A DNA stretch of 56,682 bases from positions 1 through 56,682 of IMG/VR virus record IMGVR_UViG_3300022929_000030, one strand, 5' to 3'. This DNA is from a virus. Lineage: Duplodnaviria; Caudoviricetes. Of the stretch, positions 1 to 56,682 are shown piece by piece (the stretch's first letter is position 1; each line of letters starts with the position of its first letter). The position numbers were made by a program, and so were the translations under genes. Under the pieces are notes generated by a model, which worked only from the letters and a program-made list of their open reading frames with translations, made no database searches and was not told the origin of the DNA.

Positions 1-1770
1 AGACAGTCTTTGATTGCCCGTTGCGCTATACCCAGCCTCAACTCCAACAGCAGTGTTTTCAGATGCGGTGGTGTTAGAACCAAGTGCATCCCGTCCGACA
101 GCTACGTTTTTTGCGCCAGTAGTATTTGATGTCAAAGCACGGAAGCCAACAGCCGTGTTGTTATCCGCTGTCGTATTAGCCTCTAATGCCTCACGACCCA
201 ATGCAGTGTTAAACTCACCTTCCGTGTTTGTGTACATTGCACGATAACCAAATGCACTGTTACCAGATGCGGTGGTACTGGAGTACAGCGAAAACGCTCC
301 CGATGCAGTATTATATGCACCTGTTGTATTATTCGTTAGGGCTACTGCTCCAAAGCTCGTGTTGTCATTAGAAGTTGTTGTTCCCTTCCCAGCACCTTTA
401 CCAACAGAAGTGTTTCGTATCCCTGTAGTGTTGGCATAACCAGCTTCGTAACCAACAGCGGTGTTTTCGGTTGCGGTGGTGTTGGAGAATAACGCATCAG
501 CACCAACCCCAACATTGTACTGACCAGAAGTAGTGTTTCTAAGTGACCTACGCCCAACACCCGTATTATAACTGCCTGTTGCACTACCTAAAGAGTTCAT
601 CCCAACGGCTGTGTTGTAATTAGCTGTTGAAGCTGTGGCAAGCGCACCGCCACCCAAAGCAGTGTTATCGCTTCCTGTTGTTAAAGCTGTACCTGCGGTG
701 TTACCAATAGCTACGTTATTAGAACCACCTGAGGCAACACTATCTAAAGCAGTATTACCCAACGCTACGTTGCCTGTACCTGTAGGATAATTACCATCCA
801 GCTTAATCGTGCCGCTAGATACGTCAAAATTTGCGCCGACAGTAACATTCGCATTAAAACTTGCGTTACCCGCCTCAGACATATCAAGGGTAAGGGCAGT
901 AATACTAGAACCGTTATCAATACCCTGAAAAATAATATCTTCATCACTTATAAGAGATTTTATCGCCATATCTGCTGGAGTGCTGTTTGTAGATATTTGA
1001 CCAAACTGTGTGCCGCCATCCGCAAATATTATCTGCTTTCCATCAGCATCAAGAATAATATCTCCTGCAACATCTAACGTTAAATCGCCAGAAGCGTTGG
1101 TAATATTGTCCCCTGCGCTAAATACGATGTTATTACCGCCAGTCGTATTACCGTTAGCTAGAACCTCGGACAGTTCGTTGTTCGCGCCAACCTGTGTATC
1201 TACATACGCCTTGATAGACTGCTGTGTTGCCAACGCTGTTGCGCTATCCGAAGCCATGTTGTCTTCGTCAAGAATCGCAGTCACTGACACGCTACCCAAA
1301 CGCAAGCTGTCAAAAAACGCGTTGTTAAAGACGTTCGCCGCGACCGCGCCAGTTCCAGCGCCGTTAAAAAATACAACCGCTGTCGTACCCGCAGGCACCT
1401 CGTAGTCGTTACTTGCGCTATATGTCCCTTGAAACAACAAGATGCTGCGCGAACCAGACAGGTTATTCCGCACATATATAATCTTTTCCGCGTCATTCGG
1501 AGTAAGCTGCACAAACGCAGTGCCGCCCAAATCCCCGCCATCGCCAAAAATAACCAAACGATTACGTCCATTAGAAGACGCGCCATCGCTGATAGGCAAC
1601 GTGTTAGGAGATCCAGAAGACCCCGTGGCTGCAAGCGTTACAGACACCTGACCGTCAAGCGCGGTATCCAGAAGTTCAAAGTTCGTGTTCGTTGTATCGC
1701 CCCATGTGCCCGACTGTTCGCCTGTGCCGATGAGTTCGATACCGTTATTCAGTGTATATGTACTAGGCAT
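1..1770 (-). CDS. Tail fibre / receptor-binding protein, N-terminal part (runs off the window start)
   Basis: Missing from the ORF track because it has no stop in the window. Read by hand from ATG at 1770: MPSTYTLNNGIELIGTGEQSGTWGDTTNTN..., then MASDSATALATQQSIKAYVD, then many NTAVG-x-x-AL-x-x-NTT repeats typical of beta-helical fibres. The frame is open to position 1. Confidence 0.88.
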   Translation of the reverse strand, partial: MPSTYTLNNGIELIGTGEQSGTWGDTTNTNFELLDTALDGQVSVTLAATGSSGSPNTLPISDGASSNGRNRLVIFGDGGDLGGTAFVQLTPNDAEKIIYVRNNLSGSRSILLFQGTYSASNDYEVPAGTTAVVFFNGAGTGAVAANVFNNAFFDSLRLGSVSVTAILDEDNMASDSATALATQQSIKAYVDTQVGANNELSEVLANGNTTGGNNIVFSAGDNITNASGDLTLDVAGDIILDADGKQIIFADGGTQFGQISTNSTPADMAIKSLISDEDIIFQGIDNGSSITALTLDMSEAGNASFNANVTVGANFDVSSGTIKLDGNYPTGTGNVALGNTALDSVASGGSNNVAIGNTAGTALTTGSDNTALGGGALATASTANYNTAVGMNSLGSATGSYNTGVGRRSLRNTTSGQYNVGVGADALFSNTTATENTAVGYEAGYANTTGIRNTSVGKGAGKGTTTSNDNTSFGAVALTNNTTGAYNTASGAFSLYSSTTASGNSAFGYRAMYTNTEGEFNTALGREALEANTTADNNTAVGFRALTSNTTGAKNVAVGRDALGSNTTASENTAVGVEAGYSATGNQRLS

Positions 1771-1779
1771 AATTTTTTC

Positions 1780-2484
1780 CTATGCTGCTATGTCATCCCA
1801 GCCCGGAGTTTGAGACGGTGTTTCGTCACTCCATGCTGGGGTGGAAGATGGTGTTTCTGGAGTATAACTCGGATTTTGATTTGGAACAATGGTTCCCCAC
1901 ACGAGAACCTGACCCATGCTACCCGTTGCGAAAAGTCCAGATACAAGAACGTTTGCATTTGCGTTGGCTACAACTGTTCCAACGGCGCCAGTGCCCGAAA
2001 CGCCCGTAACCTCTACCGAGGCTCTAACTTCAATCGTTACGGATCCAATAGATCCTGTAGAACCCAAACCAGTAACTGGAGCATTTGCGTCTGCTTCAAC
2101 TTGTATATACCCACCATGCACAAAGGCTTGGCTTTGCAGGCCACTAGGTATGGTTATTATTGCATCCGCTTCAACAGTTGCCGAACCAACCGAACTTGTA
2201 GCGGCTAAACCTGTTACGCTTATATTCGCTTCCGCAACAACCGTTACAGAACCAACGCCACCTGTAGCTTCTACGCCCGTAGGGGAAACATTCGCCTCTG
2301 CAACAACCGTTACGCCGCCTACGCCGCTTGTAGCCTCAAGTCCAGTTACAGGGACATTCGCCTCTGCAACAACCGTTACAGAGCCAATAGCGGTTACTGC
2401 TTTTGGAAGGTCCGTTTGACCCCACGGCATATCGCCCCAACCAAAGCGGGACCAACCGCCTATTGGAACGATAATGTCAGTCAT
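1780..2484 (-). CDS. Virion structural protein with ~22-aa V/T/G/A repeats (tail or fibre associated)
   Basis: 234 aa. VTGxxATxxVGSVTVVAEAN units; 66-nt DNA periodicity visible around 2225, 2291 and 2357. Lies in the tail module. Confidence 0.7.
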   Translation of the reverse strand: MTDIIVPIGGWSRFGWGDMPWGQTDLPKAVTAIGSVTVVAEANVPVTGLEATSGVGGVTVVAEANVSPTGVEATGGVGSVTVVAEANISVTGLAATSSVGSATVEADAIITIPSGLQSQAFVHGGYIQVEADANAPVTGLGSTGSIGSVTIEVRASVEVTGVSGTGAVGTVVANANANVLVSGLFATGSMGQVLVWGTIVPNQNPSYTPETPSSTPAWSDETPSQTPGWDDIAA

Positions 2485-2912
2485 TAGGCTATCCGAACAA
2501 TTGCGTTACTTGCGTCTGCTGTTGGGAATACGATAGTAAAATCACCAGCCGTTGATGTTTTGTCTGACCCAAAATCTAACACGCAAACTGTGCGGTTGCC
2601 GTTGGTTGAATTGTAAATCAACGCACCACGAGCAGTGATCGTTGCCGAGCTAAACGTTAAATCTGCAAAATCAATAAACGCCGTTGTTCCGCTTGTAGTC
2701 GGATCAATGTTCGTCAATGTCCCGCCACCAGCAGAATAACCTGTGCCGCTAATTTCATTCGTTGCAGTATATACAGTGGTCGCCGCTGTAAACGAAGCAT
2801 TGTTATCATACAGCGCAAGTTTGTATGTATTTGCGCCTACGTTAAAATCATGCAACCCTTCAAGAAGTTCTTTCTTAAAAGAAGTGCATAAATAGTTTCC
2901 TGTAAAAGCCAT
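2484..2912 (-). CDS. Conserved virion structural (tail) protein
   Basis: 142 aa, MAFTGNYLCTSFKKELL...FADLTFSSATITARGALIYN. Recognisable marine-phage structural family; abuts the next gene. Confidence 0.7.
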   Translation of the reverse strand: MAFTGNYLCTSFKKELLEGLHDFNVGANTYKLALYDNNASFTAATTVYTATNEISGTGYSAGGGTLTNIDPTTSGTTAFIDFADLTFSSATITARGALIYNSTNGNRTVCVLDFGSDKTSTAGDFTIVFPTADASNAIVRIA

Positions 2913-2924
2913 TTAAAAGCCTCC

Positions 2925-3575
2925 TTATGTTCTTTGTATCCGTAATGTCCCACTACGATATTGATCCGTAGTCTCTTGCCCTTCGCCAAGGTTTTTCAAC
3001 CTACCCAACGCCTCCATAACACGCTGATTATATAATTGCATTAGGTTAGGATCCCCTTTCATATACGTGTAGGCTTCAACCAAACTGCCGTACAACAACG
3101 CTAACTCCGCATTTTTACTTAGCCACGTAGTGCCCGCGTCGGTTCCGGCCGTTAGACTCGCCGGACGATAAAAGTAATGCAATTCTACCGCCCGCGCGGC
3201 ATTTGGTGTTGGCCCCAAAATAAAATTGCTTACATCAAACGCGGCATAATATTTAGGATTTCCAGTGGTTGTAGGATCCGGGTTGTACGTCTGCACAAAG
3301 TCTACGTCCTTAAATTCTAAAAACGTCATGTCTGAATTTGCATCCACAAAAGACAATGAAAACGGACTTAAAAAGTCACTGGGCATGGCTAAGTATTGAT
3401 TACCCGTTGTCATTGCGCCGCTAACATTTTTACGAAACAAACTTAATTGAACATTTTTAAGTATGCGCTCTTCGGCTAACCGTATGAACAACGGCAAATT
3501 ATTTACAAACGTTGTTTCATCGTTTTCCGTATAATCTTGAATAGCTGTTTTAAGTTCCGCGTATGTAAAACTCAT
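2925..3575 (-). CDS. Putative head-tail adaptor / tail tubular A-like protein
   Basis: 216 aa. MxxTYAELKTAIQDY start, G-P-x-YYA and GPTP motifs, LLYGSLVEAY; position between capsid and tail genes. Confidence 0.65.
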   Translation of the reverse strand: MSFTYAELKTAIQDYTENDETTFVNNLPLFIRLAEERILKNVQLSLFRKNVSGAMTTGNQYLAMPSDFLSPFSLSFVDANSDMTFLEFKDVDFVQTYNPDPTTTGNPKYYAAFDVSNFILGPTPNAARAVELHYFYRPASLTAGTDAGTTWLSKNAELALLYGSLVEAYTYMKGDPNLMQLYNQRVMEALGRLKNLGEGQETTDQYRSGTLRIQRT

Positions 3576-3874
3576 GTTGTCACCGTCACACTTCCAACAA
3601 ACCCAAACGCATTAGGCGAATGAAGATTAGGGTTTTCTACAAGAGGCACGCCCACGTAAACGTCTAACGGCTCCACTCTGTCCGGTCTAGGATCCTTTAA
3701 CGCTTGCGCATCAATTACCTTCCGACGGGGCTCTAATTGAGGCTGCTTGGCCTCCCACTCGTCATACCCGACGATCATACCCGTCCATTCTTTACGCATT
3801 CGGCCCAAAGGATATCGAAAACCAGAACGGTCCGATATGCCATATGCGTTTTTGCCTAATGCGTACTTGCTCAT
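3572..3874 (-). CDS. Conserved phage hypothetical protein
   Basis: 100 aa (ISDRSGFRYP...EWEAKQPQ...DPRPD); overlaps both neighbours. Confidence 0.7.
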   Translation of the reverse strand: MSKYALGKNAYGISDRSGFRYPLGRMRKEWTGMIVGYDEWEAKQPQLEPRRKVIDAQALKDPRPDRVEPLDVYVGVPLVENPNLHSPNAFGFVGSVTVTT

Positions 3875-4542
3875 TAATTTATCCGATAATAGTCCAAACT
3901 GGGTTGAACGTTAAATGACGCCCGGTCCCGATCCTCAGTTGCCGCGCGCTCAAACTCTTCTTCGTACACCGCTTTTAAAAGCTGCACCCGATCAGGCGCA
4001 CGCTTCATGGCAATGTAATAAGCCAATCCTGCCGCCAAACACGGGTAAAACCGAAACGGCAATTCCATCGTATTAATCGGAGTATCCGCGTCGTCCATGC
4101 GAACTAACCGATCAAAAATCAAAATATCCGTACTGTTATTGGGCGCCGGCCAAACCTTTAAAGTGGGGTTTATTTGCCGATCTACAAAAAATTGCGACAC
4201 CCGAGATTGTGAACTTTTTGTAGGAATATTAAGATATTCGTCGCGGCTTACGCGTTGAATACCATAATCCACACTATCGTTACGAACCACCGCGGACAAC
4301 ACATCAATAGTATCTGCCCCCAACGAATAGTCCGTTTGACCTTGAACAACAGTAACTTGCGTTTGCGCAATAGTCCATTGATTCAACCCGCGGTTGGCCC
4401 ATTCTGCCAACATAAGGTTTAAAGATCGTTTCGCGGTACGAATGTCATAACCAGTGCGAACCTCTAAGCCACACCGCTCAAACGCCTCTTCTATATATTC
4501 GGTGACGTCTAACTCAAACGCCTTCGTACCGGAAACCGCCAT
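3874..4542 (-). CDS. Putative adaptor / head-closure protein
   Basis: 222 aa (EEAFERCG...AKRSLNLMLAEWANRGLNQW...VWPAP); located in the structural module. Confidence 0.65.
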   Translation of the reverse strand: MAVSGTKAFELDVTEYIEEAFERCGLEVRTGYDIRTAKRSLNLMLAEWANRGLNQWTIAQTQVTVVQGQTDYSLGADTIDVLSAVVRNDSVDYGIQRVSRDEYLNIPTKSSQSRVSQFFVDRQINPTLKVWPAPNNSTDILIFDRLVRMDDADTPINTMELPFRFYPCLAAGLAYYIAMKRAPDRVQLLKAVYEEEFERAATEDRDRASFNVQPSLDYYRIN

Positions 4543-4544
4543 GA

Positions 4545-4694
4545 CTAGCTCCGCTTCTTAGCTCGTTTATTAACCGCTCCACCGCCGCGCATCTTCTTAA
4601 CCATGCCGCCACCGCGCATCTTCTTAACCATGCCGCCGCCGCGCATCTTCTTAACCATGCCGCCGCCGCGCATCTTCTTAGGTCGCATTGCCAT
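4545..4694 (-). CDS. 49-aa basic peptide made of MRGGG(M/A)V repeats
   Basis: Hand-translated: MAMRPKKMRGGGMVKKMRGGGMVKKMRGGGMVKKMRGGGAVNKRAKKRS*. AGGAG RBS upstream; fills the gap between neighbours; below the ORF-track cutoff. Confidence 0.8.
   Translation of the reverse strand: MAMRPKKMRGGGMVKKMRGGGMVKKMRGGGMVKKMRGGGAVNKRAKKRS
4577..4679. repeat. 27-bp tandem repeat, about 4 copies (coding)
   Basis: Unit ccatgccgccgccgcgcatcttcttaa is repeated with synonymous third-position changes. Confidence 0.9.
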
Positions 4695-5262
4695 TTTGCA
4701 GTCTCCTATAAAGTTGTTTTCTACGGTCCATTAACTCTTGAGCGTTATACTCGTTCTTATATGTATCATAGTAACCTGTTTTAACCAAGCTGTCCGAAGA
4801 CTTTTGTACCTTTGATAGCCGTTGTATGAAAATTAAGCTGTATTCCGTATCGGTTAAAGGCTCAAAATCTATGTCTTCGACAAACTCATTTTCCTCGTCT
4901 TCCGGGTGAAATCCCATTAACCAAATATCGCGGTCAATAAACATACCCTCAGAAATAACGGTGTTTAAGTCATATAAATAATCGTGAAAATCTTCCGCAG
5001 ACTTTTTATCTGCAAGGTCCACAATTATGGCCAAATCAAACCCGTCGTCAAACTCAGAAATGCACTTATAAAGCGTTTGATATGAATTATCGTATTTAAA
5101 AAGTATTGCAACACGGTCCTCCGCCCACGCCTGTTTTGCATAAGGGCAAGGCGGCAAATCATTAAAATACGCGTTAGGTTTTTCCAAAACGTCCCGGGAC
5201 CATTGCAACAACTCTTTTACAATAACCGCCTCTACTTTTTGATCGAAAAACTCTATATTCAT
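4678..5262 (-). CDS. Hypothetical protein, DUF1415-like
   Basis: 194 aa with PCPYAK and GFHP motifs reminiscent of DUF1415 (recalled). Confidence 0.55.
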   Translation of the reverse strand: MNIEFFDQKVEAVIVKELLQWSRDVLEKPNAYFNDLPPCPYAKQAWAEDRVAILFKYDNSYQTLYKCISEFDDGFDLAIIVDLADKKSAEDFHDYLYDLNTVISEGMFIDRDIWLMGFHPEDEENEFVEDIDFEPLTDTEYSLIFIQRLSKVQKSSDSLVKTGYYDTYKNEYNAQELMDRRKQLYRRLQNGNAT

Positions 5263-5645
5263 GCCCGCGACACCGATCCTTTGGTGTGCTTACGGCGATT
5301 AGCCATCACCTTTCCGCAGCCCCGGGCCACTACAGCGCCGTTTTTAGACGACCCGTTATACGGGCGTTTGGGCTTTGTAGAGCGTATTTCTCCCCCCGTA
5401 GCAGCATACGTTACTTCGGCTGCTTTTGTGTTTTTTACGTTGGTTTTGCCCTTTTTACCTTCGCGCTTCTTTTTTGCAGCAGTAGATTTACGCTGGCTTT
5501 TTGACAAAGAACGGGCTTTGGCTATGGGCAAACACCTGTCCGGGTTTTTCTTGTCTTCAGACGTCCCGCATTCTCCCGCAATATTGCCGGAGCTATCAAT
5601 CCTAACCCATTTTTGCTTTCGCCATTTAGCTAGTTCGCCGCCCAC
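5259..5645 (-). CDS. Small basic conserved phage protein (DUF5872-like)
   Basis: Probable GTG start at 5645 (GGELAKWRKQKWV...RCLP...). The ORF track extends it upstream over another gene. Confidence 0.6.
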   Translation of the reverse strand: MGGELAKWRKQKWVRIDSSGNIAGECGTSEDKKNPDRCLPIAKARSLSKSQRKSTAAKKKREGKKGKTNVKNTKAAEVTYAATGGEIRSTKPKRPYNGSSKNGAVVARGCGKVMANRRKHTKGSVSRA

Positions 5646-5826
5646 TGCTCTTTCCTTTTGATTTTTTCGCGTAGTTGGGGTCTTTGCAGTATTTGGACGC
5701 CGCCATATTTGCATATGCTGACGGGTATGTATCAAACGTTCTTTCGGCCCACGCTTTTCCAGCAGGACAAATTTTACTGCCCTTACTTTTTTTGGAAGCG
5801 CCTTTAGATTTTTTCGAATATGCCAT
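5626..5826 (-). CDS. Small basic protein (YPSAYA motif)
   Basis: MAYSKKSKG...ICPAGKAWA...YPSAYANMAASKYCK; internal ATG at 5826 of track ORF 5626-6066. Confidence 0.65.
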   Translation of the reverse strand: MAYSKKSKGASKKSKGSKICPAGKAWAERTFDTYPSAYANMAASKYCKDPNYAKKSKGKSSGRRTS

Positions 5827-5845
5827 TATAAAAGCTTCCCTGCTA

Positions 5846-6130
5846 TCACCACGCCTTACAGGACCAGTATCTGGCCGAAAATTTGTCTTTTGCCGTGTCA
5901 CAATTGTGTCGGGCACGAAAGTTTTTACGTCTTCCCGGCTGGTCTTTCTTGATAGACATATTAGAGTCCCCAAACCGAACCAATTTAACTTCAGAGCCTT
6001 TTTTTGCCAAAACGGCACTTTTTTTGGCTTTTCCGGGAGTGCGCTTGGGTTTATTATATCCTGCAAATGTTTCTCCCCGGTATTTTAACCTTCCGGACGG
6101 CAGTCTTTCTACGTTTTTAGTTGTCGCCAT
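5846..6130 (-). CDS. Small basic conserved phage protein
   Basis: 94 aa, VRFGD...RRKNFRARHNC...SARYWSCKAW; GAGG RBS. Confidence 0.75.
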   Translation of the reverse strand: MATTKNVERLPSGRLKYRGETFAGYNKPKRTPGKAKKSAVLAKKGSEVKLVRFGDSNMSIKKDQPGRRKNFRARHNCDTAKDKFSARYWSCKAW

Positions 6131-6137
6131 AACACCC

Positions 6138-6413
6138 TCATTTGTAAAAAAACGTCATGCTAGTTACGTGGGTAAACGTTGCATGAATGTCTGTATTAAA
6201 CCTTACCCCCTCTTGAGGTATTGTCAGATCACCCGTCGAATTTGCATGAAAATCTAACGTAAATACAGTGGTTCCCGACGCGCCCCCATCACGCAAAACA
6301 ACGGACCCCGTAGAACCCGCGGAATGGTAATGAATTGCATTAAGCCGGGCCGGACCACTTACTACCGTACCCGTAGCGGTAAGATACTTTGCTTTTAAAT
6401 CCGATCCGGCCAT
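6138..6413 (-). CDS. Small virion protein, paralog 1 (possible decoration protein)
   Basis: 91 aa MAGSDLK...; aligns by eye with 6422-6694. Confidence 0.7.
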   Translation of the reverse strand: MAGSDLKAKYLTATGTVVSGPARLNAIHYHSAGSTGSVVLRDGGASGTTVFTLDFHANSTGDLTIPQEGVRFNTDIHATFTHVTSMTFFYK

Positions 6414-6421
6414 GATTACCC

Positions 6422-6694
6422 CTAACTATAAAAAACCGTCACAGAAGTACATGCTGTAAACAACGACACATAAATGTCGCTTACACGCAACCCTTCGTCC
6501 GGTATGTTTACGGAGTGGGTGTCTGACGCATTTAGGTCCATGTCCAAAACAGTAGAACCCCCGTTACCATCTGTAATAGTAAGTCGGGGACTACCGGTTG
6601 TTGTCTTAACTTGAACTTGGCGGATGCGGGCTGGACCCACACCCGCGGAACCTGTAGCCGCCAGTCGTTTAGTTTTTACGTCTGAACCAGCCAT
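6422..6694 (-). CDS. Small virion protein, paralog 2 (possible decoration protein)
   Basis: 90 aa MAGSDVK...GPARI...DG...IP-x-EG-x-R; GGAGG RBS. Confidence 0.7.
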   Translation of the reverse strand: MAGSDVKTKRLAATGSAGVGPARIRQVQVKTTTGSPRLTITDGNGGSTVLDMDLNASDTHSVNIPDEGLRVSDIYVSLFTACTSVTVFYS

Positions 6695-6705
6695 AATAAC
6701 CTCCC

Positions 6706-7167
6706 TTAACCAAGGTTATTGTTCTGAGCGTACAGAATAGTAAACCGTACTTCTCCGGCAGTAGTTGCCGCTGACGCTGTCACTGTTAGACGAATGTCCG
6801 CAGTTCCTGTATCTTCCCACGCTAACGTTCCACCTGCTTCAGTAGTTGGATATTTACGACCTGCTGTTGTACCGCTTGCAAAAGTATTTAAGATTGAGGT
6901 CGCACCGCCTACTGTGTCTCCAACACTTAGATTTGTTGTTGCGTTAGCCGCTGTAATCACATCGATCACGCAATCAATAATCTGAGAGTTTGCTGGAATA
7001 ACAACGTCTGTTACAGACGCAGCTAATGCACCACCAGATAAATCTGCTGCAAATGTCTGAGACATTACCACATTACCGGTGTTTTTGATGTTTGAACCAA
7101 GGGTTGTACCCGTAGTTTCTTTGATGGTTCCGGCTTTAATCGGACCAGAAAAAGTAGTTGTACCCAT
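6706..7167 (-). CDS. Putative capsid decoration / structural protein
   Basis: 153 aa MGTTTFSGPIKAG...IPANSQI; directly downstream of the major capsid gene; AGGAG RBS. Confidence 0.7.
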   Translation of the reverse strand: MGTTTFSGPIKAGTIKETTGTTLGSNIKNTGNVVMSQTFAADLSGGALAASVTDVVIPANSQIIDCVIDVITAANATTNLSVGDTVGGATSILNTFASGTTAGRKYPTTEAGGTLAWEDTGTADIRLTVTASAATTAGEVRFTILYAQNNNLG

Positions 7168-7282
7168 GTGATACTCCTGTCTTGGGTTAAGTCAGTCGCC
7201 CAATGCGACTGTCAGGGATACACTAAGCATACAGAAGTTTGAGAAAAAAGAAAGCATGATATAAAAACATATCTGCTAGTAA

Positions 7283-7320
7283 AATCGATCATTTTGTTGA
7301 CGTCAACAAAATGATCGATT
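7283..7320. repeat. Perfect 38-bp loopless palindrome
   Basis: AATCGATCATTTTGTTGAC|GTCAACAAAATGATCGATT; 19 consecutive complementary pairs checked by hand. Confidence 0.95.
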
Positions 7321-7326
7321 GCAAAT

Positions 7327-7354
7327 AAAAGAAAGGGGCAACCGAGGTTGCCCC
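7327..7354 (-). terminator. Rho-independent terminator after the major capsid gene
   Basis: Minus strand GGGGCAAC-CTCG-GTTGCCCC followed by TTTCTTTT. Confidence 0.85.
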
Positions 7355-7403
7355 AGTTATAAGGGAGGAGAGTATGAAATACCCCGCCCCACTATAACAT
7401 ATT

Positions 7404-8312
7404 TTACGCTCCGGGTGTACCGAAAACAGACCGCCAGTCTGAAACACCAAAGCTATAACGCTCACGTGCCTTGAACCGCATGTTTCCAGTGTCAAAATCA
7501 CCTTCCATTGCAGTTTTAATTGGCGAACGGTTAAAGTATTTGAAACCGTTTGGCGCATCAGTTTTGATAAAATATGCGTCGCTGTCTGTCAGGAAGTGGT
7601 TTACAACCGCTCCGTCGGGCAACATACCCATATTTTTCATTGCGTTGGTGTCGTTATCCGCAGTGCCCGGACGCAGATTTGAGTTCAACACTCGCTCTGC
7701 AATAAACTGCAATTCTTTTGGAATGATAAGTTTCATTCCGCGAACCGCAATTTTAAGACCACGCTCGTCGGTTAAACCCGCAATATCAATAAGCATTTGC
7801 TCCAAAGACGTCTCGTTTAAGTCTGCCGCAGTTGCCAAAAGGTTGCTTTGGTTTCCAGACAAAGTTGGGTGAGACGCAGAACAAAGTGCGGCACCATCGC
7901 CAATAGCGGAAGCGCCTGCGGTAAACGCGTTGTTTAACACGGCCGCAGCTTTGATTTGCTTGGTTTGAGACATTGACCGTGCAAGAGCCCGCGTATAACG
8001 CGCAGACAAGCGGTCATACAAGTTATCTTCCACCGCTTCCTCTGTAATAGAGAAGGCAAGTGCAATAGTCTCGTGAGAGTAACGAGCAGTGTAGGTTTCC
8101 TGTGCGTCGTCAAAGCTGATGGATGAACCCTCACCTTTTACTGGCGCCGTAGAAAAGCCCCCGAGCATAACCTCTTCCTCAAAAGCTCTGTCCGAGCTTT
8201 CTTCGTCAAAAATTTCAGAATGCTCGTTCTCGTAACGATCATATTCCAACCCAAATAGCGCATTAAGGCCGGGTTCTAGCTCTTTCGCTAGTTGTGCGCG
8301 AGAAATAGCCAT
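7404..8312 (-). CDS. Major capsid protein
   Basis: 302 aa MAISRAQLAKELEPGLNALFGLEY...RFKARERYSFGVSDWR; follows the scaffold gene and precedes a terminator. Confidence 0.88.
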   Translation of the reverse strand: MAISRAQLAKELEPGLNALFGLEYDRYENEHSEIFDEESSDRAFEEEVMLGGFSTAPVKGEGSSISFDDAQETYTARYSHETIALAFSITEEAVEDNLYDRLSARYTRALARSMSQTKQIKAAAVLNNAFTAGASAIGDGAALCSASHPTLSGNQSNLLATAADLNETSLEQMLIDIAGLTDERGLKIAVRGMKLIIPKELQFIAERVLNSNLRPGTADNDTNAMKNMGMLPDGAVVNHFLTDSDAYFIKTDAPNGFKYFNRSPIKTAMEGDFDTGNMRFKARERYSFGVSDWRSVFGTPGA

Positions 8313-8327
8313 ATTCTATATCCCTCC

Positions 8328-8978
8328 TTAAATGCCTGTCGATGTCGCGGTGGTCTGCGAATCGAAACGGCTGGTTGGAGCATTGAAGTGCGCGTTAATG
8401 CGTACAATCATCGGAATACCCGCCGCGGTATAATCGCTGTTAGCTTCATCGTCCATGATGCCAACAATACGGAGCGGAAGGGTTGCCGTGGTGTTAATTG
8501 TAGATACACCCAATGCAGAGTTAGAATTACCCGTTGAGGTAGATCCGGTGCGTGCGGAAGTGCCCAAAGACGCGTTTGCGAAAACGGCCGCTTGTGCAGT
8601 TGCGCGGTCTGTCAAAGACGCGTCTGACGCGACTTGAAACAGTTGGTTCGGGTTATCTGCTACAAAAGCTTTGACAGGATGATTAGTGTCAACGCTTACA
8701 GAGCCAGAACCGGGCCAGTAGTTAATGAACACGGGCTTCTTTGAAACCGAATCCACGTATTCTACACCCATCAGGACACCTAACGCTTGCGTAGTACCAC
8801 CATTAGTAGCACCGGCGTGGTCAATAACCCCTGCGGCCAAAGGAACGCAAAGAGAGTATTGAAAAATAGCATTAGTGTTGTTGGACGCGATTTCATACTG
8901 GGTTACACCCGTAGTATTAGCCGCAGCACCAACTAGCCCGATAGGACGAAGACCATAGGCAGTATTAGCATTTGCCAT
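8328..8978 (-). CDS. Capsid-associated structural protein
   Basis: 216 aa MANANTAYGLRP..., A/T/G-rich, immediately upstream of the major capsid gene; AGGAG RBS. Confidence 0.7.
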   Translation of the reverse strand: MANANTAYGLRPIGLVGAAANTTGVTQYEIASNNTNAIFQYSLCVPLAAGVIDHAGATNGGTTQALGVLMGVEYVDSVSKKPVFINYWPGSGSVSVDTNHPVKAFVADNPNQLFQVASDASLTDRATAQAAVFANASLGTSARTGSTSTGNSNSALGVSTINTTATLPLRIVGIMDDEANSDYTAAGIPMIVRINAHFNAPTSRFDSQTTATSTGI

Positions 8979-9005
8979 TTGATTTTTCTCCTAAGAGGGC
9001 AGCCC

Positions 9006-9494
9006 CTATTTACGAGGGCCACCGAAGGTTACACGAGATTGACGATCAGGGTTAGTAATCGTCATGGTTGAATGTGCATTCTCACGCAGCATATCATGGT
9101 CCACAGCTTGCATTTGATCGTTATTTCGCTGAGCAAAATAATCGCTCCGTTCTGCAACCGTTTCCAAAGGTATCCTTGCAAGAAGCAGTCCGCCTACCCC
9201 AAACACTCCTTCATATTTCCCTGTATCAACAACAGGCGCCTCAAAATCGGGGTATTCGTCCTGACGAACCAATTCCCAGCCTTCTCTGAGTTTCGCACTG
9301 ATATTCTTCCGATCATCAAAACCGCGTGTTTCCGCACGGATCCAACGATGTTTATAGCCTTCCGGCGCAGGGGGAGCATCAAGCATTGACGGGGGAGCCC
9401 ACGGCTTTCTAGCAGCCGTTTTTTCCCTAGTTTTGTTAGCGCGAGGCGCACGATCTATGCCCTCAAAACGATCTTTTTTCGTTGTATCTGACAT
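9006..9494 (-). CDS. Conserved head-module protein
   Basis: 162 aa PWAPPSMLDAPPAPEGYKHRWIR...LREGWELV...VGGLLLARIP. Confidence 0.75.
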   Translation of the reverse strand: MSDTTKKDRFEGIDRAPRANKTREKTAARKPWAPPSMLDAPPAPEGYKHRWIRAETRGFDDRKNISAKLREGWELVRQDEYPDFEAPVVDTGKYEGVFGVGGLLLARIPLETVAERSDYFAQRNNDQMQAVDHDMLRENAHSTMTITNPDRQSRVTFGGPRK

Positions 9495-9499
9495 ATTCG

Positions 9500-10411
9500 T
9501 TAATCCTTCACGTATTTCGCATATTCTTCTAGCGGCACACCCAATTTTTTAGCTATTGCAACTTGGGTCTGGGTGAGTTTGACCCTTCTACTGCGCCCAG
9601 AAGCATTACTTGCGCGGCTTACACCAGCGACCGTCTGAGCGGGCCGTTTGCTGGAACCGAGTTTCTGCGGAAACTCCGTCTGAAGTCTCCGGTCTAGTTC
9701 AGTATAGTAGGAATCATCCTGCGGGTCAAACCCTTCGTCCTCCACAAGCTTTTTGTGAATACCAAACGCTGCAAAAGTCATTGCTTGATCTTCTCCAAAC
9801 CACGAATTGCGCGTGGCCCAATCCTCGGCTTTTGCATCCGGACGACGCACTTGCTGCGGCTGTTGAATCGCCTGTTGTTGGGCTATTTGCTGTTGCTGCG
9901 CCGCTTGAGGGTTTTGAGCGCGCCATTGCGCCGCTTCCGCCTCCTGTCTTTTTCGCTGTTGCGCAACCTGTAGTTGCTGCGAACGGCCGTTTAGCTCATA
10001 CAATTGACGCTGGGCGGAAATAATGGCGTCCGAATCGCCAACTTCGATAGCCCTTTTTAACGTCGCTTCCGCTTGATTTGTCTCAATTTCAAGGCTTTTA
10101 CCAAATTGCTCAATGTAGCCATTATCTAATTGCTGCATTCGCGCCTTTAACTGCGTCGCCTCGTTTTGAATTTGTTGAGCTACGCGAATAGCTTCTTTTT
10201 CCCGCTTTTCCGCATCGCGCATTTTTTTAGTAAGCTGGTTAATGCGCTTCTGCGCGCCTTTAACCTCCTGCTCTTGCTCCGTTTCACCAGAACTTTCAGA
10301 TTCTTCCGAAGAAGAAAAAGACTCCGATTGAATTCGTGGCTCTTCTGTAACCTCTACCTCGGTAACTTCCGCCTCAGTAGCTTCCTGTTCAAGTTGTTCT
10401 GCTTCGGCCAT
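9500..10411 (-). CDS. Capsid scaffolding protein
   Basis: 303 aa with acidic N-terminus, coiled coil, and C-terminal LTQTQVAIAKKLGVPLEEYAKY; upstream of the capsid genes. Confidence 0.75.
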   Translation of the reverse strand: MAEAEQLEQEATEAEVTEVEVTEEPRIQSESFSSSEESESSGETEQEQEVKGAQKRINQLTKKMRDAEKREKEAIRVAQQIQNEATQLKARMQQLDNGYIEQFGKSLEIETNQAEATLKRAIEVGDSDAIISAQRQLYELNGRSQQLQVAQQRKRQEAEAAQWRAQNPQAAQQQQIAQQQAIQQPQQVRRPDAKAEDWATRNSWFGEDQAMTFAAFGIHKKLVEDEGFDPQDDSYYTELDRRLQTEFPQKLGSSKRPAQTVAGVSRASNASGRSRRVKLTQTQVAIAKKLGVPLEEYAKYVKD

Positions 10412-10421
10412 TCCGCCCTCC

Positions 10422-10871
10422 TTACAAGCTTATGATATCTTCGGGATCTGAAATAACCCCAAGAATTTCATCGTCGTTAATAATACGGACTTCGCCGCCT
10501 TCAATACGAAACCTAGATCCCGCATATCGTGCGAAAATTACCCAGTCCCCGGCCTTACACCATGGACCATCCGGAAACTTATCCGCATCTTTATAACAAA
10601 GAGATCCTTGTTTCATCACGTATCCCACTACGGTAGAAACCTGACCATCTTCAACAACCTTGTCTGGAAGATACAACCCCCCGGAAGTCTGACCTTTTCC
10701 CCGGTATGGAAGTACAAGCATTCGCCATCCGCTTGGAGAAGGCATTCGTTCTAAAAGGCTTTGATCCGCTTTTGTCGGATCTAAAACGCGTTCTTCTGGT
10801 GCGACATACATTGCCTCAACACCAGCTTTCGCGGCATCTAAATCTACCGCGGCAAATGATTTAGTCATCAA
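10422..10871 (-). CDS. groES: Co-chaperonin GroES-like protein
   Basis: PSGWRMLVLP...TSGGLYLPD...GDWVIFARYAG...IINDDEILG matches the Cpn10 pattern. Confidence 0.9.
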   Translation of the reverse strand: MMTKSFAAVDLDAAKAGVEAMYVAPEERVLDPTKADQSLLERMPSPSGWRMLVLPYRGKGQTSGGLYLPDKVVEDGQVSTVVGYVMKQGSLCYKDADKFPDGPWCKAGDWVIFARYAGSRFRIEGGEVRIINDDEILGVISDPEDIISL

Positions 10872-11058
10872 ATTGCTCCTGTTTTTCTAGTAGGCCCGAG
10901 AGTTCCTGAGAGATAAAGTTTAAAGCATTAAGTTCGCCCATGCACAGCTGATAATGCTCCATGTTCTTAATTCCATTGTTTTCCAACAAATCAAGAACCA
11001 TTGTTTTGCGTTCTTTTACAGAACGTTGCACGAATTGTACGACTGCAATGTCGTCCAT
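10861..11058 (-). CDS. Small conserved hypothetical protein
   Basis: MDDIAVVQFVQ...MEHYQLCMGELNAL; overlaps the groES start. Confidence 0.65.
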   Translation of the reverse strand: MDDIAVVQFVQRSVKERKTMVLDLLENNGIKNMEHYQLCMGELNALNFISQELSGLLEKQEQFDD

Positions 11059-11132
11059 AGTTGAGTACCACACGTTATCCTACATCATACGATGTTTATC
11101 TAACATGTCTTATACATTTGTACCAGAACTTT

Positions 11133-11597
11133 TTAGCCTTTTTGGAAGTGAGGCATGTCCACAAAGGGCGTGCGGCCCTGTTTGCGCCGAACGTCTACAT
11201 ACGCGTTGTATGCGTCCAGCATTGTACCATCCCACTCTAGGATGTTGTCAATGTGCCAAGCACCTCCCCATTTAAGCTGCTTAATGCCCATATCCTTAGC
11301 TGTTTTTACAATAGCATCGCCAACATCATCATAAAACTTTAACTCCCAACAAACTTTCGGACCCAAAAACACCATGAAATCAAAAGCCATTCCATCCAAA
11401 TGCTTGCTTTTCATAGTTTTTGAAGCCCCGGAATCCACAAGGGACCGCTGCTCCTCTATCGTTCTCAAACCGCCAAGGTGGGGAATGCCAAAATCATACG
11501 GCGTATTATGAATGGCAGTGCGAACCAAAGTGTATAACTCTTCATCAATACCTTCGATGCGATCCAGACTACGCTGGCTTAATTTAAAATTACTCAT
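11133..11597 (-). CDS. Endolysin, peptidase M15 (L-Ala-D-Glu peptidase-like)
   Basis: MSNFKLSQRSL...GLRTIEEQ...SKHLDGMAFD...WGGAW...DMPHFQ contains the SxHxxGxAxD and DxxH Zn ligands. True start is probably 11597 (GAGG RBS). Confidence 0.88.
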   Translation of the reverse strand: MSNFKLSQRSLDRIEGIDEELYTLVRTAIHNTPYDFGIPHLGGLRTIEEQRSLVDSGASKTMKSKHLDGMAFDFMVFLGPKVCWELKFYDDVGDAIVKTAKDMGIKQLKWGGAWHIDNILEWDGTMLDAYNAYVDVRRKQGRTPFVDMPHFQKG

Positions 11598-11598
11598 A

Positions 11599-11985
11599 TC
11601 ATTTCCTCTTAAAGAAGGCTTGCGCCCCGCGCACACCGAAACTCGCTGAAATTGCAATTCCAAGGCTGTAAAAATACCAGTCCGGAGCTTTTGAAAGCTG
11701 CGCAAACCCACGGTCAACCCAACCTTCTGCTCCCGGAATCCAACATAAAATCAATGGGATAGACAAGATCACAACAAACCATTCATCCTTCCAACTTGAC
11801 TTTGCGCCCTCTGCCATAATGCGCTCCCAGTCGGCAACGCTTGTCTCTTTTGACAATAATATCTGGGCTTTCGCCTTTGCCTCAGTAAGTTTTAGCTCCG
11901 CTTCGGCTGCGTTCTTATCGGCTTTACCTTGTAGCCATGATCCAGCAAGATTGGCTATCGGGCCTAAAAAAGATTGTATCATCAA
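11599..11985 (-). CDS. Putative holin
   Basis: 128 aa with SSWKDEW and two hydrophobic helices; adjacent to the endolysin. Confidence 0.55.
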   Translation of the reverse strand: MMIQSFLGPIANLAGSWLQGKADKNAAEAELKLTEAKAKAQILLSKETSVADWERIMAEGAKSSWKDEWFVVILSIPLILCWIPGAEGWVDRGFAQLSKAPDWYFYSLGIAISASFGVRGAQAFFKRK

Positions 11986-12067
11986 TTACCCTTCATCCAT
12001 TCAATTATAAGCACCAAAATTAACGCGCACGTTACGGTGCCTAAAAAAGATTGTAAAAATATCTGAG

Positions 12068-12256
12068 TCATTTCTCCGAACCCAGCCACACGGCGAACGC
12101 GCCTGTCATGGCTCCAGAACAGACGCTAATCATTGCAGATTGTTGCGTAGACAAGTCTTCGAGACTCATTCCCCACTCAATTACGCGGATGTACATGATT
12201 GTCATAACCAACATCATAAGACGCGGCATAATCTTCCAAGCTAGTAATTTTTCCAT
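12068..12256 (-). CDS. Small two-TM membrane protein (lysis region)
   Basis: 62 aa with two hydrophobic segments; GAGG RBS. Confidence 0.6.
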   Translation of the reverse strand: MEKLLAWKIMPRLMMLVMTIMYIRVIEWGMSLEDLSTQQSAMISVCSGAMTGAFAVWLGSEK

Positions 12257-12257
12257 G

Positions 12258-12512
12258 TCAAACCTCTATGTTTAACTTCGTTCCCTGCGGTCGATCCGCA
12301 TTAGTCTTGCGCCCAAACCTATCATAACTTTCCTGTAAGTCCAATCGTTGCTTTACAAGAGCCTCTAAATGCCTGTGGTTGGCCCTGTGTTCTTTTTCCA
12401 CACGTTGCTCTACCAAATGCGTTTCTATGCGCTCACGCGCCCTTGTTTGGGCGTGTATGTCGCTTCCTACGTTAAAAGGAGCAGATCCTATGCCACTCGT
12501 ACCATCAGCCAT
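12258..12512 (-). CDS. Hypothetical protein
   Basis: 84 aa, tightly packed with neighbours. Confidence 0.6.
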   Translation of the reverse strand: MADGTSGIGSAPFNVGSDIHAQTRARERIETHLVEQRVEKEHRANHRHLEALVKQRLDLQESYDRFGRKTNADRPQGTKLNIEV

Positions 12513-12972
12513 TTGCCAATTTGTCCACGCCCCAAATCATCCCGGCGGTTCCCGCCAAAAAAACTGTAATACCTATCGCCAATGAAATACCCCAAAACAA
12601 CCTGTCTCGGGCGGCTGCGCGCGCCTCTAACGCTTCCTTTTGACGTTTTCTTGCTTCAGCTTGCTCACGCACCACCAAGTCCCACATGCCCGGAGGACCG
12701 TACAACATGCAATGGCTGCGAAGAGTGTCCATAGCTTCTTTGTGCGCCATTTTAGCTTGCGCTATAGCAAAGCCTTCTTCCTCGCTAGACGTAAGCCGCC
12801 CCAACGGGCCCTTATGCTTGCCTTTTTCAGCAAGATTAATATCCGCCTCTAGTTTAGCCAATTTACCAAAATGAGGCATGAGACTGTTTAAGTCTTTGCC
12901 CGCCTGAACCGCGGAGCTTATGCCGCCCGCTAATTTAGTAACTGCGCCGGCTAATGCTAATACCTCAATCAT
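12505..12972 (-). CDS. Hypothetical membrane-anchored protein
   Basis: 155 aa with a C-terminal TM helix (LFWGISLAIGITVFLAG). Confidence 0.65.
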   Translation of the reverse strand: MIEVLALAGAVTKLAGGISSAVQAGKDLNSLMPHFGKLAKLEADINLAEKGKHKGPLGRLTSSEEEGFAIAQAKMAHKEAMDTLRSHCMLYGPPGMWDLVVREQAEARKRQKEALEARAAARDRLFWGISLAIGITVFLAGTAGMIWGVDKLANG

Positions 12973-13148
12973 ACGCGTTCACCTATCTTAACAGACGGCG
13001 GGCAAGGATACCCATACGGCACTCTTATAACACGAGGATAGTGATAATAGAAGAAAGACACTTCTCGGGGGCAGCGATATATGCACGCAGTGTACAAGTC
13101 CCCGTAAGTATAAACCCCCACCAACATGGCAGTAAGGGCGCAAATCAT
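12969..13148 (-). CDS. 59-aa Cys/Tyr-rich small protein
   Basis: Hand-translated: MICALTAMLVGVYTYGDLYTACIYRCPREVSFFYYHYPRVIRVPYGYPCPPSVKIGERV*. ATGA overlaps with both neighbours. Confidence 0.65.
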   Translation of the reverse strand: MICALTAMLVGVYTYGDLYTACIYRCPREVSFFYYHYPRVIRVPYGYPCPPSVKIGERV

Positions 13149-13378
13149 CTCTCTAGTATTCTGTCCATTTTTGCGTCGAGAGCATCTAACCTAGCGATAA
13201 CTCGGTCGATGGACGTATTGCTCTCGACTTTCGTAGAATATTCCTTGGCAAGTTCCTCCCTCGTTCGATTAAGAAGAATTTGCACACGTTTTAATTCGTC
13301 ATGCTGCGCCTTAGCCCACCAAACTACAAAGCCTAAAACAGCGGTTAATCCTGAACTCCAAAGCGCCTCCATTTCCAT
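13145..13378 (-). CDS. Small N-terminal TM plus coiled-coil protein
   Basis: 77 aa, LLNRTREELAKEY...RLDALDAKMD. Confidence 0.7.
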   Translation of the reverse strand: MEMEALWSSGLTAVLGFVVWWAKAQHDELKRVQILLNRTREELAKEYSTKVESNTSIDRVIARLDALDAKMDRILER

Positions 13379-13575
13379 TAAAAAACACCCTTAAATCTTT
13401 GTGGACGAGCAATCGGACTAAAACCCTTTACCATTCCACCCTTTGCCATTTTTTTAGGCTTTTTTGCTTTGTCTAACGCTATAGCCACCGCCTGCTTTTG
13501 CGGGCGACCCTCCGATTTTAACTTTCGGATATTGCTACTTACCGTAGCCGGATTAGAACCTCGACGTAACGGCAT
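13378..13575 (-). CDS. Small basic virion-associated protein
   Basis: 65 aa MPLRRGS...SSNI...QKQAVAIAL...MAKGGMV. Confidence 0.7.
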   Translation of the reverse strand: MPLRRGSNPATVSSNIRKLKSEGRPQKQAVAIALDKAKKPKKMAKGGMVKGFSPIARPQRFKGVF

Positions 13576-13776
13576 TTAACAAGAAGAAAACTTACCGCCA
13601 CGTAACATGGCGCCCATGCCACGAGAAGTGCCCATGGTTTTAATGCCCTTAGCCGTGTTTGGCGTTTTTTCATCCACAATCTTGGCATAAGGGATGCTGC
13701 CTTGACCTTTAATTTCCGCTTTATTTACAGGGGCCGGGGCTTTCGCCGGTGGGGCGCCGTTTACTTTTACCTTCAT
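13576..13776 (-). CDS. Small basic virion-associated protein
   Basis: 66 aa ending RGMGAMLRGGKF; GGAG RBS. Confidence 0.65.
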   Translation of the reverse strand: MKVKVNGAPPAKAPAPVNKAEIKGQGSIPYAKIVDEKTPNTAKGIKTMGTSRGMGAMLRGGKFSSC

Positions 13777-13778
13777 AA

Positions 13779-16226
13779 TTATCTCCGTTGCTGCTGTTGC
13801 GCTTGCAAGCGTAGTATCTCACGTTCCGCACTTGCTTGCAATTTTTGGTTAGCCATACGCTCTTGTTGTTGCATACGTTGCTGGAATTCTTGCGATCTGT
13901 TCTGCGCTTTCTGCTGGTCAAGCTGCAATTCGGCTTGATCGTTGGCAATGTCCGCTTGAACTTGCTGTTGCTTGATCTGCATCTCTTGTTCTTTGAGCGC
14001 AACCAACGGATCCGGGCCTTCCTGACCCTCGCCCGCAATCTGCGCAGAAAGCTGCTTTACATTCTGCATTTCCGTAGCAACTTGCTGTGCAATCAACTTT
14101 TCCAACTGTTGCTGTATTTCGGGCGTCAAGTTTTGCGCATTTAACTGCTGCGCATACTGTGCCTGAACCGTTTCCTGCGCCTTAATCTTAGCATGTTCCA
14201 TAATGTGCTTTTGCAAAGCTACTGCCACCGCCGGCTGTTGGGAGGCAATGGGAGAAGACCCGAAGACCAAATGCGCCATAACATGCGCCTCGTGATCCTG
14301 ACCCGCAAACGCACGCAACTCCACTTGATCCAACGCGTCAATGTTTTCGGTTGCCGGATCTTTGGGCTGAGCCTCCTGTGCAGGCTTCGGTTTAAGAATT
14401 TTATCCACATCCCGAACACCCAACGCCTGATACATGCGCCGATACGCCTCGTGCATGTCATGCAATTCTGGAGCCTGCATTGCCAGCTGCATTTGAGTCT
14501 GTGCTAAAGCAATACGTTGCGCCTGACTAAAAATATTTGGATCCGAAACAGGAACAATGTCTATACGATCATCAAAATCCTTGGCCATAACCTCTTGGTC
14601 GCCACCCGCAACCGAAAACGGATACCGTTGCGGCAAGCTTTCAGACATTACACGCGCCAAAAGCTTAAATTCGTTCTTCATAGCATAGTGCAAACGCTTA
14701 TGAACGGCGCTCATTACCCGCGCACCCTGCTCCAACATAGCTACCGTTGTACCAACCGCAGCCTGTTGATTGCCGTCGCCAACCTTCATGTCCGTAATAG
14801 TGGCAAAACGTTGTCCCGCCTGAACCACAAAACCCAATAACTGGAACAATGTAGAGTCCGGGCCCTTGAACGGAAGGGGCATCAAACTGTCCCGTATGGC
14901 CCCTCCGGGACTGTCTACGTCCCTAAACTCGCCCGGCTGTAATGGCTCTGCATCTTCCCTAATCCGCAGCCCACGGGCTTTAAAGCCGGCAGGAAGATTA
15001 GACAATGTGCCCGCGTCAATAAGCTGCCGCAACGCCGCCGTGGCAGTGCGAGACAAGCCGCCAATAGTGTGAATAAGCCCCAAACCATAAAAGCCAAAGC
15101 CCGGAAGAAACTTATAATGCACAAAATACTGTATTTTGCGCCGATTTTCATCATCTTCAGAATAATTCCGGCGAATAGATAGAATTTGACCCACATCCTC
15201 GGCCACCGTGACAATATACGGCACCATAATGCCCGTGGGCTCCCCTTCTTCGTCCATATCCTCAAAGCCCGGAAGCTCCAAATCTACGTGGAATTCCAAC
15301 AAAGTAACGTCATAATCAATGTTTGAAGGCCGCATACCGTCAATATTATCTACAGTATCCGTCGTATCTGTCGCAGGAGCCTGCGAAGGATGTACCGGAA
15401 TATCCCGGTAAAACCCGTTTAATTGCATCTTGCGCAGGTTATTCCACTGCATTCTAACGATCTGAGCCGCAAAAGGCGTCGTTTCCATGTCCGCAGCGTC
15501 ATAAGGCACCACCAAATGCTCCGCAGGAACAAATTTACTGACTACCCGGTCTAATGTACCGTCAAAATACACCTTCTTAAACGTCGATCCCGCCAACGGA
15601 AGGTAAAACAACATCTGATCCGTGTCCGGAGTGTACTCCTCCATCACATTGGTCAGATAATAATTCATAAATTCCTTAACGCGCTTAGATTGAGCCTCTT
15701 TTTCCTGCGTTAATTCACCCATAATCTGCGTTCTTACCGGCCCCTCGGCCGGCAAAAGCTCATTAAACGCTTGCGCTTGAAATTGTGTGGCCGCCTCTGC
15801 AAGCAATGGGTGTGTTACACCCGTCGCCCCACGAAAAGGTTGTGTTCTTTCCTCGTATTTAAAGCCTAAAAGCTCCAAACCCTTGTTATACTCGTCTTCC
15901 CAATCCCCGCGGCTTTCTCTAGCCGACTCATATTGCGATAAAAGGTCCGAAGCTATGCCGCCAAGGTCGGAATCAGACAAATCTTCCGCCAAATTAGAGA
16001 AAAAATCACCCCCGCCAACAACTTTTGACGCCTCCGGGTCAAAATCAACCACTACACCGCCGTCTTCAGCGTCAATAATGTCAATTCCATCCGCATAAGG
16101 CTGCGAAGAAGACACCAAAGCACCCGGCATCTCTATCTCAATGTCCGTAATTGCCTCTTCAAGCGCCGGGTCGCTGTTTTCACGCTCCACAAACGACGCA
16201 ACAGGGTTTCTGGGTGGTAATGCCAT
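13779..16226 (-). CDS. Portal protein
   Basis: 815 aa, GVTHPLLAEAATQFQAQA...LPLAGSTFKKVY...FYGLGLIH...LRQLIDAGTLSNLPAGFKARG, with a long C-terminal Q-rich coil (P22-like barrel). Confidence 0.88.
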   Translation of the reverse strand: MALPPRNPVASFVERENSDPALEEAITDIEIEMPGALVSSSQPYADGIDIIDAEDGGVVVDFDPEASKVVGGGDFFSNLAEDLSDSDLGGIASDLLSQYESARESRGDWEDEYNKGLELLGFKYEERTQPFRGATGVTHPLLAEAATQFQAQAFNELLPAEGPVRTQIMGELTQEKEAQSKRVKEFMNYYLTNVMEEYTPDTDQMLFYLPLAGSTFKKVYFDGTLDRVVSKFVPAEHLVVPYDAADMETTPFAAQIVRMQWNNLRKMQLNGFYRDIPVHPSQAPATDTTDTVDNIDGMRPSNIDYDVTLLEFHVDLELPGFEDMDEEGEPTGIMVPYIVTVAEDVGQILSIRRNYSEDDENRRKIQYFVHYKFLPGFGFYGLGLIHTIGGLSRTATAALRQLIDAGTLSNLPAGFKARGLRIREDAEPLQPGEFRDVDSPGGAIRDSLMPLPFKGPDSTLFQLLGFVVQAGQRFATITDMKVGDGNQQAAVGTTVAMLEQGARVMSAVHKRLHYAMKNEFKLLARVMSESLPQRYPFSVAGGDQEVMAKDFDDRIDIVPVSDPNIFSQAQRIALAQTQMQLAMQAPELHDMHEAYRRMYQALGVRDVDKILKPKPAQEAQPKDPATENIDALDQVELRAFAGQDHEAHVMAHLVFGSSPIASQQPAVAVALQKHIMEHAKIKAQETVQAQYAQQLNAQNLTPEIQQQLEKLIAQQVATEMQNVKQLSAQIAGEGQEGPDPLVALKEQEMQIKQQQVQADIANDQAELQLDQQKAQNRSQEFQQRMQQQERMANQKLQASAEREILRLQAQQQQRR

Positions 16227-16275
16227 GTGTTATCTCCAAGATTGCGCCTAAACTAGCACGTAAACCTCTATTTTA

Positions 16276-19050
16276 CTAGCGGAACATATTCCGGGCCGTC
16301 CCGTTTAAGCCCCCAATACCCGAAAGTGCATCCTGCGCCATGTTCTCAGGTGAATATTTCTCATACAAACTCTCCGCAGGAGGCACAACAACAGGCTGAC
16401 CCGTAACCTGATCTATCCTAACCTCCGCCGCACCCGTCGGAGTAGGTCGTGCCGTGGGCCGCGGACCCATTTCCGCGTATATCGGATTGACCCGCGCGGA
16501 CCCCGGACCACTATACATTACCATATCACTGCTGGCAGGCTCCAAAATCGTCTCCATAGCCGAAAATGACGCCGGAGACTGCTTAAACGCCGCCATTTCA
16601 CGCGGCTCATTCGGATTTACCCCCTGAACCGCCGCCACAACTTTAAGGGGATACCCCCTGTTTTCCTCACTAAGTGCAGACAACGGCTTGCCAGACGCTT
16701 TAAACTCCGCAAACTTGCCCGGACCAGCGTTATAGGCGCGTAAAGCATCCTCAGTCCGAGGAAACTTCTCCAACATCGCTTGCAAATACTGCGAACCCAA
16801 CTCAACATTAACTTCAGGTACAAACAACAATTGCCGTACCACCCTGTCACTCTTGTCATCAGTGTCATAACCAAGCCTTTCCGCAATCGTAAAAATATCT
16901 TCCACACCATAACCCGGCTTGCGGGCCGTGGAAGGACGTATCTGCATTAAACCTAACGCACCACTGCGCGTATTCTCCGCCTTCGGATCCCCCGAACTCT
17001 CCGCCATCACAACACCCTTAACAAGCGTTTGCAAAAAGTTCTTATCTACCTCACCACCATTTTTAAAGTTTTGAACCTGCGACGTATTTCGCTGAATAGT
17101 TTTGTTCCGCTCGTTAATTATATCCGCATATCGTTGCGCAGCCATTGCCTGTTCCGCAAACGTCGTAATGCCTTCCGGAGTGTTTTGCGGACCTTCGTTT
17201 AAATAGCGTTCTATTTCCGCACGGCCCTCTGTTTCCCTAAAAGCTTCCATAGACGTTGGAGACGGAGTAAATTTCTTGATGGATAAATCCGGACCAAAAG
17301 CTTGTTCTCCAGACATAGCGTTTTCGCGCACCGCATTTTGCATTAAAAGTAATCGCTCGGCAGGCGTTCTTGGCCGGCGCTCTTCGCGGTCAAAGGTAAA
17401 AAGAGGCGCATTAGGGTTGCTTAAAAAATACTGCGCACCACGGTTGATTGTTTCATCCTTTTCAAAACCCTCCGCAATTTTTTCATGCGCGTAACCAGAA
17501 TACTCAAAATCAGGATCGTTCACACGACGCTGACGGTCTTGCTGTTGGTCTAACTTATACAGTTCGAGAATTTTTAAATAATCTTCTTTAGATAAACCTA
17601 ACTTTTTTGCGGTAGGATACCCCTGTTCTACAATACGAAAAAGCCTTTCTAAACCACGATGCCGCATTTCATGCGCCGCAACTCCTTTTGAAGAATAATC
17701 TCCCGGACTAATTAATATCCTATCGTTGTTAGGGTTAAAATGAGAACCCTCCAACCTATTCTTTGAACGATCATACATCATGTCGTAATCAATTTTATTA
17801 ACGTCAAAACCCATTTTTGCCAACGGGTCCATATGCGGCTCTAAATCAGCGCGATACTCAATATCACCCAACGACGCATGGTCCACAACCCGACTAGCCG
17901 TGTCCACAACAGAACCACCATTGGCCATGTACTGCACATAACTGCCAATACCCCGCGGGCCGCGAGTCATGGCCCGCGCTGTCTCGTTTAAACTGCCAAT
18001 GCCAGACATAACTTCGCCGCCTTCTGCAAAACCGTCCGTTTTTCGGTAATAACCCTCGCGCATAGGAGTAATGTATTGTGGAAACTTCCTATCCGAAACT
18101 TCTCCTGTAGCAAAATCGCTAAACACAGTGCCGCCTCTGGACCGAATTTCTTCCGGCGTTTCTTTTGGTTTACGCAACCGCTGCTCTAAACCAAGCTCCG
18201 AAAAAGAATACGTTTGACCACTTTGAAGACCCCCAGTGTCTAATGTAGCCGGGCGCATCACTTCAATTCCGGCGGCCCGCGGTTTCGCTTTGGTCGTCAC
18301 CACAACAGGAACTTCGGGAATTCCTAACTCAATAGCCGCCTGTAACCGATGATGCCCCTCGCTAATACTTATTCCCCCGTCAGATAAAACTACTTCTACC
18401 TCAATGGGCTCTTTTATGCCTTCGTTAAAAATATTTTCTTTAAGGGTTTCCTGACCCGAAGCATCAAACTTTTCCTGCAAAAAAGGGTTTTCGCTAAGAT
18501 TCCCACTAGGTAAATCACCCCCAAACTTACCAACATCGTAGCGAGGAAAATTAAATTGAGCCACGTTGTCCGCAATGGTCTGCGTATCAACATACTCTAC
18601 CTTGGGGTTGTCAAAAGCCCGCTTTGGATGCGGTATTTTTTCCCGCTCCGCCGTTTCCAAAACCTGCTTGTTTATCTCGTTTGCACTCTTATTATCCGCT
18701 TTGCCCGAAAGAATAATACCGTCGATCTTTTCCGCAGGAATAATTTCAGATTTTCGCTTGTTTAAAAATTCCGATACAAAGTCCGGAGTCTTGCGAGCCA
18801 TCGTCTTAACCGCAGGACCAATCGCCGGCGCATAACCCAGCACCTCCGCTAAACTCATAAGACCCATTTGTAAATAATTAGGATCGTCCTGACGACCCTC
18901 CTGAACTATCTCCGATACCGCGTCCGCCGTACCAACAGGAGTAAAAGCTAACGCCTGATCCGCTACCCCAACACTCGCAGGCCGATCCTCGCGATAAGAC
19001 CCGTATAATGGATGAAACCGTTCAAAAAAACCTTCTGTATTAGCCATCAA
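16276..19050 (-). CDS. Multidomain internal virion protein: ParB-like domain, HExxH zincin-like domain, lytic transglycosylase (SLT)
   Basis: ParB/Srx-type motif GIKEPIEV...EGHHRLQAA...EVPVVV; HEMRH; SLT motifs AESSGDPKA...GALGLMQI...AYNAGPG. Confidence 0.8.
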   Translation of the reverse strand: MMANTEGFFERFHPLYGSYREDRPASVGVADQALAFTPVGTADAVSEIVQEGRQDDPNYLQMGLMSLAEVLGYAPAIGPAVKTMARKTPDFVSEFLNKRKSEIIPAEKIDGIILSGKADNKSANEINKQVLETAEREKIPHPKRAFDNPKVEYVDTQTIADNVAQFNFPRYDVGKFGGDLPSGNLSENPFLQEKFDASGQETLKENIFNEGIKEPIEVEVVLSDGGISISEGHHRLQAAIELGIPEVPVVVTTKAKPRAAGIEVMRPATLDTGGLQSGQTYSFSELGLEQRLRKPKETPEEIRSRGGTVFSDFATGEVSDRKFPQYITPMREGYYRKTDGFAEGGEVMSGIGSLNETARAMTRGPRGIGSYVQYMANGGSVVDTASRVVDHASLGDIEYRADLEPHMDPLAKMGFDVNKIDYDMMYDRSKNRLEGSHFNPNNDRILISPGDYSSKGVAAHEMRHRGLERLFRIVEQGYPTAKKLGLSKEDYLKILELYKLDQQQDRQRRVNDPDFEYSGYAHEKIAEGFEKDETINRGAQYFLSNPNAPLFTFDREERRPRTPAERLLLMQNAVRENAMSGEQAFGPDLSIKKFTPSPTSMEAFRETEGRAEIERYLNEGPQNTPEGITTFAEQAMAAQRYADIINERNKTIQRNTSQVQNFKNGGEVDKNFLQTLVKGVVMAESSGDPKAENTRSGALGLMQIRPSTARKPGYGVEDIFTIAERLGYDTDDKSDRVVRQLLFVPEVNVELGSQYLQAMLEKFPRTEDALRAYNAGPGKFAEFKASGKPLSALSEENRGYPLKVVAAVQGVNPNEPREMAAFKQSPASFSAMETILEPASSDMVMYSGPGSARVNPIYAEMGPRPTARPTPTGAAEVRIDQVTGQPVVVPPAESLYEKYSPENMAQDALSGIGGLNGTARNMFR

Positions 19051-20666
19051 ATAAACCTTTGATTAAACTGAAATAGCCCATAAGGATCCACAACAGGAGA
19101 AAATTGCTGCGAATTAAGTTGCGGTAAATTTAAACTCGGAAACATGTTCTGCTGCCCCGGAATACCAAACACTGCCTGCTGCGTCGGAGCATTCGCATAC
19201 ATGTTCTGTAACGCCATCAAACCCTCAGAAGGCAAATATTCCGTAGCCGCCGGCGCTCCAACAATACCCGGCTGACCAACCCCCTCTAAATCAAAATTCG
19301 TCGCACCACCGCCCGGCTGACCAACACTCAATGATTGCCAATCACCAACCGTAGACGGAACAATGTAATCCGGACCCGTATCAGGCCCCAACAACTGTAT
19401 CGTATCAGGAACCGTATTATACGTGTTGTTGGTCGTATTCGTCGTGTTTACAACACTGTTGTCAACAGTGCTACTAGACGTCGTGTTATCGTTAAAAATA
19501 TTCTCAACAACATTCGCCGCACCCGTAACCGCGTCGTTCACCACACCCGCAACACCCGTCGGCTCAATTCCAGACCCATAAGGCGTAGCACCAACCGCAT
19601 TACTTATACCACCCAATGCACCGCCAAATTCATCACCACTCGTACCCGCACCACCACCGTCAATCATATCGACCGTGGCAGGAACATAATTACCCGCATC
19701 GTCATAATACCCGTAACCACTCACCCCCGCTAAAAAACCCGGCTCGTCCGCACTGCCAAAAGGCGTCAACCCTATCGCATTAGAAACACCCCCCAACGCA
19801 CCGCCAAACTCGTCGCCACTCGCACCCGGACCACCACCGTCAATCATATCTATAATGCTCGTGTACCCCGTACTCTCCGAATCCGACGTCCCCGTACCCA
19901 AATCATCCGGCCGAGCCATAGGAGTAATCGAAGTCTCCGGCGCCAACGAACTACTCGTCTCCCCCGGCTGCGCCGTAGTCCCCGCACCCGTAATCGTATC
20001 TATCCCTCCAGCAAGCGCATTAACCAAAGCACCCGTAATACCACCAGAATTAATAAAACCAGCAACCCCCGTCGGCTCTATCCCACTGCCCAAAGGCGTA
20101 GCACCCAATCCCGTCGATATATCCGAAACAGGGCCCTCAAACGTATCCCCGCTCATGCCCGGACCACCGCCGTCAAGCATGTCCGTTACACTCGTATATG
20201 ACCCCGACTCATAATTCGTCGTCCCCGCCGCGTCAGACGCCGCATCCGCAGCACCCGCCGCCGTGTTCTCATAATCCGCATGACTCCCAGAATAAAACTC
20301 CGAACCACTGCCCCCAGCACCACCACCGTCAAACATATCCACAAGAGACGTATAACCCGTGTTGCTGCTCGTTTCCGCAGGCGCCGGCGCCGGGCTGCTG
20401 TCATCGTTATCGTCGTTTGACGAACTGTGCGAAACCGCCCCCGTGCCGCCACTCGCTACATAATCATCGTGGCTGCCCGAATAAAACGTGTCGCCAGAAC
20501 CCCCCGCCCCGCCGCCGTCAAACATATCCGCAAGAGACGTATAACCGCCGCCACCACTGTCACTAGACCCCGAATCGCTATTAGATGACCCGCTAGTGCC
20601 GCCACCACTGCAAAACACCGGCTTTTTATAAAAACCCCAACCCAAAAGCGCGTTAAACGTGTTCAT
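19047..20666 (-). CDS. Gly/Ser/Asp-rich repeat protein (probable virion / ejection protein)
   Basis: 539 aa with five DM(F/L/I)DGGG(A/P)G-x-SG-x-x-F repeats; N-terminus ends in PVFC-SGGG. Confidence 0.75.
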   Translation of the reverse strand: MNTFNALLGWGFYKKPVFCSGGGTSGSSNSDSGSSDSGGGGYTSLADMFDGGGAGGSGDTFYSGSHDDYVASGGTGAVSHSSSNDDNDDSSPAPAPAETSSNTGYTSLVDMFDGGGAGGSGSEFYSGSHADYENTAAGAADAASDAAGTTNYESGSYTSVTDMLDGGGPGMSGDTFEGPVSDISTGLGATPLGSGIEPTGVAGFINSGGITGALVNALAGGIDTITGAGTTAQPGETSSSLAPETSITPMARPDDLGTGTSDSESTGYTSIIDMIDGGGPGASGDEFGGALGGVSNAIGLTPFGSADEPGFLAGVSGYGYYDDAGNYVPATVDMIDGGGAGTSGDEFGGALGGISNAVGATPYGSGIEPTGVAGVVNDAVTGAANVVENIFNDNTTSSSTVDNSVVNTTNTTNNTYNTVPDTIQLLGPDTGPDYIVPSTVGDWQSLSVGQPGGGATNFDLEGVGQPGIVGAPAATEYLPSEGLMALQNMYANAPTQQAVFGIPGQQNMFPSLNLPQLNSQQFSPVVDPYGLFQFNQRFI

Positions 20667-21133
20667 ATCCTTGCCCTCACCGTATAACCAAAAGGCGTAA
20701 GACCCAGCTTAGCCCAAAGTTTTGCCGTGCGTTCCGCAGATATCCCCGCATTAGCACCCCCAACAATCTCACGGGCACCCACCGTATGCGCCCAATTAAT
20801 AAATCGCTTCATTAAACGTGGCCCCATTATACCGCCACGAAAGGATTTATCCACATATATCAGTTTTTCTCGCGCTTGGCGAGTGTCGTTAAATACCATC
20901 GTCCCATACTCACCAAGTATTAAACCAACAATACGCCCATCAACTACCGCAACATCCGCTATCGTCTCCGGCTGGTTTACAACAAAACCATACATCGTCC
21001 GCATCATCTTCCGCTTGTCATAAACAAAAGCAGGATCATCCCCCCAAACCGTCTCCGAATGCATCCGATTAATTAAATCACCCAACTCCGATAAATCCTC
21101 TGTCCGCGCGCCGCGGTAAACCGTCCTACCCAT
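20663..21133 (-). CDS. GNAT-family acetyltransferase
   Basis: Probable start 21133 (MGRTVYRGARTEDL); motif A IYVDKSFRGGIMGPRLM, then KLWAKLG. Confidence 0.8.
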   Translation of the reverse strand: MGRTVYRGARTEDLSELGDLINRMHSETVWGDDPAFVYDKRKMMRTMYGFVVNQPETIADVAVVDGRIVGLILGEYGTMVFNDTRQAREKLIYVDKSFRGGIMGPRLMKRFINWAHTVGAREIVGGANAGISAERTAKLWAKLGLTPFGYTVRARI

Positions 21134-21524
21134 TGTTAGGATACCACCCGTTCCGCGGCCCACGGTGGGACCATACCCGTTTTTCATCCGGAAACATCTC
21201 CTTGCAAAACTTCCGAACATCCCGCGAAATACGCCTAACATCCGTCGAACCACCCGGCGCAATCATATCTATTATAACCAACCTCTCCCCACCACGACGC
21301 GCAAAAACCTCCCAACCAGACCATTGCCGCGTCTCAAACTCCTGAACCGTCATCCAACCCCACGTAATAAACCCACGTACACGGCCCAAATCATCATACC
21401 AAATCTTGTACTGATTATTCATAAATGCCGGAATTAACCGCCAATGTATCGTCTCCGCACTCTGCTGCGCATAAGGCGCCGTCGTCGTCCATAAACCTAA
21501 ACAATCCATAAACCCCTTATCCAT
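21126..21524 (-). CDS. RTX toxin-activating acyltransferase (HlyC-like)
   Basis: Start 21524 overlaps the terL stop. LIPAFMNNQY...GFITWGW...GGERLVIIDMIAPGG follows the HlyC/TAAT pattern (LPAI...WA...SGxRxWxIDxIAPFG). Confidence 0.7.
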   Translation of the reverse strand: MDKGFMDCLGLWTTTAPYAQQSAETIHWRLIPAFMNNQYKIWYDDLGRVRGFITWGWMTVQEFETRQWSGWEVFARRGGERLVIIDMIAPGGSTDVRRISRDVRKFCKEMFPDEKRVWSHRGPRNGWYPNNG

Positions 21525-22971
21525 AGTAACTGCGTGGTTCCAAATAGGCATCCTCTCCCTCCCAATCATCCGTTGGCAATTGTACAAAATTACCCTGCCG
21601 ATAACGCATCAATGCCTGCGTCGTGCTATCAACAAAGTCATCAAACTCCCCGTTAGGAAATGCAGCGCACTCCTCAATAACCTCATGCGCCCACTGATGA
21701 TCCGGAGCCCAAACCATCCCAGCCTCAAACAATGGCGCAATACTATGCGCCCGACTAATCTTGTCATTCCCACGACTAGGTGTGAAATTTACAACAGGTA
21801 TCCCCATGTTCCGTAACTCATGCGTCAAAGGCATACCCGTCGCCTTCGCCTCAATAATCACCGTCTCCGGATCCCAAAACTCAAACTGCTCATACGCAAC
21901 ACGCTTTAACTCCGGAAAATCCCAACGACCCTTTTGAGCATCCAATAACATCAATGCCGGAGGACCACCCTCGTCTATCTGAAAAACACCCCAAGTCGTT
22001 ATCGCACTGTAATCCGCAGTCTCCTTCTTACTAAACGCCGTGTCATAAGATTGAATAACATACTGCAATGCAGGAATACTCTCCTTCTCCCATATCTTCC
22101 ACCAATCCCGGCGCAAAATACTGTTCTCATCCCCCGTCGGATCCTGCTGATATTGCGCATTCCACTTGGCAGGAGGAATAGACGCCTTCACCCGCTCTAA
22201 ATCATCAAAAGACCAATACTCCGGCCAACAAGACTTGCCACTCGGCATAATCGCCGGCAACTCCACAACCTCCCATTGATCCGCCTTGTCATCCCGAGCC
22301 TGCGACCTAATCAATTGACCCGTCAAATCTTTCTCATGCCAACGCGTCATAACACAAACTATCGCACCACCCGGCTGTAAACGCTGCCTCGGACCACCCG
22401 TGTACCAATCCCAAGCATCATCAAAACCATTACTCGACATCAAAGTCTGCTCAGAATGTGGATCGTCAATAATAATTAAATCACCACCACGACCCGCTAA
22501 ATTCGACCCCACACCAACAGCATAATACATCCCACCACGCTCCGTGTCCCACCGACCAGATGCCTTGGAATCCGACGCCAACCGCGTGTCAAAAAGCTCC
22601 TGATAATCCTCCCGCTCCAAAAGGTTCTTAACCTTCCGACCAAAACCAACCGCAAGCTCCGTGGTGTGCGTAGCCTGAATAATCTTCATCGCAGGGTTCT
22701 TCCCAATCATCCAAGCAGGAAACAAAAAGGACGCAAACTCCGACTTCGTATGACGCGGCGGCATATTAACAATCAATCTCTTTAAACTACCGTCCGCGAT
22801 CCGCTGAAGCTTGTCCGCAATGATCTTATGGTGGTTTCCCGCAATAAACTCCGGCCACATTAATTTTACAAAAGTCAAGAAATCTTGATGCGCTTTCTCC
22901 GTGCGCTCTATCTGAGCGAGACGATACTGAAGCTTTAACAACCTATCGTTGTTATGGTCTGGATCAATCAT
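21517..22971 (-). CDS. terL: Terminase large subunit
   Basis: Walker A-like MPPRHTKS, Walker B IIIDDP, coupling motif MTRW, nuclease SYDTA...DDFVDS. Confidence 0.93.
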   Translation of the reverse strand: MIDPDHNNDRLLKLQYRLAQIERTEKAHQDFLTFVKLMWPEFIAGNHHKIIADKLQRIADGSLKRLIVNMPPRHTKSEFASFLFPAWMIGKNPAMKIIQATHTTELAVGFGRKVKNLLEREDYQELFDTRLASDSKASGRWDTERGGMYYAVGVGSNLAGRGGDLIIIDDPHSEQTLMSSNGFDDAWDWYTGGPRQRLQPGGAIVCVMTRWHEKDLTGQLIRSQARDDKADQWEVVELPAIMPSGKSCWPEYWSFDDLERVKASIPPAKWNAQYQQDPTGDENSILRRDWWKIWEKESIPALQYVIQSYDTAFSKKETADYSAITTWGVFQIDEGGPPALMLLDAQKGRWDFPELKRVAYEQFEFWDPETVIIEAKATGMPLTHELRNMGIPVVNFTPSRGNDKISRAHSIAPLFEAGMVWAPDHQWAHEVIEECAAFPNGEFDDFVDSTTQALMRYRQGNFVQLPTDDWEGEDAYLEPRSYYG

Positions 22972-23088
22972 GGTTTGGGGCCCCTGTGATCGTTAAATGC
23001 TATACAAATATATAAGATAATACGAGAGCCATTGCAAAAAATATTTTTAAAAATTTTGTAACCGAATTTTTTACAACAAAACTCAAAA

Positions 23089-23104
23089 TGTTTCACGTGA
23101 AACA
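23089..23104. promoter_or_regulatory. Consensus bacterial parS site
   Basis: TGTTTCACGTGAAACA, an exact match to the canonical chromosomal parS consensus, in non-coding DNA. Confidence 0.85.
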
Positions 23105-23199
23105 ATTTTCGCGGACCAAAGATAGGCCAGATTTAACAGTATCTTTTTTTCTACGGAATATTTGCGACGAACATAGATTTTACGCCCGCTAGTCAAGGC

Positions 23200-23460
23200 G
23201 CCGTGGGTCGCGAAATTTTGAGCAAAATCAACAATTTATGGCGCGCGGTCCTGCCTCAATTGGCCCCGGGGCCCCTATCAAAACCCGCGGATCGCGGCCG
23301 CCGGGGCACGGATCCCGGGCCCAGCTGCGCAGCTGGCGGGCCATTGCCGGCGGATCCCGGGCCACGGATCCCGGGGCGCTGGGCGCCCAGCTGGGGCAAT
23401 GCTGCGCAGTACGCGGGCCACGGATCGCGCGCCGGTAGGTTTAGGCCAGGCGCGGCCGCC
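23200..23460. repeat. GC-rich, palindrome-dense non-coding region
   Basis: CGGATCCCGGG occurs three times; perfect 16-bp palindrome CCAGCTGCGCAGCTGG at 23321-23336; 7-bp periodic CRYG units. Confidence 0.7.
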
Positions 23461-23507
23461 TGGGGCGGGCAGGTATTACGCCGGGTTTCGGGATCGCTGG
23501 AGCAGGC

Positions 23508-23544
23508 AAAAGAAAACCCGCCCGGCGGTATCGCTGGACGGGTT
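23508..23544 (-). terminator. Rho-independent terminator ending the early cassette region
   Basis: Minus strand AACCCGTCCAGCG-ATAC-CGCCGGGCGGGTT followed by TTCTTTT. Confidence 0.75.
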
Positions 23545-23568
23545 GCGTGGCGCAGCTGCGCGCGCGTT

Positions 23569-23769
23569 TTACTTCATCAAAGAATAATATTCATATTCCT
23601 GCAGGAAACGTTTGAACGGATCCCCGGGGCGGTATTCCTGCCACGCCGCCCAATCGTCCCGGAATTGTTGCGCGTCGTCCCCTTGCAGCCAAAAACTCCA
23701 GCCCGCCTCATATTCTTTAACGGCCAGCCCGTAACCTTCATCGTTTAATGTAAATCCACCAATAACCAT
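23569..23769 (-). CDS. Early hypothetical protein
   Basis: MVIGGFTLNDEGYG...SFWLQGDDAQQFRDDW; GGGG RBS; internal start of the track ORF. Confidence 0.65.
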   Translation of the reverse strand: MVIGGFTLNDEGYGLAVKEYEAGWSFWLQGDDAQQFRDDWAAWQEYRPGDPFKRFLQEYEYYSLMK

Positions 23770-23770
23770 T

Positions 23771-23980
23771 TTATTCCCCTTCAAATTCCATTTTACGCGA
23801 AAGCCGGCCGGGTTCATGCGTCGCATTGTATTGCTGGCAAAATTCCCGGGCGGCCGTTTCCGTTTCAAACTTCCAAGCGCGCCGCGAAAACTTGCGGCCG
23901 GGCCCGGGTTCCAATCCGCCGGGCCAATCTGGGTTTTTGGTATCAACCCACCAATCACGGACAAAACATTTAAACATCAT
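23771..23980 (-). CDS. Early hypothetical protein
   Basis: MMFKCFVRDWW...TETAAREFCQQYN...GRLSRKMEFE. Confidence 0.65.
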   Translation of the reverse strand: MMFKCFVRDWWVDTKNPDWPGGLEPGPGRKFSRRAWKFETETAAREFCQQYNATHEPGRLSRKMEFEGE

Positions 23981-24137
23981 ATCCCCCCGCTTCAAACAAT
24001 TCGCGCAGCTCGCCGGGCGTGCAACCGATCTCCGCGGCCGTTGTGCTGAACGGCTCACCTAATTGAATGCGCCGCTGCGCTTCCTGCAATTGGGCGGCCA
24101 TTAATTCAGCCGCCCGGTTAATATCAAAATTCTGCAT
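23970..24137 (-). CDS. Early hypothetical protein (possible HTH)
   Basis: MQNFDINRAA...FSTTAAEIGCTPGEL; GGGGG RBS. Confidence 0.55.
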   Translation of the reverse strand: MQNFDINRAAELMAAQLQEAQRRIQLGEPFSTTAAEIGCTPGELRELFEAGGYDV

Positions 24138-24148
24138 TGTTTCCCCCC

Positions 24149-24331
24149 TTACCAATCAAGCGCGAATTCGTCGCCGGAAACGGGATCGATCGCGAAACCG
24201 TCCGCGCCGCAATCGTCCGGGAACAATTCTTTCATTTGCGCGATAAATTCCCGGCGGTTCTTAGCGGTAATAAAATAGCCGACTAAGCCGTGATTGTTTT
24301 CAAAATAAGTTTCATATTTCATTTCATACAC
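24149..24331 (-). CDS. Early hypothetical protein
   Basis: Follows the GGAG of repeat copy 1; likely ATG at 24322. Confidence 0.6.
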   Translation of the reverse strand: MYEMKYETYFENNHGLVGYFITAKNRREFIAQMKELFPDDCGADGFAIDPVSGDEFALDW

Positions 24332-24395
24332 TCCAAATAAAAAGGGCGGGATTGCCCCCGCCCCCGTTTAAACAGTAATTTTGCGTAACGGTCAA
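24328..24395 (-). promoter_or_regulatory. Promoter/terminator/RBS repeat, copy 1
   Basis: TTGACC-N17-TTTAAA, GGGCGGG-GCAA-CCCGCCC hairpin, TTTTT, GGAG. Confidence 0.75.
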
Positions 24396-24805
24396 GCGGT
24401 GGCGGATAAATCCCCGGCGCCCGCTTTATCAATAAACGCGCGCAATGCGTCACTATATGTTTCGCAATAGGTGCCCCAATTCCAACATTTACCGGCGTGC
24501 TGGTTCCAATGGGCGACGCAATACGGCGTTAAATCATTGTCTGTTAAATGAACCAAAACCGCAAAATCGCCGTCATCAATAGCGCGCTGGGATCTATACG
24601 GCGCGAAAGCCACGACGGCGTGGCCGTTTAATTTTGCAGGCGGCCGCCCGGCGGTATCGCGCGCGGCGTCATCCGCGGCCATGTTCCAAGCCATGCCAGC
24701 GTATAGCGTGGCAAGCGCGCTTTCCCCGGGCCCGGTCAAGCTTTCAATTCGGCCGTGTAATTCATCCCAATCCGCCGGAGTATGGATAAAAGCAATTTTA
24801 ATCAT
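24392..24805 (-). CDS. Early hypothetical protein
   Basis: MIKIAFIHTPADWDEL...WNWGTYC; TTTGGAGTGT RBS identical to the end of the repeat. Confidence 0.65.
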   Translation of the reverse strand: MIKIAFIHTPADWDELHGRIESLTGPGESALATLYAGMAWNMAADDAARDTAGRPPAKLNGHAVVAFAPYRSQRAIDDGDFAVLVHLTDNDLTPYCVAHWNQHAGKCWNWGTYCETYSDALRAFIDKAGAGDLSATA

Positions 24806-25220
24806 TTTGAACACTCCAAATTTCATCGGCCGTTATATAGCTTGCGGGTTCCCCATAAATAACGGGTTTATGCGCGCAGGCATATCCCTTGCCGCTGGCC
24901 AGTTTTATGCGGCCGTATTGCTCAGTTACGCGGTCAAATGTAAATTCACAAATAGCGAAACGTTCAACGCCGTCGCGGTTTCCCCATCCCATGGGCGGTA
25001 AACATTCAAGCGCGTAATTCCAGTTTTCCAAACTACATTTTACCGGGCCCGTTAAAAAATTGGACCGGGCGGCGTCAAAAAAACCATCAATATCGGTAAT
25101 AATTTCATACGGGCGGCCGGTTTCGTCCCGGATCGCCGGTAAAGCCGCCCGGGCGGCGTCCTCGGTTTTGTATAAATTCCAGATCACATGCTCGCCGGGT
25201 ACTGCTATTGCTACTTCCAT
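24798..25220 (-). CDS. Early protein, DUF1419-like
   Basis: Start 25220 after repeat copy 2; NYALECLPP...FAICE resembles DUF1419 (recalled). Confidence 0.55.
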   Translation of the reverse strand: MEVAIAVPGEHVIWNLYKTEDAARAALPAIRDETGRPYEIITDIDGFFDAARSNFLTGPVKCSLENWNYALECLPPMGWGNRDGVERFAICEFTFDRVTEQYGRIKLASGKGYACAHKPVIYGEPASYITADEIWSVQND

Positions 25221-25225
25221 TTTTA

Positions 25226-25291
25226 ACACTCCAAATAAAAAGGGCGGGATTGCCCCGCCCCATTTAAACAGTAATTTGACGTTACATGCAA
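25226..25291 (-). promoter_or_regulatory. Promoter/terminator/RBS repeat, copy 2
   Basis: TTGCAT-N17-TTTAAA, same hairpin, TTTTT, GGAG. Confidence 0.75.
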
Positions 25292-25296
25292 GCGCG

Positions 25297-25806
25297 TTAA
25301 AAATTGCGCGCCTTGGCATGTTCCACAATAAAACAAAAATATTGATCCGACGTTCCATCCCGGCGCCCGGTATCAGCGTTATAATGGCCGGTAAAACTGC
25401 AATCAATATAACGATCAAACCAGCACCCGCAGCAATCGTGCGCGCAGCTGCAGGCGCCAACACCGCATAGATCCGCCCAAACATTTTGAACAAACCCGGC
25501 CAGCGTGCCACCGGCTTTGCGCAAGGAATTGTTATCCCATGCCGGCATATCAAAGGGATGGCGGCATAAAATATCGAATGTTGCGAAACTATAAACGCCG
25601 TCATCCATTCCAGAAAGCGGCCGGAATTCATCCGATCCGGAAACCATGATTTTTGGCTCCAGCCGGGTAATGGTAAACCCGCCCGGTTGGAAAGGGTATT
25701 TTGCAACGGCCGGCGGCCATTGCATTTTATCAAAAACACCGGCGGCATAATCTATAACGCCGGCGCATAATTCATTCGCTAAGTATTCTCTAAAATTATC
25801 CGCCAT
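25297..25806 (-). CDS. Early hypothetical protein, Cys-rich C-terminus
   Basis: 169 aa with CSCAHDCCGCW (probable metal binding); GGGGG RBS. Confidence 0.7.
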   Translation of the reverse strand: MADNFREYLANELCAGVIDYAAGVFDKMQWPPAVAKYPFQPGGFTITRLEPKIMVSGSDEFRPLSGMDDGVYSFATFDILCRHPFDMPAWDNNSLRKAGGTLAGFVQNVWADLCGVGACSCAHDCCGCWFDRYIDCSFTGHYNADTGRRDGTSDQYFCFIVEHAKARNF

Positions 25807-25817
25807 TTTATCCCCCC

Positions 25818-26054
25818 TTAAAACGCTTGGCTTCTAACTTCGCGACGATAATCATCCATTGTTTTCACAATGTCATGCATGTGTTTAATGCACGCGCTGG
25901 GCGTTTGCTCTACTGCGCTAATTTGATCCAGTATATCCCCATCATCCCAGCATTCGACAAGATAGTCCCATCCATCTTGTTCATAGTTTTTCATTGCATG
26001 ACTGCGAACGGCTTGGATCAATTGAGTTTCATCATATTTTGTCATTCCATACAC
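25818..26054 (-). CDS. Early hypothetical protein
   Basis: HAMKNYEQDGWDYLVECWDD; likely ATG at 26045 after repeat copy 3. Confidence 0.7.
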   Translation of the reverse strand: MYGMTKYDETQLIQAVRSHAMKNYEQDGWDYLVECWDDGDILDQISAVEQTPSACIKHMHDIVKTMDDYRREVRSQAF

Positions 26055-26118
26055 TCCAAATAAAAAAGGGCGGGATTGCCCCGCCCATGTTTAAACCGTA
26101 AATCAGCGTAACATTCAA
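26051..26118 (-). promoter_or_regulatory. Promoter/terminator/RBS repeat, copy 3
   Basis: TTGAAT-N17-TTTAAA, same hairpin, TTTTTT, GGAG. Confidence 0.75.
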
Positions 26119-26744
26119 GCCAATTCTTTTTCCGGGATCCCATGTTGAACGTCGCGCCCCACAATCAAATTTACCGCGACGCGATTTAAACCCCCGTCCT
26201 CTTTCGGCCGCATTGGCATTAAAACACCAAAACAATCGTCCCGATCAAAGCTGATAATTGCCGGGCCATTGCCATTATGTTGAATAAAGCACGGCGCATT
26301 ACTGCCCCGGGATCCGGAAACCAGCTTGGCAATTTTGCCAAATTCCCCAACATAAACCGGATTAAACTGCGCAACATCGCCGGATATCTTTTCCGGGACT
26401 ACGCGTTTAAAATCGGGATAGGTGCAATCAATGGGTTCCAACACTACGCTATTAAGCGTGGATTGCAGGCGCCCATATGAAAGCGTAACAAATTCCTGTT
26501 TAGCAGGAACCCCGGTCAAAGCTTTTTTTAAGCCGTCAAATGGCAATACGCATTCCCAATTATCTCCGATGGGATGCGCCAAATTTTGACAAGCAACAAA
26601 CATCCGGTGCCCATCGGTGGCAACCATGCGAAAGCTAAGCCCGCGCAATTCAAAATAAACGCCTTTCAAATAATAGCGCGTTTCCTCTTTTGAAGTGGCC
26701 AGCATAGCAGCTTTTAACAGAGCGGTTTCAATCTGAATTTCCAT
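26115..26744 (-). CDS. DNA polymerase III beta-clamp-like protein (partial DnaN fold)
   Basis: ATSKEETRYYLKGVYF...MVATDGHRM...TYPDFKRVVP...GVLMPMR are DnaN middle and C-terminal domain motifs; only 209 aa. Confidence 0.8.
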   Translation of the reverse strand: MEIQIETALLKAAMLATSKEETRYYLKGVYFELRGLSFRMVATDGHRMFVACQNLAHPIGDNWECVLPFDGLKKALTGVPAKQEFVTLSYGRLQSTLNSVVLEPIDCTYPDFKRVVPEKISGDVAQFNPVYVGEFGKIAKLVSGSRGSNAPCFIQHNGNGPAIISFDRDDCFGVLMPMRPKEDGGLNRVAVNLIVGRDVQHGIPEKELA

Positions 26745-26779
26745 GTTCTTTTTCTCCTATGAACAATTGAACGTAAATT

Positions 26780-26809
26780 CCCGTAACATGGCCGCCCCGG
26801 GACTGTCAA
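26780..26809 (-). promoter_or_regulatory. Putative sigma70 promoter of the early region
   Basis: Perfect TTGACA at 26809-26804; the -10 element is non-consensus (TG-TTACGG). Confidence 0.45.
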
Positions 26810-26887
26810 TTCTTATCGCGCGGTTCCCGGTATTTTTTTAATTCAGCTTCAACATCCATTGGCTTATTAAGCCAATCCATAATCCAA

Positions 26888-27367
26888 TCAATTATAAACA
26901 GCATGACCCGCCTCTAACGTTTCAAAAACAGGTTCCCAATCATCCGGGTTATTTAATTCCAAAACGGGTTTAGTGGCCAGCCCATCCATGCGCAAGTCCA
27001 CCGCTTGCGACGCATGATAAAGCATTAAAGCATAAACACGCCCGGCGCCATGGGGACTATACTTAATTAGGATCCAGCTGGAGCCGTTGCCATGCCGGGA
27101 ATGGAATGAAACTTGATGCGGGCTTAGATCCACTCGGGGCGCGATACAATGCTTTAATTCAATTGTATGGTACTTCCCGTCATCATCTTCCACAAAGACG
27201 TCTGGAAAGCCCGGCGTGGCCCAGCTTTCAATCCTCTCGGTCAGCCACTTCGGCCTTTTCTGAGCCATCTGTTTCTTCAGCTGGTCCCAAAAGGCGGCTT
27301 CGCGCCGTTTCCCGATTGCCGGTTTTTTGTTTTTCTTCTGGAGTGACGTCAATAGTGATTGGTTCAT
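26888..27367 (-). CDS. PD-(D/E)xK nuclease (VRR-NUC / Holliday-junction resolvase-like)
   Basis: E-x-x-FW...RIES...PGFPDV...IELK...LSPHQ. Confidence 0.75.
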   Translation of the reverse strand: MNQSLLTSLQKKNKKPAIGKRREAAFWDQLKKQMAQKRPKWLTERIESWATPGFPDVFVEDDDGKYHTIELKHCIAPRVDLSPHQVSFHSRHGNGSSWILIKYSPHGAGRVYALMLYHASQAVDLRMDGLATKPVLELNNPDDWEPVFETLEAGHAVYN

Positions 27368-27884
27368 AGCTTCCCTTTAATTCTTGAATTGCTTTAAGCA
27401 CTTCCTCTTTTGACATGCCATCGATAGTGCCATGGCGTATTTCAGATTTGTTTACATAGATGTCGCCTTGCGCCTGCCCGCGACGATACTCGGCTTGAAC
27501 AGCCGCGCTAAACGCTCCGCTATCCAAGGCCGCATCCCGAATCAATTGCAGATCCCGGAGATGTCTTTTGTATTCGACCCCATACTTCCGATCTAATTCA
27601 GAGCGATAAGCTTTGATTGCAGCGACCACGTTAGGAAAGCGGGCGGGGTTACAAAGCTCGGATGCACGCACGCTGGCGGACTTAGCCGGATACCCGGCGT
27701 TGATTGCCGCATCTCTCATGGTTATTTGCCCATCTTTAGAAACAAGCTCTTTAACAAACAATTCCTGTTTGCGTGTCAGAGGGCGTTCTTCTGGGCTATA
27801 TCGTTTTCTATATGCCCGCTTGCCTGACGGCGTGAGTGGCGCGCCTTCATCTGGCACCATATATCTATCTTTTGATCTTGGCAT
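27228..27884 (-). CDS. terS: Terminase small subunit
   Basis: LTRKQELFVKE...AAINAGYPAKSASVRASEL...SAAVQAE matches the TerS HTH pattern; GGAGG RBS. Confidence 0.75.
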   Translation of the reverse strand: MPRSKDRYMVPDEGAPLTPSGKRAYRKRYSPEERPLTRKQELFVKELVSKDGQITMRDAAINAGYPAKSASVRASELCNPARFPNVVAAIKAYRSELDRKYGVEYKRHLRDLQLIRDAALDSGAFSAAVQAEYRRGQAQGDIYVNKSEIRHGTIDGMSKEEVLKAIQELKGSYEPITIDVTPEEKQKTGNRETARSRLLGPAEETDGSEKAEVADRED

Positions 27885-28038
27885 TCCTGACCTCCAGTAA
27901 ATTGACGTAACAAGACTATATGCAGGGGTGGTTGCTTTGTAAACACACTGTATAAGCCTCCAGAATTTTTATTTTTTTAAAAAAAAACCCCCGCCCCCCT
28001 TAACGACATTCTTTGATTAAGAGAAAGACTATAGTTTG

Positions 28039-28114
28039 TGTAACTATGTAACCATTGCTGTAACTGCTAAATTATTGGTTTTGTTACAAATAACACTAAA
28101 GTTACATGGTTACA
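28039..28114. repeat. Inverted array: 3x TGTAAC facing 3x GTTACA
   Basis: TGTAAC at 28039, 28047 and 28059; GTTACA at 28083, 28101 and 28109. The two outer pairs share one symmetry axis. Confidence 0.8.
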
Positions 28115-28128
28115 TGGGTTTCGGCTAC

Positions 28129-28167
<39 letters not shown>

Positions 28168-28373
28168 CTGGCCGTATAACTATAACCGAAACTAAGTAAC
28201 TCCCTAGAACGGCGGCTCTTCCCCTTCGTAGGCCGGGAGCCACGGCACGTGGTCCGCGGTCCGCGGTTTGTGTTCTTTTTCTGGTGGTTTTTGTTTTGGT
28301 GGACCGAGCATTTGGATTATGAATGTTGGCAGGTGGTTTGAGAATTCCATTTGGGCATCCTTGCATTTTTAGG

Positions 28374-28405
28374 TTGACAACACCATCATCGCATATCATC
28401 TTATA
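28374..28405 (+). promoter_or_regulatory. Putative sigma70 promoter of the plus-strand block
   Basis: TTGACA-N17-CATCTT, overlapped by ATCGCATA and ATCTTATA direct repeats; AGGAG RBS follows. Confidence 0.55.
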
Positions 28406-28435
28406 GTTTGTCTACAGTGCGAAGGAGAAAAAGCT

Positions 28436-28726
28436 ATGGACATTAAGTTTTTTGAGATTGCGTCGGATTTTTCTGGCGATTTATTGCACGCGGAAACGCG
28501 ATTAAACCGTTTTAAGTCTTTGGTTTATAGTGATTGGCCTAGTCGTGAGATACCTAATCATGCTGGTATAAAGTCTGCGATTGAGGTTTTGGAGGCTGCG
28601 CAGATTGGGTTACGCGAGGCTTTGTTGGATAATCAGACCATGGTTCATAAGAATTTGATGGATCGGATTGAGGAGTCGGGCCGTCAGGCGGATTACGAGG
28701 CGGCTCGGGCGGAGGAAGCGACATGA
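28436..28726 (+). CDS. Hypothetical protein
   Basis: 96 aa, AGGAG RBS, first gene of the plus-strand operon. Confidence 0.7.
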   Translation: MDIKFFEIASDFSGDLLHAETRLNRFKSLVYSDWPSREIPNHAGIKSAIEVLEAAQIGLREALLDNQTMVHKNLMDRIEESGRQADYEAARAEEAT

Positions 28727-29040
28727 AACCAACAGTTGAAGAATTCAAGCAGTTCGTCGAGGAGCAGGGCGATTTGGAAATTAAATGGTACGGCGAGTAT
28801 CATGGCCGCTTTTACCACAAGGGCGTCGCTGTCGAAGGATGTCTTGCAGATGGCGGGGCGCTTGTCGAGCGTATGAAGAGCAATGGCCCTTGCATTGGTC
28901 GTTGGGGCCATCAAGACAACCTTGGCTTGGATCACGTGATGTCGTGGGACGTTAGTTGTTTTCGCTCGGACGAGGAGGTTGAGCAGCCCAAGTCCAAAAA
29001 GGATTTGTGGATGGACGCGGTTCAGAAAGTGAGGGTGTAA
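28723..29040 (+). CDS. Hypothetical protein
   Basis: 105 aa, ATGA overlap, GGAGG RBS. Confidence 0.7.
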   Translation: MKPTVEEFKQFVEEQGDLEIKWYGEYHGRFYHKGVAVEGCLADGGALVERMKSNGPCIGRWGHQDNLGLDHVMSWDVSCFRSDEEVEQPKSKKDLWMDAVQKVRV

Positions 29041-29258
29041 TGAAAGCCACGATTAAACTTTGGGATGAGAATCGTTCGCCGGTGGCGGAGTTAATTGTCC
29101 CTCGTGATGCCTCATACACGTTGGATACGGAGGCGTTTGTTGCTCGGTGTTGGAAGGCTGCGGACAGCATGGCGTATCTTCTTACGCCGTCCGACGAGTG
29201 GGGCATGGAAATGGTTATTACTTGTGATTTTACCGAGAAGGGGGAAGACGATGGCTGA
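29040..29258 (+). CDS. Hypothetical protein
   Basis: MKATIKLWDE...; TAATG overlap with the upstream gene. Confidence 0.6.
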   Translation: MKATIKLWDENRSPVAELIVPRDASYTLDTEAFVARCWKAADSMAYLLTPSDEWGMEMVITCDFTEKGEDDG

Positions 29259-29436
29259 GGACACGGATCGTTTTTTCGTGGGCCGTTGTCCGCGGTGTGA
29301 TGGCGAGGGTATTATTGAGGTTGAGGTTGCTATGCCCCATAATTTCAACCGGGACGTTGGTTATTTGGATGTTCGTCGTGAGCGTTGTTTGGACTGTGAT
29401 GGTTCTGGGGAGGTTGATCCGGGGGAGGGGTTGTGA
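29251..29436 (+). CDS. Small DnaJ-type zinc-finger protein
   Basis: CPRCDGEG...CLDCDGSG, two CxxCxGxG motifs. Confidence 0.75.
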   Translation: MAEDTDRFFVGRCPRCDGEGIIEVEVAMPHNFNRDVGYLDVRRERCLDCDGSGEVDPGEGL

Positions 29437-30083
29437 GTTTTGATGAGGATTTTAATTTAAAGGTAACTGTTCGCAATGGGAGGTTACTTCGTGCGATACG
29501 CGCGCGGTATTCTTCTGTTGCGGACATGTGCCGAAAGATGGGTCGTTCGCATCAGACGGTAAATAAGTTAATTACGATGAAGGCTGTTCCGTATAATTCG
29601 AAGGGTTGGACGGATTTAGCTTTGGACATTGCGGGGATGGTTGGCCGGGATCCGGGGGATTTGTGGCCGGATCATATGCGGGAGCTTCGTTTGCGGAAAT
29701 CGACATCGGAGGTTAATCTTGATTTGGACGACGTAAAGAAGTTGGTTCAGGAGGGTTCGTCGGAAAAGACTATATCGCAATTGAGTGCATTAAGTCAGTT
29801 TTCCAAGAACCTAACTTTTCGGGAGCGGGATGTTTTAGCTCGGCGGTTTGCGCATGACCAGAGTTTGGATGAGTGCGCTGCATCTTTGAGGGTTTCCCGG
29901 GAGCGGGTTCGTCAGATAGAGGCTAAGGCTTTTCGGAAGATGCGCAAGGTTGCGTCTAATTTGGGGTATATGGATGTTAATTACCCTGCGTGGGAGCCGT
30001 GGGATTGGAAAGCGGGGCGGGATCGTCGCTCGCGGCTTAAATTATCTCTTAAACCTCGTGGTCAAGATTTATTGGAGGATTGA
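29433..30083 (+). CDS. Transcription regulator with N-terminal HTH and C-terminal sigma70 region 4
   Basis: LTFRERDVLARRF...SLDECAASLRVSRERVRQIEAKAFRKMR is close to RpoD region 4.2; no region 2 is visible. Confidence 0.8.
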   Translation: MSFDEDFNLKVTVRNGRLLRAIRARYSSVADMCRKMGRSHQTVNKLITMKAVPYNSKGWTDLALDIAGMVGRDPGDLWPDHMRELRLRKSTSEVNLDLDDVKKLVQEGSSEKTISQLSALSQFSKNLTFRERDVLARRFAHDQSLDECAASLRVSRERVRQIEAKAFRKMRKVASNLGYMDVNYPAWEPWDWKAGRDRRSRLKLSLKPRGQDLLED

Positions 30084-30279
30084 ATGAAATATGAAAAATG
30101 GACAACGGACCGCGTTAAATTGTTAGAAAAATATTGGCGTGACGATTTAATGTCGGCGAGTGAAATTGCTCGAAAATTAGGAAATACATCACGAAATGCG
30201 GTGATTGGTAAAATCCATAGGATGGGAATTTCTGGTCGAAAATCTCCTTCTCACCATTTATTGGAGGATTGAATGAAAT
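30067..30279 (+). repeat. 24-bp perfect direct repeats flanking gcrA
   Basis: ATTTATTGGAGGATTGAATGAAAT at 30067-30090 and 30256-30279. Confidence 0.92.
30084..30272 (+). CDS. gcrA: GcrA cell-cycle regulator, N-terminal HTH domain only
   Basis: WTTDRVKLLEKYW...SASEIARKLGNTSRNAVIGKIHRMG is the GcrA signature. Confidence 0.88.
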   Translation: MKYEKWTTDRVKLLEKYWRDDLMSASEIARKLGNTSRNAVIGKIHRMGISGRKSPSHHLLED

Positions 30280-30539
30280 TAAATAATAAAAAATTAATTG
30301 AGTTAAGAAAAGAGCGGGGCATAACGCAAAAAACGATGTCCAAGGATCTTAACTTACAGCAGGCTAATCTTTCTCGTTATGAAAGCGGCTCGGTTCAAAA
30401 CCCCTCTGCGGCGGTGGTTAAAGCGATAGCTAATTACCTTGAGTGTCATATGGACGATCTTCTTTTAACCGGCGAGGAGCTTGTTCAGCCTATTCCCAGC
30501 AGGGTTGATGTTCATATTTACGTTCATTGGGGGAAGTAA
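30273..30539 (+). CDS. XRE-family HTH regulator
   Basis: LIELRKERGITQ...LSRYESG...IANYLEC. Confidence 0.85.
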   Translation: MKLNNKKLIELRKERGITQKTMSKDLNLQQANLSRYESGSVQNPSAAVVKAIANYLECHMDDLLLTGEELVQPIPSRVDVHIYVHWGK

Positions 30540-30543
30540 TTAA

Positions 30544-30717
30544 ATGGTTTCTAGGTGGCAAATGAACGTAACTTATCGGGGCGGGGACGCGGGCCCTATT
30601 GTTGTGGAGTATGATATTGAGGAGCTTTTTGAAATTCATGATTTGATTGAGCGTGGCCCGGATTGGAATACTGTAATGAATGTGGATATTAGATTGAACA
30701 GGAGGAGTGATGACTAA
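30544..30717 (+). CDS. 57-aa hypothetical protein
   Basis: Hand-translated: MVSRWQMNVTYR...DIEELFEIHDLIERGPDWN...*; fills the operon gap. Confidence 0.6.
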   Translation: MVSRWQMNVTYRGGDAGPIVVEYDIEELFEIHDLIERGPDWNTVMNVDIRLNRRSDD

Positions 30718-30781
30718 GGAAGATATGGAAAAGATTTTGAACGAAGCGTTTCGTCGTGTGTTTGGCGACAGGGGGGAATAA
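30710..30781 (+). CDS. 23-aa micro-ORF
   Basis: MTKEDMEKILNEAFRRVFGDRGE* with a strong AGGAGG RBS. Confidence 0.4.
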   Translation: MTKEDMEKILNEAFRRVFGDRGE

Positions 30782-30823
30782 ACTTTGCTATGATTTTTTG
30801 GCTAATTTTGTTAGGCTTGGGTT

Positions 30824-31132
30824 ATGGAAAAGACTGACCGGCTTATAGCGATGCAGATGACTGGCGAGACGACTGTTATAGAGTTTCGCCAGTCTCCCCC
30901 TTCCATAAAGTTTGTTGAGGGGTTGGTTGGTGGCCCGGTGTCCGTGGACAGTGTAAATTTGCGCCAGTTGGATTTGGCGCATACGGTGATATGGTCTGAG
31001 TGGTATCAGGTTGTATCGAATGCGGAGGGTCGTGAGGCGGGCTTGCCTTTAAACTTGGAGGTAATTGGTACGCTTTGCATGGAGGTTTATGGTGATGCGG
31101 TTGTTTTGATGCGGAATGCGATGTGGGACTAA
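30824..31132 (+). CDS. DUF3846-like protein
   Basis: LVGG-x-V...NAEG...LPLN...VYGDAV pattern (recalled). Confidence 0.55.
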   Translation: MEKTDRLIAMQMTGETTVIEFRQSPPSIKFVEGLVGGPVSVDSVNLRQLDLAHTVIWSEWYQVVSNAEGREAGLPLNLEVIGTLCMEVYGDAVVLMRNAMWD

Positions 31133-31365
31133 CGCCGGAGCATTCACAGAACATTAGGTTAGTTGCGTTTGATTTAGGCCGTGGTCCGTGGACGATGGAG
31201 CGTGTTGCGTTGCAGCGTCAATTATTATTGGAGGCTGCGGATTTTTTAGAATTCATGGAAGTGAGTGTTTTGGATGAGATGGAGCAATTGGTTGCTCAAT
31301 TAAAGGAGGCTACGGATGGACGATCAGAAGGAGCGGAAGGCATTGACGACGTTTCAGCAAGCTGA
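31123..31365 (+). CDS. Hypothetical protein
   Basis: 80 aa, in the operon; start uncertain. Confidence 0.5.
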   Translation: MGLTPEHSQNIRLVAFDLGRGPWTMERVALQRQLLLEAADFLEFMEVSVLDEMEQLVAQLKEATDGRSEGAEGIDDVSAS

Positions 31366-31516
31366 GTTGAAGTGGTTACGTCGTCAGGTTGATACTTTAG
31401 ATCAGGAGCGTTTTCGTGAGGATGCGCGGCCCAACATCCAGCGCGAGTTATTCACTGCGCGCGAGGAGTTGGACCAATTTGTGCGCGGCTTGCGCGTGAA
31501 TGGTTATTTAATTTAG
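31316..31516 (+). CDS. Hypothetical protein
   Basis: 66 aa, AGGAGG RBS; converges on the graspetide-like operon. Confidence 0.7.
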   Translation: MDDQKERKALTTFQQAELKWLRRQVDTLDQERFREDARPNIQRELFTAREELDQFVRGLRVNGYLI

Positions 31517-32979
31517 AACAGCGCGGTTCTATTACCGCCGCCTCCGCCCCCGGCTGCGGCACCTAGCAGCGATCCGAATGGTGATGCGCCGCCTGTTCCG
31601 GCTGGTGCGGGTTGGGCTTGCATTTGTTGCCCGTTTGGAGATGCGTTTTGCATATCAAACATTTGTTGATTTTGTGCGTTTTGTCGGTTTTGCATACCAA
31701 ACAATTGGTCTTGGGGGCCAAAGCCTCCCCCGCCGCCTTTACCGCCCGGTTGCTGGTACGGTTGTTGATATGGTTGTTGATATGGTTGCTGCGGCATGAA
31801 CGGCTGCGGCTGGAAGCCTCCCCCGCCACCTTTACCTCCTCCGCCAAATCCACCGCCATATGGCTGTGGTTGGTACATGGGCCGCGGCTGGTAAGGCTGT
31901 TGGTATGGTTGTGGTTGAAAGCCGCCGCCAAACCCGCCTCCATAACCGCCAAATCCGCCGCCCATGAATGGGTTAGGCGGTCTTTGGTACGCGGGGGGTT
32001 GTTGGAAGCCGCCACCGCCTTTTCCATTACCGCCGGGGAGGGGCATTGGTGGCCGCGGTTGTGGTTGCGGGAATAATCCGGGTGGCGGGAATAATCCGGG
32101 TGGGTGCATGTCGGGAGGCGTTGGTTGGCCGGGAAATCCGGGCTGGCCTTCTTCTTCGCCCATGGCTTGGGTTGTGACTCCGCCCATTGGGGGTGGGAGT
32201 TGACCGGGGGGTCCGCCCGTTTCCTCGCCCATAGCCATGGTTGTGAGTTGCCCTTGGCCCGGTCCGTCGGGTGGAAAAGCGACGCTGTCGCCTCCGCCGG
32301 GAAACGGGTTTTCCCCGGTTTCTTCGCCTACGGCCATGGTTGTGGCTATGGCGCCTCCGAAGTTTCCATCTTCTCCTATGGCTCGGGTAAAGGCATTAGG
32401 GTTATTTGGCTGCAACATAGAATTGTCTTCGCCTATGGCCCGCGTGTTGGCTACTCCGGCGCCGGGTAATTCAACTAATGGTGCTGGCGTTTGATTGTTT
32501 TCAAACCCCAATGCTGCGCGTGTTATTTGGTTTTGTGGTAACATAAAATTTCCTCCGTCTGGCACGGGTTGGGCGGTAAGGGGGTTTGCCTGCCCTAGTT
32601 GTGCTTGCGTTACGCCAGCCGGTGGGGCGGGAACAACCCCTCCGGCATTGGCTTGCTGGTATTGCTGGTTAAAGTTGTTAATGAATTCGTTATCGGTTTC
32701 TAACCCTGTTTTATGACGAAGGAGCGGGGTAACGTCTCCCATACTTATTTCACCGTCTTGGTTTACATCAAACCGTAAGTCTTGTTCCGTGTTTCCAACG
32801 ATCATTTGCAATAAATTTTCGGCGTTAAGCGGGTTTGCTACGCCATATAATTCGTCGTTAGTAAAAGCCATATTGTTTGCACCGGGCCCGGTAAGAGGCC
32901 CGTTTGGCCCTGTTCCAGCAAAACCCCCGGTTTCCTCGCCTACGGCCATGGTTGTGGCCATCCCGAATAAATTTTCCAT
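31513..32979 (-). CDS. Putative graspetide precursor-like protein: 4x TTxxxxEE cores, dockerin-like motif, Q/P/G-rich tail
   Basis: TTMAVGEE (twice), TTMAMGEE, TTQAMGEE, plus two TRAIGED variants; DVNQDGEISMGD Ca-binding-type motif; 9 nt downstream of an ATP-grasp gene. Confidence 0.75.
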   Translation of the reverse strand: MENLFGMATTMAVGEETGGFAGTGPNGPLTGPGANNMAFTNDELYGVANPLNAENLLQMIVGNTEQDLRFDVNQDGEISMGDVTPLLRHKTGLETDNEFINNFNQQYQQANAGGVVPAPPAGVTQAQLGQANPLTAQPVPDGGNFMLPQNQITRAALGFENNQTPAPLVELPGAGVANTRAIGEDNSMLQPNNPNAFTRAIGEDGNFGGAIATTMAVGEETGENPFPGGGDSVAFPPDGPGQGQLTTMAMGEETGGPPGQLPPPMGGVTTQAMGEEEGQPGFPGQPTPPDMHPPGLFPPPGLFPQPQPRPPMPLPGGNGKGGGGFQQPPAYQRPPNPFMGGGFGGYGGGFGGGFQPQPYQQPYQPRPMYQPQPYGGGFGGGGKGGGGGFQPQPFMPQQPYQQPYQQPYQQPGGKGGGGGFGPQDQLFGMQNRQNAQNQQMFDMQNASPNGQQMQAQPAPAGTGGASPFGSLLGAAAGGGGGGNRTALF

Positions 32980-32988
32980 GCCGCACCC

Positions 32989-33750
32989 TTATTTAAGGTT
33001 AGCGCGCAAGCTTTCTGCTAATTTGCCCGCAACCACGTTATTAAACGCCGCAAACATGGGGTTGGAATTAATCTCTAAAAACCACGTTTTGTTGCCATCA
33101 TCTATAAAGTCGGCGGCGCCAAACGTAAGATTTATCTTGCCCATAAGTTTACGCACTTGCGGGACTATAGCATGATCTATTTTAGAAACAAAGAGGGATG
33201 GGTTAGGGTCGTCCCGGTAGTCGAGATGCGTGGACGCCAGCCCGAAGACAAAGATATCGTCGCCAATAACAAAGAGGCGCTTATTAAGGCCGTCTATGCG
33301 CTGTTGCAGAATGACGGGGTAATCGGCCCGTGAGCCGTGGGCGGCGTGCGCTCCACCGGTAATGGGTTTTATTATGGTATCTGGCCGTCCTGTTTCTATT
33401 CCGGCTTCTGTATCGGGGACATGTAGTCCGCATTGTTTGGCTAGGACAAGGTTTTTTAGTTTATATGGTGTTTCTTGCTCGTAATTAGGATTGTATTGTT
33501 TTATGTTTGGGTGCGCGCGAACGTAGTTTGATATCAGATACGCGTTGGCATACATTGTCCAATTGTTTTCTGCGAAGACGTTTGCGCGCCCGAAGCTTGC
33601 ATTAAAATTAATTTCATGGCCGTCCACTGTTAGTGTGTCGGTAGTTATGTCCCAGTGTAAGTTTTGGGATTGGTCTACGAACAGATCAAAGTGGCTGCGC
33701 AGCGCGGCAATATTGGGGTCGGACATTTGCCCAAAGAGTAAAGCGGTCAT
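32989..33750 (-). CDS. ATP-grasp ligase (RimK superfamily, graspetide synthetase-like)
   Basis: K...AKQCGLHVPDT, IIKPITGG, ILQQRIDG, RLFVIG, LDYR, FGAADF, FLEINSNP. Confidence 0.88.
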   Translation of the reverse strand: MTALLFGQMSDPNIAALRSHFDLFVDQSQNLHWDITTDTLTVDGHEINFNASFGRANVFAENNWTMYANAYLISNYVRAHPNIKQYNPNYEQETPYKLKNLVLAKQCGLHVPDTEAGIETGRPDTIIKPITGGAHAAHGSRADYPVILQQRIDGLNKRLFVIGDDIFVFGLASTHLDYRDDPNPSLFVSKIDHAIVPQVRKLMGKINLTFGAADFIDDGNKTWFLEINSNPMFAAFNNVVAGKLAESLRANLK

Positions 33751-34037
33751 CTGGGGCGCAGGGTTTCTATGCCGGCGACACGGAAAGCTTCTTCCGTTTC
33801 TTTTTTAACGGCTTCTTCCAGAATTCTTTCGGCTTCTTCTTTTCTGGCTTGTCTGTTTTTGCGGACCTGAGACTTTAGCACGCGCATATCGTTTTCTGAA
33901 AGGTTTCCATTCTTCCAGAAATCAAACATCATGCGCAGCTGGCCGCCAATGGTGCGGCCTTCTATAAAAGCAACGGCGACTAATTCCTCGTAGGTTTCGC
34001 GCGGAACCAGTACGCTTTTCCATTTTTTGGTATCCAT
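33747..34037 (-). CDS. Putative ribbon-helix-helix-type regulator
   Basis: MDTKKWKSVLVPRETYEEL...EGRTIGGQL; ATGA overlap with the ATP-grasp gene. Confidence 0.6.
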   Translation of the reverse strand: MDTKKWKSVLVPRETYEELVAVAFIEGRTIGGQLRMMFDFWKNGNLSENDMRVLKSQVRKNRQARKEEAERILEEAVKKETEEAFRVAGIETLRPR

Positions 34038-34095
34038 GGTGATAACCCCCACTTCGTTATGTGGGAATATATAAGATGCCCAAACGATAAGCAAG

Positions 34096-34144
34096 AAAAA
34101 ACCCCCTTTCCGTTGCAGTGCGAATCCTAGCCGGGAAAGGGGGT
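34096..34144 (-). terminator. Terminator-like hairpin downstream of the DNA polymerase
   Basis: Minus strand ACCCCCTTTCC...GGAAAGGGGGT followed by TTTTT; large loop. Confidence 0.6.
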
Positions 34145-34230
34145 AGTTGCGTGCGGGGCTCCAAGTGCTTTATTTGGAGAAAAAGAACAATGAGGGAAGC
34201 CCCCGCCACAGGCATATAGAGTCAAGCAGT

Positions 34231-36135
34231 CTATATCTCTTTAGTTTCGCCCCAAGATGGGCCGATGTCAATATCGCATTTGTTTGGAATGCAAAGAGAA
34301 ATGGAGTTTTCCATTATTTCTCTAATTTCTTTGGCTTTATCTAAGCTGTCCACGCTAAATGCCAGTTCGTCATGCACCTGAAGAAGCGGGGTGTGCCCTG
34401 CTTTGTAGACTTCTAACCATGCTTTCTTGGTCATATCCGCGGCCGAGGCTTGAATAAGCCTGTTGAGGGCCTTGTATGTCATGGCGCGCTTGAGCCGGGT
34501 AGTTGGCCCGTGGGCCGCGACGGCTTCTTGGTAGGGCATGGCCTTGTGCATATCAAACGTGTCTGGCTCCCAAAGGTTAAAGCGGCACTTTCTGCCGTGC
34601 AGCGAGCGCACAGAGCCGCTTGACCGGGGGTCTTCTAGCCTCCTTTGCACGCCTGAGTTTAGTTGCTTTAGAAAAGGCAACGTGGAGTTGAATTGTTTCA
34701 GTATTGCGCGGGCTTCGTCCACTGAAACGTCTAATTCCCCGGAGAGTTTATTAACGCCCATGCCGTAAATAATGCCGAGGCCGACAGATTTAGCGGCTTT
34801 ACGTTTGAGCCCGGTCATTTCAGCCACCATGGTATGAAAATCGGTGTTGGGATCGTTGGTGTAGGCGTCTACCATCTCGGCCACGCCCGCTAATTGGGAC
34901 CGGGTGCTTTTACCGTAGGCATCTGCATAATGGACCGCGATGCGCGGTTCTTGTTGCGAGAAGTCAATGGACGCCCATTGTTCACCTTCTTCTGGCAGGA
35001 ACAGGCTTCGGATCATTGGGCCTAGCTCCGGGTCGCGGGCCGGGATTTGTTGAAGGTTGGGGTTAGACATGGACACGCGGCCGCTGACTGTGCCGCCATC
35101 TTCTGATCGGATTTGGTTTATGTGCCCGTGGATCCGCCCATCTGGTCCCACGTAGCGCAGCAAGCCGTCAATAAAGGTGCCGTTTATTTTGTTATACGCC
35201 CGCGCTTGCACAATTGATTGCGCCAATTCGTGCGGATGTTCTGAGAGAAATTGTTTAGTAAACGAGGGAGCGCCTTTTTCTGTGCGCGGATATTCCAGAC
35301 CGGTTTTATCAAAGGCTTGGGCTATTGATTGTGCTGCCCATATTTCTACATCCTTTCCTACAATATCTTTAATCTTTTTTAACAGACCCTTTTCTCTTTT
35401 CAAAACGGTTTGTTTGGATCTTTCCGCTAAATCTAGGTTTACGCGCACGCCCTTTAGGGTCATGTCCACAAGGCATGGAAGTAAGCTGTTTTCTAGCTCC
35501 CAAATAGACCAAAGATCCTCGCGGTTTATCTCTGTCTTAAAGTGGTTCCAGAGTTCCAAGGTCAGTGTTGCGTCGCCCTCGGCATACCCTCCGACATACA
35601 TTGCTGGCAGCTTCCACATTTCGCTTTTGGGGTCTACGCCAAATTCCCGCGCGGCTTCTTTCAGCCCCTTTTCCGCCTTGGTTTTGCCCAGATAATCGTA
35701 TCCCAACGCATTGAGCGCATAACTAAAGCGGTTTTCGTCCAGCAAGTTTGCCGTGACCATGGTGTCAATAATACGGCCGTTGACATTGTAGCCGTCTGCG
35801 CGCAGCCAACCCAAATCATACTGGGCGTTGTGCATTATTTTATCGCCGGGCGAGTTTAATTGTTTTTGTAACCAGCGCCGTACTATTTTTTCATCTAAGT
35901 TGCCGCCGCCCCAATGGCGGACCGGGATGTACCCGGACCAGCCGCTTGTCGCAACAGCAAAGCCAATGATTTCCCCGTCCTTTGTGGGCCAGCCGGGCCC
36001 TTTGTTTTTAAGGTTGGGGTCTTTGGTTTCAAGGTCGATACAAAGCTCCGTTGCATCGGTTAAATCCGGCAGTTCGCTCGGGGGCACCCATTCCGTTTTG
36101 GGCGGGAACATTGGCATTTGCATTTTTGTTTGCAT
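34231..36135 (-). CDS. polA: DNA polymerase, family A (3'-5' exonuclease plus polymerase)
   Basis: ExoI IDLET, HNAQYD, YAEGD; polymerase motifs SNPNLQQIP, DFSQQEPR, KxxxxGIIYG, IQASAAD, QVHDEL. Confidence 0.95.
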   Translation of the reverse strand: MQTKMQMPMFPPKTEWVPPSELPDLTDATELCIDLETKDPNLKNKGPGWPTKDGEIIGFAVATSGWSGYIPVRHWGGGNLDEKIVRRWLQKQLNSPGDKIMHNAQYDLGWLRADGYNVNGRIIDTMVTANLLDENRFSYALNALGYDYLGKTKAEKGLKEAAREFGVDPKSEMWKLPAMYVGGYAEGDATLTLELWNHFKTEINREDLWSIWELENSLLPCLVDMTLKGVRVNLDLAERSKQTVLKREKGLLKKIKDIVGKDVEIWAAQSIAQAFDKTGLEYPRTEKGAPSFTKQFLSEHPHELAQSIVQARAYNKINGTFIDGLLRYVGPDGRIHGHINQIRSEDGGTVSGRVSMSNPNLQQIPARDPELGPMIRSLFLPEEGEQWASIDFSQQEPRIAVHYADAYGKSTRSQLAGVAEMVDAYTNDPNTDFHTMVAEMTGLKRKAAKSVGLGIIYGMGVNKLSGELDVSVDEARAILKQFNSTLPFLKQLNSGVQRRLEDPRSSGSVRSLHGRKCRFNLWEPDTFDMHKAMPYQEAVAAHGPTTRLKRAMTYKALNRLIQASAADMTKKAWLEVYKAGHTPLLQVHDELAFSVDSLDKAKEIREIMENSISLCIPNKCDIDIGPSWGETKEI

Positions 36136-36542
36136 TACGTTTGACTGCTTTTGAATGTGGGCAGGGTAACGTCGGGATGTTTTTCCTGCACTTCTGCCAT
36201 AATTTTCTCAACAGGCTCGTTTATACGGCCGTTGCCTTTAAAGAGGTTTAGCGGTTTTTGGGCTTTGGTATTCTGCTCGGAGGCAAACTCCGCTCCCAAC
36301 CCGGTGTACCCCGCCTTGTCGATCCACGAATCCATGTGGTCTATCGTTTCTAACAGGCGACTGGTTTTTACCCAATCCATCATTAGCGCCACATGCGCGG
36401 GGGTTACTTCCCCCACAGACTTGAGAATGATGTTCCATCCATCCGCTATGCGCTGATGATTGGCAAAAGCGTCCCCATAATCTTTTGCCCGTGGGCCGTT
36501 AATAAGCTCTTTTGCTTTGTCCAAAATTTCGTCTCTTTTCAT
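36135..36542 (-). CDS. DUF6378-like protein (nucleotide kinase / pyrophosphatase-associated family)
   Basis: INGPRAKDYG...RIADGW...VALMM...K-x-x-R...DSWIDKAGY (family recalled). Confidence 0.7.
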   Translation of the reverse strand: MKRDEILDKAKELINGPRAKDYGDAFANHQRIADGWNIILKSVGEVTPAHVALMMDWVKTSRLLETIDHMDSWIDKAGYTGLGAEFASEQNTKAQKPLNLFKGNGRINEPVEKIMAEVQEKHPDVTLPTFKSSQT

Positions 36543-36550
36543 ATCTGCCT

Positions 36551-38056
36551 CTATAGTTGATAGCTTCGTGTTACGTCTTGGGGGTCCACTATGTAGAGAT
36601 TTTTCCGCGTTCTTGTGACCCCCACATAAAACACGCGGTGCATATCGTCGCCCATCTCTCTCAAGGCAGCCGACGTTAGATCGGTAAAAATAACCACGTT
36701 ATCCGCTTCGCCACCTTTAGCGCCGTGGATCGTGGACAGTTTAATGCGGGGCACGGCGTTAAACTTCTCCCCGCTCCGCAATAGGGCCGTGATATACACC
36801 CGGTCAAAATCGGGCATTTTATCCATGGCCTCGTGCCACACCATATCGTCTTGTACCAAAAGACCATGGCGTTCCTGTAAGTCGGCTAACGTGAAAAACT
36901 TGTCTTCGTCGTGCGATTTAAATCGCTTAAAGCCGCGCTTTATGTGCTTTCCGTTTCCGGACATATAATCGTAAATATTTTGCGCTGTTTTGCAATCAAT
37001 ACTTTTACCCCGGCGCATTTGCTCCCATCCGTTGACGGAGCTACTTACTTTTTCTGATATGGACCGGTGGCCGTTGCGCTCGAACAAATATCCGTTGTAC
37101 TTCAGGGTTTCCGCTACCGGGGACAGCATATAGTTTGCCTGCGCCATAACCAGCCAATCGCCCTCCGACATGTCCATGTCCCCGACGCTATAGATCCGTT
37201 CTACTTTACCGCGTTCTTTACGGGGCAGATACTTCTTTGGAAAGCGTCGGATTATTCGGGAGGCCACTTGCTCGGCCACGGCATGGACTTCTGCGGGGAT
37301 CCGATAGGATTGCTCTAATACGTCTGAGCCGCCCTCTAGGTTAATGAAGTGGTCAACATCCGCACCGGCCCAACGATAGATGGCTTGGTCATCATCTCCC
37401 GCGCAATACATGCGGTCGGACAAGTCGTCTAACGCGTGGGCAATGTCCCACTGCACGGGGGACAAGTCTTGCGCTTCGTCCATAAAGCAAAGCTTGAACC
37501 GTGGGCAGTGAAAGACGGCTTTCTCTGCAAAAGAGATCAGCATGTCTGTGTAGTCTACAAGCCCCTGCACTTCTTTGTATGCAGTGTAGGAGCGATTAAC
37601 ATAGTCTACCTCAGCCCATGTTTCGTTTAACTGGCTGCGGTCGTATTCTTCAATAAGTTTGCTTTTCTTGAGCCGGGAGAGGTTTATAAGTTGCAGGATC
37701 GGGTGATCCGACGAAACCATTATACTGTCGTCATCATCAGAGATTTTAGTCACGCTTAGCGCCATGCCTATTTTGAGAGACAATTCATCATAATGCTCTG
37801 GCTGCATAAGCTGACTGTCTTTAAGTCCCAGCATACGATAGGCAAGAGAATGCAGCGTGCGAAAGTACGGCAGATCGTTTTCTGGATCTAGGTTAAACCG
37901 AACGGCGGCGCGTTCCTTGGCCTCATTTGCTGCTTTTCGTGTGAAGGCTAGGAATGCAATTGTATTTGGAGACGTACCATTGGAGAGGGCTTCCTCCACC
38001 ATATTTAACAGTGTTGTAGTTTTTCCCGTACCGGGGGGTCCGAATATTCGATACAT
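36551..38056 (-). CDS. UvrD/Rep-like SF1 helicase
   Basis: GPPGTGKTT, AFTRKAA, TLHS, DEAQD, GDDDQAIY, QSYR, STIHGAKGGE, YVGVTR; probable start 38056. Confidence 0.92.
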   Translation of the reverse strand: MYRIFGPPGTGKTTTLLNMVEEALSNGTSPNTIAFLAFTRKAANEAKERAAVRFNLDPENDLPYFRTLHSLAYRMLGLKDSQLMQPEHYDELSLKIGMALSVTKISDDDDSIMVSSDHPILQLINLSRLKKSKLIEEYDRSQLNETWAEVDYVNRSYTAYKEVQGLVDYTDMLISFAEKAVFHCPRFKLCFMDEAQDLSPVQWDIAHALDDLSDRMYCAGDDDQAIYRWAGADVDHFINLEGGSDVLEQSYRIPAEVHAVAEQVASRIIRRFPKKYLPRKERGKVERIYSVGDMDMSEGDWLVMAQANYMLSPVAETLKYNGYLFERNGHRSISEKVSSSVNGWEQMRRGKSIDCKTAQNIYDYMSGNGKHIKRGFKRFKSHDEDKFFTLADLQERHGLLVQDDMVWHEAMDKMPDFDRVYITALLRSGEKFNAVPRIKLSTIHGAKGGEADNVVIFTDLTSAALREMGDDMHRVFYVGVTRTRKNLYIVDPQDVTRSYQL

Positions 38057-38456
38057 CGTAACCAGCCTCCTTAATTGCTCCAAATAACTCTTTTACAGTG
38101 ACCACCCCGCAGTTGGGGATAGCCAAAAGTTCCGCGGGATCTACAAGATCAATAAACTCTTGCACGCTTAATCCCGGAGGCACGCCGTTACGAATTGCAT
38201 GTGTTGTGCGGATAGATACCAACGGCGGTATAAACTGATCCATCCGAGTAATATTGCTGAAGTCAAAGTACGGCGCGACTTCCTTGGCTTCAGCGTACCA
38301 TCTTTTTAACCTGTCGCGCTTAGCCAACAGCTGGCGCACGCGCTCCCGGGTAATACCAAACTCTTTACCTATCTTGTCATACGAGTATTTAGGCTTGCCC
38401 TTTTCGTTAAGCTCCTGCCGCATGGCATAGATTTTTTCTATTCGCTCTGTCGGCAT
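37923..38456 (-). CDS. Sigma-4-like HTH fused to an RNA polymerase alpha-CTD-like domain
   Basis: SYDKIGKEFGITRERVRQL, then VSIRTTHAIRN...ELLAIPNCGVVTVKEL. Confidence 0.65.
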   Translation of the reverse strand: MPTERIEKIYAMRQELNEKGKPKYSYDKIGKEFGITRERVRQLLAKRDRLKRWYAEAKEVAPYFDFSNITRMDQFIPPLVSIRTTHAIRNGVPPGLSVQEFIDLVDPAELLAIPNCGVVTVKELFGAIKEAGYDVSNIRTPRYGKNYNTVKYGGGSPLQWYVSKYNCIPSLHTKSSK

Positions 38457-40000
38457 TAAAAGGGTGCCTCCATGTTCTGCCCAAAGTCCGGGGTATCAAT
38501 GTCCACACTTACAACATCGTAGGCCGGGATAACCCACAGGCGCACGGCTTTGCCTTTAATTTTCATAACGGTGCTTTCCCCGTTTCTGTCCCGGAGCCGC
38601 TGCGCAATCTTATGGCTTTTGTATTCAAAGAATTTGTTCTTGCGCAGATGCGCTTCAAAGTCTTTCAGCCTAAAGTAAATGCGCCCTTCTTCTTCGTCTG
38701 TATAAGGCCGGCGCAGTAGTATTTCTTCGCGCGTATTGGCCTTTTGCAGCGTCGTACAGAATTCTTCCAGATAATCATAAAACTGTCCGTCAATGGACGC
38801 GTCTTCCGACACTTCCACAATGGCGCCCTCCGTTTCAGTCATGTCTGTTAGCAGTTGATTGATCCGGGCCTCCCACTGCTCTTTCTTCGCGGTCCGTGGA
38901 AGGTGGTTTAATTGCTCGACACAAGAGCGTTGGAATGCCGTCTGGTTCATTAGCGCCTCGGTGTCTAGCTCCAAAGGCTCTCCGTTGACGTCCATAAACC
39001 AAACCGGGGGCAAGGAGTTATACTTACGCAAGTTCGCCACTGTAGCCCCTGTTACAGCCGCTCCCACGCCATACTTACGCGTGCGGCATAGCTCCGAGTT
39101 ACAGTAGCTTTGTATGGGCGCGTCCTTGCACTTATATGCGTATTCTTTTTTCTGTAGCTGCTTGGCCACAATGTTGACTTCGTTAAGGGGCAACGGCGGA
39201 TCTAAATACTGCGCATTATAGGACAGAATTTCGGCTTCCCAGCTATCGGGGTAAGCTTTTCGCAAATAGACGCCCAAATTAAACAGGCCGTTGTTACGGC
39301 CGCCTTCGCTTATTTTTTGTTTGGCAAGGATCTGAAGGCACGGCGGACCGTTGGGAATAACCGCATCCCCGGTATCTTCTATCTTTAGTGCCTGCACTTG
39401 CTCCGGGGTTTGCACATACTGCGCGTACAGCGCGAAAAACTCTTCTAGGGTAGCTGCGCTCCCGTCATCGTGAAACCCGTAGCGTAGGCCGTCCTCTGCG
39501 TTGTAATAGGGCATGTTTAAGAAGTTGCCTACGTCGCCGCGGTCCAAGAACAGCTTTATCTGTTTAGGAAAGATTTCGCAGCCGCCATGCCCAAGCACCG
39601 AAGCAATGTGCCCCAAGACTTCCTGCATCTCTTTTGCCGTGATCCAATCGTCTACAAACAAGAACATATGCGCGCCGCCAGACTTTGATCGACACACGAT
39701 TAAGGGCAGCTTGAGCTTTCGGATTTGCGATATCAAAAGCTTGTGGTCGAGCGGGTAGGTATCTACGTCGATACAGCCCCATTTAACCTTGTTGTCTTCG
39801 TTGATCGGAATAATTCCGATACTGGCCCCTTTTCCTGAAAGGTGCCCCTCCCAATGCTTCGTGGTCCGTGGTTCGCGGACGACTGTTGCTTTCCCTGTAT
39901 TTTTACCGTTTGCCTGTGTTTTATCTATTTTATATGTGCCGTAGGCTTGTTCTAGCCCGGCGAAGATATCCGCAAACTTTTGTGCATCTGACATACCCAT
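38456..40000 (-). CDS. AEP-family primase with PriCT-like domain
   Basis: WGCIDVD (DxD), RSKSGGAH, EIFPKQ, PPCL...EGGRNNGLF. Confidence 0.8.
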   Translation of the reverse strand: MGMSDAQKFADIFAGLEQAYGTYKIDKTQANGKNTGKATVVREPRTTKHWEGHLSGKGASIGIIPINEDNKVKWGCIDVDTYPLDHKLLISQIRKLKLPLIVCRSKSGGAHMFLFVDDWITAKEMQEVLGHIASVLGHGGCEIFPKQIKLFLDRGDVGNFLNMPYYNAEDGLRYGFHDDGSAATLEEFFALYAQYVQTPEQVQALKIEDTGDAVIPNGPPCLQILAKQKISEGGRNNGLFNLGVYLRKAYPDSWEAEILSYNAQYLDPPLPLNEVNIVAKQLQKKEYAYKCKDAPIQSYCNSELCRTRKYGVGAAVTGATVANLRKYNSLPPVWFMDVNGEPLELDTEALMNQTAFQRSCVEQLNHLPRTAKKEQWEARINQLLTDMTETEGAIVEVSEDASIDGQFYDYLEEFCTTLQKANTREEILLRRPYTDEEEGRIYFRLKDFEAHLRKNKFFEYKSHKIAQRLRDRNGESTVMKIKGKAVRLWVIPAYDVVSVDIDTPDFGQNMEAPF

Positions 40001-40011
40001 CCCCTAGATAG

Positions 40012-40039
40012 AAAAGGGCCGCGCACCATACGCGGCCCT
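40012..40039 (-). terminator. Terminator-like hairpin after the SSB gene
   Basis: AGGGCCGCG-7 nt-CGCGGCCCT followed by TTT on the minus strand. Confidence 0.65.
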
Positions 40040-40046
40040 GATTGAC

Positions 40047-40829
40047 TTAAAACGGAATTTCATCCGATTTAGGGTCATCTCCATCTTGAGAATGCTTCAC
40101 TTGCACATCGCCACTGCCGATGCTTGCCGCAAAGGCTTTGCCCTGCCCGTAAAGAGCATAGTCTTCTACGACGCCTTCAAGCCCCATGTCCCAGCCGTGC
40201 CAGCTGCCTTTGCTGTTTTCTTCGCTGACTGAGCGCAGGACGTACACATGGCTAAAACGTGGCGCTTGGAACGGGCCGTTCTTGCCCATCAGGGTGCGCC
40301 CTTGAATCATAGAATTCCACTTGCGCGACTTTTTAAGCTGCGTGGATTTCATTGCGATAAGCGCGGGCTGCGCGCCGCCGTCTTCGTCGAGTACCAAAAC
40401 AAAGTGTTGGTGAGTTTCTTCGATATACGTTCCGCTACCGCCAACGACGTATTCACGGTTGTCGTCTTTGCTACGTTCCGTTTGCGGGCGCTTTTCTTCT
40501 GGTGTGAAAATATTGACGGGTGCGCCGGTGCCCACGCCTCTTGGCGCCCATTCGATAAAGCGACGTTGGTATGCGCAAGGCAGAACACGGATACCGTCTT
40601 TGCCTTTATAGACGTCTCCGGTCACGGTGTTGTAGATATCGCCTTTGCGGCCATCGAAATTGTCGTCATCCAGAAGCGGATCAAGGCCGGACAAGATTTT
40701 AAGAAACGGTAACGCAAGATCGTCTTGCGTCATGTTTTCGTTGCCGGAACCGGCGTCGGCTTCAAACATACCGGGATCGAATTCTTGCACCTCGGACTTT
40801 TTTGCTTTTGTTACTGCTTTACCGGCCAT
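40047..40829 (-). CDS. Putative single-stranded DNA-binding protein
   Basis: 260 aa in the replication block with an acidic C-terminal SDEIPF tail. Confidence 0.65.
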   Translation of the reverse strand: MAGKAVTKAKKSEVQEFDPGMFEADAGSGNENMTQDDLALPFLKILSGLDPLLDDDNFDGRKGDIYNTVTGDVYKGKDGIRVLPCAYQRRFIEWAPRGVGTGAPVNIFTPEEKRPQTERSKDDNREYVVGGSGTYIEETHQHFVLVLDEDGGAQPALIAMKSTQLKKSRKWNSMIQGRTLMGKNGPFQAPRFSHVYVLRSVSEENSKGSWHGWDMGLEGVVEDYALYGQGKAFAASIGSGDVQVKHSQDGDDPKSDEIPF

Positions 40830-40830
40830 C

Positions 40831-41400
40831 TTACTTTCCTCCTTTAATGGTTGCGCGCTGTGAAATATATGCGCCGAAGACTTCCATGGGGAATTCTTCC
40901 CCGTTTTCTACCCGCTCACGTATCCACGCCTTGAGCGTGCTTGCGTGAACGTCTTGTTTTTGTTGGGCTACATAGCCTTTGGCCGATGCAATTGCGTAAA
41001 ATTCTTCCGCTTTATTGTCTTCGCCCCGACCAAATTGGCATGATACGACGTTCTTAATTATGTCGTCATGGCCGTTGTTGCGCAGCCATTCAAAGGCCGC
41101 TTCTTTGTTGTTTGCAGAGATATGGCCTGCATATAAAGGCTTTATCTCTACCTTAGACCCATCGTCTAAAGTAAACGAAGATACGCCCATTTCTTGCAGG
41201 ACAGACGGCAAGTCTTCATCCGTCATTTTCAAAAGGTCTTTCTTTTTTTCTTTAAGAAATTCTTCTGCCCGTTTGATTTCGTCTTCGGCTTCCCGAATAC
41301 GGCGCGCTATTTTGCCTACTGACTTTAGGCCGTCACCGTCAAAGCTTTCGAGAACGTTTGATGGATCATCACCTTCCATCATGTCGAGTAAACTACTCAT
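40831..41400 (-). CDS. Conserved replication-module protein
   Basis: 189 aa, AFEWLRNNGHDDIIKN...VHASTLKAW; GGAG RBS. Confidence 0.7.
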   Translation of the reverse strand: MSSLLDMMEGDDPSNVLESFDGDGLKSVGKIARRIREAEDEIKRAEEFLKEKKKDLLKMTDEDLPSVLQEMGVSSFTLDDGSKVEIKPLYAGHISANNKEAAFEWLRNNGHDDIIKNVVSCQFGRGEDNKAEEFYAIASAKGYVAQQKQDVHASTLKAWIRERVENGEEFPMEVFGAYISQRATIKGGK

Positions 41401-41506
41401 GTCTTTCTCCGTGGTTCGTGTTTCGTGGCTCGTGATTAAAGAGGTTTTTGGCCCCTTGCATATCGCATATAATTATATATATTGGAGGCGTCAAGGAGAA
41501 AATGCA

Positions 41507-42958
41507 ATGTACAGATTTAAAACAGAGCCGTATGACCATCAGCGTACCGCGTTCAATGACTCGTGGGCCGCGGAGTATTACGCGTTGTTTATGGAAATGG
41601 GAACGGGGAAAACCAAGGTCGCCATTGATACCATTGCCGCGTTGTACGAAGAAGGCCGTATAGACGCTGCTTTAATACTGGCACCAAAAGGAGTTTATGA
41701 CAACTGGGTGCAGGGAGAAATTCCTATTCATTTGCCGGACCGCATTGAGCGCGAGGTTCTGCGCTGGCAAGCCAACGCCACTAAAGGGTTTAAAGAAAAG
41801 CTGCGCAACTTTGCCATTCCGAGCAAAGACCGCAAGCCTATGCTGCGCTTGTTTGTTATGAACATTGAGGCCCTGTCTACGGGTAAAGGCGCGGATACCG
41901 CTTGCGACTTTTTGCGACTAAACAAGAATTCTATTATGGTCGTGGACGAAAGCACCACAATTAAAAACCGCCAAGCCCAGCGCACAAAGAACGTCGTAAA
42001 ATGTGGTCGCTTGGCTAAGTATCGCCGGATCCTGACAGGCTCCCCAATTACTAAGTCCCCTATGGACCTTTTTAGCCAATGCGATTTTTTGGAGGAACGA
42101 TGCCTTGGATTTAACAGCTATTATGCGTATCAAAGCCGCTACGCCGTAGTACAAAAACGTACCATGGGACACCGCAGCTTCCAAGAAATTACGGGCTACC
42201 AACGGCTGGACGAGCTTAACACAAAGCTAGACCGCATTAGCAACCGGGTGTTGAAAGAAGACTGCTTAGACTTGCCTGAAAAGGTGTATATTAGTCGGCG
42301 CGTACCGCTCACCAAAGAGCAGGAAACGGCGTATATACAAATGAAAAAGCTGGCCTTGGCTCAGCTGGAAAATGGCGAACTAGCCACAACGCAATCGGTC
42401 TTGACGCAAATCATGCGCCTGCAACAAATATGTTGCGGCTTTCTGCGCACCGATGACGAAGAAATAGTAGCATTACCTAACAAACGTCTGGATGAACTTA
42501 TGTCCATCGTAGACGAGCTTCAGGGTAAGGCAATCATCTGGGCAACGTGGACACACGACATACATATGATTGCTGATGCCCTGCGCCGCCGCTTTGGCCC
42601 AGAAGCGGCGGCAACTTATTACGGAGGCACGCCTCAAGACGAACGGCAGCAAATTGTTACCGACTTCCAAAACCCTAACTCTCCGTTGCGGTTCTTTATT
42701 GGCCAGCCAAAAACCGGGGGCTACGGCATTACTTTAACCGCCGCTCAAACCATGATCTACTATTCCAACAGCTATGATCTGGAAATACGGCTACAGTCCG
42801 AGGACCGCGCGCACCGGATTGGGCAAAAGGGAACAGTAACGTATATTGATTTAATGGCGCCAAAAACCATTGACGAAAAAATCATTAGCGCCCTGCGCGA
42901 CAAAATTGATATTGCCGGCAAGGTGCTGGGGGAAAATGCAAAGCAGTGGCTTATCTAG
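41507..42958 (+). CDS. SNF2-family (SF2) helicase
   Basis: True start 41507 (MYRFKTEPYDHQ) after AGGAG; MEMGTGKT, VVDES, LTGSP, GYGITL, QSEDRAHRIGQ. Confidence 0.92.
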   Translation: MYRFKTEPYDHQRTAFNDSWAAEYYALFMEMGTGKTKVAIDTIAALYEEGRIDAALILAPKGVYDNWVQGEIPIHLPDRIEREVLRWQANATKGFKEKLRNFAIPSKDRKPMLRLFVMNIEALSTGKGADTACDFLRLNKNSIMVVDESTTIKNRQAQRTKNVVKCGRLAKYRRILTGSPITKSPMDLFSQCDFLEERCLGFNSYYAYQSRYAVVQKRTMGHRSFQEITGYQRLDELNTKLDRISNRVLKEDCLDLPEKVYISRRVPLTKEQETAYIQMKKLALAQLENGELATTQSVLTQIMRLQQICCGFLRTDDEEIVALPNKRLDELMSIVDELQGKAIIWATWTHDIHMIADALRRRFGPEAAATYYGGTPQDERQQIVTDFQNPNSPLRFFIGQPKTGGYGITLTAAQTMIYYSNSYDLEIRLQSEDRAHRIGQKGTVTYIDLMAPKTIDEKIISALRDKIDIAGKVLGENAKQWLI

Positions 42959-45900
42959 CGCCCTGTTGCTGCTGTTGCTGCTGTTGTTGAGCGTTGATTA
43001 GCCCCGATACGGGGTCGTTGGGGAACATAGTAGCGTAATTTGCTCGCATGTTTGGATTGCCGCCTCCAGCCGCCGGGGGAGGAGCCTGCACCGGCGGCTG
43101 GGCTCCCGGCGTCGCAGGAGGCGCGGCATTTGGGAGTGGTGCCGGTGCCGCCTGCGGAGGAGTATTAATACTTTGTAGGTATTGCTCAAGTTCCGCCGTG
43201 GACGGCGCCGCGTTAGCCGGAGACACAAGATTAGGAAGCGTTAAATTAAATTGCGCATTCTGTATTTGCTCTTCCGTCGGAGTTAGCCCGGCGTTAATAA
43301 GCGCAGAATTAAGTTGTCTGTTCAATCGAATGCTTTTGTTTCCAGCGGAAGCGTTAAGCCCCTTATTAATAAGCAATTCCATCGTCGCCGGATTACGCGC
43401 GGCTTCTTGTAGCAAATCGTTAAAATATGTGTTGGGCATATGCTGAAACTTATTACGCGCAAATTGAATACCCGTTGAAGCTTCGACTAGACCCTGTGTC
43501 CGCCCGGTAAGCTTAGATATTTGCGCCCCTATACCAAGGCCGCCGATGCGAACAACAAGGTCATAAATAGCAGAAGGGGCGTCTTTAAGTTTGTAATTTC
43601 CGCGTTCTCCGTTTACTATTGCGTCTTCAATAAAAGTCGCCTCGCGCAAAATGGTATTAAGTCTTGTTGCTTCCGCATCCGAAAACAAGCCTTGTTGCCG
43701 CATAATGCCCATTACAGACTGCTGCCCCCGGGCTAACGGCTTAAACAAATAATCCCGATACGCTTTAAAACTCATTTTGTCATCTGCGCCGCCGGCAAAA
43801 GCATACGCATGATCTAAAATAGCGTCTCGCAAACCCGCCGCCACCTCGGGACTTGTTTGCGTAGCGGCTTTTGCCGCAGCATTTAAGTTTGAAGCAGGGT
43901 TCTTTGGGCGGTTGCCGGGAGAACCAATTAACGTCCCAACCCCCGCGGCAGGCGTTTCCGCATTGCCTAAAAACGCAGAAAGAGCAAGTTGGTTGTCGAG
44001 CCCCTTTCTAAACAGGCTGTCCTCTTTTCTAGCATCTGCCAACAACTTCTGCGCCGTTACCGAATTTGTTAAGTCGTCTTTCAATGATTGAAACATACTT
44101 AACGCTTCGTCATTTTGGCGCATCCATGCGGTCAAACCGTTCATGTTTACGCGGTCCGTTGCAGGGTTATAAAAGTTTGACGCCTGCCCTCGCAGCATTG
44201 TTTCTTGCGCGCCACGCACTGTGCCCAGACGCGCGGCCGCACTATCTGCAAAGTCTTCTCCCGCATTGTCCGCCATGAACCGTGCGGCGTCTTGAATTTG
44301 CAACAGCTTTAAATTAGTAGCGTTGGCACTCCCGCGCATAACTGTGTCAAAAACCAATTCAGGGGGTAGTTTTGCCGCTCCGGTTCTGCTTTTTCCCAAT
44401 ATATCGCCACTAAACGCCCGCGTGAAAACGTCGTTTAAAGACCGACTAAAATTATGGGCCGCCTGCAAGTTCAATTGGTTTTGAGTTTTAGGGCCTATTG
44501 TTTGAGAAGCTAACCCTAAATCATCCAGAGCCGCCTCTGCCATTTGGCCATAAAAATTACTGTCGCGGTAATTTCCCGCGGCCCGTGCGTCGCGGGCCAT
44601 AGAAAGCATTTCGCTGCGAAATCTTGTTAAATCGCCAACTGTTACATCTGGCGCGTCGGGAGCGCGGGCCGCTTCCGCCGCTTGAGATTCTTGTAAACGC
44701 GCAGAGTAGTTTCGCTGATACGCTTGTGTATCAATTACCTTTTGCTCGGCTTGTAAAAAATCAATTAATCGTTCTGCGTGAGACGCCACACGAGCGCGCT
44801 CAACCGCGGACAAATCACTGCCCACAACGTCGAGCCCTTTTTCCCGATAATTTCCTGCAACATTGGCTAAGTCTCTTATTACGGTGTCAAAGCTGCCTAA
44901 ATCTGACTTTATTTCAGCGATGATTGCGTTCATGTCCATGCCGTAAGCAAGAGCGCCGTCTACGCGGTCCGCGGCACCGGGGTATTTAGTTTCAAATTCT
45001 TGAAATTTGTCTTTTCTTTTATCTGCAATCGAGCGCAACCGACTTATTTCGTCTTGCGTTTCCCGGTAGCCAACAACAAAAGCATCCTCCACGGTTTCCA
45101 TGTCGCGGCCAGAAACTCTATTAACAAAACGTGTAATAAGCGAGGGAAAAGGACTTTCCGGTAATAAATCTGCACGAATTTTGTCAAACGCTGCAACCAC
45201 ACTTCCTGCCGCAGCGGGCTCAGTTTTGTCCACACGCGTATAGAGAATTCTCTCTTGGTCGCGCGCTTCCGTTAATACTTGACGCGTTTGCGTTTCAATA
45301 ACTTCCCCTGCTTTTTTCGCCGCGGTAGGCGTAGTGGAGATAATATTGCCCGCAGTGTCCGCGGCTTTGCCTTCCACTTGATTTAACCGAGATTGTAGAA
45401 GCTCTTCATATATGTTGCGCTGCATCGTTGCGGCCGCTTCCAAAAGACTCGGATCGTCCATGGCAATCATTAAATCCACCATTTTGGTCATGGCGGTAAG
45501 GTTTTGTAAGGACGCCCGTTCCAACGTAGGTCCAGATTTTAAATCGGCAGCAATATCTGCTTGCAACTTTGCTAAAGTAGGGGACAAAGCTTTGCCCGCC
45601 GCAGTAGTCGTGTCTAAATCCACGCCGGCGTCTGCGGCTAATGTGGCTAATTCTCTGTCCGACTGCAACGCTTTTAAAACTGCCGTAGGGTCTTCGCCGG
45701 CGTCTTCTAAAATCTTCACAACTTTAGTTCCAAGACGTTTGTATCGGCCTTCGGTGGTTAGTGTAGACAAAGCTGTTTTTAAGGGTTGAATAACCGGCGC
45801 AGTTATTCGGAGTATTTGCGCAGGGTTAAATATAGCCCCTGTAATTTCTGCGGAAGTACGCTTTAAAACATTTCCGGGATCAAGCTCTTCCGACAGGCCG

Positions 45901-46619
45901 CCTGCCAACGCCGAGGTTCCTGCCGCTCCTGTTTCTATGGCCGCAAAAGACATGGGCCGCGTCATTGCTGTTTCCAACACTTGTTCAACAGGAGTAGCCG
46001 CAATAGGTTTTCCGCCTTGTTTTTTAACAAACTCCCGAATGTGCATGGCTGGCCCAAGGGCCGCGTTCCGTGAAGCGGCTAAATACGGAACAGGTAACGG
46101 TAAGATGCCTCCGCCAAAGGTACGGCCGCCTTCGTATAGCCCCCGGCGCAAAGGTGCTTCGGGAAAGAAATATTCGTTAAGCTCGTTAGTGAGATACCCT
46201 CCGGTTAAAGCTCCCGCTATGGTGGTAGCCCCTAAAACAACGGGCGCCGTAACAGGCGCCGCGGGAGGAAATGCTGCGCTGGCTGCGGCAGCAAGGGGAA
46301 CACCCGCCTTAAAACCGCCGTAAGCGCCAAGACCCATTCCTCCTGTTTCAGTCATTCCTCGGTTAATGCCCTCCGCCAAAGTGGCTAAGGCCCCGGGATC
46401 GCGGACGGTGGAAAGATGCGAGATGACGTCTAGGTTTTTGATACCGGCTTCACGTGCGCCGGCGATATCATATTGTGTTTCAGCGGCCAAATAGTCGGCT
46501 ATTTCCGCATCGGTAAGCCCCGCTTCGCGGGCCGCGTTGTAATCATAGTCAATTTTTTTTGGTTGCAGCGCCTCGGCGGCTTGAATTGTAGGGCCTAACT
46601 GAACATTAGTGTCGGTCAT
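42951..46619 (-). CDS. Large internal virion / DNA ejection protein
   Basis: 1222 aa, Ala-rich and helical; N-terminal duplicated YDxxxAREAG motif; hydrophobic Gly/Ala segment; last gene of the tail operon. Confidence 0.7.
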   Translation of the reverse strand: MTDTNVQLGPTIQAAEALQPKKIDYDYNAAREAGLTDAEIADYLAAETQYDIAGAREAGIKNLDVISHLSTVRDPGALATLAEGINRGMTETGGMGLGAYGGFKAGVPLAAAASAAFPPAAPVTAPVVLGATTIAGALTGGYLTNELNEYFFPEAPLRRGLYEGGRTFGGGILPLPVPYLAASRNAALGPAMHIREFVKKQGGKPIAATPVEQVLETAMTRPMSFAAIETGAAGTSALAGGLSEELDPGNVLKRTSAEITGAIFNPAQILRITAPVIQPLKTALSTLTTEGRYKRLGTKVVKILEDAGEDPTAVLKALQSDRELATLAADAGVDLDTTTAAGKALSPTLAKLQADIAADLKSGPTLERASLQNLTAMTKMVDLMIAMDDPSLLEAAATMQRNIYEELLQSRLNQVEGKAADTAGNIISTTPTAAKKAGEVIETQTRQVLTEARDQERILYTRVDKTEPAAAGSVVAAFDKIRADLLPESPFPSLITRFVNRVSGRDMETVEDAFVVGYRETQDEISRLRSIADKRKDKFQEFETKYPGAADRVDGALAYGMDMNAIIAEIKSDLGSFDTVIRDLANVAGNYREKGLDVVGSDLSAVERARVASHAERLIDFLQAEQKVIDTQAYQRNYSARLQESQAAEAARAPDAPDVTVGDLTRFRSEMLSMARDARAAGNYRDSNFYGQMAEAALDDLGLASQTIGPKTQNQLNLQAAHNFSRSLNDVFTRAFSGDILGKSRTGAAKLPPELVFDTVMRGSANATNLKLLQIQDAARFMADNAGEDFADSAAARLGTVRGAQETMLRGQASNFYNPATDRVNMNGLTAWMRQNDEALSMFQSLKDDLTNSVTAQKLLADARKEDSLFRKGLDNQLALSAFLGNAETPAAGVGTLIGSPGNRPKNPASNLNAAAKAATQTSPEVAAGLRDAILDHAYAFAGGADDKMSFKAYRDYLFKPLARGQQSVMGIMRQQGLFSDAEATRLNTILREATFIEDAIVNGERGNYKLKDAPSAIYDLVVRIGGLGIGAQISKLTGRTQGLVEASTGIQFARNKFQHMPNTYFNDLLQEAARNPATMELLINKGLNASAGNKSIRLNRQLNSALINAGLTPTEEQIQNAQFNLTLPNLVSPANAAPSTAELEQYLQSINTPPQAAPAPLPNAAPPATPGAQPPVQAPPPAAGGGNPNMRANYATMFPNDPVSGLINAQQQQQQQQQGAR

Positions 46620-46621
46620 CT

Positions 46622-49600
46622 TTATCCCCCATTTTGGCCATAAGATTTACTGTCGCGGTCAAAGTCGGCAACGTTTGGTTTTGCCGGATTCAAATCTTGT
46701 TGAATGCCGTCTAGTAAAGAATTATACGCTTTTATAATGGCAACCCCCTGCTCTAACGCTTGTTCAGCCTTTTGGCGTTCAGAAAAAGAACCAATCGTAA
46801 CTAAATCTTTTTGAGCTTGATCCACTTCACGTTCAAAAAACGTAATCAAAGACCTTATTTGGGAAGCTGCGGTAGTGCGGTTCCCAATAATTTTTGCACC
46901 TTTCGGCAAAAGCGTAGCAAAATTTGTAACCGCTTCTTCTGCACGGCCCGGCGTCATGTTTCTAAACGCAATTTTTGCACTTTCATTTAAACTATTTAGT
47001 GCAGAAAGCCCCTCTTTTGTTCTTTCCGCAGGAGCGCCTTCAAAGAAAATAGAAACGCCTGCGTTAAACATGTTTCTAAAGAAGGCCCCTGTTCCAAACG
47101 CCGCGCCGCCGTACTGTTTTAACGGTAAGTTATTAGCAATATCCGTTGGGGTTTCTTCGGGCATTGGTATTTGTGTTGGAAGACCCAATGCGGCTCTAGC
47201 TTTTTCGGCGTCTTGAATAATAACGGGCAACGGAGGAGCAACATTTGACCCCGCTCGTGGAGTGGACAATTCGGAAATAGCCCCTTGTATTTTAGCCTCT
47301 TCCGACGGCGTTGTTTTACCTTCGCTGTAACGCTTCATAAGGTCAACGTCTTGAACAATGGCCTGCATTCTTTCGGTAAGGGTTTGTGGGCTCTCGGCCA
47401 CGGTAAACACTTCAACGGGACTACTAGGATCGGTAATATCCAATAGCGTTCCGTTAATCACTTTATATTCTCGTTTCTTATCGCCAAACAAAACTTTAAC
47501 GTTTTCGGGATCTGTGTAATCAATTAGTTGCCCCGAAACAGTGGTTGTTTTTTGTTCTCCCGGCTGTTTGTAAAGCTCTTTAACATTGTTTGGATCAGTA
47601 ATATCTAGCAGCACCCCTCCGATAGTAGTTGTTTTAACGTCTTTCGGTGCTTCATAAATAGTTTTAGGATTATCCGGATCAGTAAAGTCCACGGCGCGTC
47701 CATCCACAATTCGTATGTCCGATTTTGTCTTCGCTTTAAATACTTCAACGGGATTGCCGGGATCGGTAATATCCAACAACGTGTTATCAATAACTTGATA
47801 TTTCCGTGTTTTATCCCCAAACAGAACTTTAACGTCTGCGGGATCCGTATAATCTATTAACTGACCTTGAACGGTAGCCGTTTTTTGCACCGGATCCTGT
47901 CGGTACAATTCTTTAACGTTTGAAATGTCCGTAACATCCAACAAAACTCCGCCAACATTAGCTGTTTTTGTTTCTTTTGGCGCAGTAAACACTACTTTTG
48001 GATTTGAAACGTCGGTAAAGTCCACCGCTTGGTTGTTAAAAATACGAATGTCCGGTTTCTGCGCTGTTTCGTGAACGGTAACAACATTGCTTGCATCCGT
48101 AATATCCAACAGCTTACCACCCATAACCTGATACTTGCGAGTTTTGTCACCAAACAAAACTGTAACGTTTGCTGGATCCGTATAATCAATTAACTGGCCA
48201 TCTACAGTAGTTGTTTTTCGAGGTGCGGAACCTTTGTACAATTCTTTAATTTTTGTTGGATCTGTAATATCTAATACAACATTTCCAACCGTAATTGTTT
48301 TTATGTCCGGAGTGGCCGAATACAGAATTTTAACATTTGCTGGATCCGTATAATCAATTAACTGGCCATCTATCGTAGTTACTTTTTGCTCAGAAGTTTC
48401 GTCGGTATAAAGAGTTATTATGTTATCCGGATCGGTAATGTCTAACAACGTGTCCCCAACTTGTTCAATGTCTCGATTATTTGATCCCTTTAACACTAAA
48501 ACAGGCTTTTGCCCGCTGACGTCATACAAGTTTCCGTCAAATTCGGTAAATTTACTTTTTTCGTCGGAAGGCTTTTGATCCGTATATCCCGAACTTATAA
48601 GTTTTTGAGCTTCTAATATGCCTTCCGAGGTTGCCGTGTTAATGCTTTTTTTCTTTCCGTCTGGGCCAAACAACGTCGTTATGCTAAATTCAGGAGATTT
48701 CCCTGCACGCACGCGTTGGGCCGCGGTTATTGCCGAATACTCGCCCTGCGCTGCCTGCAATGCGGCAAGCTTCATAGCCTGTTCTTGTTGTTGATTGGCC
48801 GCGCCAAGCGCCCCAAGTTGTGCGCCCAAACCTGTTGTAGCGCCCGCAAGCTGCGCCGCAGGAGAAAGACCACGTAAATCTTGACCGCCCGCGCCCTGTC
48901 CGGCAGCAAACCTACCGGCCGCATCCGCTATAGCAAACAATGCCTGCGACCGCGCCGCCTGCTTTTGTTGTTCAGGATCGCCCATAATGCTCTGATAGGT
49001 GGGCAACATCTGCTGATAGAGGTTTTCCAAAGTAGGATCGCCTCCGCCCTGTAATCTTACCGGGCCGCCCTGACTAAAATTTGCGGGAGGAGTGTTGCCC
49101 GCCCCCTGTGCCATAAGTGCGCCAACCCCTCCAGCCATCGGGGTAGGTGCCCCGGTGGGGGTTTCCATTTCTACATTCGACGCAATCCCCTGCATCAGTT
49201 CCCCAATACCGCTGTCCACGGCACCTTGCTCGGTCATCATAATTGTGGGCTGCACCAACGCTAAAACTGATTCCGGAGTAGCCTGCGCATCCTCGGGACC
49301 AACCAAGCCGGCTAATTCATTGTATCTAGCTTGAAGCGGCTTATCGTTGCCCCGCAAAGCGTCAATAACGCCCTTCATGTCTTCGGCCGCGTCCAAACCC
49401 GCCATCATTTGACCGGCATACTCTTGGCCAACTTGCTCCATTTGACCCGCCATGCTCTGCTCCGCCGCAATAAGCTGCTGCTCTTGTGGCCCCATTTGAC
49501 CGCCCATTGGACCGGGGGCCGCGGGAGGTGGTGGGGGAGGCATCATATCTTGCGGCATGGGTTGCGCTGGACCGCCAGCTTGGCGAAACAAAGGACGTTG

Positions 49601-49708
49601 CATTACGGGACCGCCCATTTGATACCGTTGTGCTAAACTGGGATCCATTTTTTGTTGAACAGACTCCGGCAGGCGTGAAAACCCTTTGTATTGGTTAGGT
49701 ACGTTCAT
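46622..49708 (-). CDS. Internal virion protein with ~14 beta-rich internal repeats
   Basis: 1028 aa; MQRPLFR and xxGGPV motifs at the N-terminus; central G-x-L-x-D-(I/Y/F/V)-T-D-P repeats. Confidence 0.75.
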   Translation of the reverse strand: MNVPNQYKGFSRLPESVQQKMDPSLAQRYQMGGPVMQRPLFRQAGGPAQPMPQDMMPPPPPPAAPGPMGGQMGPQEQQLIAAEQSMAGQMEQVGQEYAGQMMAGLDAAEDMKGVIDALRGNDKPLQARYNELAGLVGPEDAQATPESVLALVQPTIMMTEQGAVDSGIGELMQGIASNVEMETPTGAPTPMAGGVGALMAQGAGNTPPANFSQGGPVRLQGGGDPTLENLYQQMLPTYQSIMGDPEQQKQAARSQALFAIADAAGRFAAGQGAGGQDLRGLSPAAQLAGATTGLGAQLGALGAANQQQEQAMKLAALQAAQGEYSAITAAQRVRAGKSPEFSITTLFGPDGKKKSINTATSEGILEAQKLISSGYTDQKPSDEKSKFTEFDGNLYDVSGQKPVLVLKGSNNRDIEQVGDTLLDITDPDNIITLYTDETSEQKVTTIDGQLIDYTDPANVKILYSATPDIKTITVGNVVLDITDPTKIKELYKGSAPRKTTTVDGQLIDYTDPANVTVLFGDKTRKYQVMGGKLLDITDASNVVTVHETAQKPDIRIFNNQAVDFTDVSNPKVVFTAPKETKTANVGGVLLDVTDISNVKELYRQDPVQKTATVQGQLIDYTDPADVKVLFGDKTRKYQVIDNTLLDITDPGNPVEVFKAKTKSDIRIVDGRAVDFTDPDNPKTIYEAPKDVKTTTIGGVLLDITDPNNVKELYKQPGEQKTTTVSGQLIDYTDPENVKVLFGDKKREYKVINGTLLDITDPSSPVEVFTVAESPQTLTERMQAIVQDVDLMKRYSEGKTTPSEEAKIQGAISELSTPRAGSNVAPPLPVIIQDAEKARAALGLPTQIPMPEETPTDIANNLPLKQYGGAAFGTGAFFRNMFNAGVSIFFEGAPAERTKEGLSALNSLNESAKIAFRNMTPGRAEEAVTNFATLLPKGAKIIGNRTTAASQIRSLITFFEREVDQAQKDLVTIGSFSERQKAEQALEQGVAIIKAYNSLLDGIQQDLNPAKPNVADFDRDSKSYGQNGG

Positions 49709-51972
49709 TAAAATAACCCCGCTTCTCTAGCACCGCCCGCGGCGCTAAGTCCCTGTATGCCCAAGCCAAGGGCCGTTTGAAATGGTGAAACCTGTGGCGT
49801 AGACGTTGCTGTAACCGTTTGTTGCGACGTTGGTACACCCATGTAAATGTCTGACAAGAATCCGTATTGCTGGTACGGCTGCGCTTGCTGCGCTGTAGTG
49901 GTAAGCCGCGTGGCGTCCAGACCCGCTTGGCGAATACCTCTTTCCAGAGCGCCCGACGTAATAAGGTTGGATATATCCCGTGAGCCCAGACTAGACAGCA
50001 TAGACCCGATATTGGCTTGCTGACCACCAAGTGCGCCAAGCTGCGTGCCAAATTGACCGTATTGCCCGGCCAACGCGCCAAGGCCCTGACCAAGATTTTG
50101 TTGCTGGCCGCCCATAGCAAGAAGCTGTGCGACGTCTGCTTGACCCAATTGACCAAACTGAAGACCAAGCTGGCCTTGTTGCTGCGCCCCTTGCAAACCA
50201 AGGTTGCCCATTTGATTGGCCAAGTTGCCCATGGCCTGACCGCCCTGCATTCCAATGTTTGCCCCGGCCTGCGTTTGTGACCCGGCCTGACCCAAGCCCG
50301 CAATACCCATTTGCCCGGCAGCTTGTGCGCCCTGCATTCCAAGACGCGCTTGCCCTTGCCCTAACGTTGCAATGCCTTGCGCGGCGGCGTTTTGCGCCTG
50401 CTCTACGGAAATACCCAACTGCCCAGCAATTTGCTCCGCAGACATACCAAGTTGCGCCATTTGAGCGGCATTTTTTGCAGCCCCTTGCTCCGCAGTCATG
50501 CCCATTTGACCTGCTTGACCCGCGAATTGACCGGAAAGTTGTTGCGCACTCATTCCAGTAGATGCGGCCAATTGTTCAATATTCATGCCCGTTTGCGCAA
50601 TAGCCTGCTGATTAGCCGACGCTTGTTGCTCGGCAGACAACCCAAGTTGCGCGCCCTGCAAAGAACCGGTTTGTGCCAGTTGCTCGGCGGACAGGCCAAG
50701 ATTACCCATTTGTGTGGCGGCTGTTTGCCCGCGGCCTTGTGCGGCTTCAAAGGCTGTTTGCGCGCGGTTCGCGGCGTCGGTAAATCCGGCCTGCCGCATT
50801 TGCGCCGCTGTGCGCCCTTGTTGTTCCAAAACGTTGCGACCAAGCTCGGCTTGTGCAATCGCGCCGCGAGAACCGCCAAAGGCGCCCGCGCCGACTTGCT
50901 GTGCGGCAAGCTGGTTCTGTTGTATTTCACCTTGACGGGCAACATCGGCAAGCGCCTGTTGTACCGCTTGATCTTCATACTGGCTCATAAATGCGCCAAT
51001 ACCACCGGGATCAAACTGCCCTGTTGTACCGCCAAGCATTTGCTGCGCGGCGGCAACAGATTGACGCGCATTTTGAGCGGCAGTCGCCGCGCCTTGCTGC
51101 CCGGTTGCGGCGGCCCCACGGGCGCCCGTGGTAGCCGCGCCTAACCCTTGACCCAAGGGCGCGTTTAATCCTCGTAAATTTGCACCGGCTGTTCCCGCGA
51201 TATCCTGCGCACCCTGCGCAAAACCTCCAAGAGCCTGCCCTGTTGCCGCAGCCTGCCCGCGCATTCCGGCGGTAGCCGCATCTAATCCTGCAATTCCTGA
51301 ACCCGCCGCACCTCGCAGGCCCTCGCCAGCCATTTGTTGAATGGTTCCTAAGTCACCGATATTGGTGCCTAGAACGTCCTGCGCGCCCTGCGTACCCGCT
51401 GCGGAGGCCGCTGCTTGGTTACGAATGTCCCCTGCCGCGTCAAAGCCAAACTGTCGAGACTCTGCACCGAGGTCCGCGAGAGTTGAGCCGAGGGCCGAGG
51501 ATTGCTGTAATTGAGCTAATGCCCCTGCACCCATGCCCGTGCCCAGCTGCACGGCGTCTTGAATGCCTTGGTTAGCGGCCGCTTGATAGGCATAAGGAAT
51601 ATTACGGGTATTGCCCGCTAATTGCGCCGCTTGGTTAATAAAGTCTTGCCCGCCGCCCATGCTAGTCATGGCTTGTTGCAAGGCCGGAATGCCGCCTTGT
51701 TGGATGTAGTTTTGTCCGCCTATAATAGCGTTAGCCCCACCTTGTAGGTAGGGCGCGTATTGTCCAACACCTTGTTGCGCTAATGCAATGGCATCTAACT
51801 CGGGCTGTCCCAGTCCCGCAACTTGATATGCGGGCGGCGCTTGAGGGTTTTGTACTTGGTTGGCAATAAACTGTTGTACGTCGGCTAACAGCGCGCGGCG
51901 GTACTTTTCAATGTTGGGGTCTTGGCGCGTTATTGAGGTATTAACGGTGCCATAGTTTGTTGTGTCGGTCAT
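49708..51972 (-). CDS. Q/A/G-rich internal virion (ejection) protein
   Basis: 754 aa with AGAFGGSR motif and a C-terminal amphipathic SPFQTALGLG. Confidence 0.75.
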   Translation of the reverse strand: MTDTTNYGTVNTSITRQDPNIEKYRRALLADVQQFIANQVQNPQAPPAYQVAGLGQPELDAIALAQQGVGQYAPYLQGGANAIIGGQNYIQQGGIPALQQAMTSMGGGQDFINQAAQLAGNTRNIPYAYQAAANQGIQDAVQLGTGMGAGALAQLQQSSALGSTLADLGAESRQFGFDAAGDIRNQAAASAAGTQGAQDVLGTNIGDLGTIQQMAGEGLRGAAGSGIAGLDAATAGMRGQAAATGQALGGFAQGAQDIAGTAGANLRGLNAPLGQGLGAATTGARGAAATGQQGAATAAQNARQSVAAAQQMLGGTTGQFDPGGIGAFMSQYEDQAVQQALADVARQGEIQQNQLAAQQVGAGAFGGSRGAIAQAELGRNVLEQQGRTAAQMRQAGFTDAANRAQTAFEAAQGRGQTAATQMGNLGLSAEQLAQTGSLQGAQLGLSAEQQASANQQAIAQTGMNIEQLAASTGMSAQQLSGQFAGQAGQMGMTAEQGAAKNAAQMAQLGMSAEQIAGQLGISVEQAQNAAAQGIATLGQGQARLGMQGAQAAGQMGIAGLGQAGSQTQAGANIGMQGGQAMGNLANQMGNLGLQGAQQQGQLGLQFGQLGQADVAQLLAMGGQQQNLGQGLGALAGQYGQFGTQLGALGGQQANIGSMLSSLGSRDISNLITSGALERGIRQAGLDATRLTTTAQQAQPYQQYGFLSDIYMGVPTSQQTVTATSTPQVSPFQTALGLGIQGLSAAGGAREAGLF

Positions 51973-53516
51973 GCTACGGCACCCCCTTCAAACATTCGCA
52001 TCATATTATACATGTTTTTCATGCCTTGTTGACGACTTCCACCGCCCGCGCCACGCACCGCATCGGCGGTCATTACAAACTCGCCATCTGAAAGCATGGC
52101 CGGAACACTGTCAGAAGTGCCTGTACCCGGACCAGAAATAGGGCCATTACGGCGCGGGAAGTTTTGTACGCCACCACCGTTTGCCGCGTAAATACCGCTT
52201 ATTGGGTTGCCAAAGCGGTCATAGCCAAACACTTGATCGCTGCCTATTTGACCTTGCGCAATTAATGCTTGCAGATCAGGCAGTTGCAGATCAGGCAGTG
52301 CAAAAGACGGTGCATTGGGGTCTTGAGCCATGGCGTTAGGCATTGCGCCGGCCATTTGTACCATGTCTTGGTTTGTTGCGCTTATGCCGGGAACGCTGGA
52401 GGCAGGGACAATGCTGTCGTTTACGCCGGGAAGCGGATAACGCTCTGGAACGCCCACGCGCACCGCGTCGATTTCTTCCTGCGTTAGTTCCGGATACGGG
52501 CTAAATCCTTCGGGCAAGCCTTGCCCTTCTGGCGGATCAAACGCGCCCGCCGCAAAGGCTACGCCTGTGCCGGCTAATGCCGCGGGGCCAAATTGCTGAA
52601 GTACGCCGGGAGCCGCTTGTGCTATCTGTTCAGCCGCAGTTAATGTACTAAACCCCGGAACAGTAGCCTTAAAAGATTCTATGTTTTTAGCCAATAAGTC
52701 TTGCTTGCTGGGCAACAAAACGTCTTTTGCGGTTTGTGCAAAAGTTTTACTGCCTTCAACTGCGGATTTTCCCGTTTCTCCAAGACGCGCTAACTCTGAA
52801 CCCGCTACGTTTGGAGTTGCCCCCGCCATCGGCTTGCGGCCAAAGAAACTATACGCTGGATCGCCTTGGAAGCCTTTTCCAATGCCGCCTAAGAAACCAC
52901 CTTCTTTTCCAATATTACCAATGCCGGACGAAAGACCGCCTATAGCGCCACCAATAAGCGCCGCCTTCATACTGTCTTCAAAACTCTTGCCTTGGGCTAA
53001 TGACCCGAGGCCCGCGCCCAACGCGCCAGAGGCAATTGTGCCCATGCCGGGAAAAACAGCATTTAACACAAAGGGTAAAACAACAGGCGCAATCTTTTTA
53101 ACGACGTTTACAACGCCCTTTACCGCCTTTTTAATTCCACCAACAAGCTTTTTAAGAAAAAACTCTCGCTGCCCCGTCATAGGATTAACCGAGTTACTAT
53201 CTGATCCAACCACATACGCGTCAGGATCCGCCCCCTCCGCAGCAATAGCCTGATTAATCATGGCCAGCATTTCAGGGTTTTTCTCCGCAACCTCCCGGGG
53301 AACCATAACTTCCCGCTCAGAAGCATGAACAATGTATTCATCGCCCTCGCGGCCCATGTTCGCCATGCGCTCCGCCACATCTCGCATAGAGTTAATACCC
53401 TTAGGAGCGCCAAACATTAAAATGCTGTCGTCTATTTCGTCCATGTTGGAAGCTAGAAAGGAGCCAATACCGCGGTCATCAACCTCTATCATTTGTGCGC
53501 CATTGTTTGCCATCAT
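51969..53516 (-). CDS. Pilot / ejection protein with tape-measure-like C-terminal motif
   Basis: GREGDEYIVH...NPMTGQREFFLKKL, hydrophobic Gly-rich helices, GPGTGTSDSVPAMLSDGEFV. Confidence 0.7.
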   Translation of the reverse strand: MMANNGAQMIEVDDRGIGSFLASNMDEIDDSILMFGAPKGINSMRDVAERMANMGREGDEYIVHASEREVMVPREVAEKNPEMLAMINQAIAAEGADPDAYVVGSDSNSVNPMTGQREFFLKKLVGGIKKAVKGVVNVVKKIAPVVLPFVLNAVFPGMGTIASGALGAGLGSLAQGKSFEDSMKAALIGGAIGGLSSGIGNIGKEGGFLGGIGKGFQGDPAYSFFGRKPMAGATPNVAGSELARLGETGKSAVEGSKTFAQTAKDVLLPSKQDLLAKNIESFKATVPGFSTLTAAEQIAQAAPGVLQQFGPAALAGTGVAFAAGAFDPPEGQGLPEGFSPYPELTQEEIDAVRVGVPERYPLPGVNDSIVPASSVPGISATNQDMVQMAGAMPNAMAQDPNAPSFALPDLQLPDLQALIAQGQIGSDQVFGYDRFGNPISGIYAANGGGVQNFPRRNGPISGPGTGTSDSVPAMLSDGEFVMTADAVRGAGGGSRQQGMKNMYNMMRMFEGGAVA

Positions 53517-53740
53517 GCCTCACCTCTAATAGCTTCGGGCGCAGTGACCGAAATTACCGTGCTGCGCGCTTCAGAACCCGTCCAAGGCTCGTTACAATCA
53601 GGACATTTTCCATCCGGGTAACTCGCAACTTCTTCGGGGGTATCCACTGCGTTATTACAATTTATACAATGCACCATATCAGAACTTGTGGAAGGTTTCC
53701 AGCGAGAGCCGTCTGCCATAGTAATAATAGTATCGCTCAT
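53513..53740 (-). CDS. Small zinc-ribbon protein
   Basis: CINC...CPDC; ATGA overlaps with neighbours. Confidence 0.7.
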   Translation of the reverse strand: MSDTIITMADGSRWKPSTSSDMVHCINCNNAVDTPEEVASYPDGKCPDCNEPWTGSEARSTVISVTAPEAIRGEA

Positions 53741-54033
53741 GTTATTGTCACCGTTACTGTGCCTACACCGCCCGTGGCCTGCGAACCGCGAACATAGGGA
53801 GAATGTGCTAGGGGTACTCTAACATATCCATCATGGTTAAAGATAGCCCCCGGCTCTAATCCACTGTCATCCGTCTGTAAATTAGTAAATACCGCAAAAG
53901 TATTGCGTCCCTCCCCGGGGTTTTGCATCTGTTCCAAATACACCGCAAATGAACGTACAACCTCCGCAAGATACTGCTGGTCATACTCCGTTGGAGCAAT
54001 TGGAAAGAAGGGAAGAACAAGGTTTCGGGACAT
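53737..54033 (-). CDS. Conserved tail-associated protein
   Basis: True start 54033 (MSRNLVLPFFPIAPTEYDQQY); TAATG overlap. Confidence 0.7.
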   Translation of the reverse strand: MSRNLVLPFFPIAPTEYDQQYLAEVVRSFAVYLEQMQNPGEGRNTFAVFTNLQTDDSGLEPGAIFNHDGYVRVPLAHSPYVRGSQATGGVGTVTVTIT

Positions 54034-56147
54034 TAACGCATCCCGTCTGGTTGAACGTCCACACGCGGCGACCCAAGGCGCCATGTTGTGCCGGCGTCCG
54101 ACGTTTCAATCTTAAAAGCAAACGACCTGCCGCGTAATCGCACGTTTACTTGTTCCGTAAACTGCTCTACCGGCACCGACGCCGTTTTCTCCACAATCTT
54201 AGCATTGCTTTGTAAATAATTGCCGCCCGGGTAATTACGCGCTTTCAACGTCATTGTAGCTTGCGGCGTTTGATTGGTGCTGTCTCGAAACGTTAAATCC
54301 GGTATCATACGGCGTAAAAAGGCAAACTGATCGCCCTCGCCCAAGTCCATCTGACTGCTTTCAATATACGCACTAATGCCGCTGGCCGGGTTGGTGCTGC
54401 CGTCATCAAAACCTTGTTCGTGGAAATACAGCACATGATCTGTGCCCGCGGCCACCGGCAAGTCTTCCACGCCACGATCAAGCCAAACCGTGCGGGCCAA
54501 CGTGCCATAATACCAAATCTGCTGTTGATAGTTGTACACCACATAACGGTCATTCTCACTGCTGGAAGCAGACGGATAAAACCACCAAACCTCTGAAAAC
54601 GCGGTGTTGGTAGACGCCGTAACCTTCTCAAGCTGGTCTGTGTTAATGTCGCTAAACACATAGTCCCGAACCGTACAGGGCAGCCGTTGCACCGCACCGC
54701 CATACACATAAAACTCTTCCGCACCCATCCAAAACACATTGTCTTCAACCGCAATCGCCGCTAACGGCCCCGCAATCGTAATGTTTTCAGACACCGTGTT
54801 AATACCAAACGTAAACGGCGGACCCAAAAACTGCATCGCATGTAGTGATACATCTGTATATACAAGAACCTGCTGGCGCGTTTCGATAGCAGTAATAATC
54901 TCGGACCCCGAGCCCAAACGCAAATCCCCGGCCGTATTTGTGGCCGTTGCCGCCCAATCGGTTAGAGATTCTTGGTCCGAAAACCTGATAAGCAACGGAT
55001 CCTGTACCCCCGGATTAGTCTGGCTATCACAACCAAACGCTATAATGTGCCTGTCACGGTCAGATACCAAAACCTTTTTGGCAATTGTGGGCGTCGTATT
55101 AGCCCCGGCTAACGAAGCAAGCTCCACGGCCCGCGTACTGACGCCGTTGCTTTTATCCCAGTAAAAAATATCCCCATCGCGCACGTTGATAAGTAAATCC
55201 TCACCAAAGTTATCATGCGACCAGATACGAAGGGTTTGTCCCGACGCAGACAACGACGCTGCACTGCCCCATGTTCCACGGCTCCACGTTCCCGCGCCCC
55301 AGCCAGTGCCAGTGATTGTGGTATCAAGGCCCGTGTTGATTTGATATGCGCCCACAACGCTTGAGCCACCATTGCCGCTATCGCTCGTAGACGCAAAAAC
55401 AAGCGTGTCATCTATTCCGCCCGAGGTAGTGATCGAAGAAATAGAAGCAACGGAGCGAACGTTTATGTAGTAGCTGTTGTCGTTTTTAACATAAACGACT
55501 TGGTATTCTTGGTTTAATATCTCCGCCGTAACAGCATCGCCTAACGTAGCTGCCCCTGAAAACGTAACAAAGTCGTTTTCTAAAGCACCGTGATCGGTGT
55601 CGGTCACAATAATCGTGGAGCAAGTAACTGCCGCGCTAGAGGAATGCGCCGCAGCCGTGGTGCTACGAATACCCCGCACACAACCCACTAGAGTATTGCT
55701 GGAGATATTGGCGTAGCTGATAATCTCTGTACCAATTTTAATAATACCGGAATCCGGAAATCCGCTCGCGCTTGTAAGCGGGATATTATCGTCAATGGCA
55801 CTAATGCCCGCAGACAACGTATTGGCCGAGGCCGAAAACGTTACGTCCCCCGCAGCCGTAGTTGCACGAATAGGCGTAATGTCGTTATACCCGCCGCCCT
55901 CGTTAATGTAATACTTTAAGTGCGTACCTACACCCAAGTACCGTTCGCCGTTTAGCGCGACCCATGGGTGCAACGCACGGCATGTACCTAAAAAGTAGGT
56001 GGAAGAACTGGGCTCCCACCCACCTATTTTTTCTGGAAAGCCAAAACGAAACCTGACCTTATCCATATCAAACCAACCGCCCTCATTAGAGTACGATGTG
56101 GTTTCCCTGTTTATTCCGGGTCGGAACTGGAGTTTGGTCAGTGGCAT
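54033..56147 (-). CDS. Tail nozzle / stabilisation protein (tubular B or P22 gp10-like)
   Basis: 704 aa MPLTKLQFRPGINRE...VRFRFGFPEKIGGW...IRFSDQE...EVWWFYPS...DGMR; beta-rich. Confidence 0.7.
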   Translation of the reverse strand: MPLTKLQFRPGINRETTSYSNEGGWFDMDKVRFRFGFPEKIGGWEPSSSTYFLGTCRALHPWVALNGERYLGVGTHLKYYINEGGGYNDITPIRATTAAGDVTFSASANTLSAGISAIDDNIPLTSASGFPDSGIIKIGTEIISYANISSNTLVGCVRGIRSTTAAAHSSSAAVTCSTIIVTDTDHGALENDFVTFSGAATLGDAVTAEILNQEYQVVYVKNDNSYYINVRSVASISSITTSGGIDDTLVFASTSDSGNGGSSVVGAYQINTGLDTTITGTGWGAGTWSRGTWGSAASLSASGQTLRIWSHDNFGEDLLINVRDGDIFYWDKSNGVSTRAVELASLAGANTTPTIAKKVLVSDRDRHIIAFGCDSQTNPGVQDPLLIRFSDQESLTDWAATATNTAGDLRLGSGSEIITAIETRQQVLVYTDVSLHAMQFLGPPFTFGINTVSENITIAGPLAAIAVEDNVFWMGAEEFYVYGGAVQRLPCTVRDYVFSDINTDQLEKVTASTNTAFSEVWWFYPSASSSENDRYVVYNYQQQIWYYGTLARTVWLDRGVEDLPVAAGTDHVLYFHEQGFDDGSTNPASGISAYIESSQMDLGEGDQFAFLRRMIPDLTFRDSTNQTPQATMTLKARNYPGGNYLQSNAKIVEKTASVPVEQFTEQVNVRLRGRSFAFKIETSDAGTTWRLGSPRVDVQPDGMR

Positions 56148-56156
56148 TTAGCACCC

Positions 56157-56390
56157 CTAGTTTACAACTTCCGCCTCTTCGACTTCCTCTGGATTTTCCA
56201 AAGCGTCAGCCAAGAGTTCAACAAACTTCTGACGGCCTACCGCAAGCTGGTCCAAGTTAAACTGAGCGTTATCCATTTTACGCCCTAGATCGTTTACATG
56301 GTTTAGCATTGCTTTTTGTTTATCCGTCATGTCTTCGACAAAGTATTCTATGTCGTTGACTGTAATCGGGGTCTTTTCATTTTTTCCCAT
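56157..56390 (-). CDS. Small tail-associated protein
   Basis: 77 aa, AGGAG RBS. Confidence 0.7.
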   Translation of the reverse strand: MGKNEKTPITVNDIEYFVEDMTDKQKAMLNHVNDLGRKMDNAQFNLDQLAVGRQKFVELLADALENPEEVEEAEVVN

Positions 56391-56413
56391 TACGAGTCTC
56401 CTATGTTAAAGTT

Positions 56414-56635
56414 TTACGAGTTAGCTGCAATAGCTGCATTGGCAGCAGTCATATCTTCTGTAGTCCAGAAGTCTTTAGCAACCATTAGCTGTAGATGCTC
56501 TACGTTGCGTGACACAGTGTCAGCCCATTCAGCATCTTCCATGTCCTCTGGTTTGCCAGCGTTTAGCAAGTCAACAGAGTGACCCATTGCTGTGTAGTGT
56601 TGTGCGATTTCTTCCGCAGTTGGTGTATCAGTCAT
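56414..56635 (-). CDS. Small tail-fibre-associated protein
   Basis: 73 aa EEIAQHY...RNVEHL...WTTEDMT; AGGAG RBS. Confidence 0.7.
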   Translation of the reverse strand: MTDTPTAEEIAQHYTAMGHSVDLLNAGKPEDMEDAEWADTVSRNVEHLQLMVAKDFWTTEDMTAANAAIAANS

Positions 56636-56659
56636 GTCTTTCTCCTTTTCTGACTAATG

Positions 56660-56682
56660 TTATGCGTTTTCTAGGGCAGTTA
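56660..56682 (-). CDS. 3' end of an upstream gene, probably the tail fibre begun at 1770
   Basis: Reads ...TALENA* (TAA at 56662-56660), typical of the coiled-coil end of fibre chaperone domains. Confidence 0.55.

What the first reader, a model, noticed from the sequence alone, without database searches (positions are those of the whole stretch)
31513..34037. Phage-encoded plesiocin-type graspetide (omega-ester RiPP) system: ATP-grasp ligase plus a multi-core TTxxxxEE substrate
Seen in sequence: a three-gene minus-strand unit of a small regulator, an ATP-grasp ligase (ATGA overlap), and a 488-aa protein starting 9 nt later. That protein has four exact TTxxxxEE octamers: TTMAVGEE at 32955-32932 and 32343-32320, TTMAMGEE at 32244-32221, and TTQAMGEE at 32175-32152. 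It also has two (N/F)TRAIGED variants near 32448-32368. The ligase has a D-Y-R motif after RLFVIG, where microviridin and plesiocin synthetases carry DWR/DFR. Established knowledge: TTxxxxEE is the core repeat of plesiocin (group 2 graspetides); its ATP-grasp enzyme PsnB forms Thr-Glu side-chain esters, giving bicyclic hairpins that inhibit serine proteases. Inference: the phage macrocyclises its own protein, possibly to inhibit host proteases (including protease-based anti-phage defences) or to stabilise a virion protein. I do not know of a characterised phage graspetide pathway, but I could not search the literature.
Basis: partly seen in the sequence, partly recalled or inferred. Interest (0 to 1): 0.95.

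Follow-up and report, generated by a model that had tools for sequence, protein, structure and literature searches.

The report
Phage-encoded plesiocin-type protein macrocyclase system
A marine phage carries a compact relative of the bacterial enzymes that staple peptides into small side-chain rings, next to its own large protein bearing six copies of the matching target motif, so the phage probably ring-staples its own protein, something not yet described for viruses.

Summary
On the minus strand lie a 96-aa RHH-like ORF (33747-34037), a 253-aa ATP-grasp ligase (32989-33750, ATGA overlap) and, 9 nt later, a 488-aa protein (31513-32979). All six xTxAxGE[D/E] cores of the window lie in that protein (0.04 expected by chance).

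The ligase belongs with graspetide macrocyclases, not RimK. PsnB, the plesiocin synthetase, is its best sequence and fold match. PsnB's Arg72, Arg213 and DFR loop align with invariant R55, R158 and D177-Y178-R179.

Its nearest relatives are bacterial PsnB-like ligases; 74 of 80 loci examined carry TTxAxGEE arrays.

About 27 ligase clusters occur in marine viral contigs. Of 41 loci, 18 have core arrays in the next gene. In 6 of 10 other records the cores lie about 10 kb away, some in virion-type proteins. Five cultured relatives have neither ligase nor arrays.

Across 81 cores the inner Thr is invariant, and Glu at position 8 occurs only with Thr at position 1, as plesiocin's ring-within-ring topology predicts.

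What is new: phage-encoded, a compact ligase truncated in the leader-binding segment, no recognisable leader, and large phage protein substrates. The chemistry and the role (protease inhibition or stabilisation) are untested. No prior description was found.

The parts
32989..33750 (-). 253-aa compact ATP-grasp ligase of the graspetide-macrocyclase lineage (PsnB-like). Key residues: R55 (FGRANVF, 33594-33574), K97, R158 (NKRLFVIG, 33285-33262), D177-Y178-R179 (LDYRDDP, 33225-33205), E226/N228 (FLEINSNPMF, 33081-33052).
   Evidence: Searches give the family and fold matches. One search gives the AF2 model (pLDDT 94.6). Searches show the invariant columns., read with the PsnB preprint passages, map R55, R158 and DYR to PsnB Arg72, Arg213 and DFR233-235.
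31513..32979 (-). 488-aa substrate protein. It has an N-terminal core, a dockerin/EF-hand-like loop, an array of five cores in G/P-rich linkers, and a G/P/Q-rich low-complexity C-terminal 203 aa.
   Evidence: One search gives the ORF. Searches give cores and composition. One search gives Dockerin_1 at E 0.13, below cut-off, and one search gives dockerin-type Atlas leads at 0.78. Both are leads only.
32932..32955 (-). Core 1, TTMAVGEE (residues 9-16), two-ring type
32425..32448 (-). Core 2, NTRAIGED (residues 178-185). Only the inner Thr/Glu pair is present.
32368..32391 (-). Core 3, FTRAIGED (residues 197-204). Only the inner Thr/Glu pair is present.
32320..32343 (-). Core 4, TTMAVGEE (residues 213-220), two-ring type
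32221..32244 (-). Core 5, TTMAMGEE (residues 246-253), two-ring type
32152..32175 (-). Core 6, TTQAMGEE (residues 269-276), two-ring type
32731..32769 (-). Dockerin/EF-hand-like loop DVNQDGEISMGDV (residues 71-83) in the substrate protein
   Evidence: Dockerin_1, E 0.13, below cut-off. A similar loop occurs in a 769-aa multi-core protein of viral locus L181. Lead only.
33747..34037 (-). 96-aa ribbon-helix-helix-like ORF whose stop overlaps the ligase start (ATGA). It is probably a backbone gene that follows the DNA polymerase, and is not shown to belong to the system.
   Evidence: One search gives the start and RBS. One search gives ESM Atlas CopG/RHH/Arc leads at 0.91-0.94. One search finds homologues beside the ligase in 20 other loci, but on the opposite strand. 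They are absent from the HMO-2011-type loci.
34105..34150 (-). Terminator-like hairpin (CCCCCTTTCC ... GGAAAGGGGG, then a T run) between the DNA polymerase stop and the three-gene unit. Coordinates are approximate and read by eye.
   Evidence: Read from the sequence. The scan did not list it, because the loop is longer than the scan allows.

Best explanation
The window is most of the genome of an uncultured marine podovirus of the HTVC023P pelagiphage type. It encodes a compact (253-aa) ATP-grasp ligase that descends from the bacterial PsnB-like (plesiocin, group 2) graspetide macrocyclases.

Inferred mechanism, by analogy with PsnB. The ligase uses ATP to phosphorylate the gamma-carboxylate of the invariant Glu at core position 7. 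The invariant Thr at position 2 then attacks and forms a six-residue side-chain lactone. In cores that read TT....EE, a second ester joins Thr1 to Glu8, giving a ring-within-a-ring hairpin.

The substrate is the phage's own 488-aa protein encoded 9 nt downstream. It has four two-ring cores and two one-ring cores, so up to 10 esters are expected.

Unlike the bacterial systems, no leader or follower peptide is evident. The segment that binds the leader in PsnB is truncated in the phage enzyme. I therefore infer that the enzyme recognises the strongly conserved core directly.

In related phages the same ligase serves cores embedded in virion-type proteins: a homologue of HMO-2011 gp25 in the structural module, and an SLT-transglycosylase protein.

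My preferred role, at about 40% given the chemistry, is that the stapled hairpins are protease-inhibiting and protease-resistant modules. The variable loop residue (Met, Arg, Gln or Leu) would set the specificity. They would protect or arm phage proteins against host or environmental serine proteases.

Shown: homology, conserved catalytic residues, co-occurrence and covariation. Inferred: ester formation, leader independence and the role.
For: Phage context. Portal, TerL, PolA, helicase and primase are present. TerL is 61-62% identical to phage 023Pt_psg01 and Pelagibacter phage HTVC027P.

Ligase placement.
- The window ligase hits four NCBIfam models at E <= 1, all graspetide maturases.
- A profile of the family hits 6 of 6 graspetide ligases in the PDB. 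PsnB is best at 5.5e-14.
- The AF2 model has pLDDT 94.6. Its best Foldseek hits are PsnB (9e-15, TM 0.75), PruB, AMdnB and MdnC, with RimK only from rank 25.
- In the tree, 25 of 25 phage-family rows form one clade (SH-aLRT 91), separated from the RimK outgroup by a branch with support 99.

Catalytic residues. The PsnB preprint (passages) names Arg72, Arg213 and the D(F/W)R loop as conserved in graspetide macrocyclases. The HMM alignments put invariant R55, R158 and D177-Y178-R179 of the phage family on them. These residues are invariant in 24 of 24 rows and 25 of 25 rows.

Nearest cellular relatives. The representative search gave 7 full-length near-family rows at E <= 1e-84. After a gap come about 140 further rows, mostly 265-300 aa, at 1e-47 to 1e-30. 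In species genomes, 274 of 278 candidates were confirmed and all 80 loci kept were bacterial. Of those 80 loci, 74 hold TT....EE and 73 hold xT.A.GE[DE]. In the loci whose hit positions I could see, these are arrays just upstream of the ligase, with exceptions such as L144 and L156, where they lie downstream. The profile of that group hits PsnB at 1.2e-34 over its full length.

Co-occurrence in viruses. Of 41 viral loci with the ligase, 18 have one to seven cores in the gene immediately downstream. Three loci are cut at the ligase. Of the 20 without cores within about 4 kb, I searched 10 whole records. Six have clusters of 2-3 matches and the reversed-pattern control gave 0. That is 5 of 5 records of 23.9 kb or more and 1 of 5 shorter fragments. 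The cores there lie in proteins of 229-681 aa. Pfam found an SLT domain in the one I scanned (L044, 5e-23), and L045 and L046 carry the same SLT sequence by eye.

Co-absence. In HMO-2011-type loci the ligase sits exactly between the gp26 and gp25 homologues, and the array is inserted in gp25. HMO-2011 gp25 itself has the same N-terminus but no array. Five cultured relatives have 0 of 5 ligase matches (positive controls). Their motif counts are 0, 0, 1, 0 and 0.

Reverse test. The DNA pattern for TTMAVGEE found 16 stretches in IMG/VR. Fourteen lie in multi-core arrays and 7 are on contigs known to hold the ligase. The two isolated single matches lie on records without the ligase.

Ring topology. 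In 81 distinct cores, Thr2 is present in 81 of 81 although Ser was allowed. Gly6 and Glu7 were fixed by the search pattern. Ala4 is present in 71 of 81. Glu8 occurs only with Thr1 (26 of 26; 0 of 44 cores without Thr1). This is what an inner T2-E7 ring plus an optional outer T1-E8 ring predicts. It matches the order reported for PsnB, where Thr32-Glu37 forms first.

Role. Plesiocin inhibits elastase and chymotrypsin at nanomolar Ki, and changing one loop residue to Arg adds trypsin inhibition (review passage). Makarova et al. 2022 state that all characterised graspetides are protease inhibitors (passage).
Against: - No chemistry has been shown. Nothing here demonstrates ATP-dependent dehydration.
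- The ligase is 40-70 aa shorter than the bacterial enzymes. Its NCBIfam scores (47 bits) are far below the curated cut-offs (230-475), and no Pfam family reaches its threshold. A changed or lost activity is not excluded.
- No leader was found. In PsnB the leader activates the enzyme, so a leaderless mechanism is an assumption.
- Two of the six window cores lack the outer pair.
- Four of 10 ligase-bearing records searched whole showed no cores. All four are fragments of 6-10 kb.
- None of the 9 newly found TTMAVGEE stretches shows a ligase in the DNA held: 7 with arrays and 2 isolated singles. Of the 7 with arrays, 6 are whole contigs of 11 kb or less, and L176 is a cut from a 19-kb, 35%-complete record without a ligase.
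- The loci are not independent; several are near-identical. The Fisher p is therefore not a true probability, and at least one of the 81 cores is probably a chance hit.
- In the window the pair lies in the replication/early region, not the structural module, and the 488-aa protein has no detectable homologue in cultured phages. A virion location is therefore unsupported for this phage.
- Some bacterial precursors of the sister group are also large, up to 694 aa, so 'protein substrate' is not unique to phages.
- Contigs from RNA libraries cover the operon, but they cover the whole 13 kb alike, so transcription is not shown.
Confidence: 0.75

Rival explanations
1. The chemistry is the same (side-chain esters) but the purpose is structural. 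The staples, possibly including intermolecular Thr-Glu links between neighbouring chains, would rigidify or covalently knit virion, internal-core or ejection proteins. That would be an enzyme-made analogue of capsid chainmail. No protease would be targeted.
For: In relatives the cores sit in virion-type proteins: a gp25 homologue in the structural module after the tail fibres and an SLT-domain protein. The graspetide ligase ThfB can cyclise whole proteins and cross-link assembled chains in vitro (abstract of PMC12291112). The cores are separated by flexible G/P-rich linkers of 14-25 aa.
Against: The T1/E8 covariation within single 8-residue cores points to intramolecular hairpins. An 8-residue ring in a disordered G/P linker adds little rigidity. 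The loop residue varies between Met, Arg, Gln and Leu within one array, as expected for specificity-determining P1 positions and not for a structural staple. The window's substrate lies outside the structural module.
Confidence: 0.2
2. The modified protein, or fragments of it, is a released product rather than a virion or intracellular factor. It would be liberated at lysis and act outside the cell like bacterial graspetides, for example against extracellular proteases, grazers or competing microbes.
For: In the window the pair forms its own small unit behind a terminator-like hairpin, outside the structural module. The substrate is a dedicated multi-core protein resembling the bacterial multi-core precursors of 47-694 aa with 1-23 cores. 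All characterised graspetides are protease inhibitors (passage).
Against: The three-gene unit holds no peptidase or exporter gene. The surrounding ORFs scanned gave no such family, though only the larger ORFs were scanned. In two other genome arrangements the cores are built into large virion-type proteins. The C-terminal PFGx[F/Y] tail seen in 62 of 74 bacterial precursors is not at the C-terminus of any phage substrate seen.
Confidence: 0.1
3. The ligase performs a different ATP-grasp reaction on the acidic GE[D/E] sites, such as adding amino acids (RimK- or TTL-like glutamylation). Alternatively it acts on a host target, and the Thr residues are not nucleophiles.
For: Pfam's only weak hits are YheC/D (E 0.02) and TTL (E 0.15), and PHROGs gives an 'S6 glutaminyl transferase' family at 9e-06. 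The fold is also similar to RimK (1.8e-11). The enzyme lacks part of the central domain of characterised macrocyclases.
Against: Sequence searches find only graspetide ligases. Arg213, Arg72 and the DFR loop, which the PsnB preprint calls conserved in graspetide macrocyclases, are conserved. Thr2 is invariant at a fixed distance from Glu7 in 81 of 81 cores, and Thr1 covaries with Glu8. A glutamylase would not require either. The sister clade pairs with plesiocin-type cores.
Confidence: 0.05
4. The ligase and the repeats are unrelated neighbours. The octamers would be a linker or metal-binding repeat of low-complexity phage proteins.
For: The substrate is rich in G, P and Q low-complexity sequence. 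Nine stretches holding the TTMAVGEE pattern show no ligase in the DNA held.
Against: Presence and absence are linked across three different genome arrangements and two phage backbones. The same motif is paired with the sister ligases in 73-74 of 80 bacterial loci. Chance expectation in the window is 0.04.
Confidence: 0.03

Closest known systems
Plesiocin system of Plesiocystis pacifica: PsnB ligase with the PsnA2 precursor (group 2 graspetide / omega-ester peptide)
   Same: PsnB is the best sequence and fold match. The core has the same shape, T-T-x-x-x-G-E-E in tandem copies. The invariant Arg and D-aromatic-R residues are shared. The inner Thr/Glu pair is the invariant one, in line with PsnB's order of ring formation.
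   Different: - Only about 20% identity in the structural alignment.
- The phage enzyme has 253 aa, against 334 aa for the deposited PsnB chain, which by my offset estimate includes about 20 extra N-terminal residues.
- An 11-residue deletion falls where PsnB holds the leader-binding residues R192 and I193, and the critical Leu196 aligns with a non-conserved position (inferred from the alignment and the passages). The AF2 model has no helix between strands 125-128 and 141-150.
- The substrate has no N-terminal leader with an LFIEDL-type motif. In some relatives the first core starts at residue 2-4.
- The substrate is a 488-aa phage protein, and the ligase gene precedes it.
- Variant one-ring cores (xT.A.GED) occur, as do K-T-x-A-x-G-E-D-D cores in relatives.
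Uncharacterised bacterial PsnB-like clusters (cyanobacteria such as Moorena, Okeania and Crocosphaera; Acidobacteriota; Longimicrobium; Thiothrix; myxobacteria) found here as the sister group
   Same: These are the closest relatives of the phage ligase: 26-35% identity, profile E 1e-47 to 1e-30. They share the invariant columns. Their cores, TT[LMQ]A[VLI]GEE, have the same Ala and Gly.
   Different: - The bacterial ligases are mostly 265-300 aa.
- In the loci whose positions I saw, the precursor usually lies upstream of the ligase.
- Cores are packed 10-12 aa apart, against 14-25 aa in phages.
- 62 of 74 precursors end in P-[FWL]-G-x-[FY], and no phage substrate does.
- The outer pair is nearly always T...E.
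- An A3 profile scan of IMG/VR returned only the compact phage family (30 loci at 26-33% identity plus one 43-residue end fragment at 48%) and no ~290-aa sister-type ligase.
Microviridin ligases MdnB/MdnC (group 1 graspetides) and CdnC
   Same: The same enzyme superfamily and the same general chemistry. They match at 1e-7 to 1e-11.
   Different: A different core (TxRxPSDxDE). Microviridin uses two ligases for esters and an amide, has a cage rather than a hairpin topology, and depends strictly on a leader.
RimK (poly-alpha-glutamate ligase of ribosomal protein S6)
   Same: ATP-grasp fold; Foldseek 1.8e-11.
   Different: The window ligase has no RimK hit at E <= 1 in NCBIfam or the PDB. RimK is an outgroup in the tree. 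RimK extends a C-terminus and does not cyclise.
ThfB (fuscimiditide ligase) used to cyclise and cross-link whole proteins in vitro
   Same: It shows that a graspetide ligase can act on full-length proteins (abstract of PMC12291112).
   Different: That is an engineered use with a leader-bearing scaffold. Here protein substrates appear to be the natural ones.

Membership tests
Graspetide (omega-ester peptide) biosynthetic systems | ATP-grasp ligase homologous to the known macrocyclases (MdnB/C, PsnB, CdnC and others) | tested here: met
   the four NCBIfam hits at E <= 1 are all graspetide maturase models (best 1.5e-12); 6 of 6 PDB hits are graspetide ligases. PsnB is the top fold match; the family forms a clade apart from RimK.
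Graspetide (omega-ester peptide) biosynthetic systems | Residues conserved in graspetide macrocyclases: PsnB Arg72, Arg213 and the D(F/W)R loop | tested here: met
   R55, R158 and D177-Y178-R179 are invariant in 24 of 24 rows and 25 of 25 rows. They align with PsnB chain R92, R233 and D253-F254-R255, which is the paper's numbering plus 20. The mapping rests on HMM alignments, not on a superposition.
Graspetide (omega-ester peptide) biosynthetic systems | A cognate substrate with a conserved core holding Thr/Ser/Lys and Asp/Glu at fixed spacing, genetically linked to the ligase | tested here: met
   Six cores lie in the gene 9 nt downstream. Linkage holds in 18 of 41 viral loci and in 6 of 10 further whole records. 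Five ligase-less relatives lack the cores.
Graspetide (omega-ester peptide) biosynthetic systems | A leader (or follower) peptide that binds and activates the ligase | tested here: inconclusive
   No conserved leader was seen. Cores start at residue 2-9 in several substrates. The N-terminal 65 aa of the gp25-type substrates is also present in ligase-less HMO-2011. No phage substrate has a C-terminal PFGx[F/Y]. The leader-binding segment is truncated in the ligase. Absence of a cryptic recognition element cannot be proved in silico.
Graspetide (omega-ester peptide) biosynthetic systems | Side-chain lactone or lactam rings actually formed (-18 Da per ring, ATP-dependent) | not testable with these tools
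   This needs mass spectrometry of co-expressed or in vitro-treated protein. The only indirect support is the Thr1/Glu8 covariation.
Graspetide (omega-ester peptide) biosynthetic systems | RiPP logic: the core is released from the precursor by a protease and exported as a small peptide | tested here: not met
   The unit holds no peptidase or transporter gene, and none was found among the neighbouring ORFs scanned. Substrates are 355-1061-aa proteins with other domains. It therefore works like a graspetide system but looks like a protein modification, not a small natural product.
Group 2 (plesiocin-type) graspetides | Tandem TTxxxxEE cores giving two nested Thr-Glu esters each | tested here: met
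   Four of the six window cores are exact TTxxxxEE. The two others keep only the inner pair. The nested topology is inferred from covariation only.
Group 2 (plesiocin-type) graspetides | Ligase closest to PsnB among characterised enzymes | tested here: met
   The similarity is distant: 55 bits for the phage profile against 123 bits for the bacterial sister profile.
NCBIfam TIGR04187 / TIGR04184 / TIGR04185 / TIGR04192 (curated graspetide maturase families) | Score above the curated cut-off | tested here: not met
   47.3, 18.1, 26.2 and 23.1 bits against cut-offs of 350, 475, 425 and 230. It is not a member of any curated subfamily.
RimK / glutathione synthetase type ligases | Best similarity to RimK or GshB models | tested here: not met
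   NCBIfam gives no RimK or GshB hit at E <= 1 for the window ligase. The profile search finds none in the PDB. RimK is an outgroup in the tree.

The most novel reading that the evidence does not exclude
Marine podoviruses carry a leader-independent minimal macrocyclase. It installs nested Thr-Glu ester hairpins (and, in relatives with K-T-x-A-x-G-E-D-D cores, perhaps a Lys-Asp lactam) directly into their own large proteins. These include internal or ejected virion proteins. Each particle would thus deliver an array of covalently stapled protease-inhibitor modules with mixed specificities (Met, Arg, Gln and Leu loops) into the host envelope at infection. The modules would shield the ejection machinery or disarm protease-based host responses. 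This would be the first enzyme-installed side-chain macrocycle in a virus particle and the first viral graspetide pathway.
Probability: 0.3. Interest if true: 0.92.

Novelty: new variant of a known kind. Interest (0 to 1): 0.82.

Why it matters
- Graspetides are known as small bacterial protease inhibitors. The census I could read (Makarova et al. 2022, PMC8939145) has no occurrence of 'phage' in its main text, and it set aside several large proteins that matched the motifs. A ligase family confined to viral contigs, about 505 sequences in 27 clusters, would move this chemistry into virus biology.
- Because it acts on the phage's own large proteins, some of them virion-type, it would add a new kind of post-translational modification to phage proteins.
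- The enzyme is the smallest of its lineage seen here and seems to do without a leader. That is what peptide and protein engineers want from a macrocyclase.
- The phages belong to very abundant marine groups (HTVC023P-type and HMO-2011-type), so the trait may matter ecologically.
- The claim can be tested directly with two genes and a mass spectrometer.

Tried and rejected
Searches of cultured phages
- blastn of the unit, and tblastn of the ligase and of the 488-aa protein, against 50,697 cultured-phage records gave no match. The low-complexity filter may hide weak matches to the substrate.
- Pfam and PHROGs on the substrate-type proteins found only an SLT domain in L044.

Minor analyses
- tRNA scan: none found.
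- The promoter/terminator scan was no better than shuffles.
- BLASTP of the window's own SLT protein (16276-19050) against the core-bearing SLT protein of L045 aligns only the SLT domain, at 31% identity. They need not be orthologues.
- The ESM Atlas search of the substrate gave only dockerin-type leads at 0.78, below the level at which they count.

RNA evidence
- Contigs of four RNA libraries (X14, X16, X17, X19) lie on the ligase and substrate genes. They cover the whole 13-kb stretch alike, and DNA carry-over cannot be excluded, so I draw no conclusion on expression. I also draw none from bins without cover.

Records without a match
- The four ligase-bearing fragments without cores, and the array-bearing contigs without a ligase in the DNA held, are too short to count for or against.

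Tree
- One outgroup row (L159_out) was a mis-picked 261-aa antisense ORF.
- Two bacterial rows (L106_bac, L142_bac) sit on a 3.5-long branch and are probably mis-picked too.
The statement that the phage family is one clade apart from RimK does not depend on these rows. The position of the phage clade among the bacterial ligases is unresolved.

Literature
- Searches: graspetide + phage (22 papers, 17 listed, none on a phage-encoded system); omega-ester + ATP-grasp + bacteriophage (1 paper, unrelated); graspetides/viral/ATP-grasp/core motif; ATP-grasp/pelagiphage/HTVC023P/HMO-2011; phage-encoded + RiPP + ATP-grasp (0 papers); RiPP/antiSMASH/phage genomes.
- One search was badly designed and is of no use.
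- I read passages only, not whole texts, of PMC11118758, PMC8939145, the PsnB preprint, PMC10125368, PMC11626197, PMC10580990, PMC9599517 and PMC9038755. For PMC12291112 I read the abstract and outline.
- Lee et al. 2017 and 2020, Ramesh et al. 2021 (PMC8688276) and Iyer et al. 2009 (PMC3268129) are not held. What I say of them is recalled or taken from citing papers.
Supplementary tables of the graspetide censuses could list viral or prophage members that I could not see.

Rejected readings
- RimK- or TTL-like glutamylase, and a chance neighbourhood; see the rival explanations.
- I also considered the small RHH-like ORF as a dedicated regulator of the system. I left this open because its homologues lie on the opposite strand in the other arrangement and are absent from the HMO-2011-type loci.

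Full report
**What is in the window**

The window is a phage genome or most of one. It holds a portal, large terminase, family A DNA polymerase, helicase and primase. No tRNA was found. The terminase is 61-62% identical to those of phage 023Pt_psg01 and Pelagibacter phage HTVC027P, and 54% identical to HTVC023P.

On the minus strand the DNA polymerase gene ends at 34231. A hairpin followed by a T run comes next (read by eye). Three tightly packed genes follow:
- a 96-aa ORF starting at the ATG at 34037;
- a 253-aa ATP-grasp protein whose ATG overlaps that ORF's stop (ATGA);
- a 488-aa protein, 9 nt after the ligase stop.

They are the only six matches to T.A.GE[DE] in all six frames of the 56.7-kb window. 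Shuffled residues give 0.04 matches per window and 0.001 per protein. The D-Y-R after RLFVIG is at residues 177-179.

**The ligase is a graspetide-type macrocyclase**

- Pfam gives nothing above threshold.
- The window ligase's four NCBIfam hits at E <= 1 are all graspetide maturase models. The best is 1.5e-12, far below the curated cut-offs.
- A database search found 27 clusters of about 250-aa relatives at 40-99% identity, from marine metagenomes. I aligned 24 of them (A1).
- The A1 profile finds six PDB sequences at E <= 1. All are graspetide ligases: PsnB 5.5e-14, AMdnB, MdnB, PruB, CdnC and MdnC. It finds no RimK.
- An AlphaFold model from A1 is confident, with pLDDT 94.6. Its best structural matches are PsnB (E 9e-15, TM 0.75), PruB, AMdnB and MdnC. 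RimK appears only from rank 25.

The PsnB preprint (passages) names Arg72, Arg213 and the D(F/W)R loop 233-235 as conserved in graspetide macrocyclases. In the HMM alignments the PDB chain numbering is the paper's plus 20. There these residues align with R55, R158 and D177-Y178-R179 of the phage protein. All are invariant in A1 and in a wider alignment, A2.

**Origin of the phage enzyme**

An exhaustive profile search shows 7 full-length near-family rows at E <= 1e-84. After a gap come about 140 further listed rows, mostly 265-300 aa, at 1e-47 to 1e-30. In species genomes that second group is bacterial: cyanobacteria, Acidobacteriota, Longimicrobium, Thiothrix and myxobacteria. There, 274 of 278 candidates were confirmed and 80 loci were kept.

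Of those 80 loci, 74 hold TT....EE and 73 hold xT.A.GE[DE]. In the loci whose positions I could see, these are arrays just upstream of the ligase, with cores such as TTLAVGEE spaced 10-12 aa apart. There are exceptions, such as L144 and L156, where the cores lie downstream.

The profile of this group matches PsnB over its full length at 1.2e-34. These are therefore plesiocin-type clusters.

In IMG/VR the same profile returned only the compact phage family: 30 loci at 26-33% identity plus one 43-residue end fragment at 48%.

In a quick maximum-likelihood tree the 25 phage-family rows form one clade (SH-aLRT 91). It is separated from a RimK outgroup by a branch with support 99. Its place among the bacterial ligases is unresolved. 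Three rows of that tree were probably mis-picked ORFs, as noted under Tried and rejected.

**Ligase and cores travel together**

Of the 41 viral loci with the ligase:
- 18 have one to seven cores in the gene immediately downstream;
- 3 are cut at the ligase;
- 20 have none within about 4 kb.

I searched 10 of those 20 records whole with a degenerate DNA pattern for T-x-A-x-G-E-[D/E]. Six have tight clusters of 2-3 matches about 10 kb from the ligase, and the reversed-pattern control gave none. The four without are fragments of 6-10 kb. The clustered cores lie in proteins of 229-681 aa. Pfam found an SLT transglycosylase domain in the one I scanned (L044), and L045 and L046 carry the same SLT sequence by eye.

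In another set of loci the substrate is a homologue of gp25 of Puniceispirillum phage HMO-2011, a gene of the structural module just after the tail fibres. There the ligase sits exactly between the gp26 and gp25 homologues, and the core array is inserted after the conserved N-terminal 65 residues.

HMO-2011 and Roseobacter phage CRP-1 have no ligase, no array in gp25 and no motif match in their genomes. The three closest cultured relatives of the window phage also have no ligase. Their motif counts are 0, 0 and 1.

A reverse search for DNA encoding TTMAVGEE found 16 stretches in IMG/VR. Fourteen are in multi-core arrays, and seven are on contigs already known to hold the ligase. The two isolated singles are on records without the ligase.

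The loci are not all independent. Even so, the same pairing recurs in three genome arrangements and two phage backbones.

**The cores themselves carry a signature of the ring topology**

Among 81 distinct cores from viral loci (a few are probably chance hits):
- Thr at position 2 is present in all 81, although the search pattern also allowed Ser. Gly6 and Glu7 were fixed by the pattern.
- Ala4 is present in 71 of 81.
- Position 3 is Met, Arg, Gln or Leu.
- Position 1 is Thr (37), Lys (22) or a hydrophobic residue.
- Position 8 is Asp (55) or Glu (26).

Glu8 occurs only together with Thr1: 26 of 26, and 0 of the 44 cores without Thr1. Lys1 always has Asp8, and 17 of those 22 have a further Asp.

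This is what one expects if Thr2-Glu7 is the obligatory inner ring and Thr1-Glu8 an optional outer ring. It matches the order found for PsnB, where Thr32-Glu37 forms first. Relatedness of the sequences inflates the statistics, so I treat this as supportive rather than as proof.

**How the phage system differs from the bacterial ones**

- The enzyme is 40-70 residues shorter.
- One 11-residue deletion falls on the PsnB segment that holds the leader-binding residues Arg192 and Ile193. The critical Leu196 aligns with a non-conserved position. The model shows only a loop there.
- I found no leader. Cores begin at residue 2-9 in several substrates. The gp25 N-terminus is shared with ligase-less phages.
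- The C-terminal P-[FWL]-G-x-[FY] tail of 62 of 74 bacterial precursors is not at the C-terminus of any phage substrate I saw.
- The substrates are 355-1061-aa proteins with other domains.
- No protease or exporter gene accompanies the pair among the ORFs I scanned.

It therefore works like a group 2 graspetide system, but it looks like a protein modification rather than a small natural product.

**What it is for remains inference**

Plesiocin is a nanomolar inhibitor of elastase and chymotrypsin, and one loop residue sets its specificity (review passage). All characterised graspetides are protease inhibitors (passage). The phage arrays mix Met-, Arg-, Gln- and Leu-type loops.

Combined with the virion-type substrates in relatives, I favour protease-inhibiting or protease-resistant modules on phage proteins. 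Structural stapling and a released product are the main rivals. For the window phage itself the pair lies next to the replication genes, and nothing shows that the 488-aa protein is in the particle.

**The small upstream ORF**

ESM Atlas leads point to a ribbon-helix-helix protein. Its homologues lie beside the ligase in the other HTVC023P-type arrangement, but on the opposite strand, and they are missing from the HMO-2011-type loci. It is more likely a backbone gene after the polymerase than a dedicated partner.

**Novelty**

Six usable literature searches found no phage-encoded graspetide. In the graspetide census I could read, 'phage' does not occur in the main text, and several large proteins matching the motifs were set aside. 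Key subscription papers and all supplements were not available to me.

I rate this a new variant of a known kind, with high interest. The decisive experiment is simple: two genes, ATP and a mass spectrometer.

Noticed in passing
window 29433-30539 (+): A plus-strand block of regulators converges on the substrate gene: a 216-aa protein with sigma-70 region 4 (PF04545, 1.6e-14), a 62-aa GcrA-like protein (PF07750, 2e-17) and an 88-aa HTH_3 protein. From my own knowledge, GcrA is an alphaproteobacterial cell-cycle regulator, so it hints at an alphaproteobacterial host. That fits the pelagiphage-like terminase.
   Followed up: partly
L078-L157 (bacterial loci), precursor C-termini: 62 of 74 precursors of the bacterial PsnB-like sister group end in P-[FWL]-G-x-[F/Y], for example NPFGNF or SPFGRY. 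This may be a follower-type recognition or export signal. The window protein has an internal SPFGS at 31570-31584, 19 residues from its end, which could easily be chance in a G/P/F-rich tail.
   Followed up: partly
window 31765 (within the low-complexity tail of the substrate gene): A contig of RNA library X14 carries an in-frame 24-nt insertion here, and other runs show small indels nearby. The Q/P/Y-rich repeat region therefore varies in length between strains.
   Followed up: no
L010, L011, L013, L015-L019, L029, L033, L039, L040, L176 (gp25-type substrates): Cores of the form K-T-x-A-x-G-E-D(-D) occur only in the HMO-2011 gp25-type substrates. Lys1 always pairs with Asp8: 22 of 22, of which 17 have a second Asp. 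A Lys-Asp lactam in place of the outer ester is conceivable.
   Followed up: partly
window 16276-19050 (-): A 924-aa protein combines ParB-like N-terminal matches with an SLT transglycosylase domain. It carries none of the cores, unlike the SLT proteins of related ligase-bearing phages.
   Followed up: partly
window 42951-51972 (-): Three consecutive large ORFs (1222, 1028 and 754 aa) have no Pfam or PHROG family above threshold.
   Followed up: no
L181:3262-5568 (+), L168, L169, L177, L047: Other multi-core proteins share modules. One is a repeated domain around 'NYAYP.KFAEGGEV...LGNDMVLV.F.DG...TQKAL'. In L181 there is also a dockerin-like loop (DVDLRYDVTGDGEISSRD) resembling residues 68-83 of the window protein. 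The cores seem to be a cassette that moves between different phage proteins.
   Followed up: no
W05 (Pelagibacter phage HTVC023P) 45417-45436 (+): A single isolated match to the degenerate core pattern occurs in a ligase-less genome. I did not check its frame or context. It is probably chance.
   Followed up: no
window 32500-32526 (-): ITRAALGFE (residues 152-160) looks like a degenerate seventh core, with one extra residue before the Gly and Phe in place of Glu.
   Followed up: no
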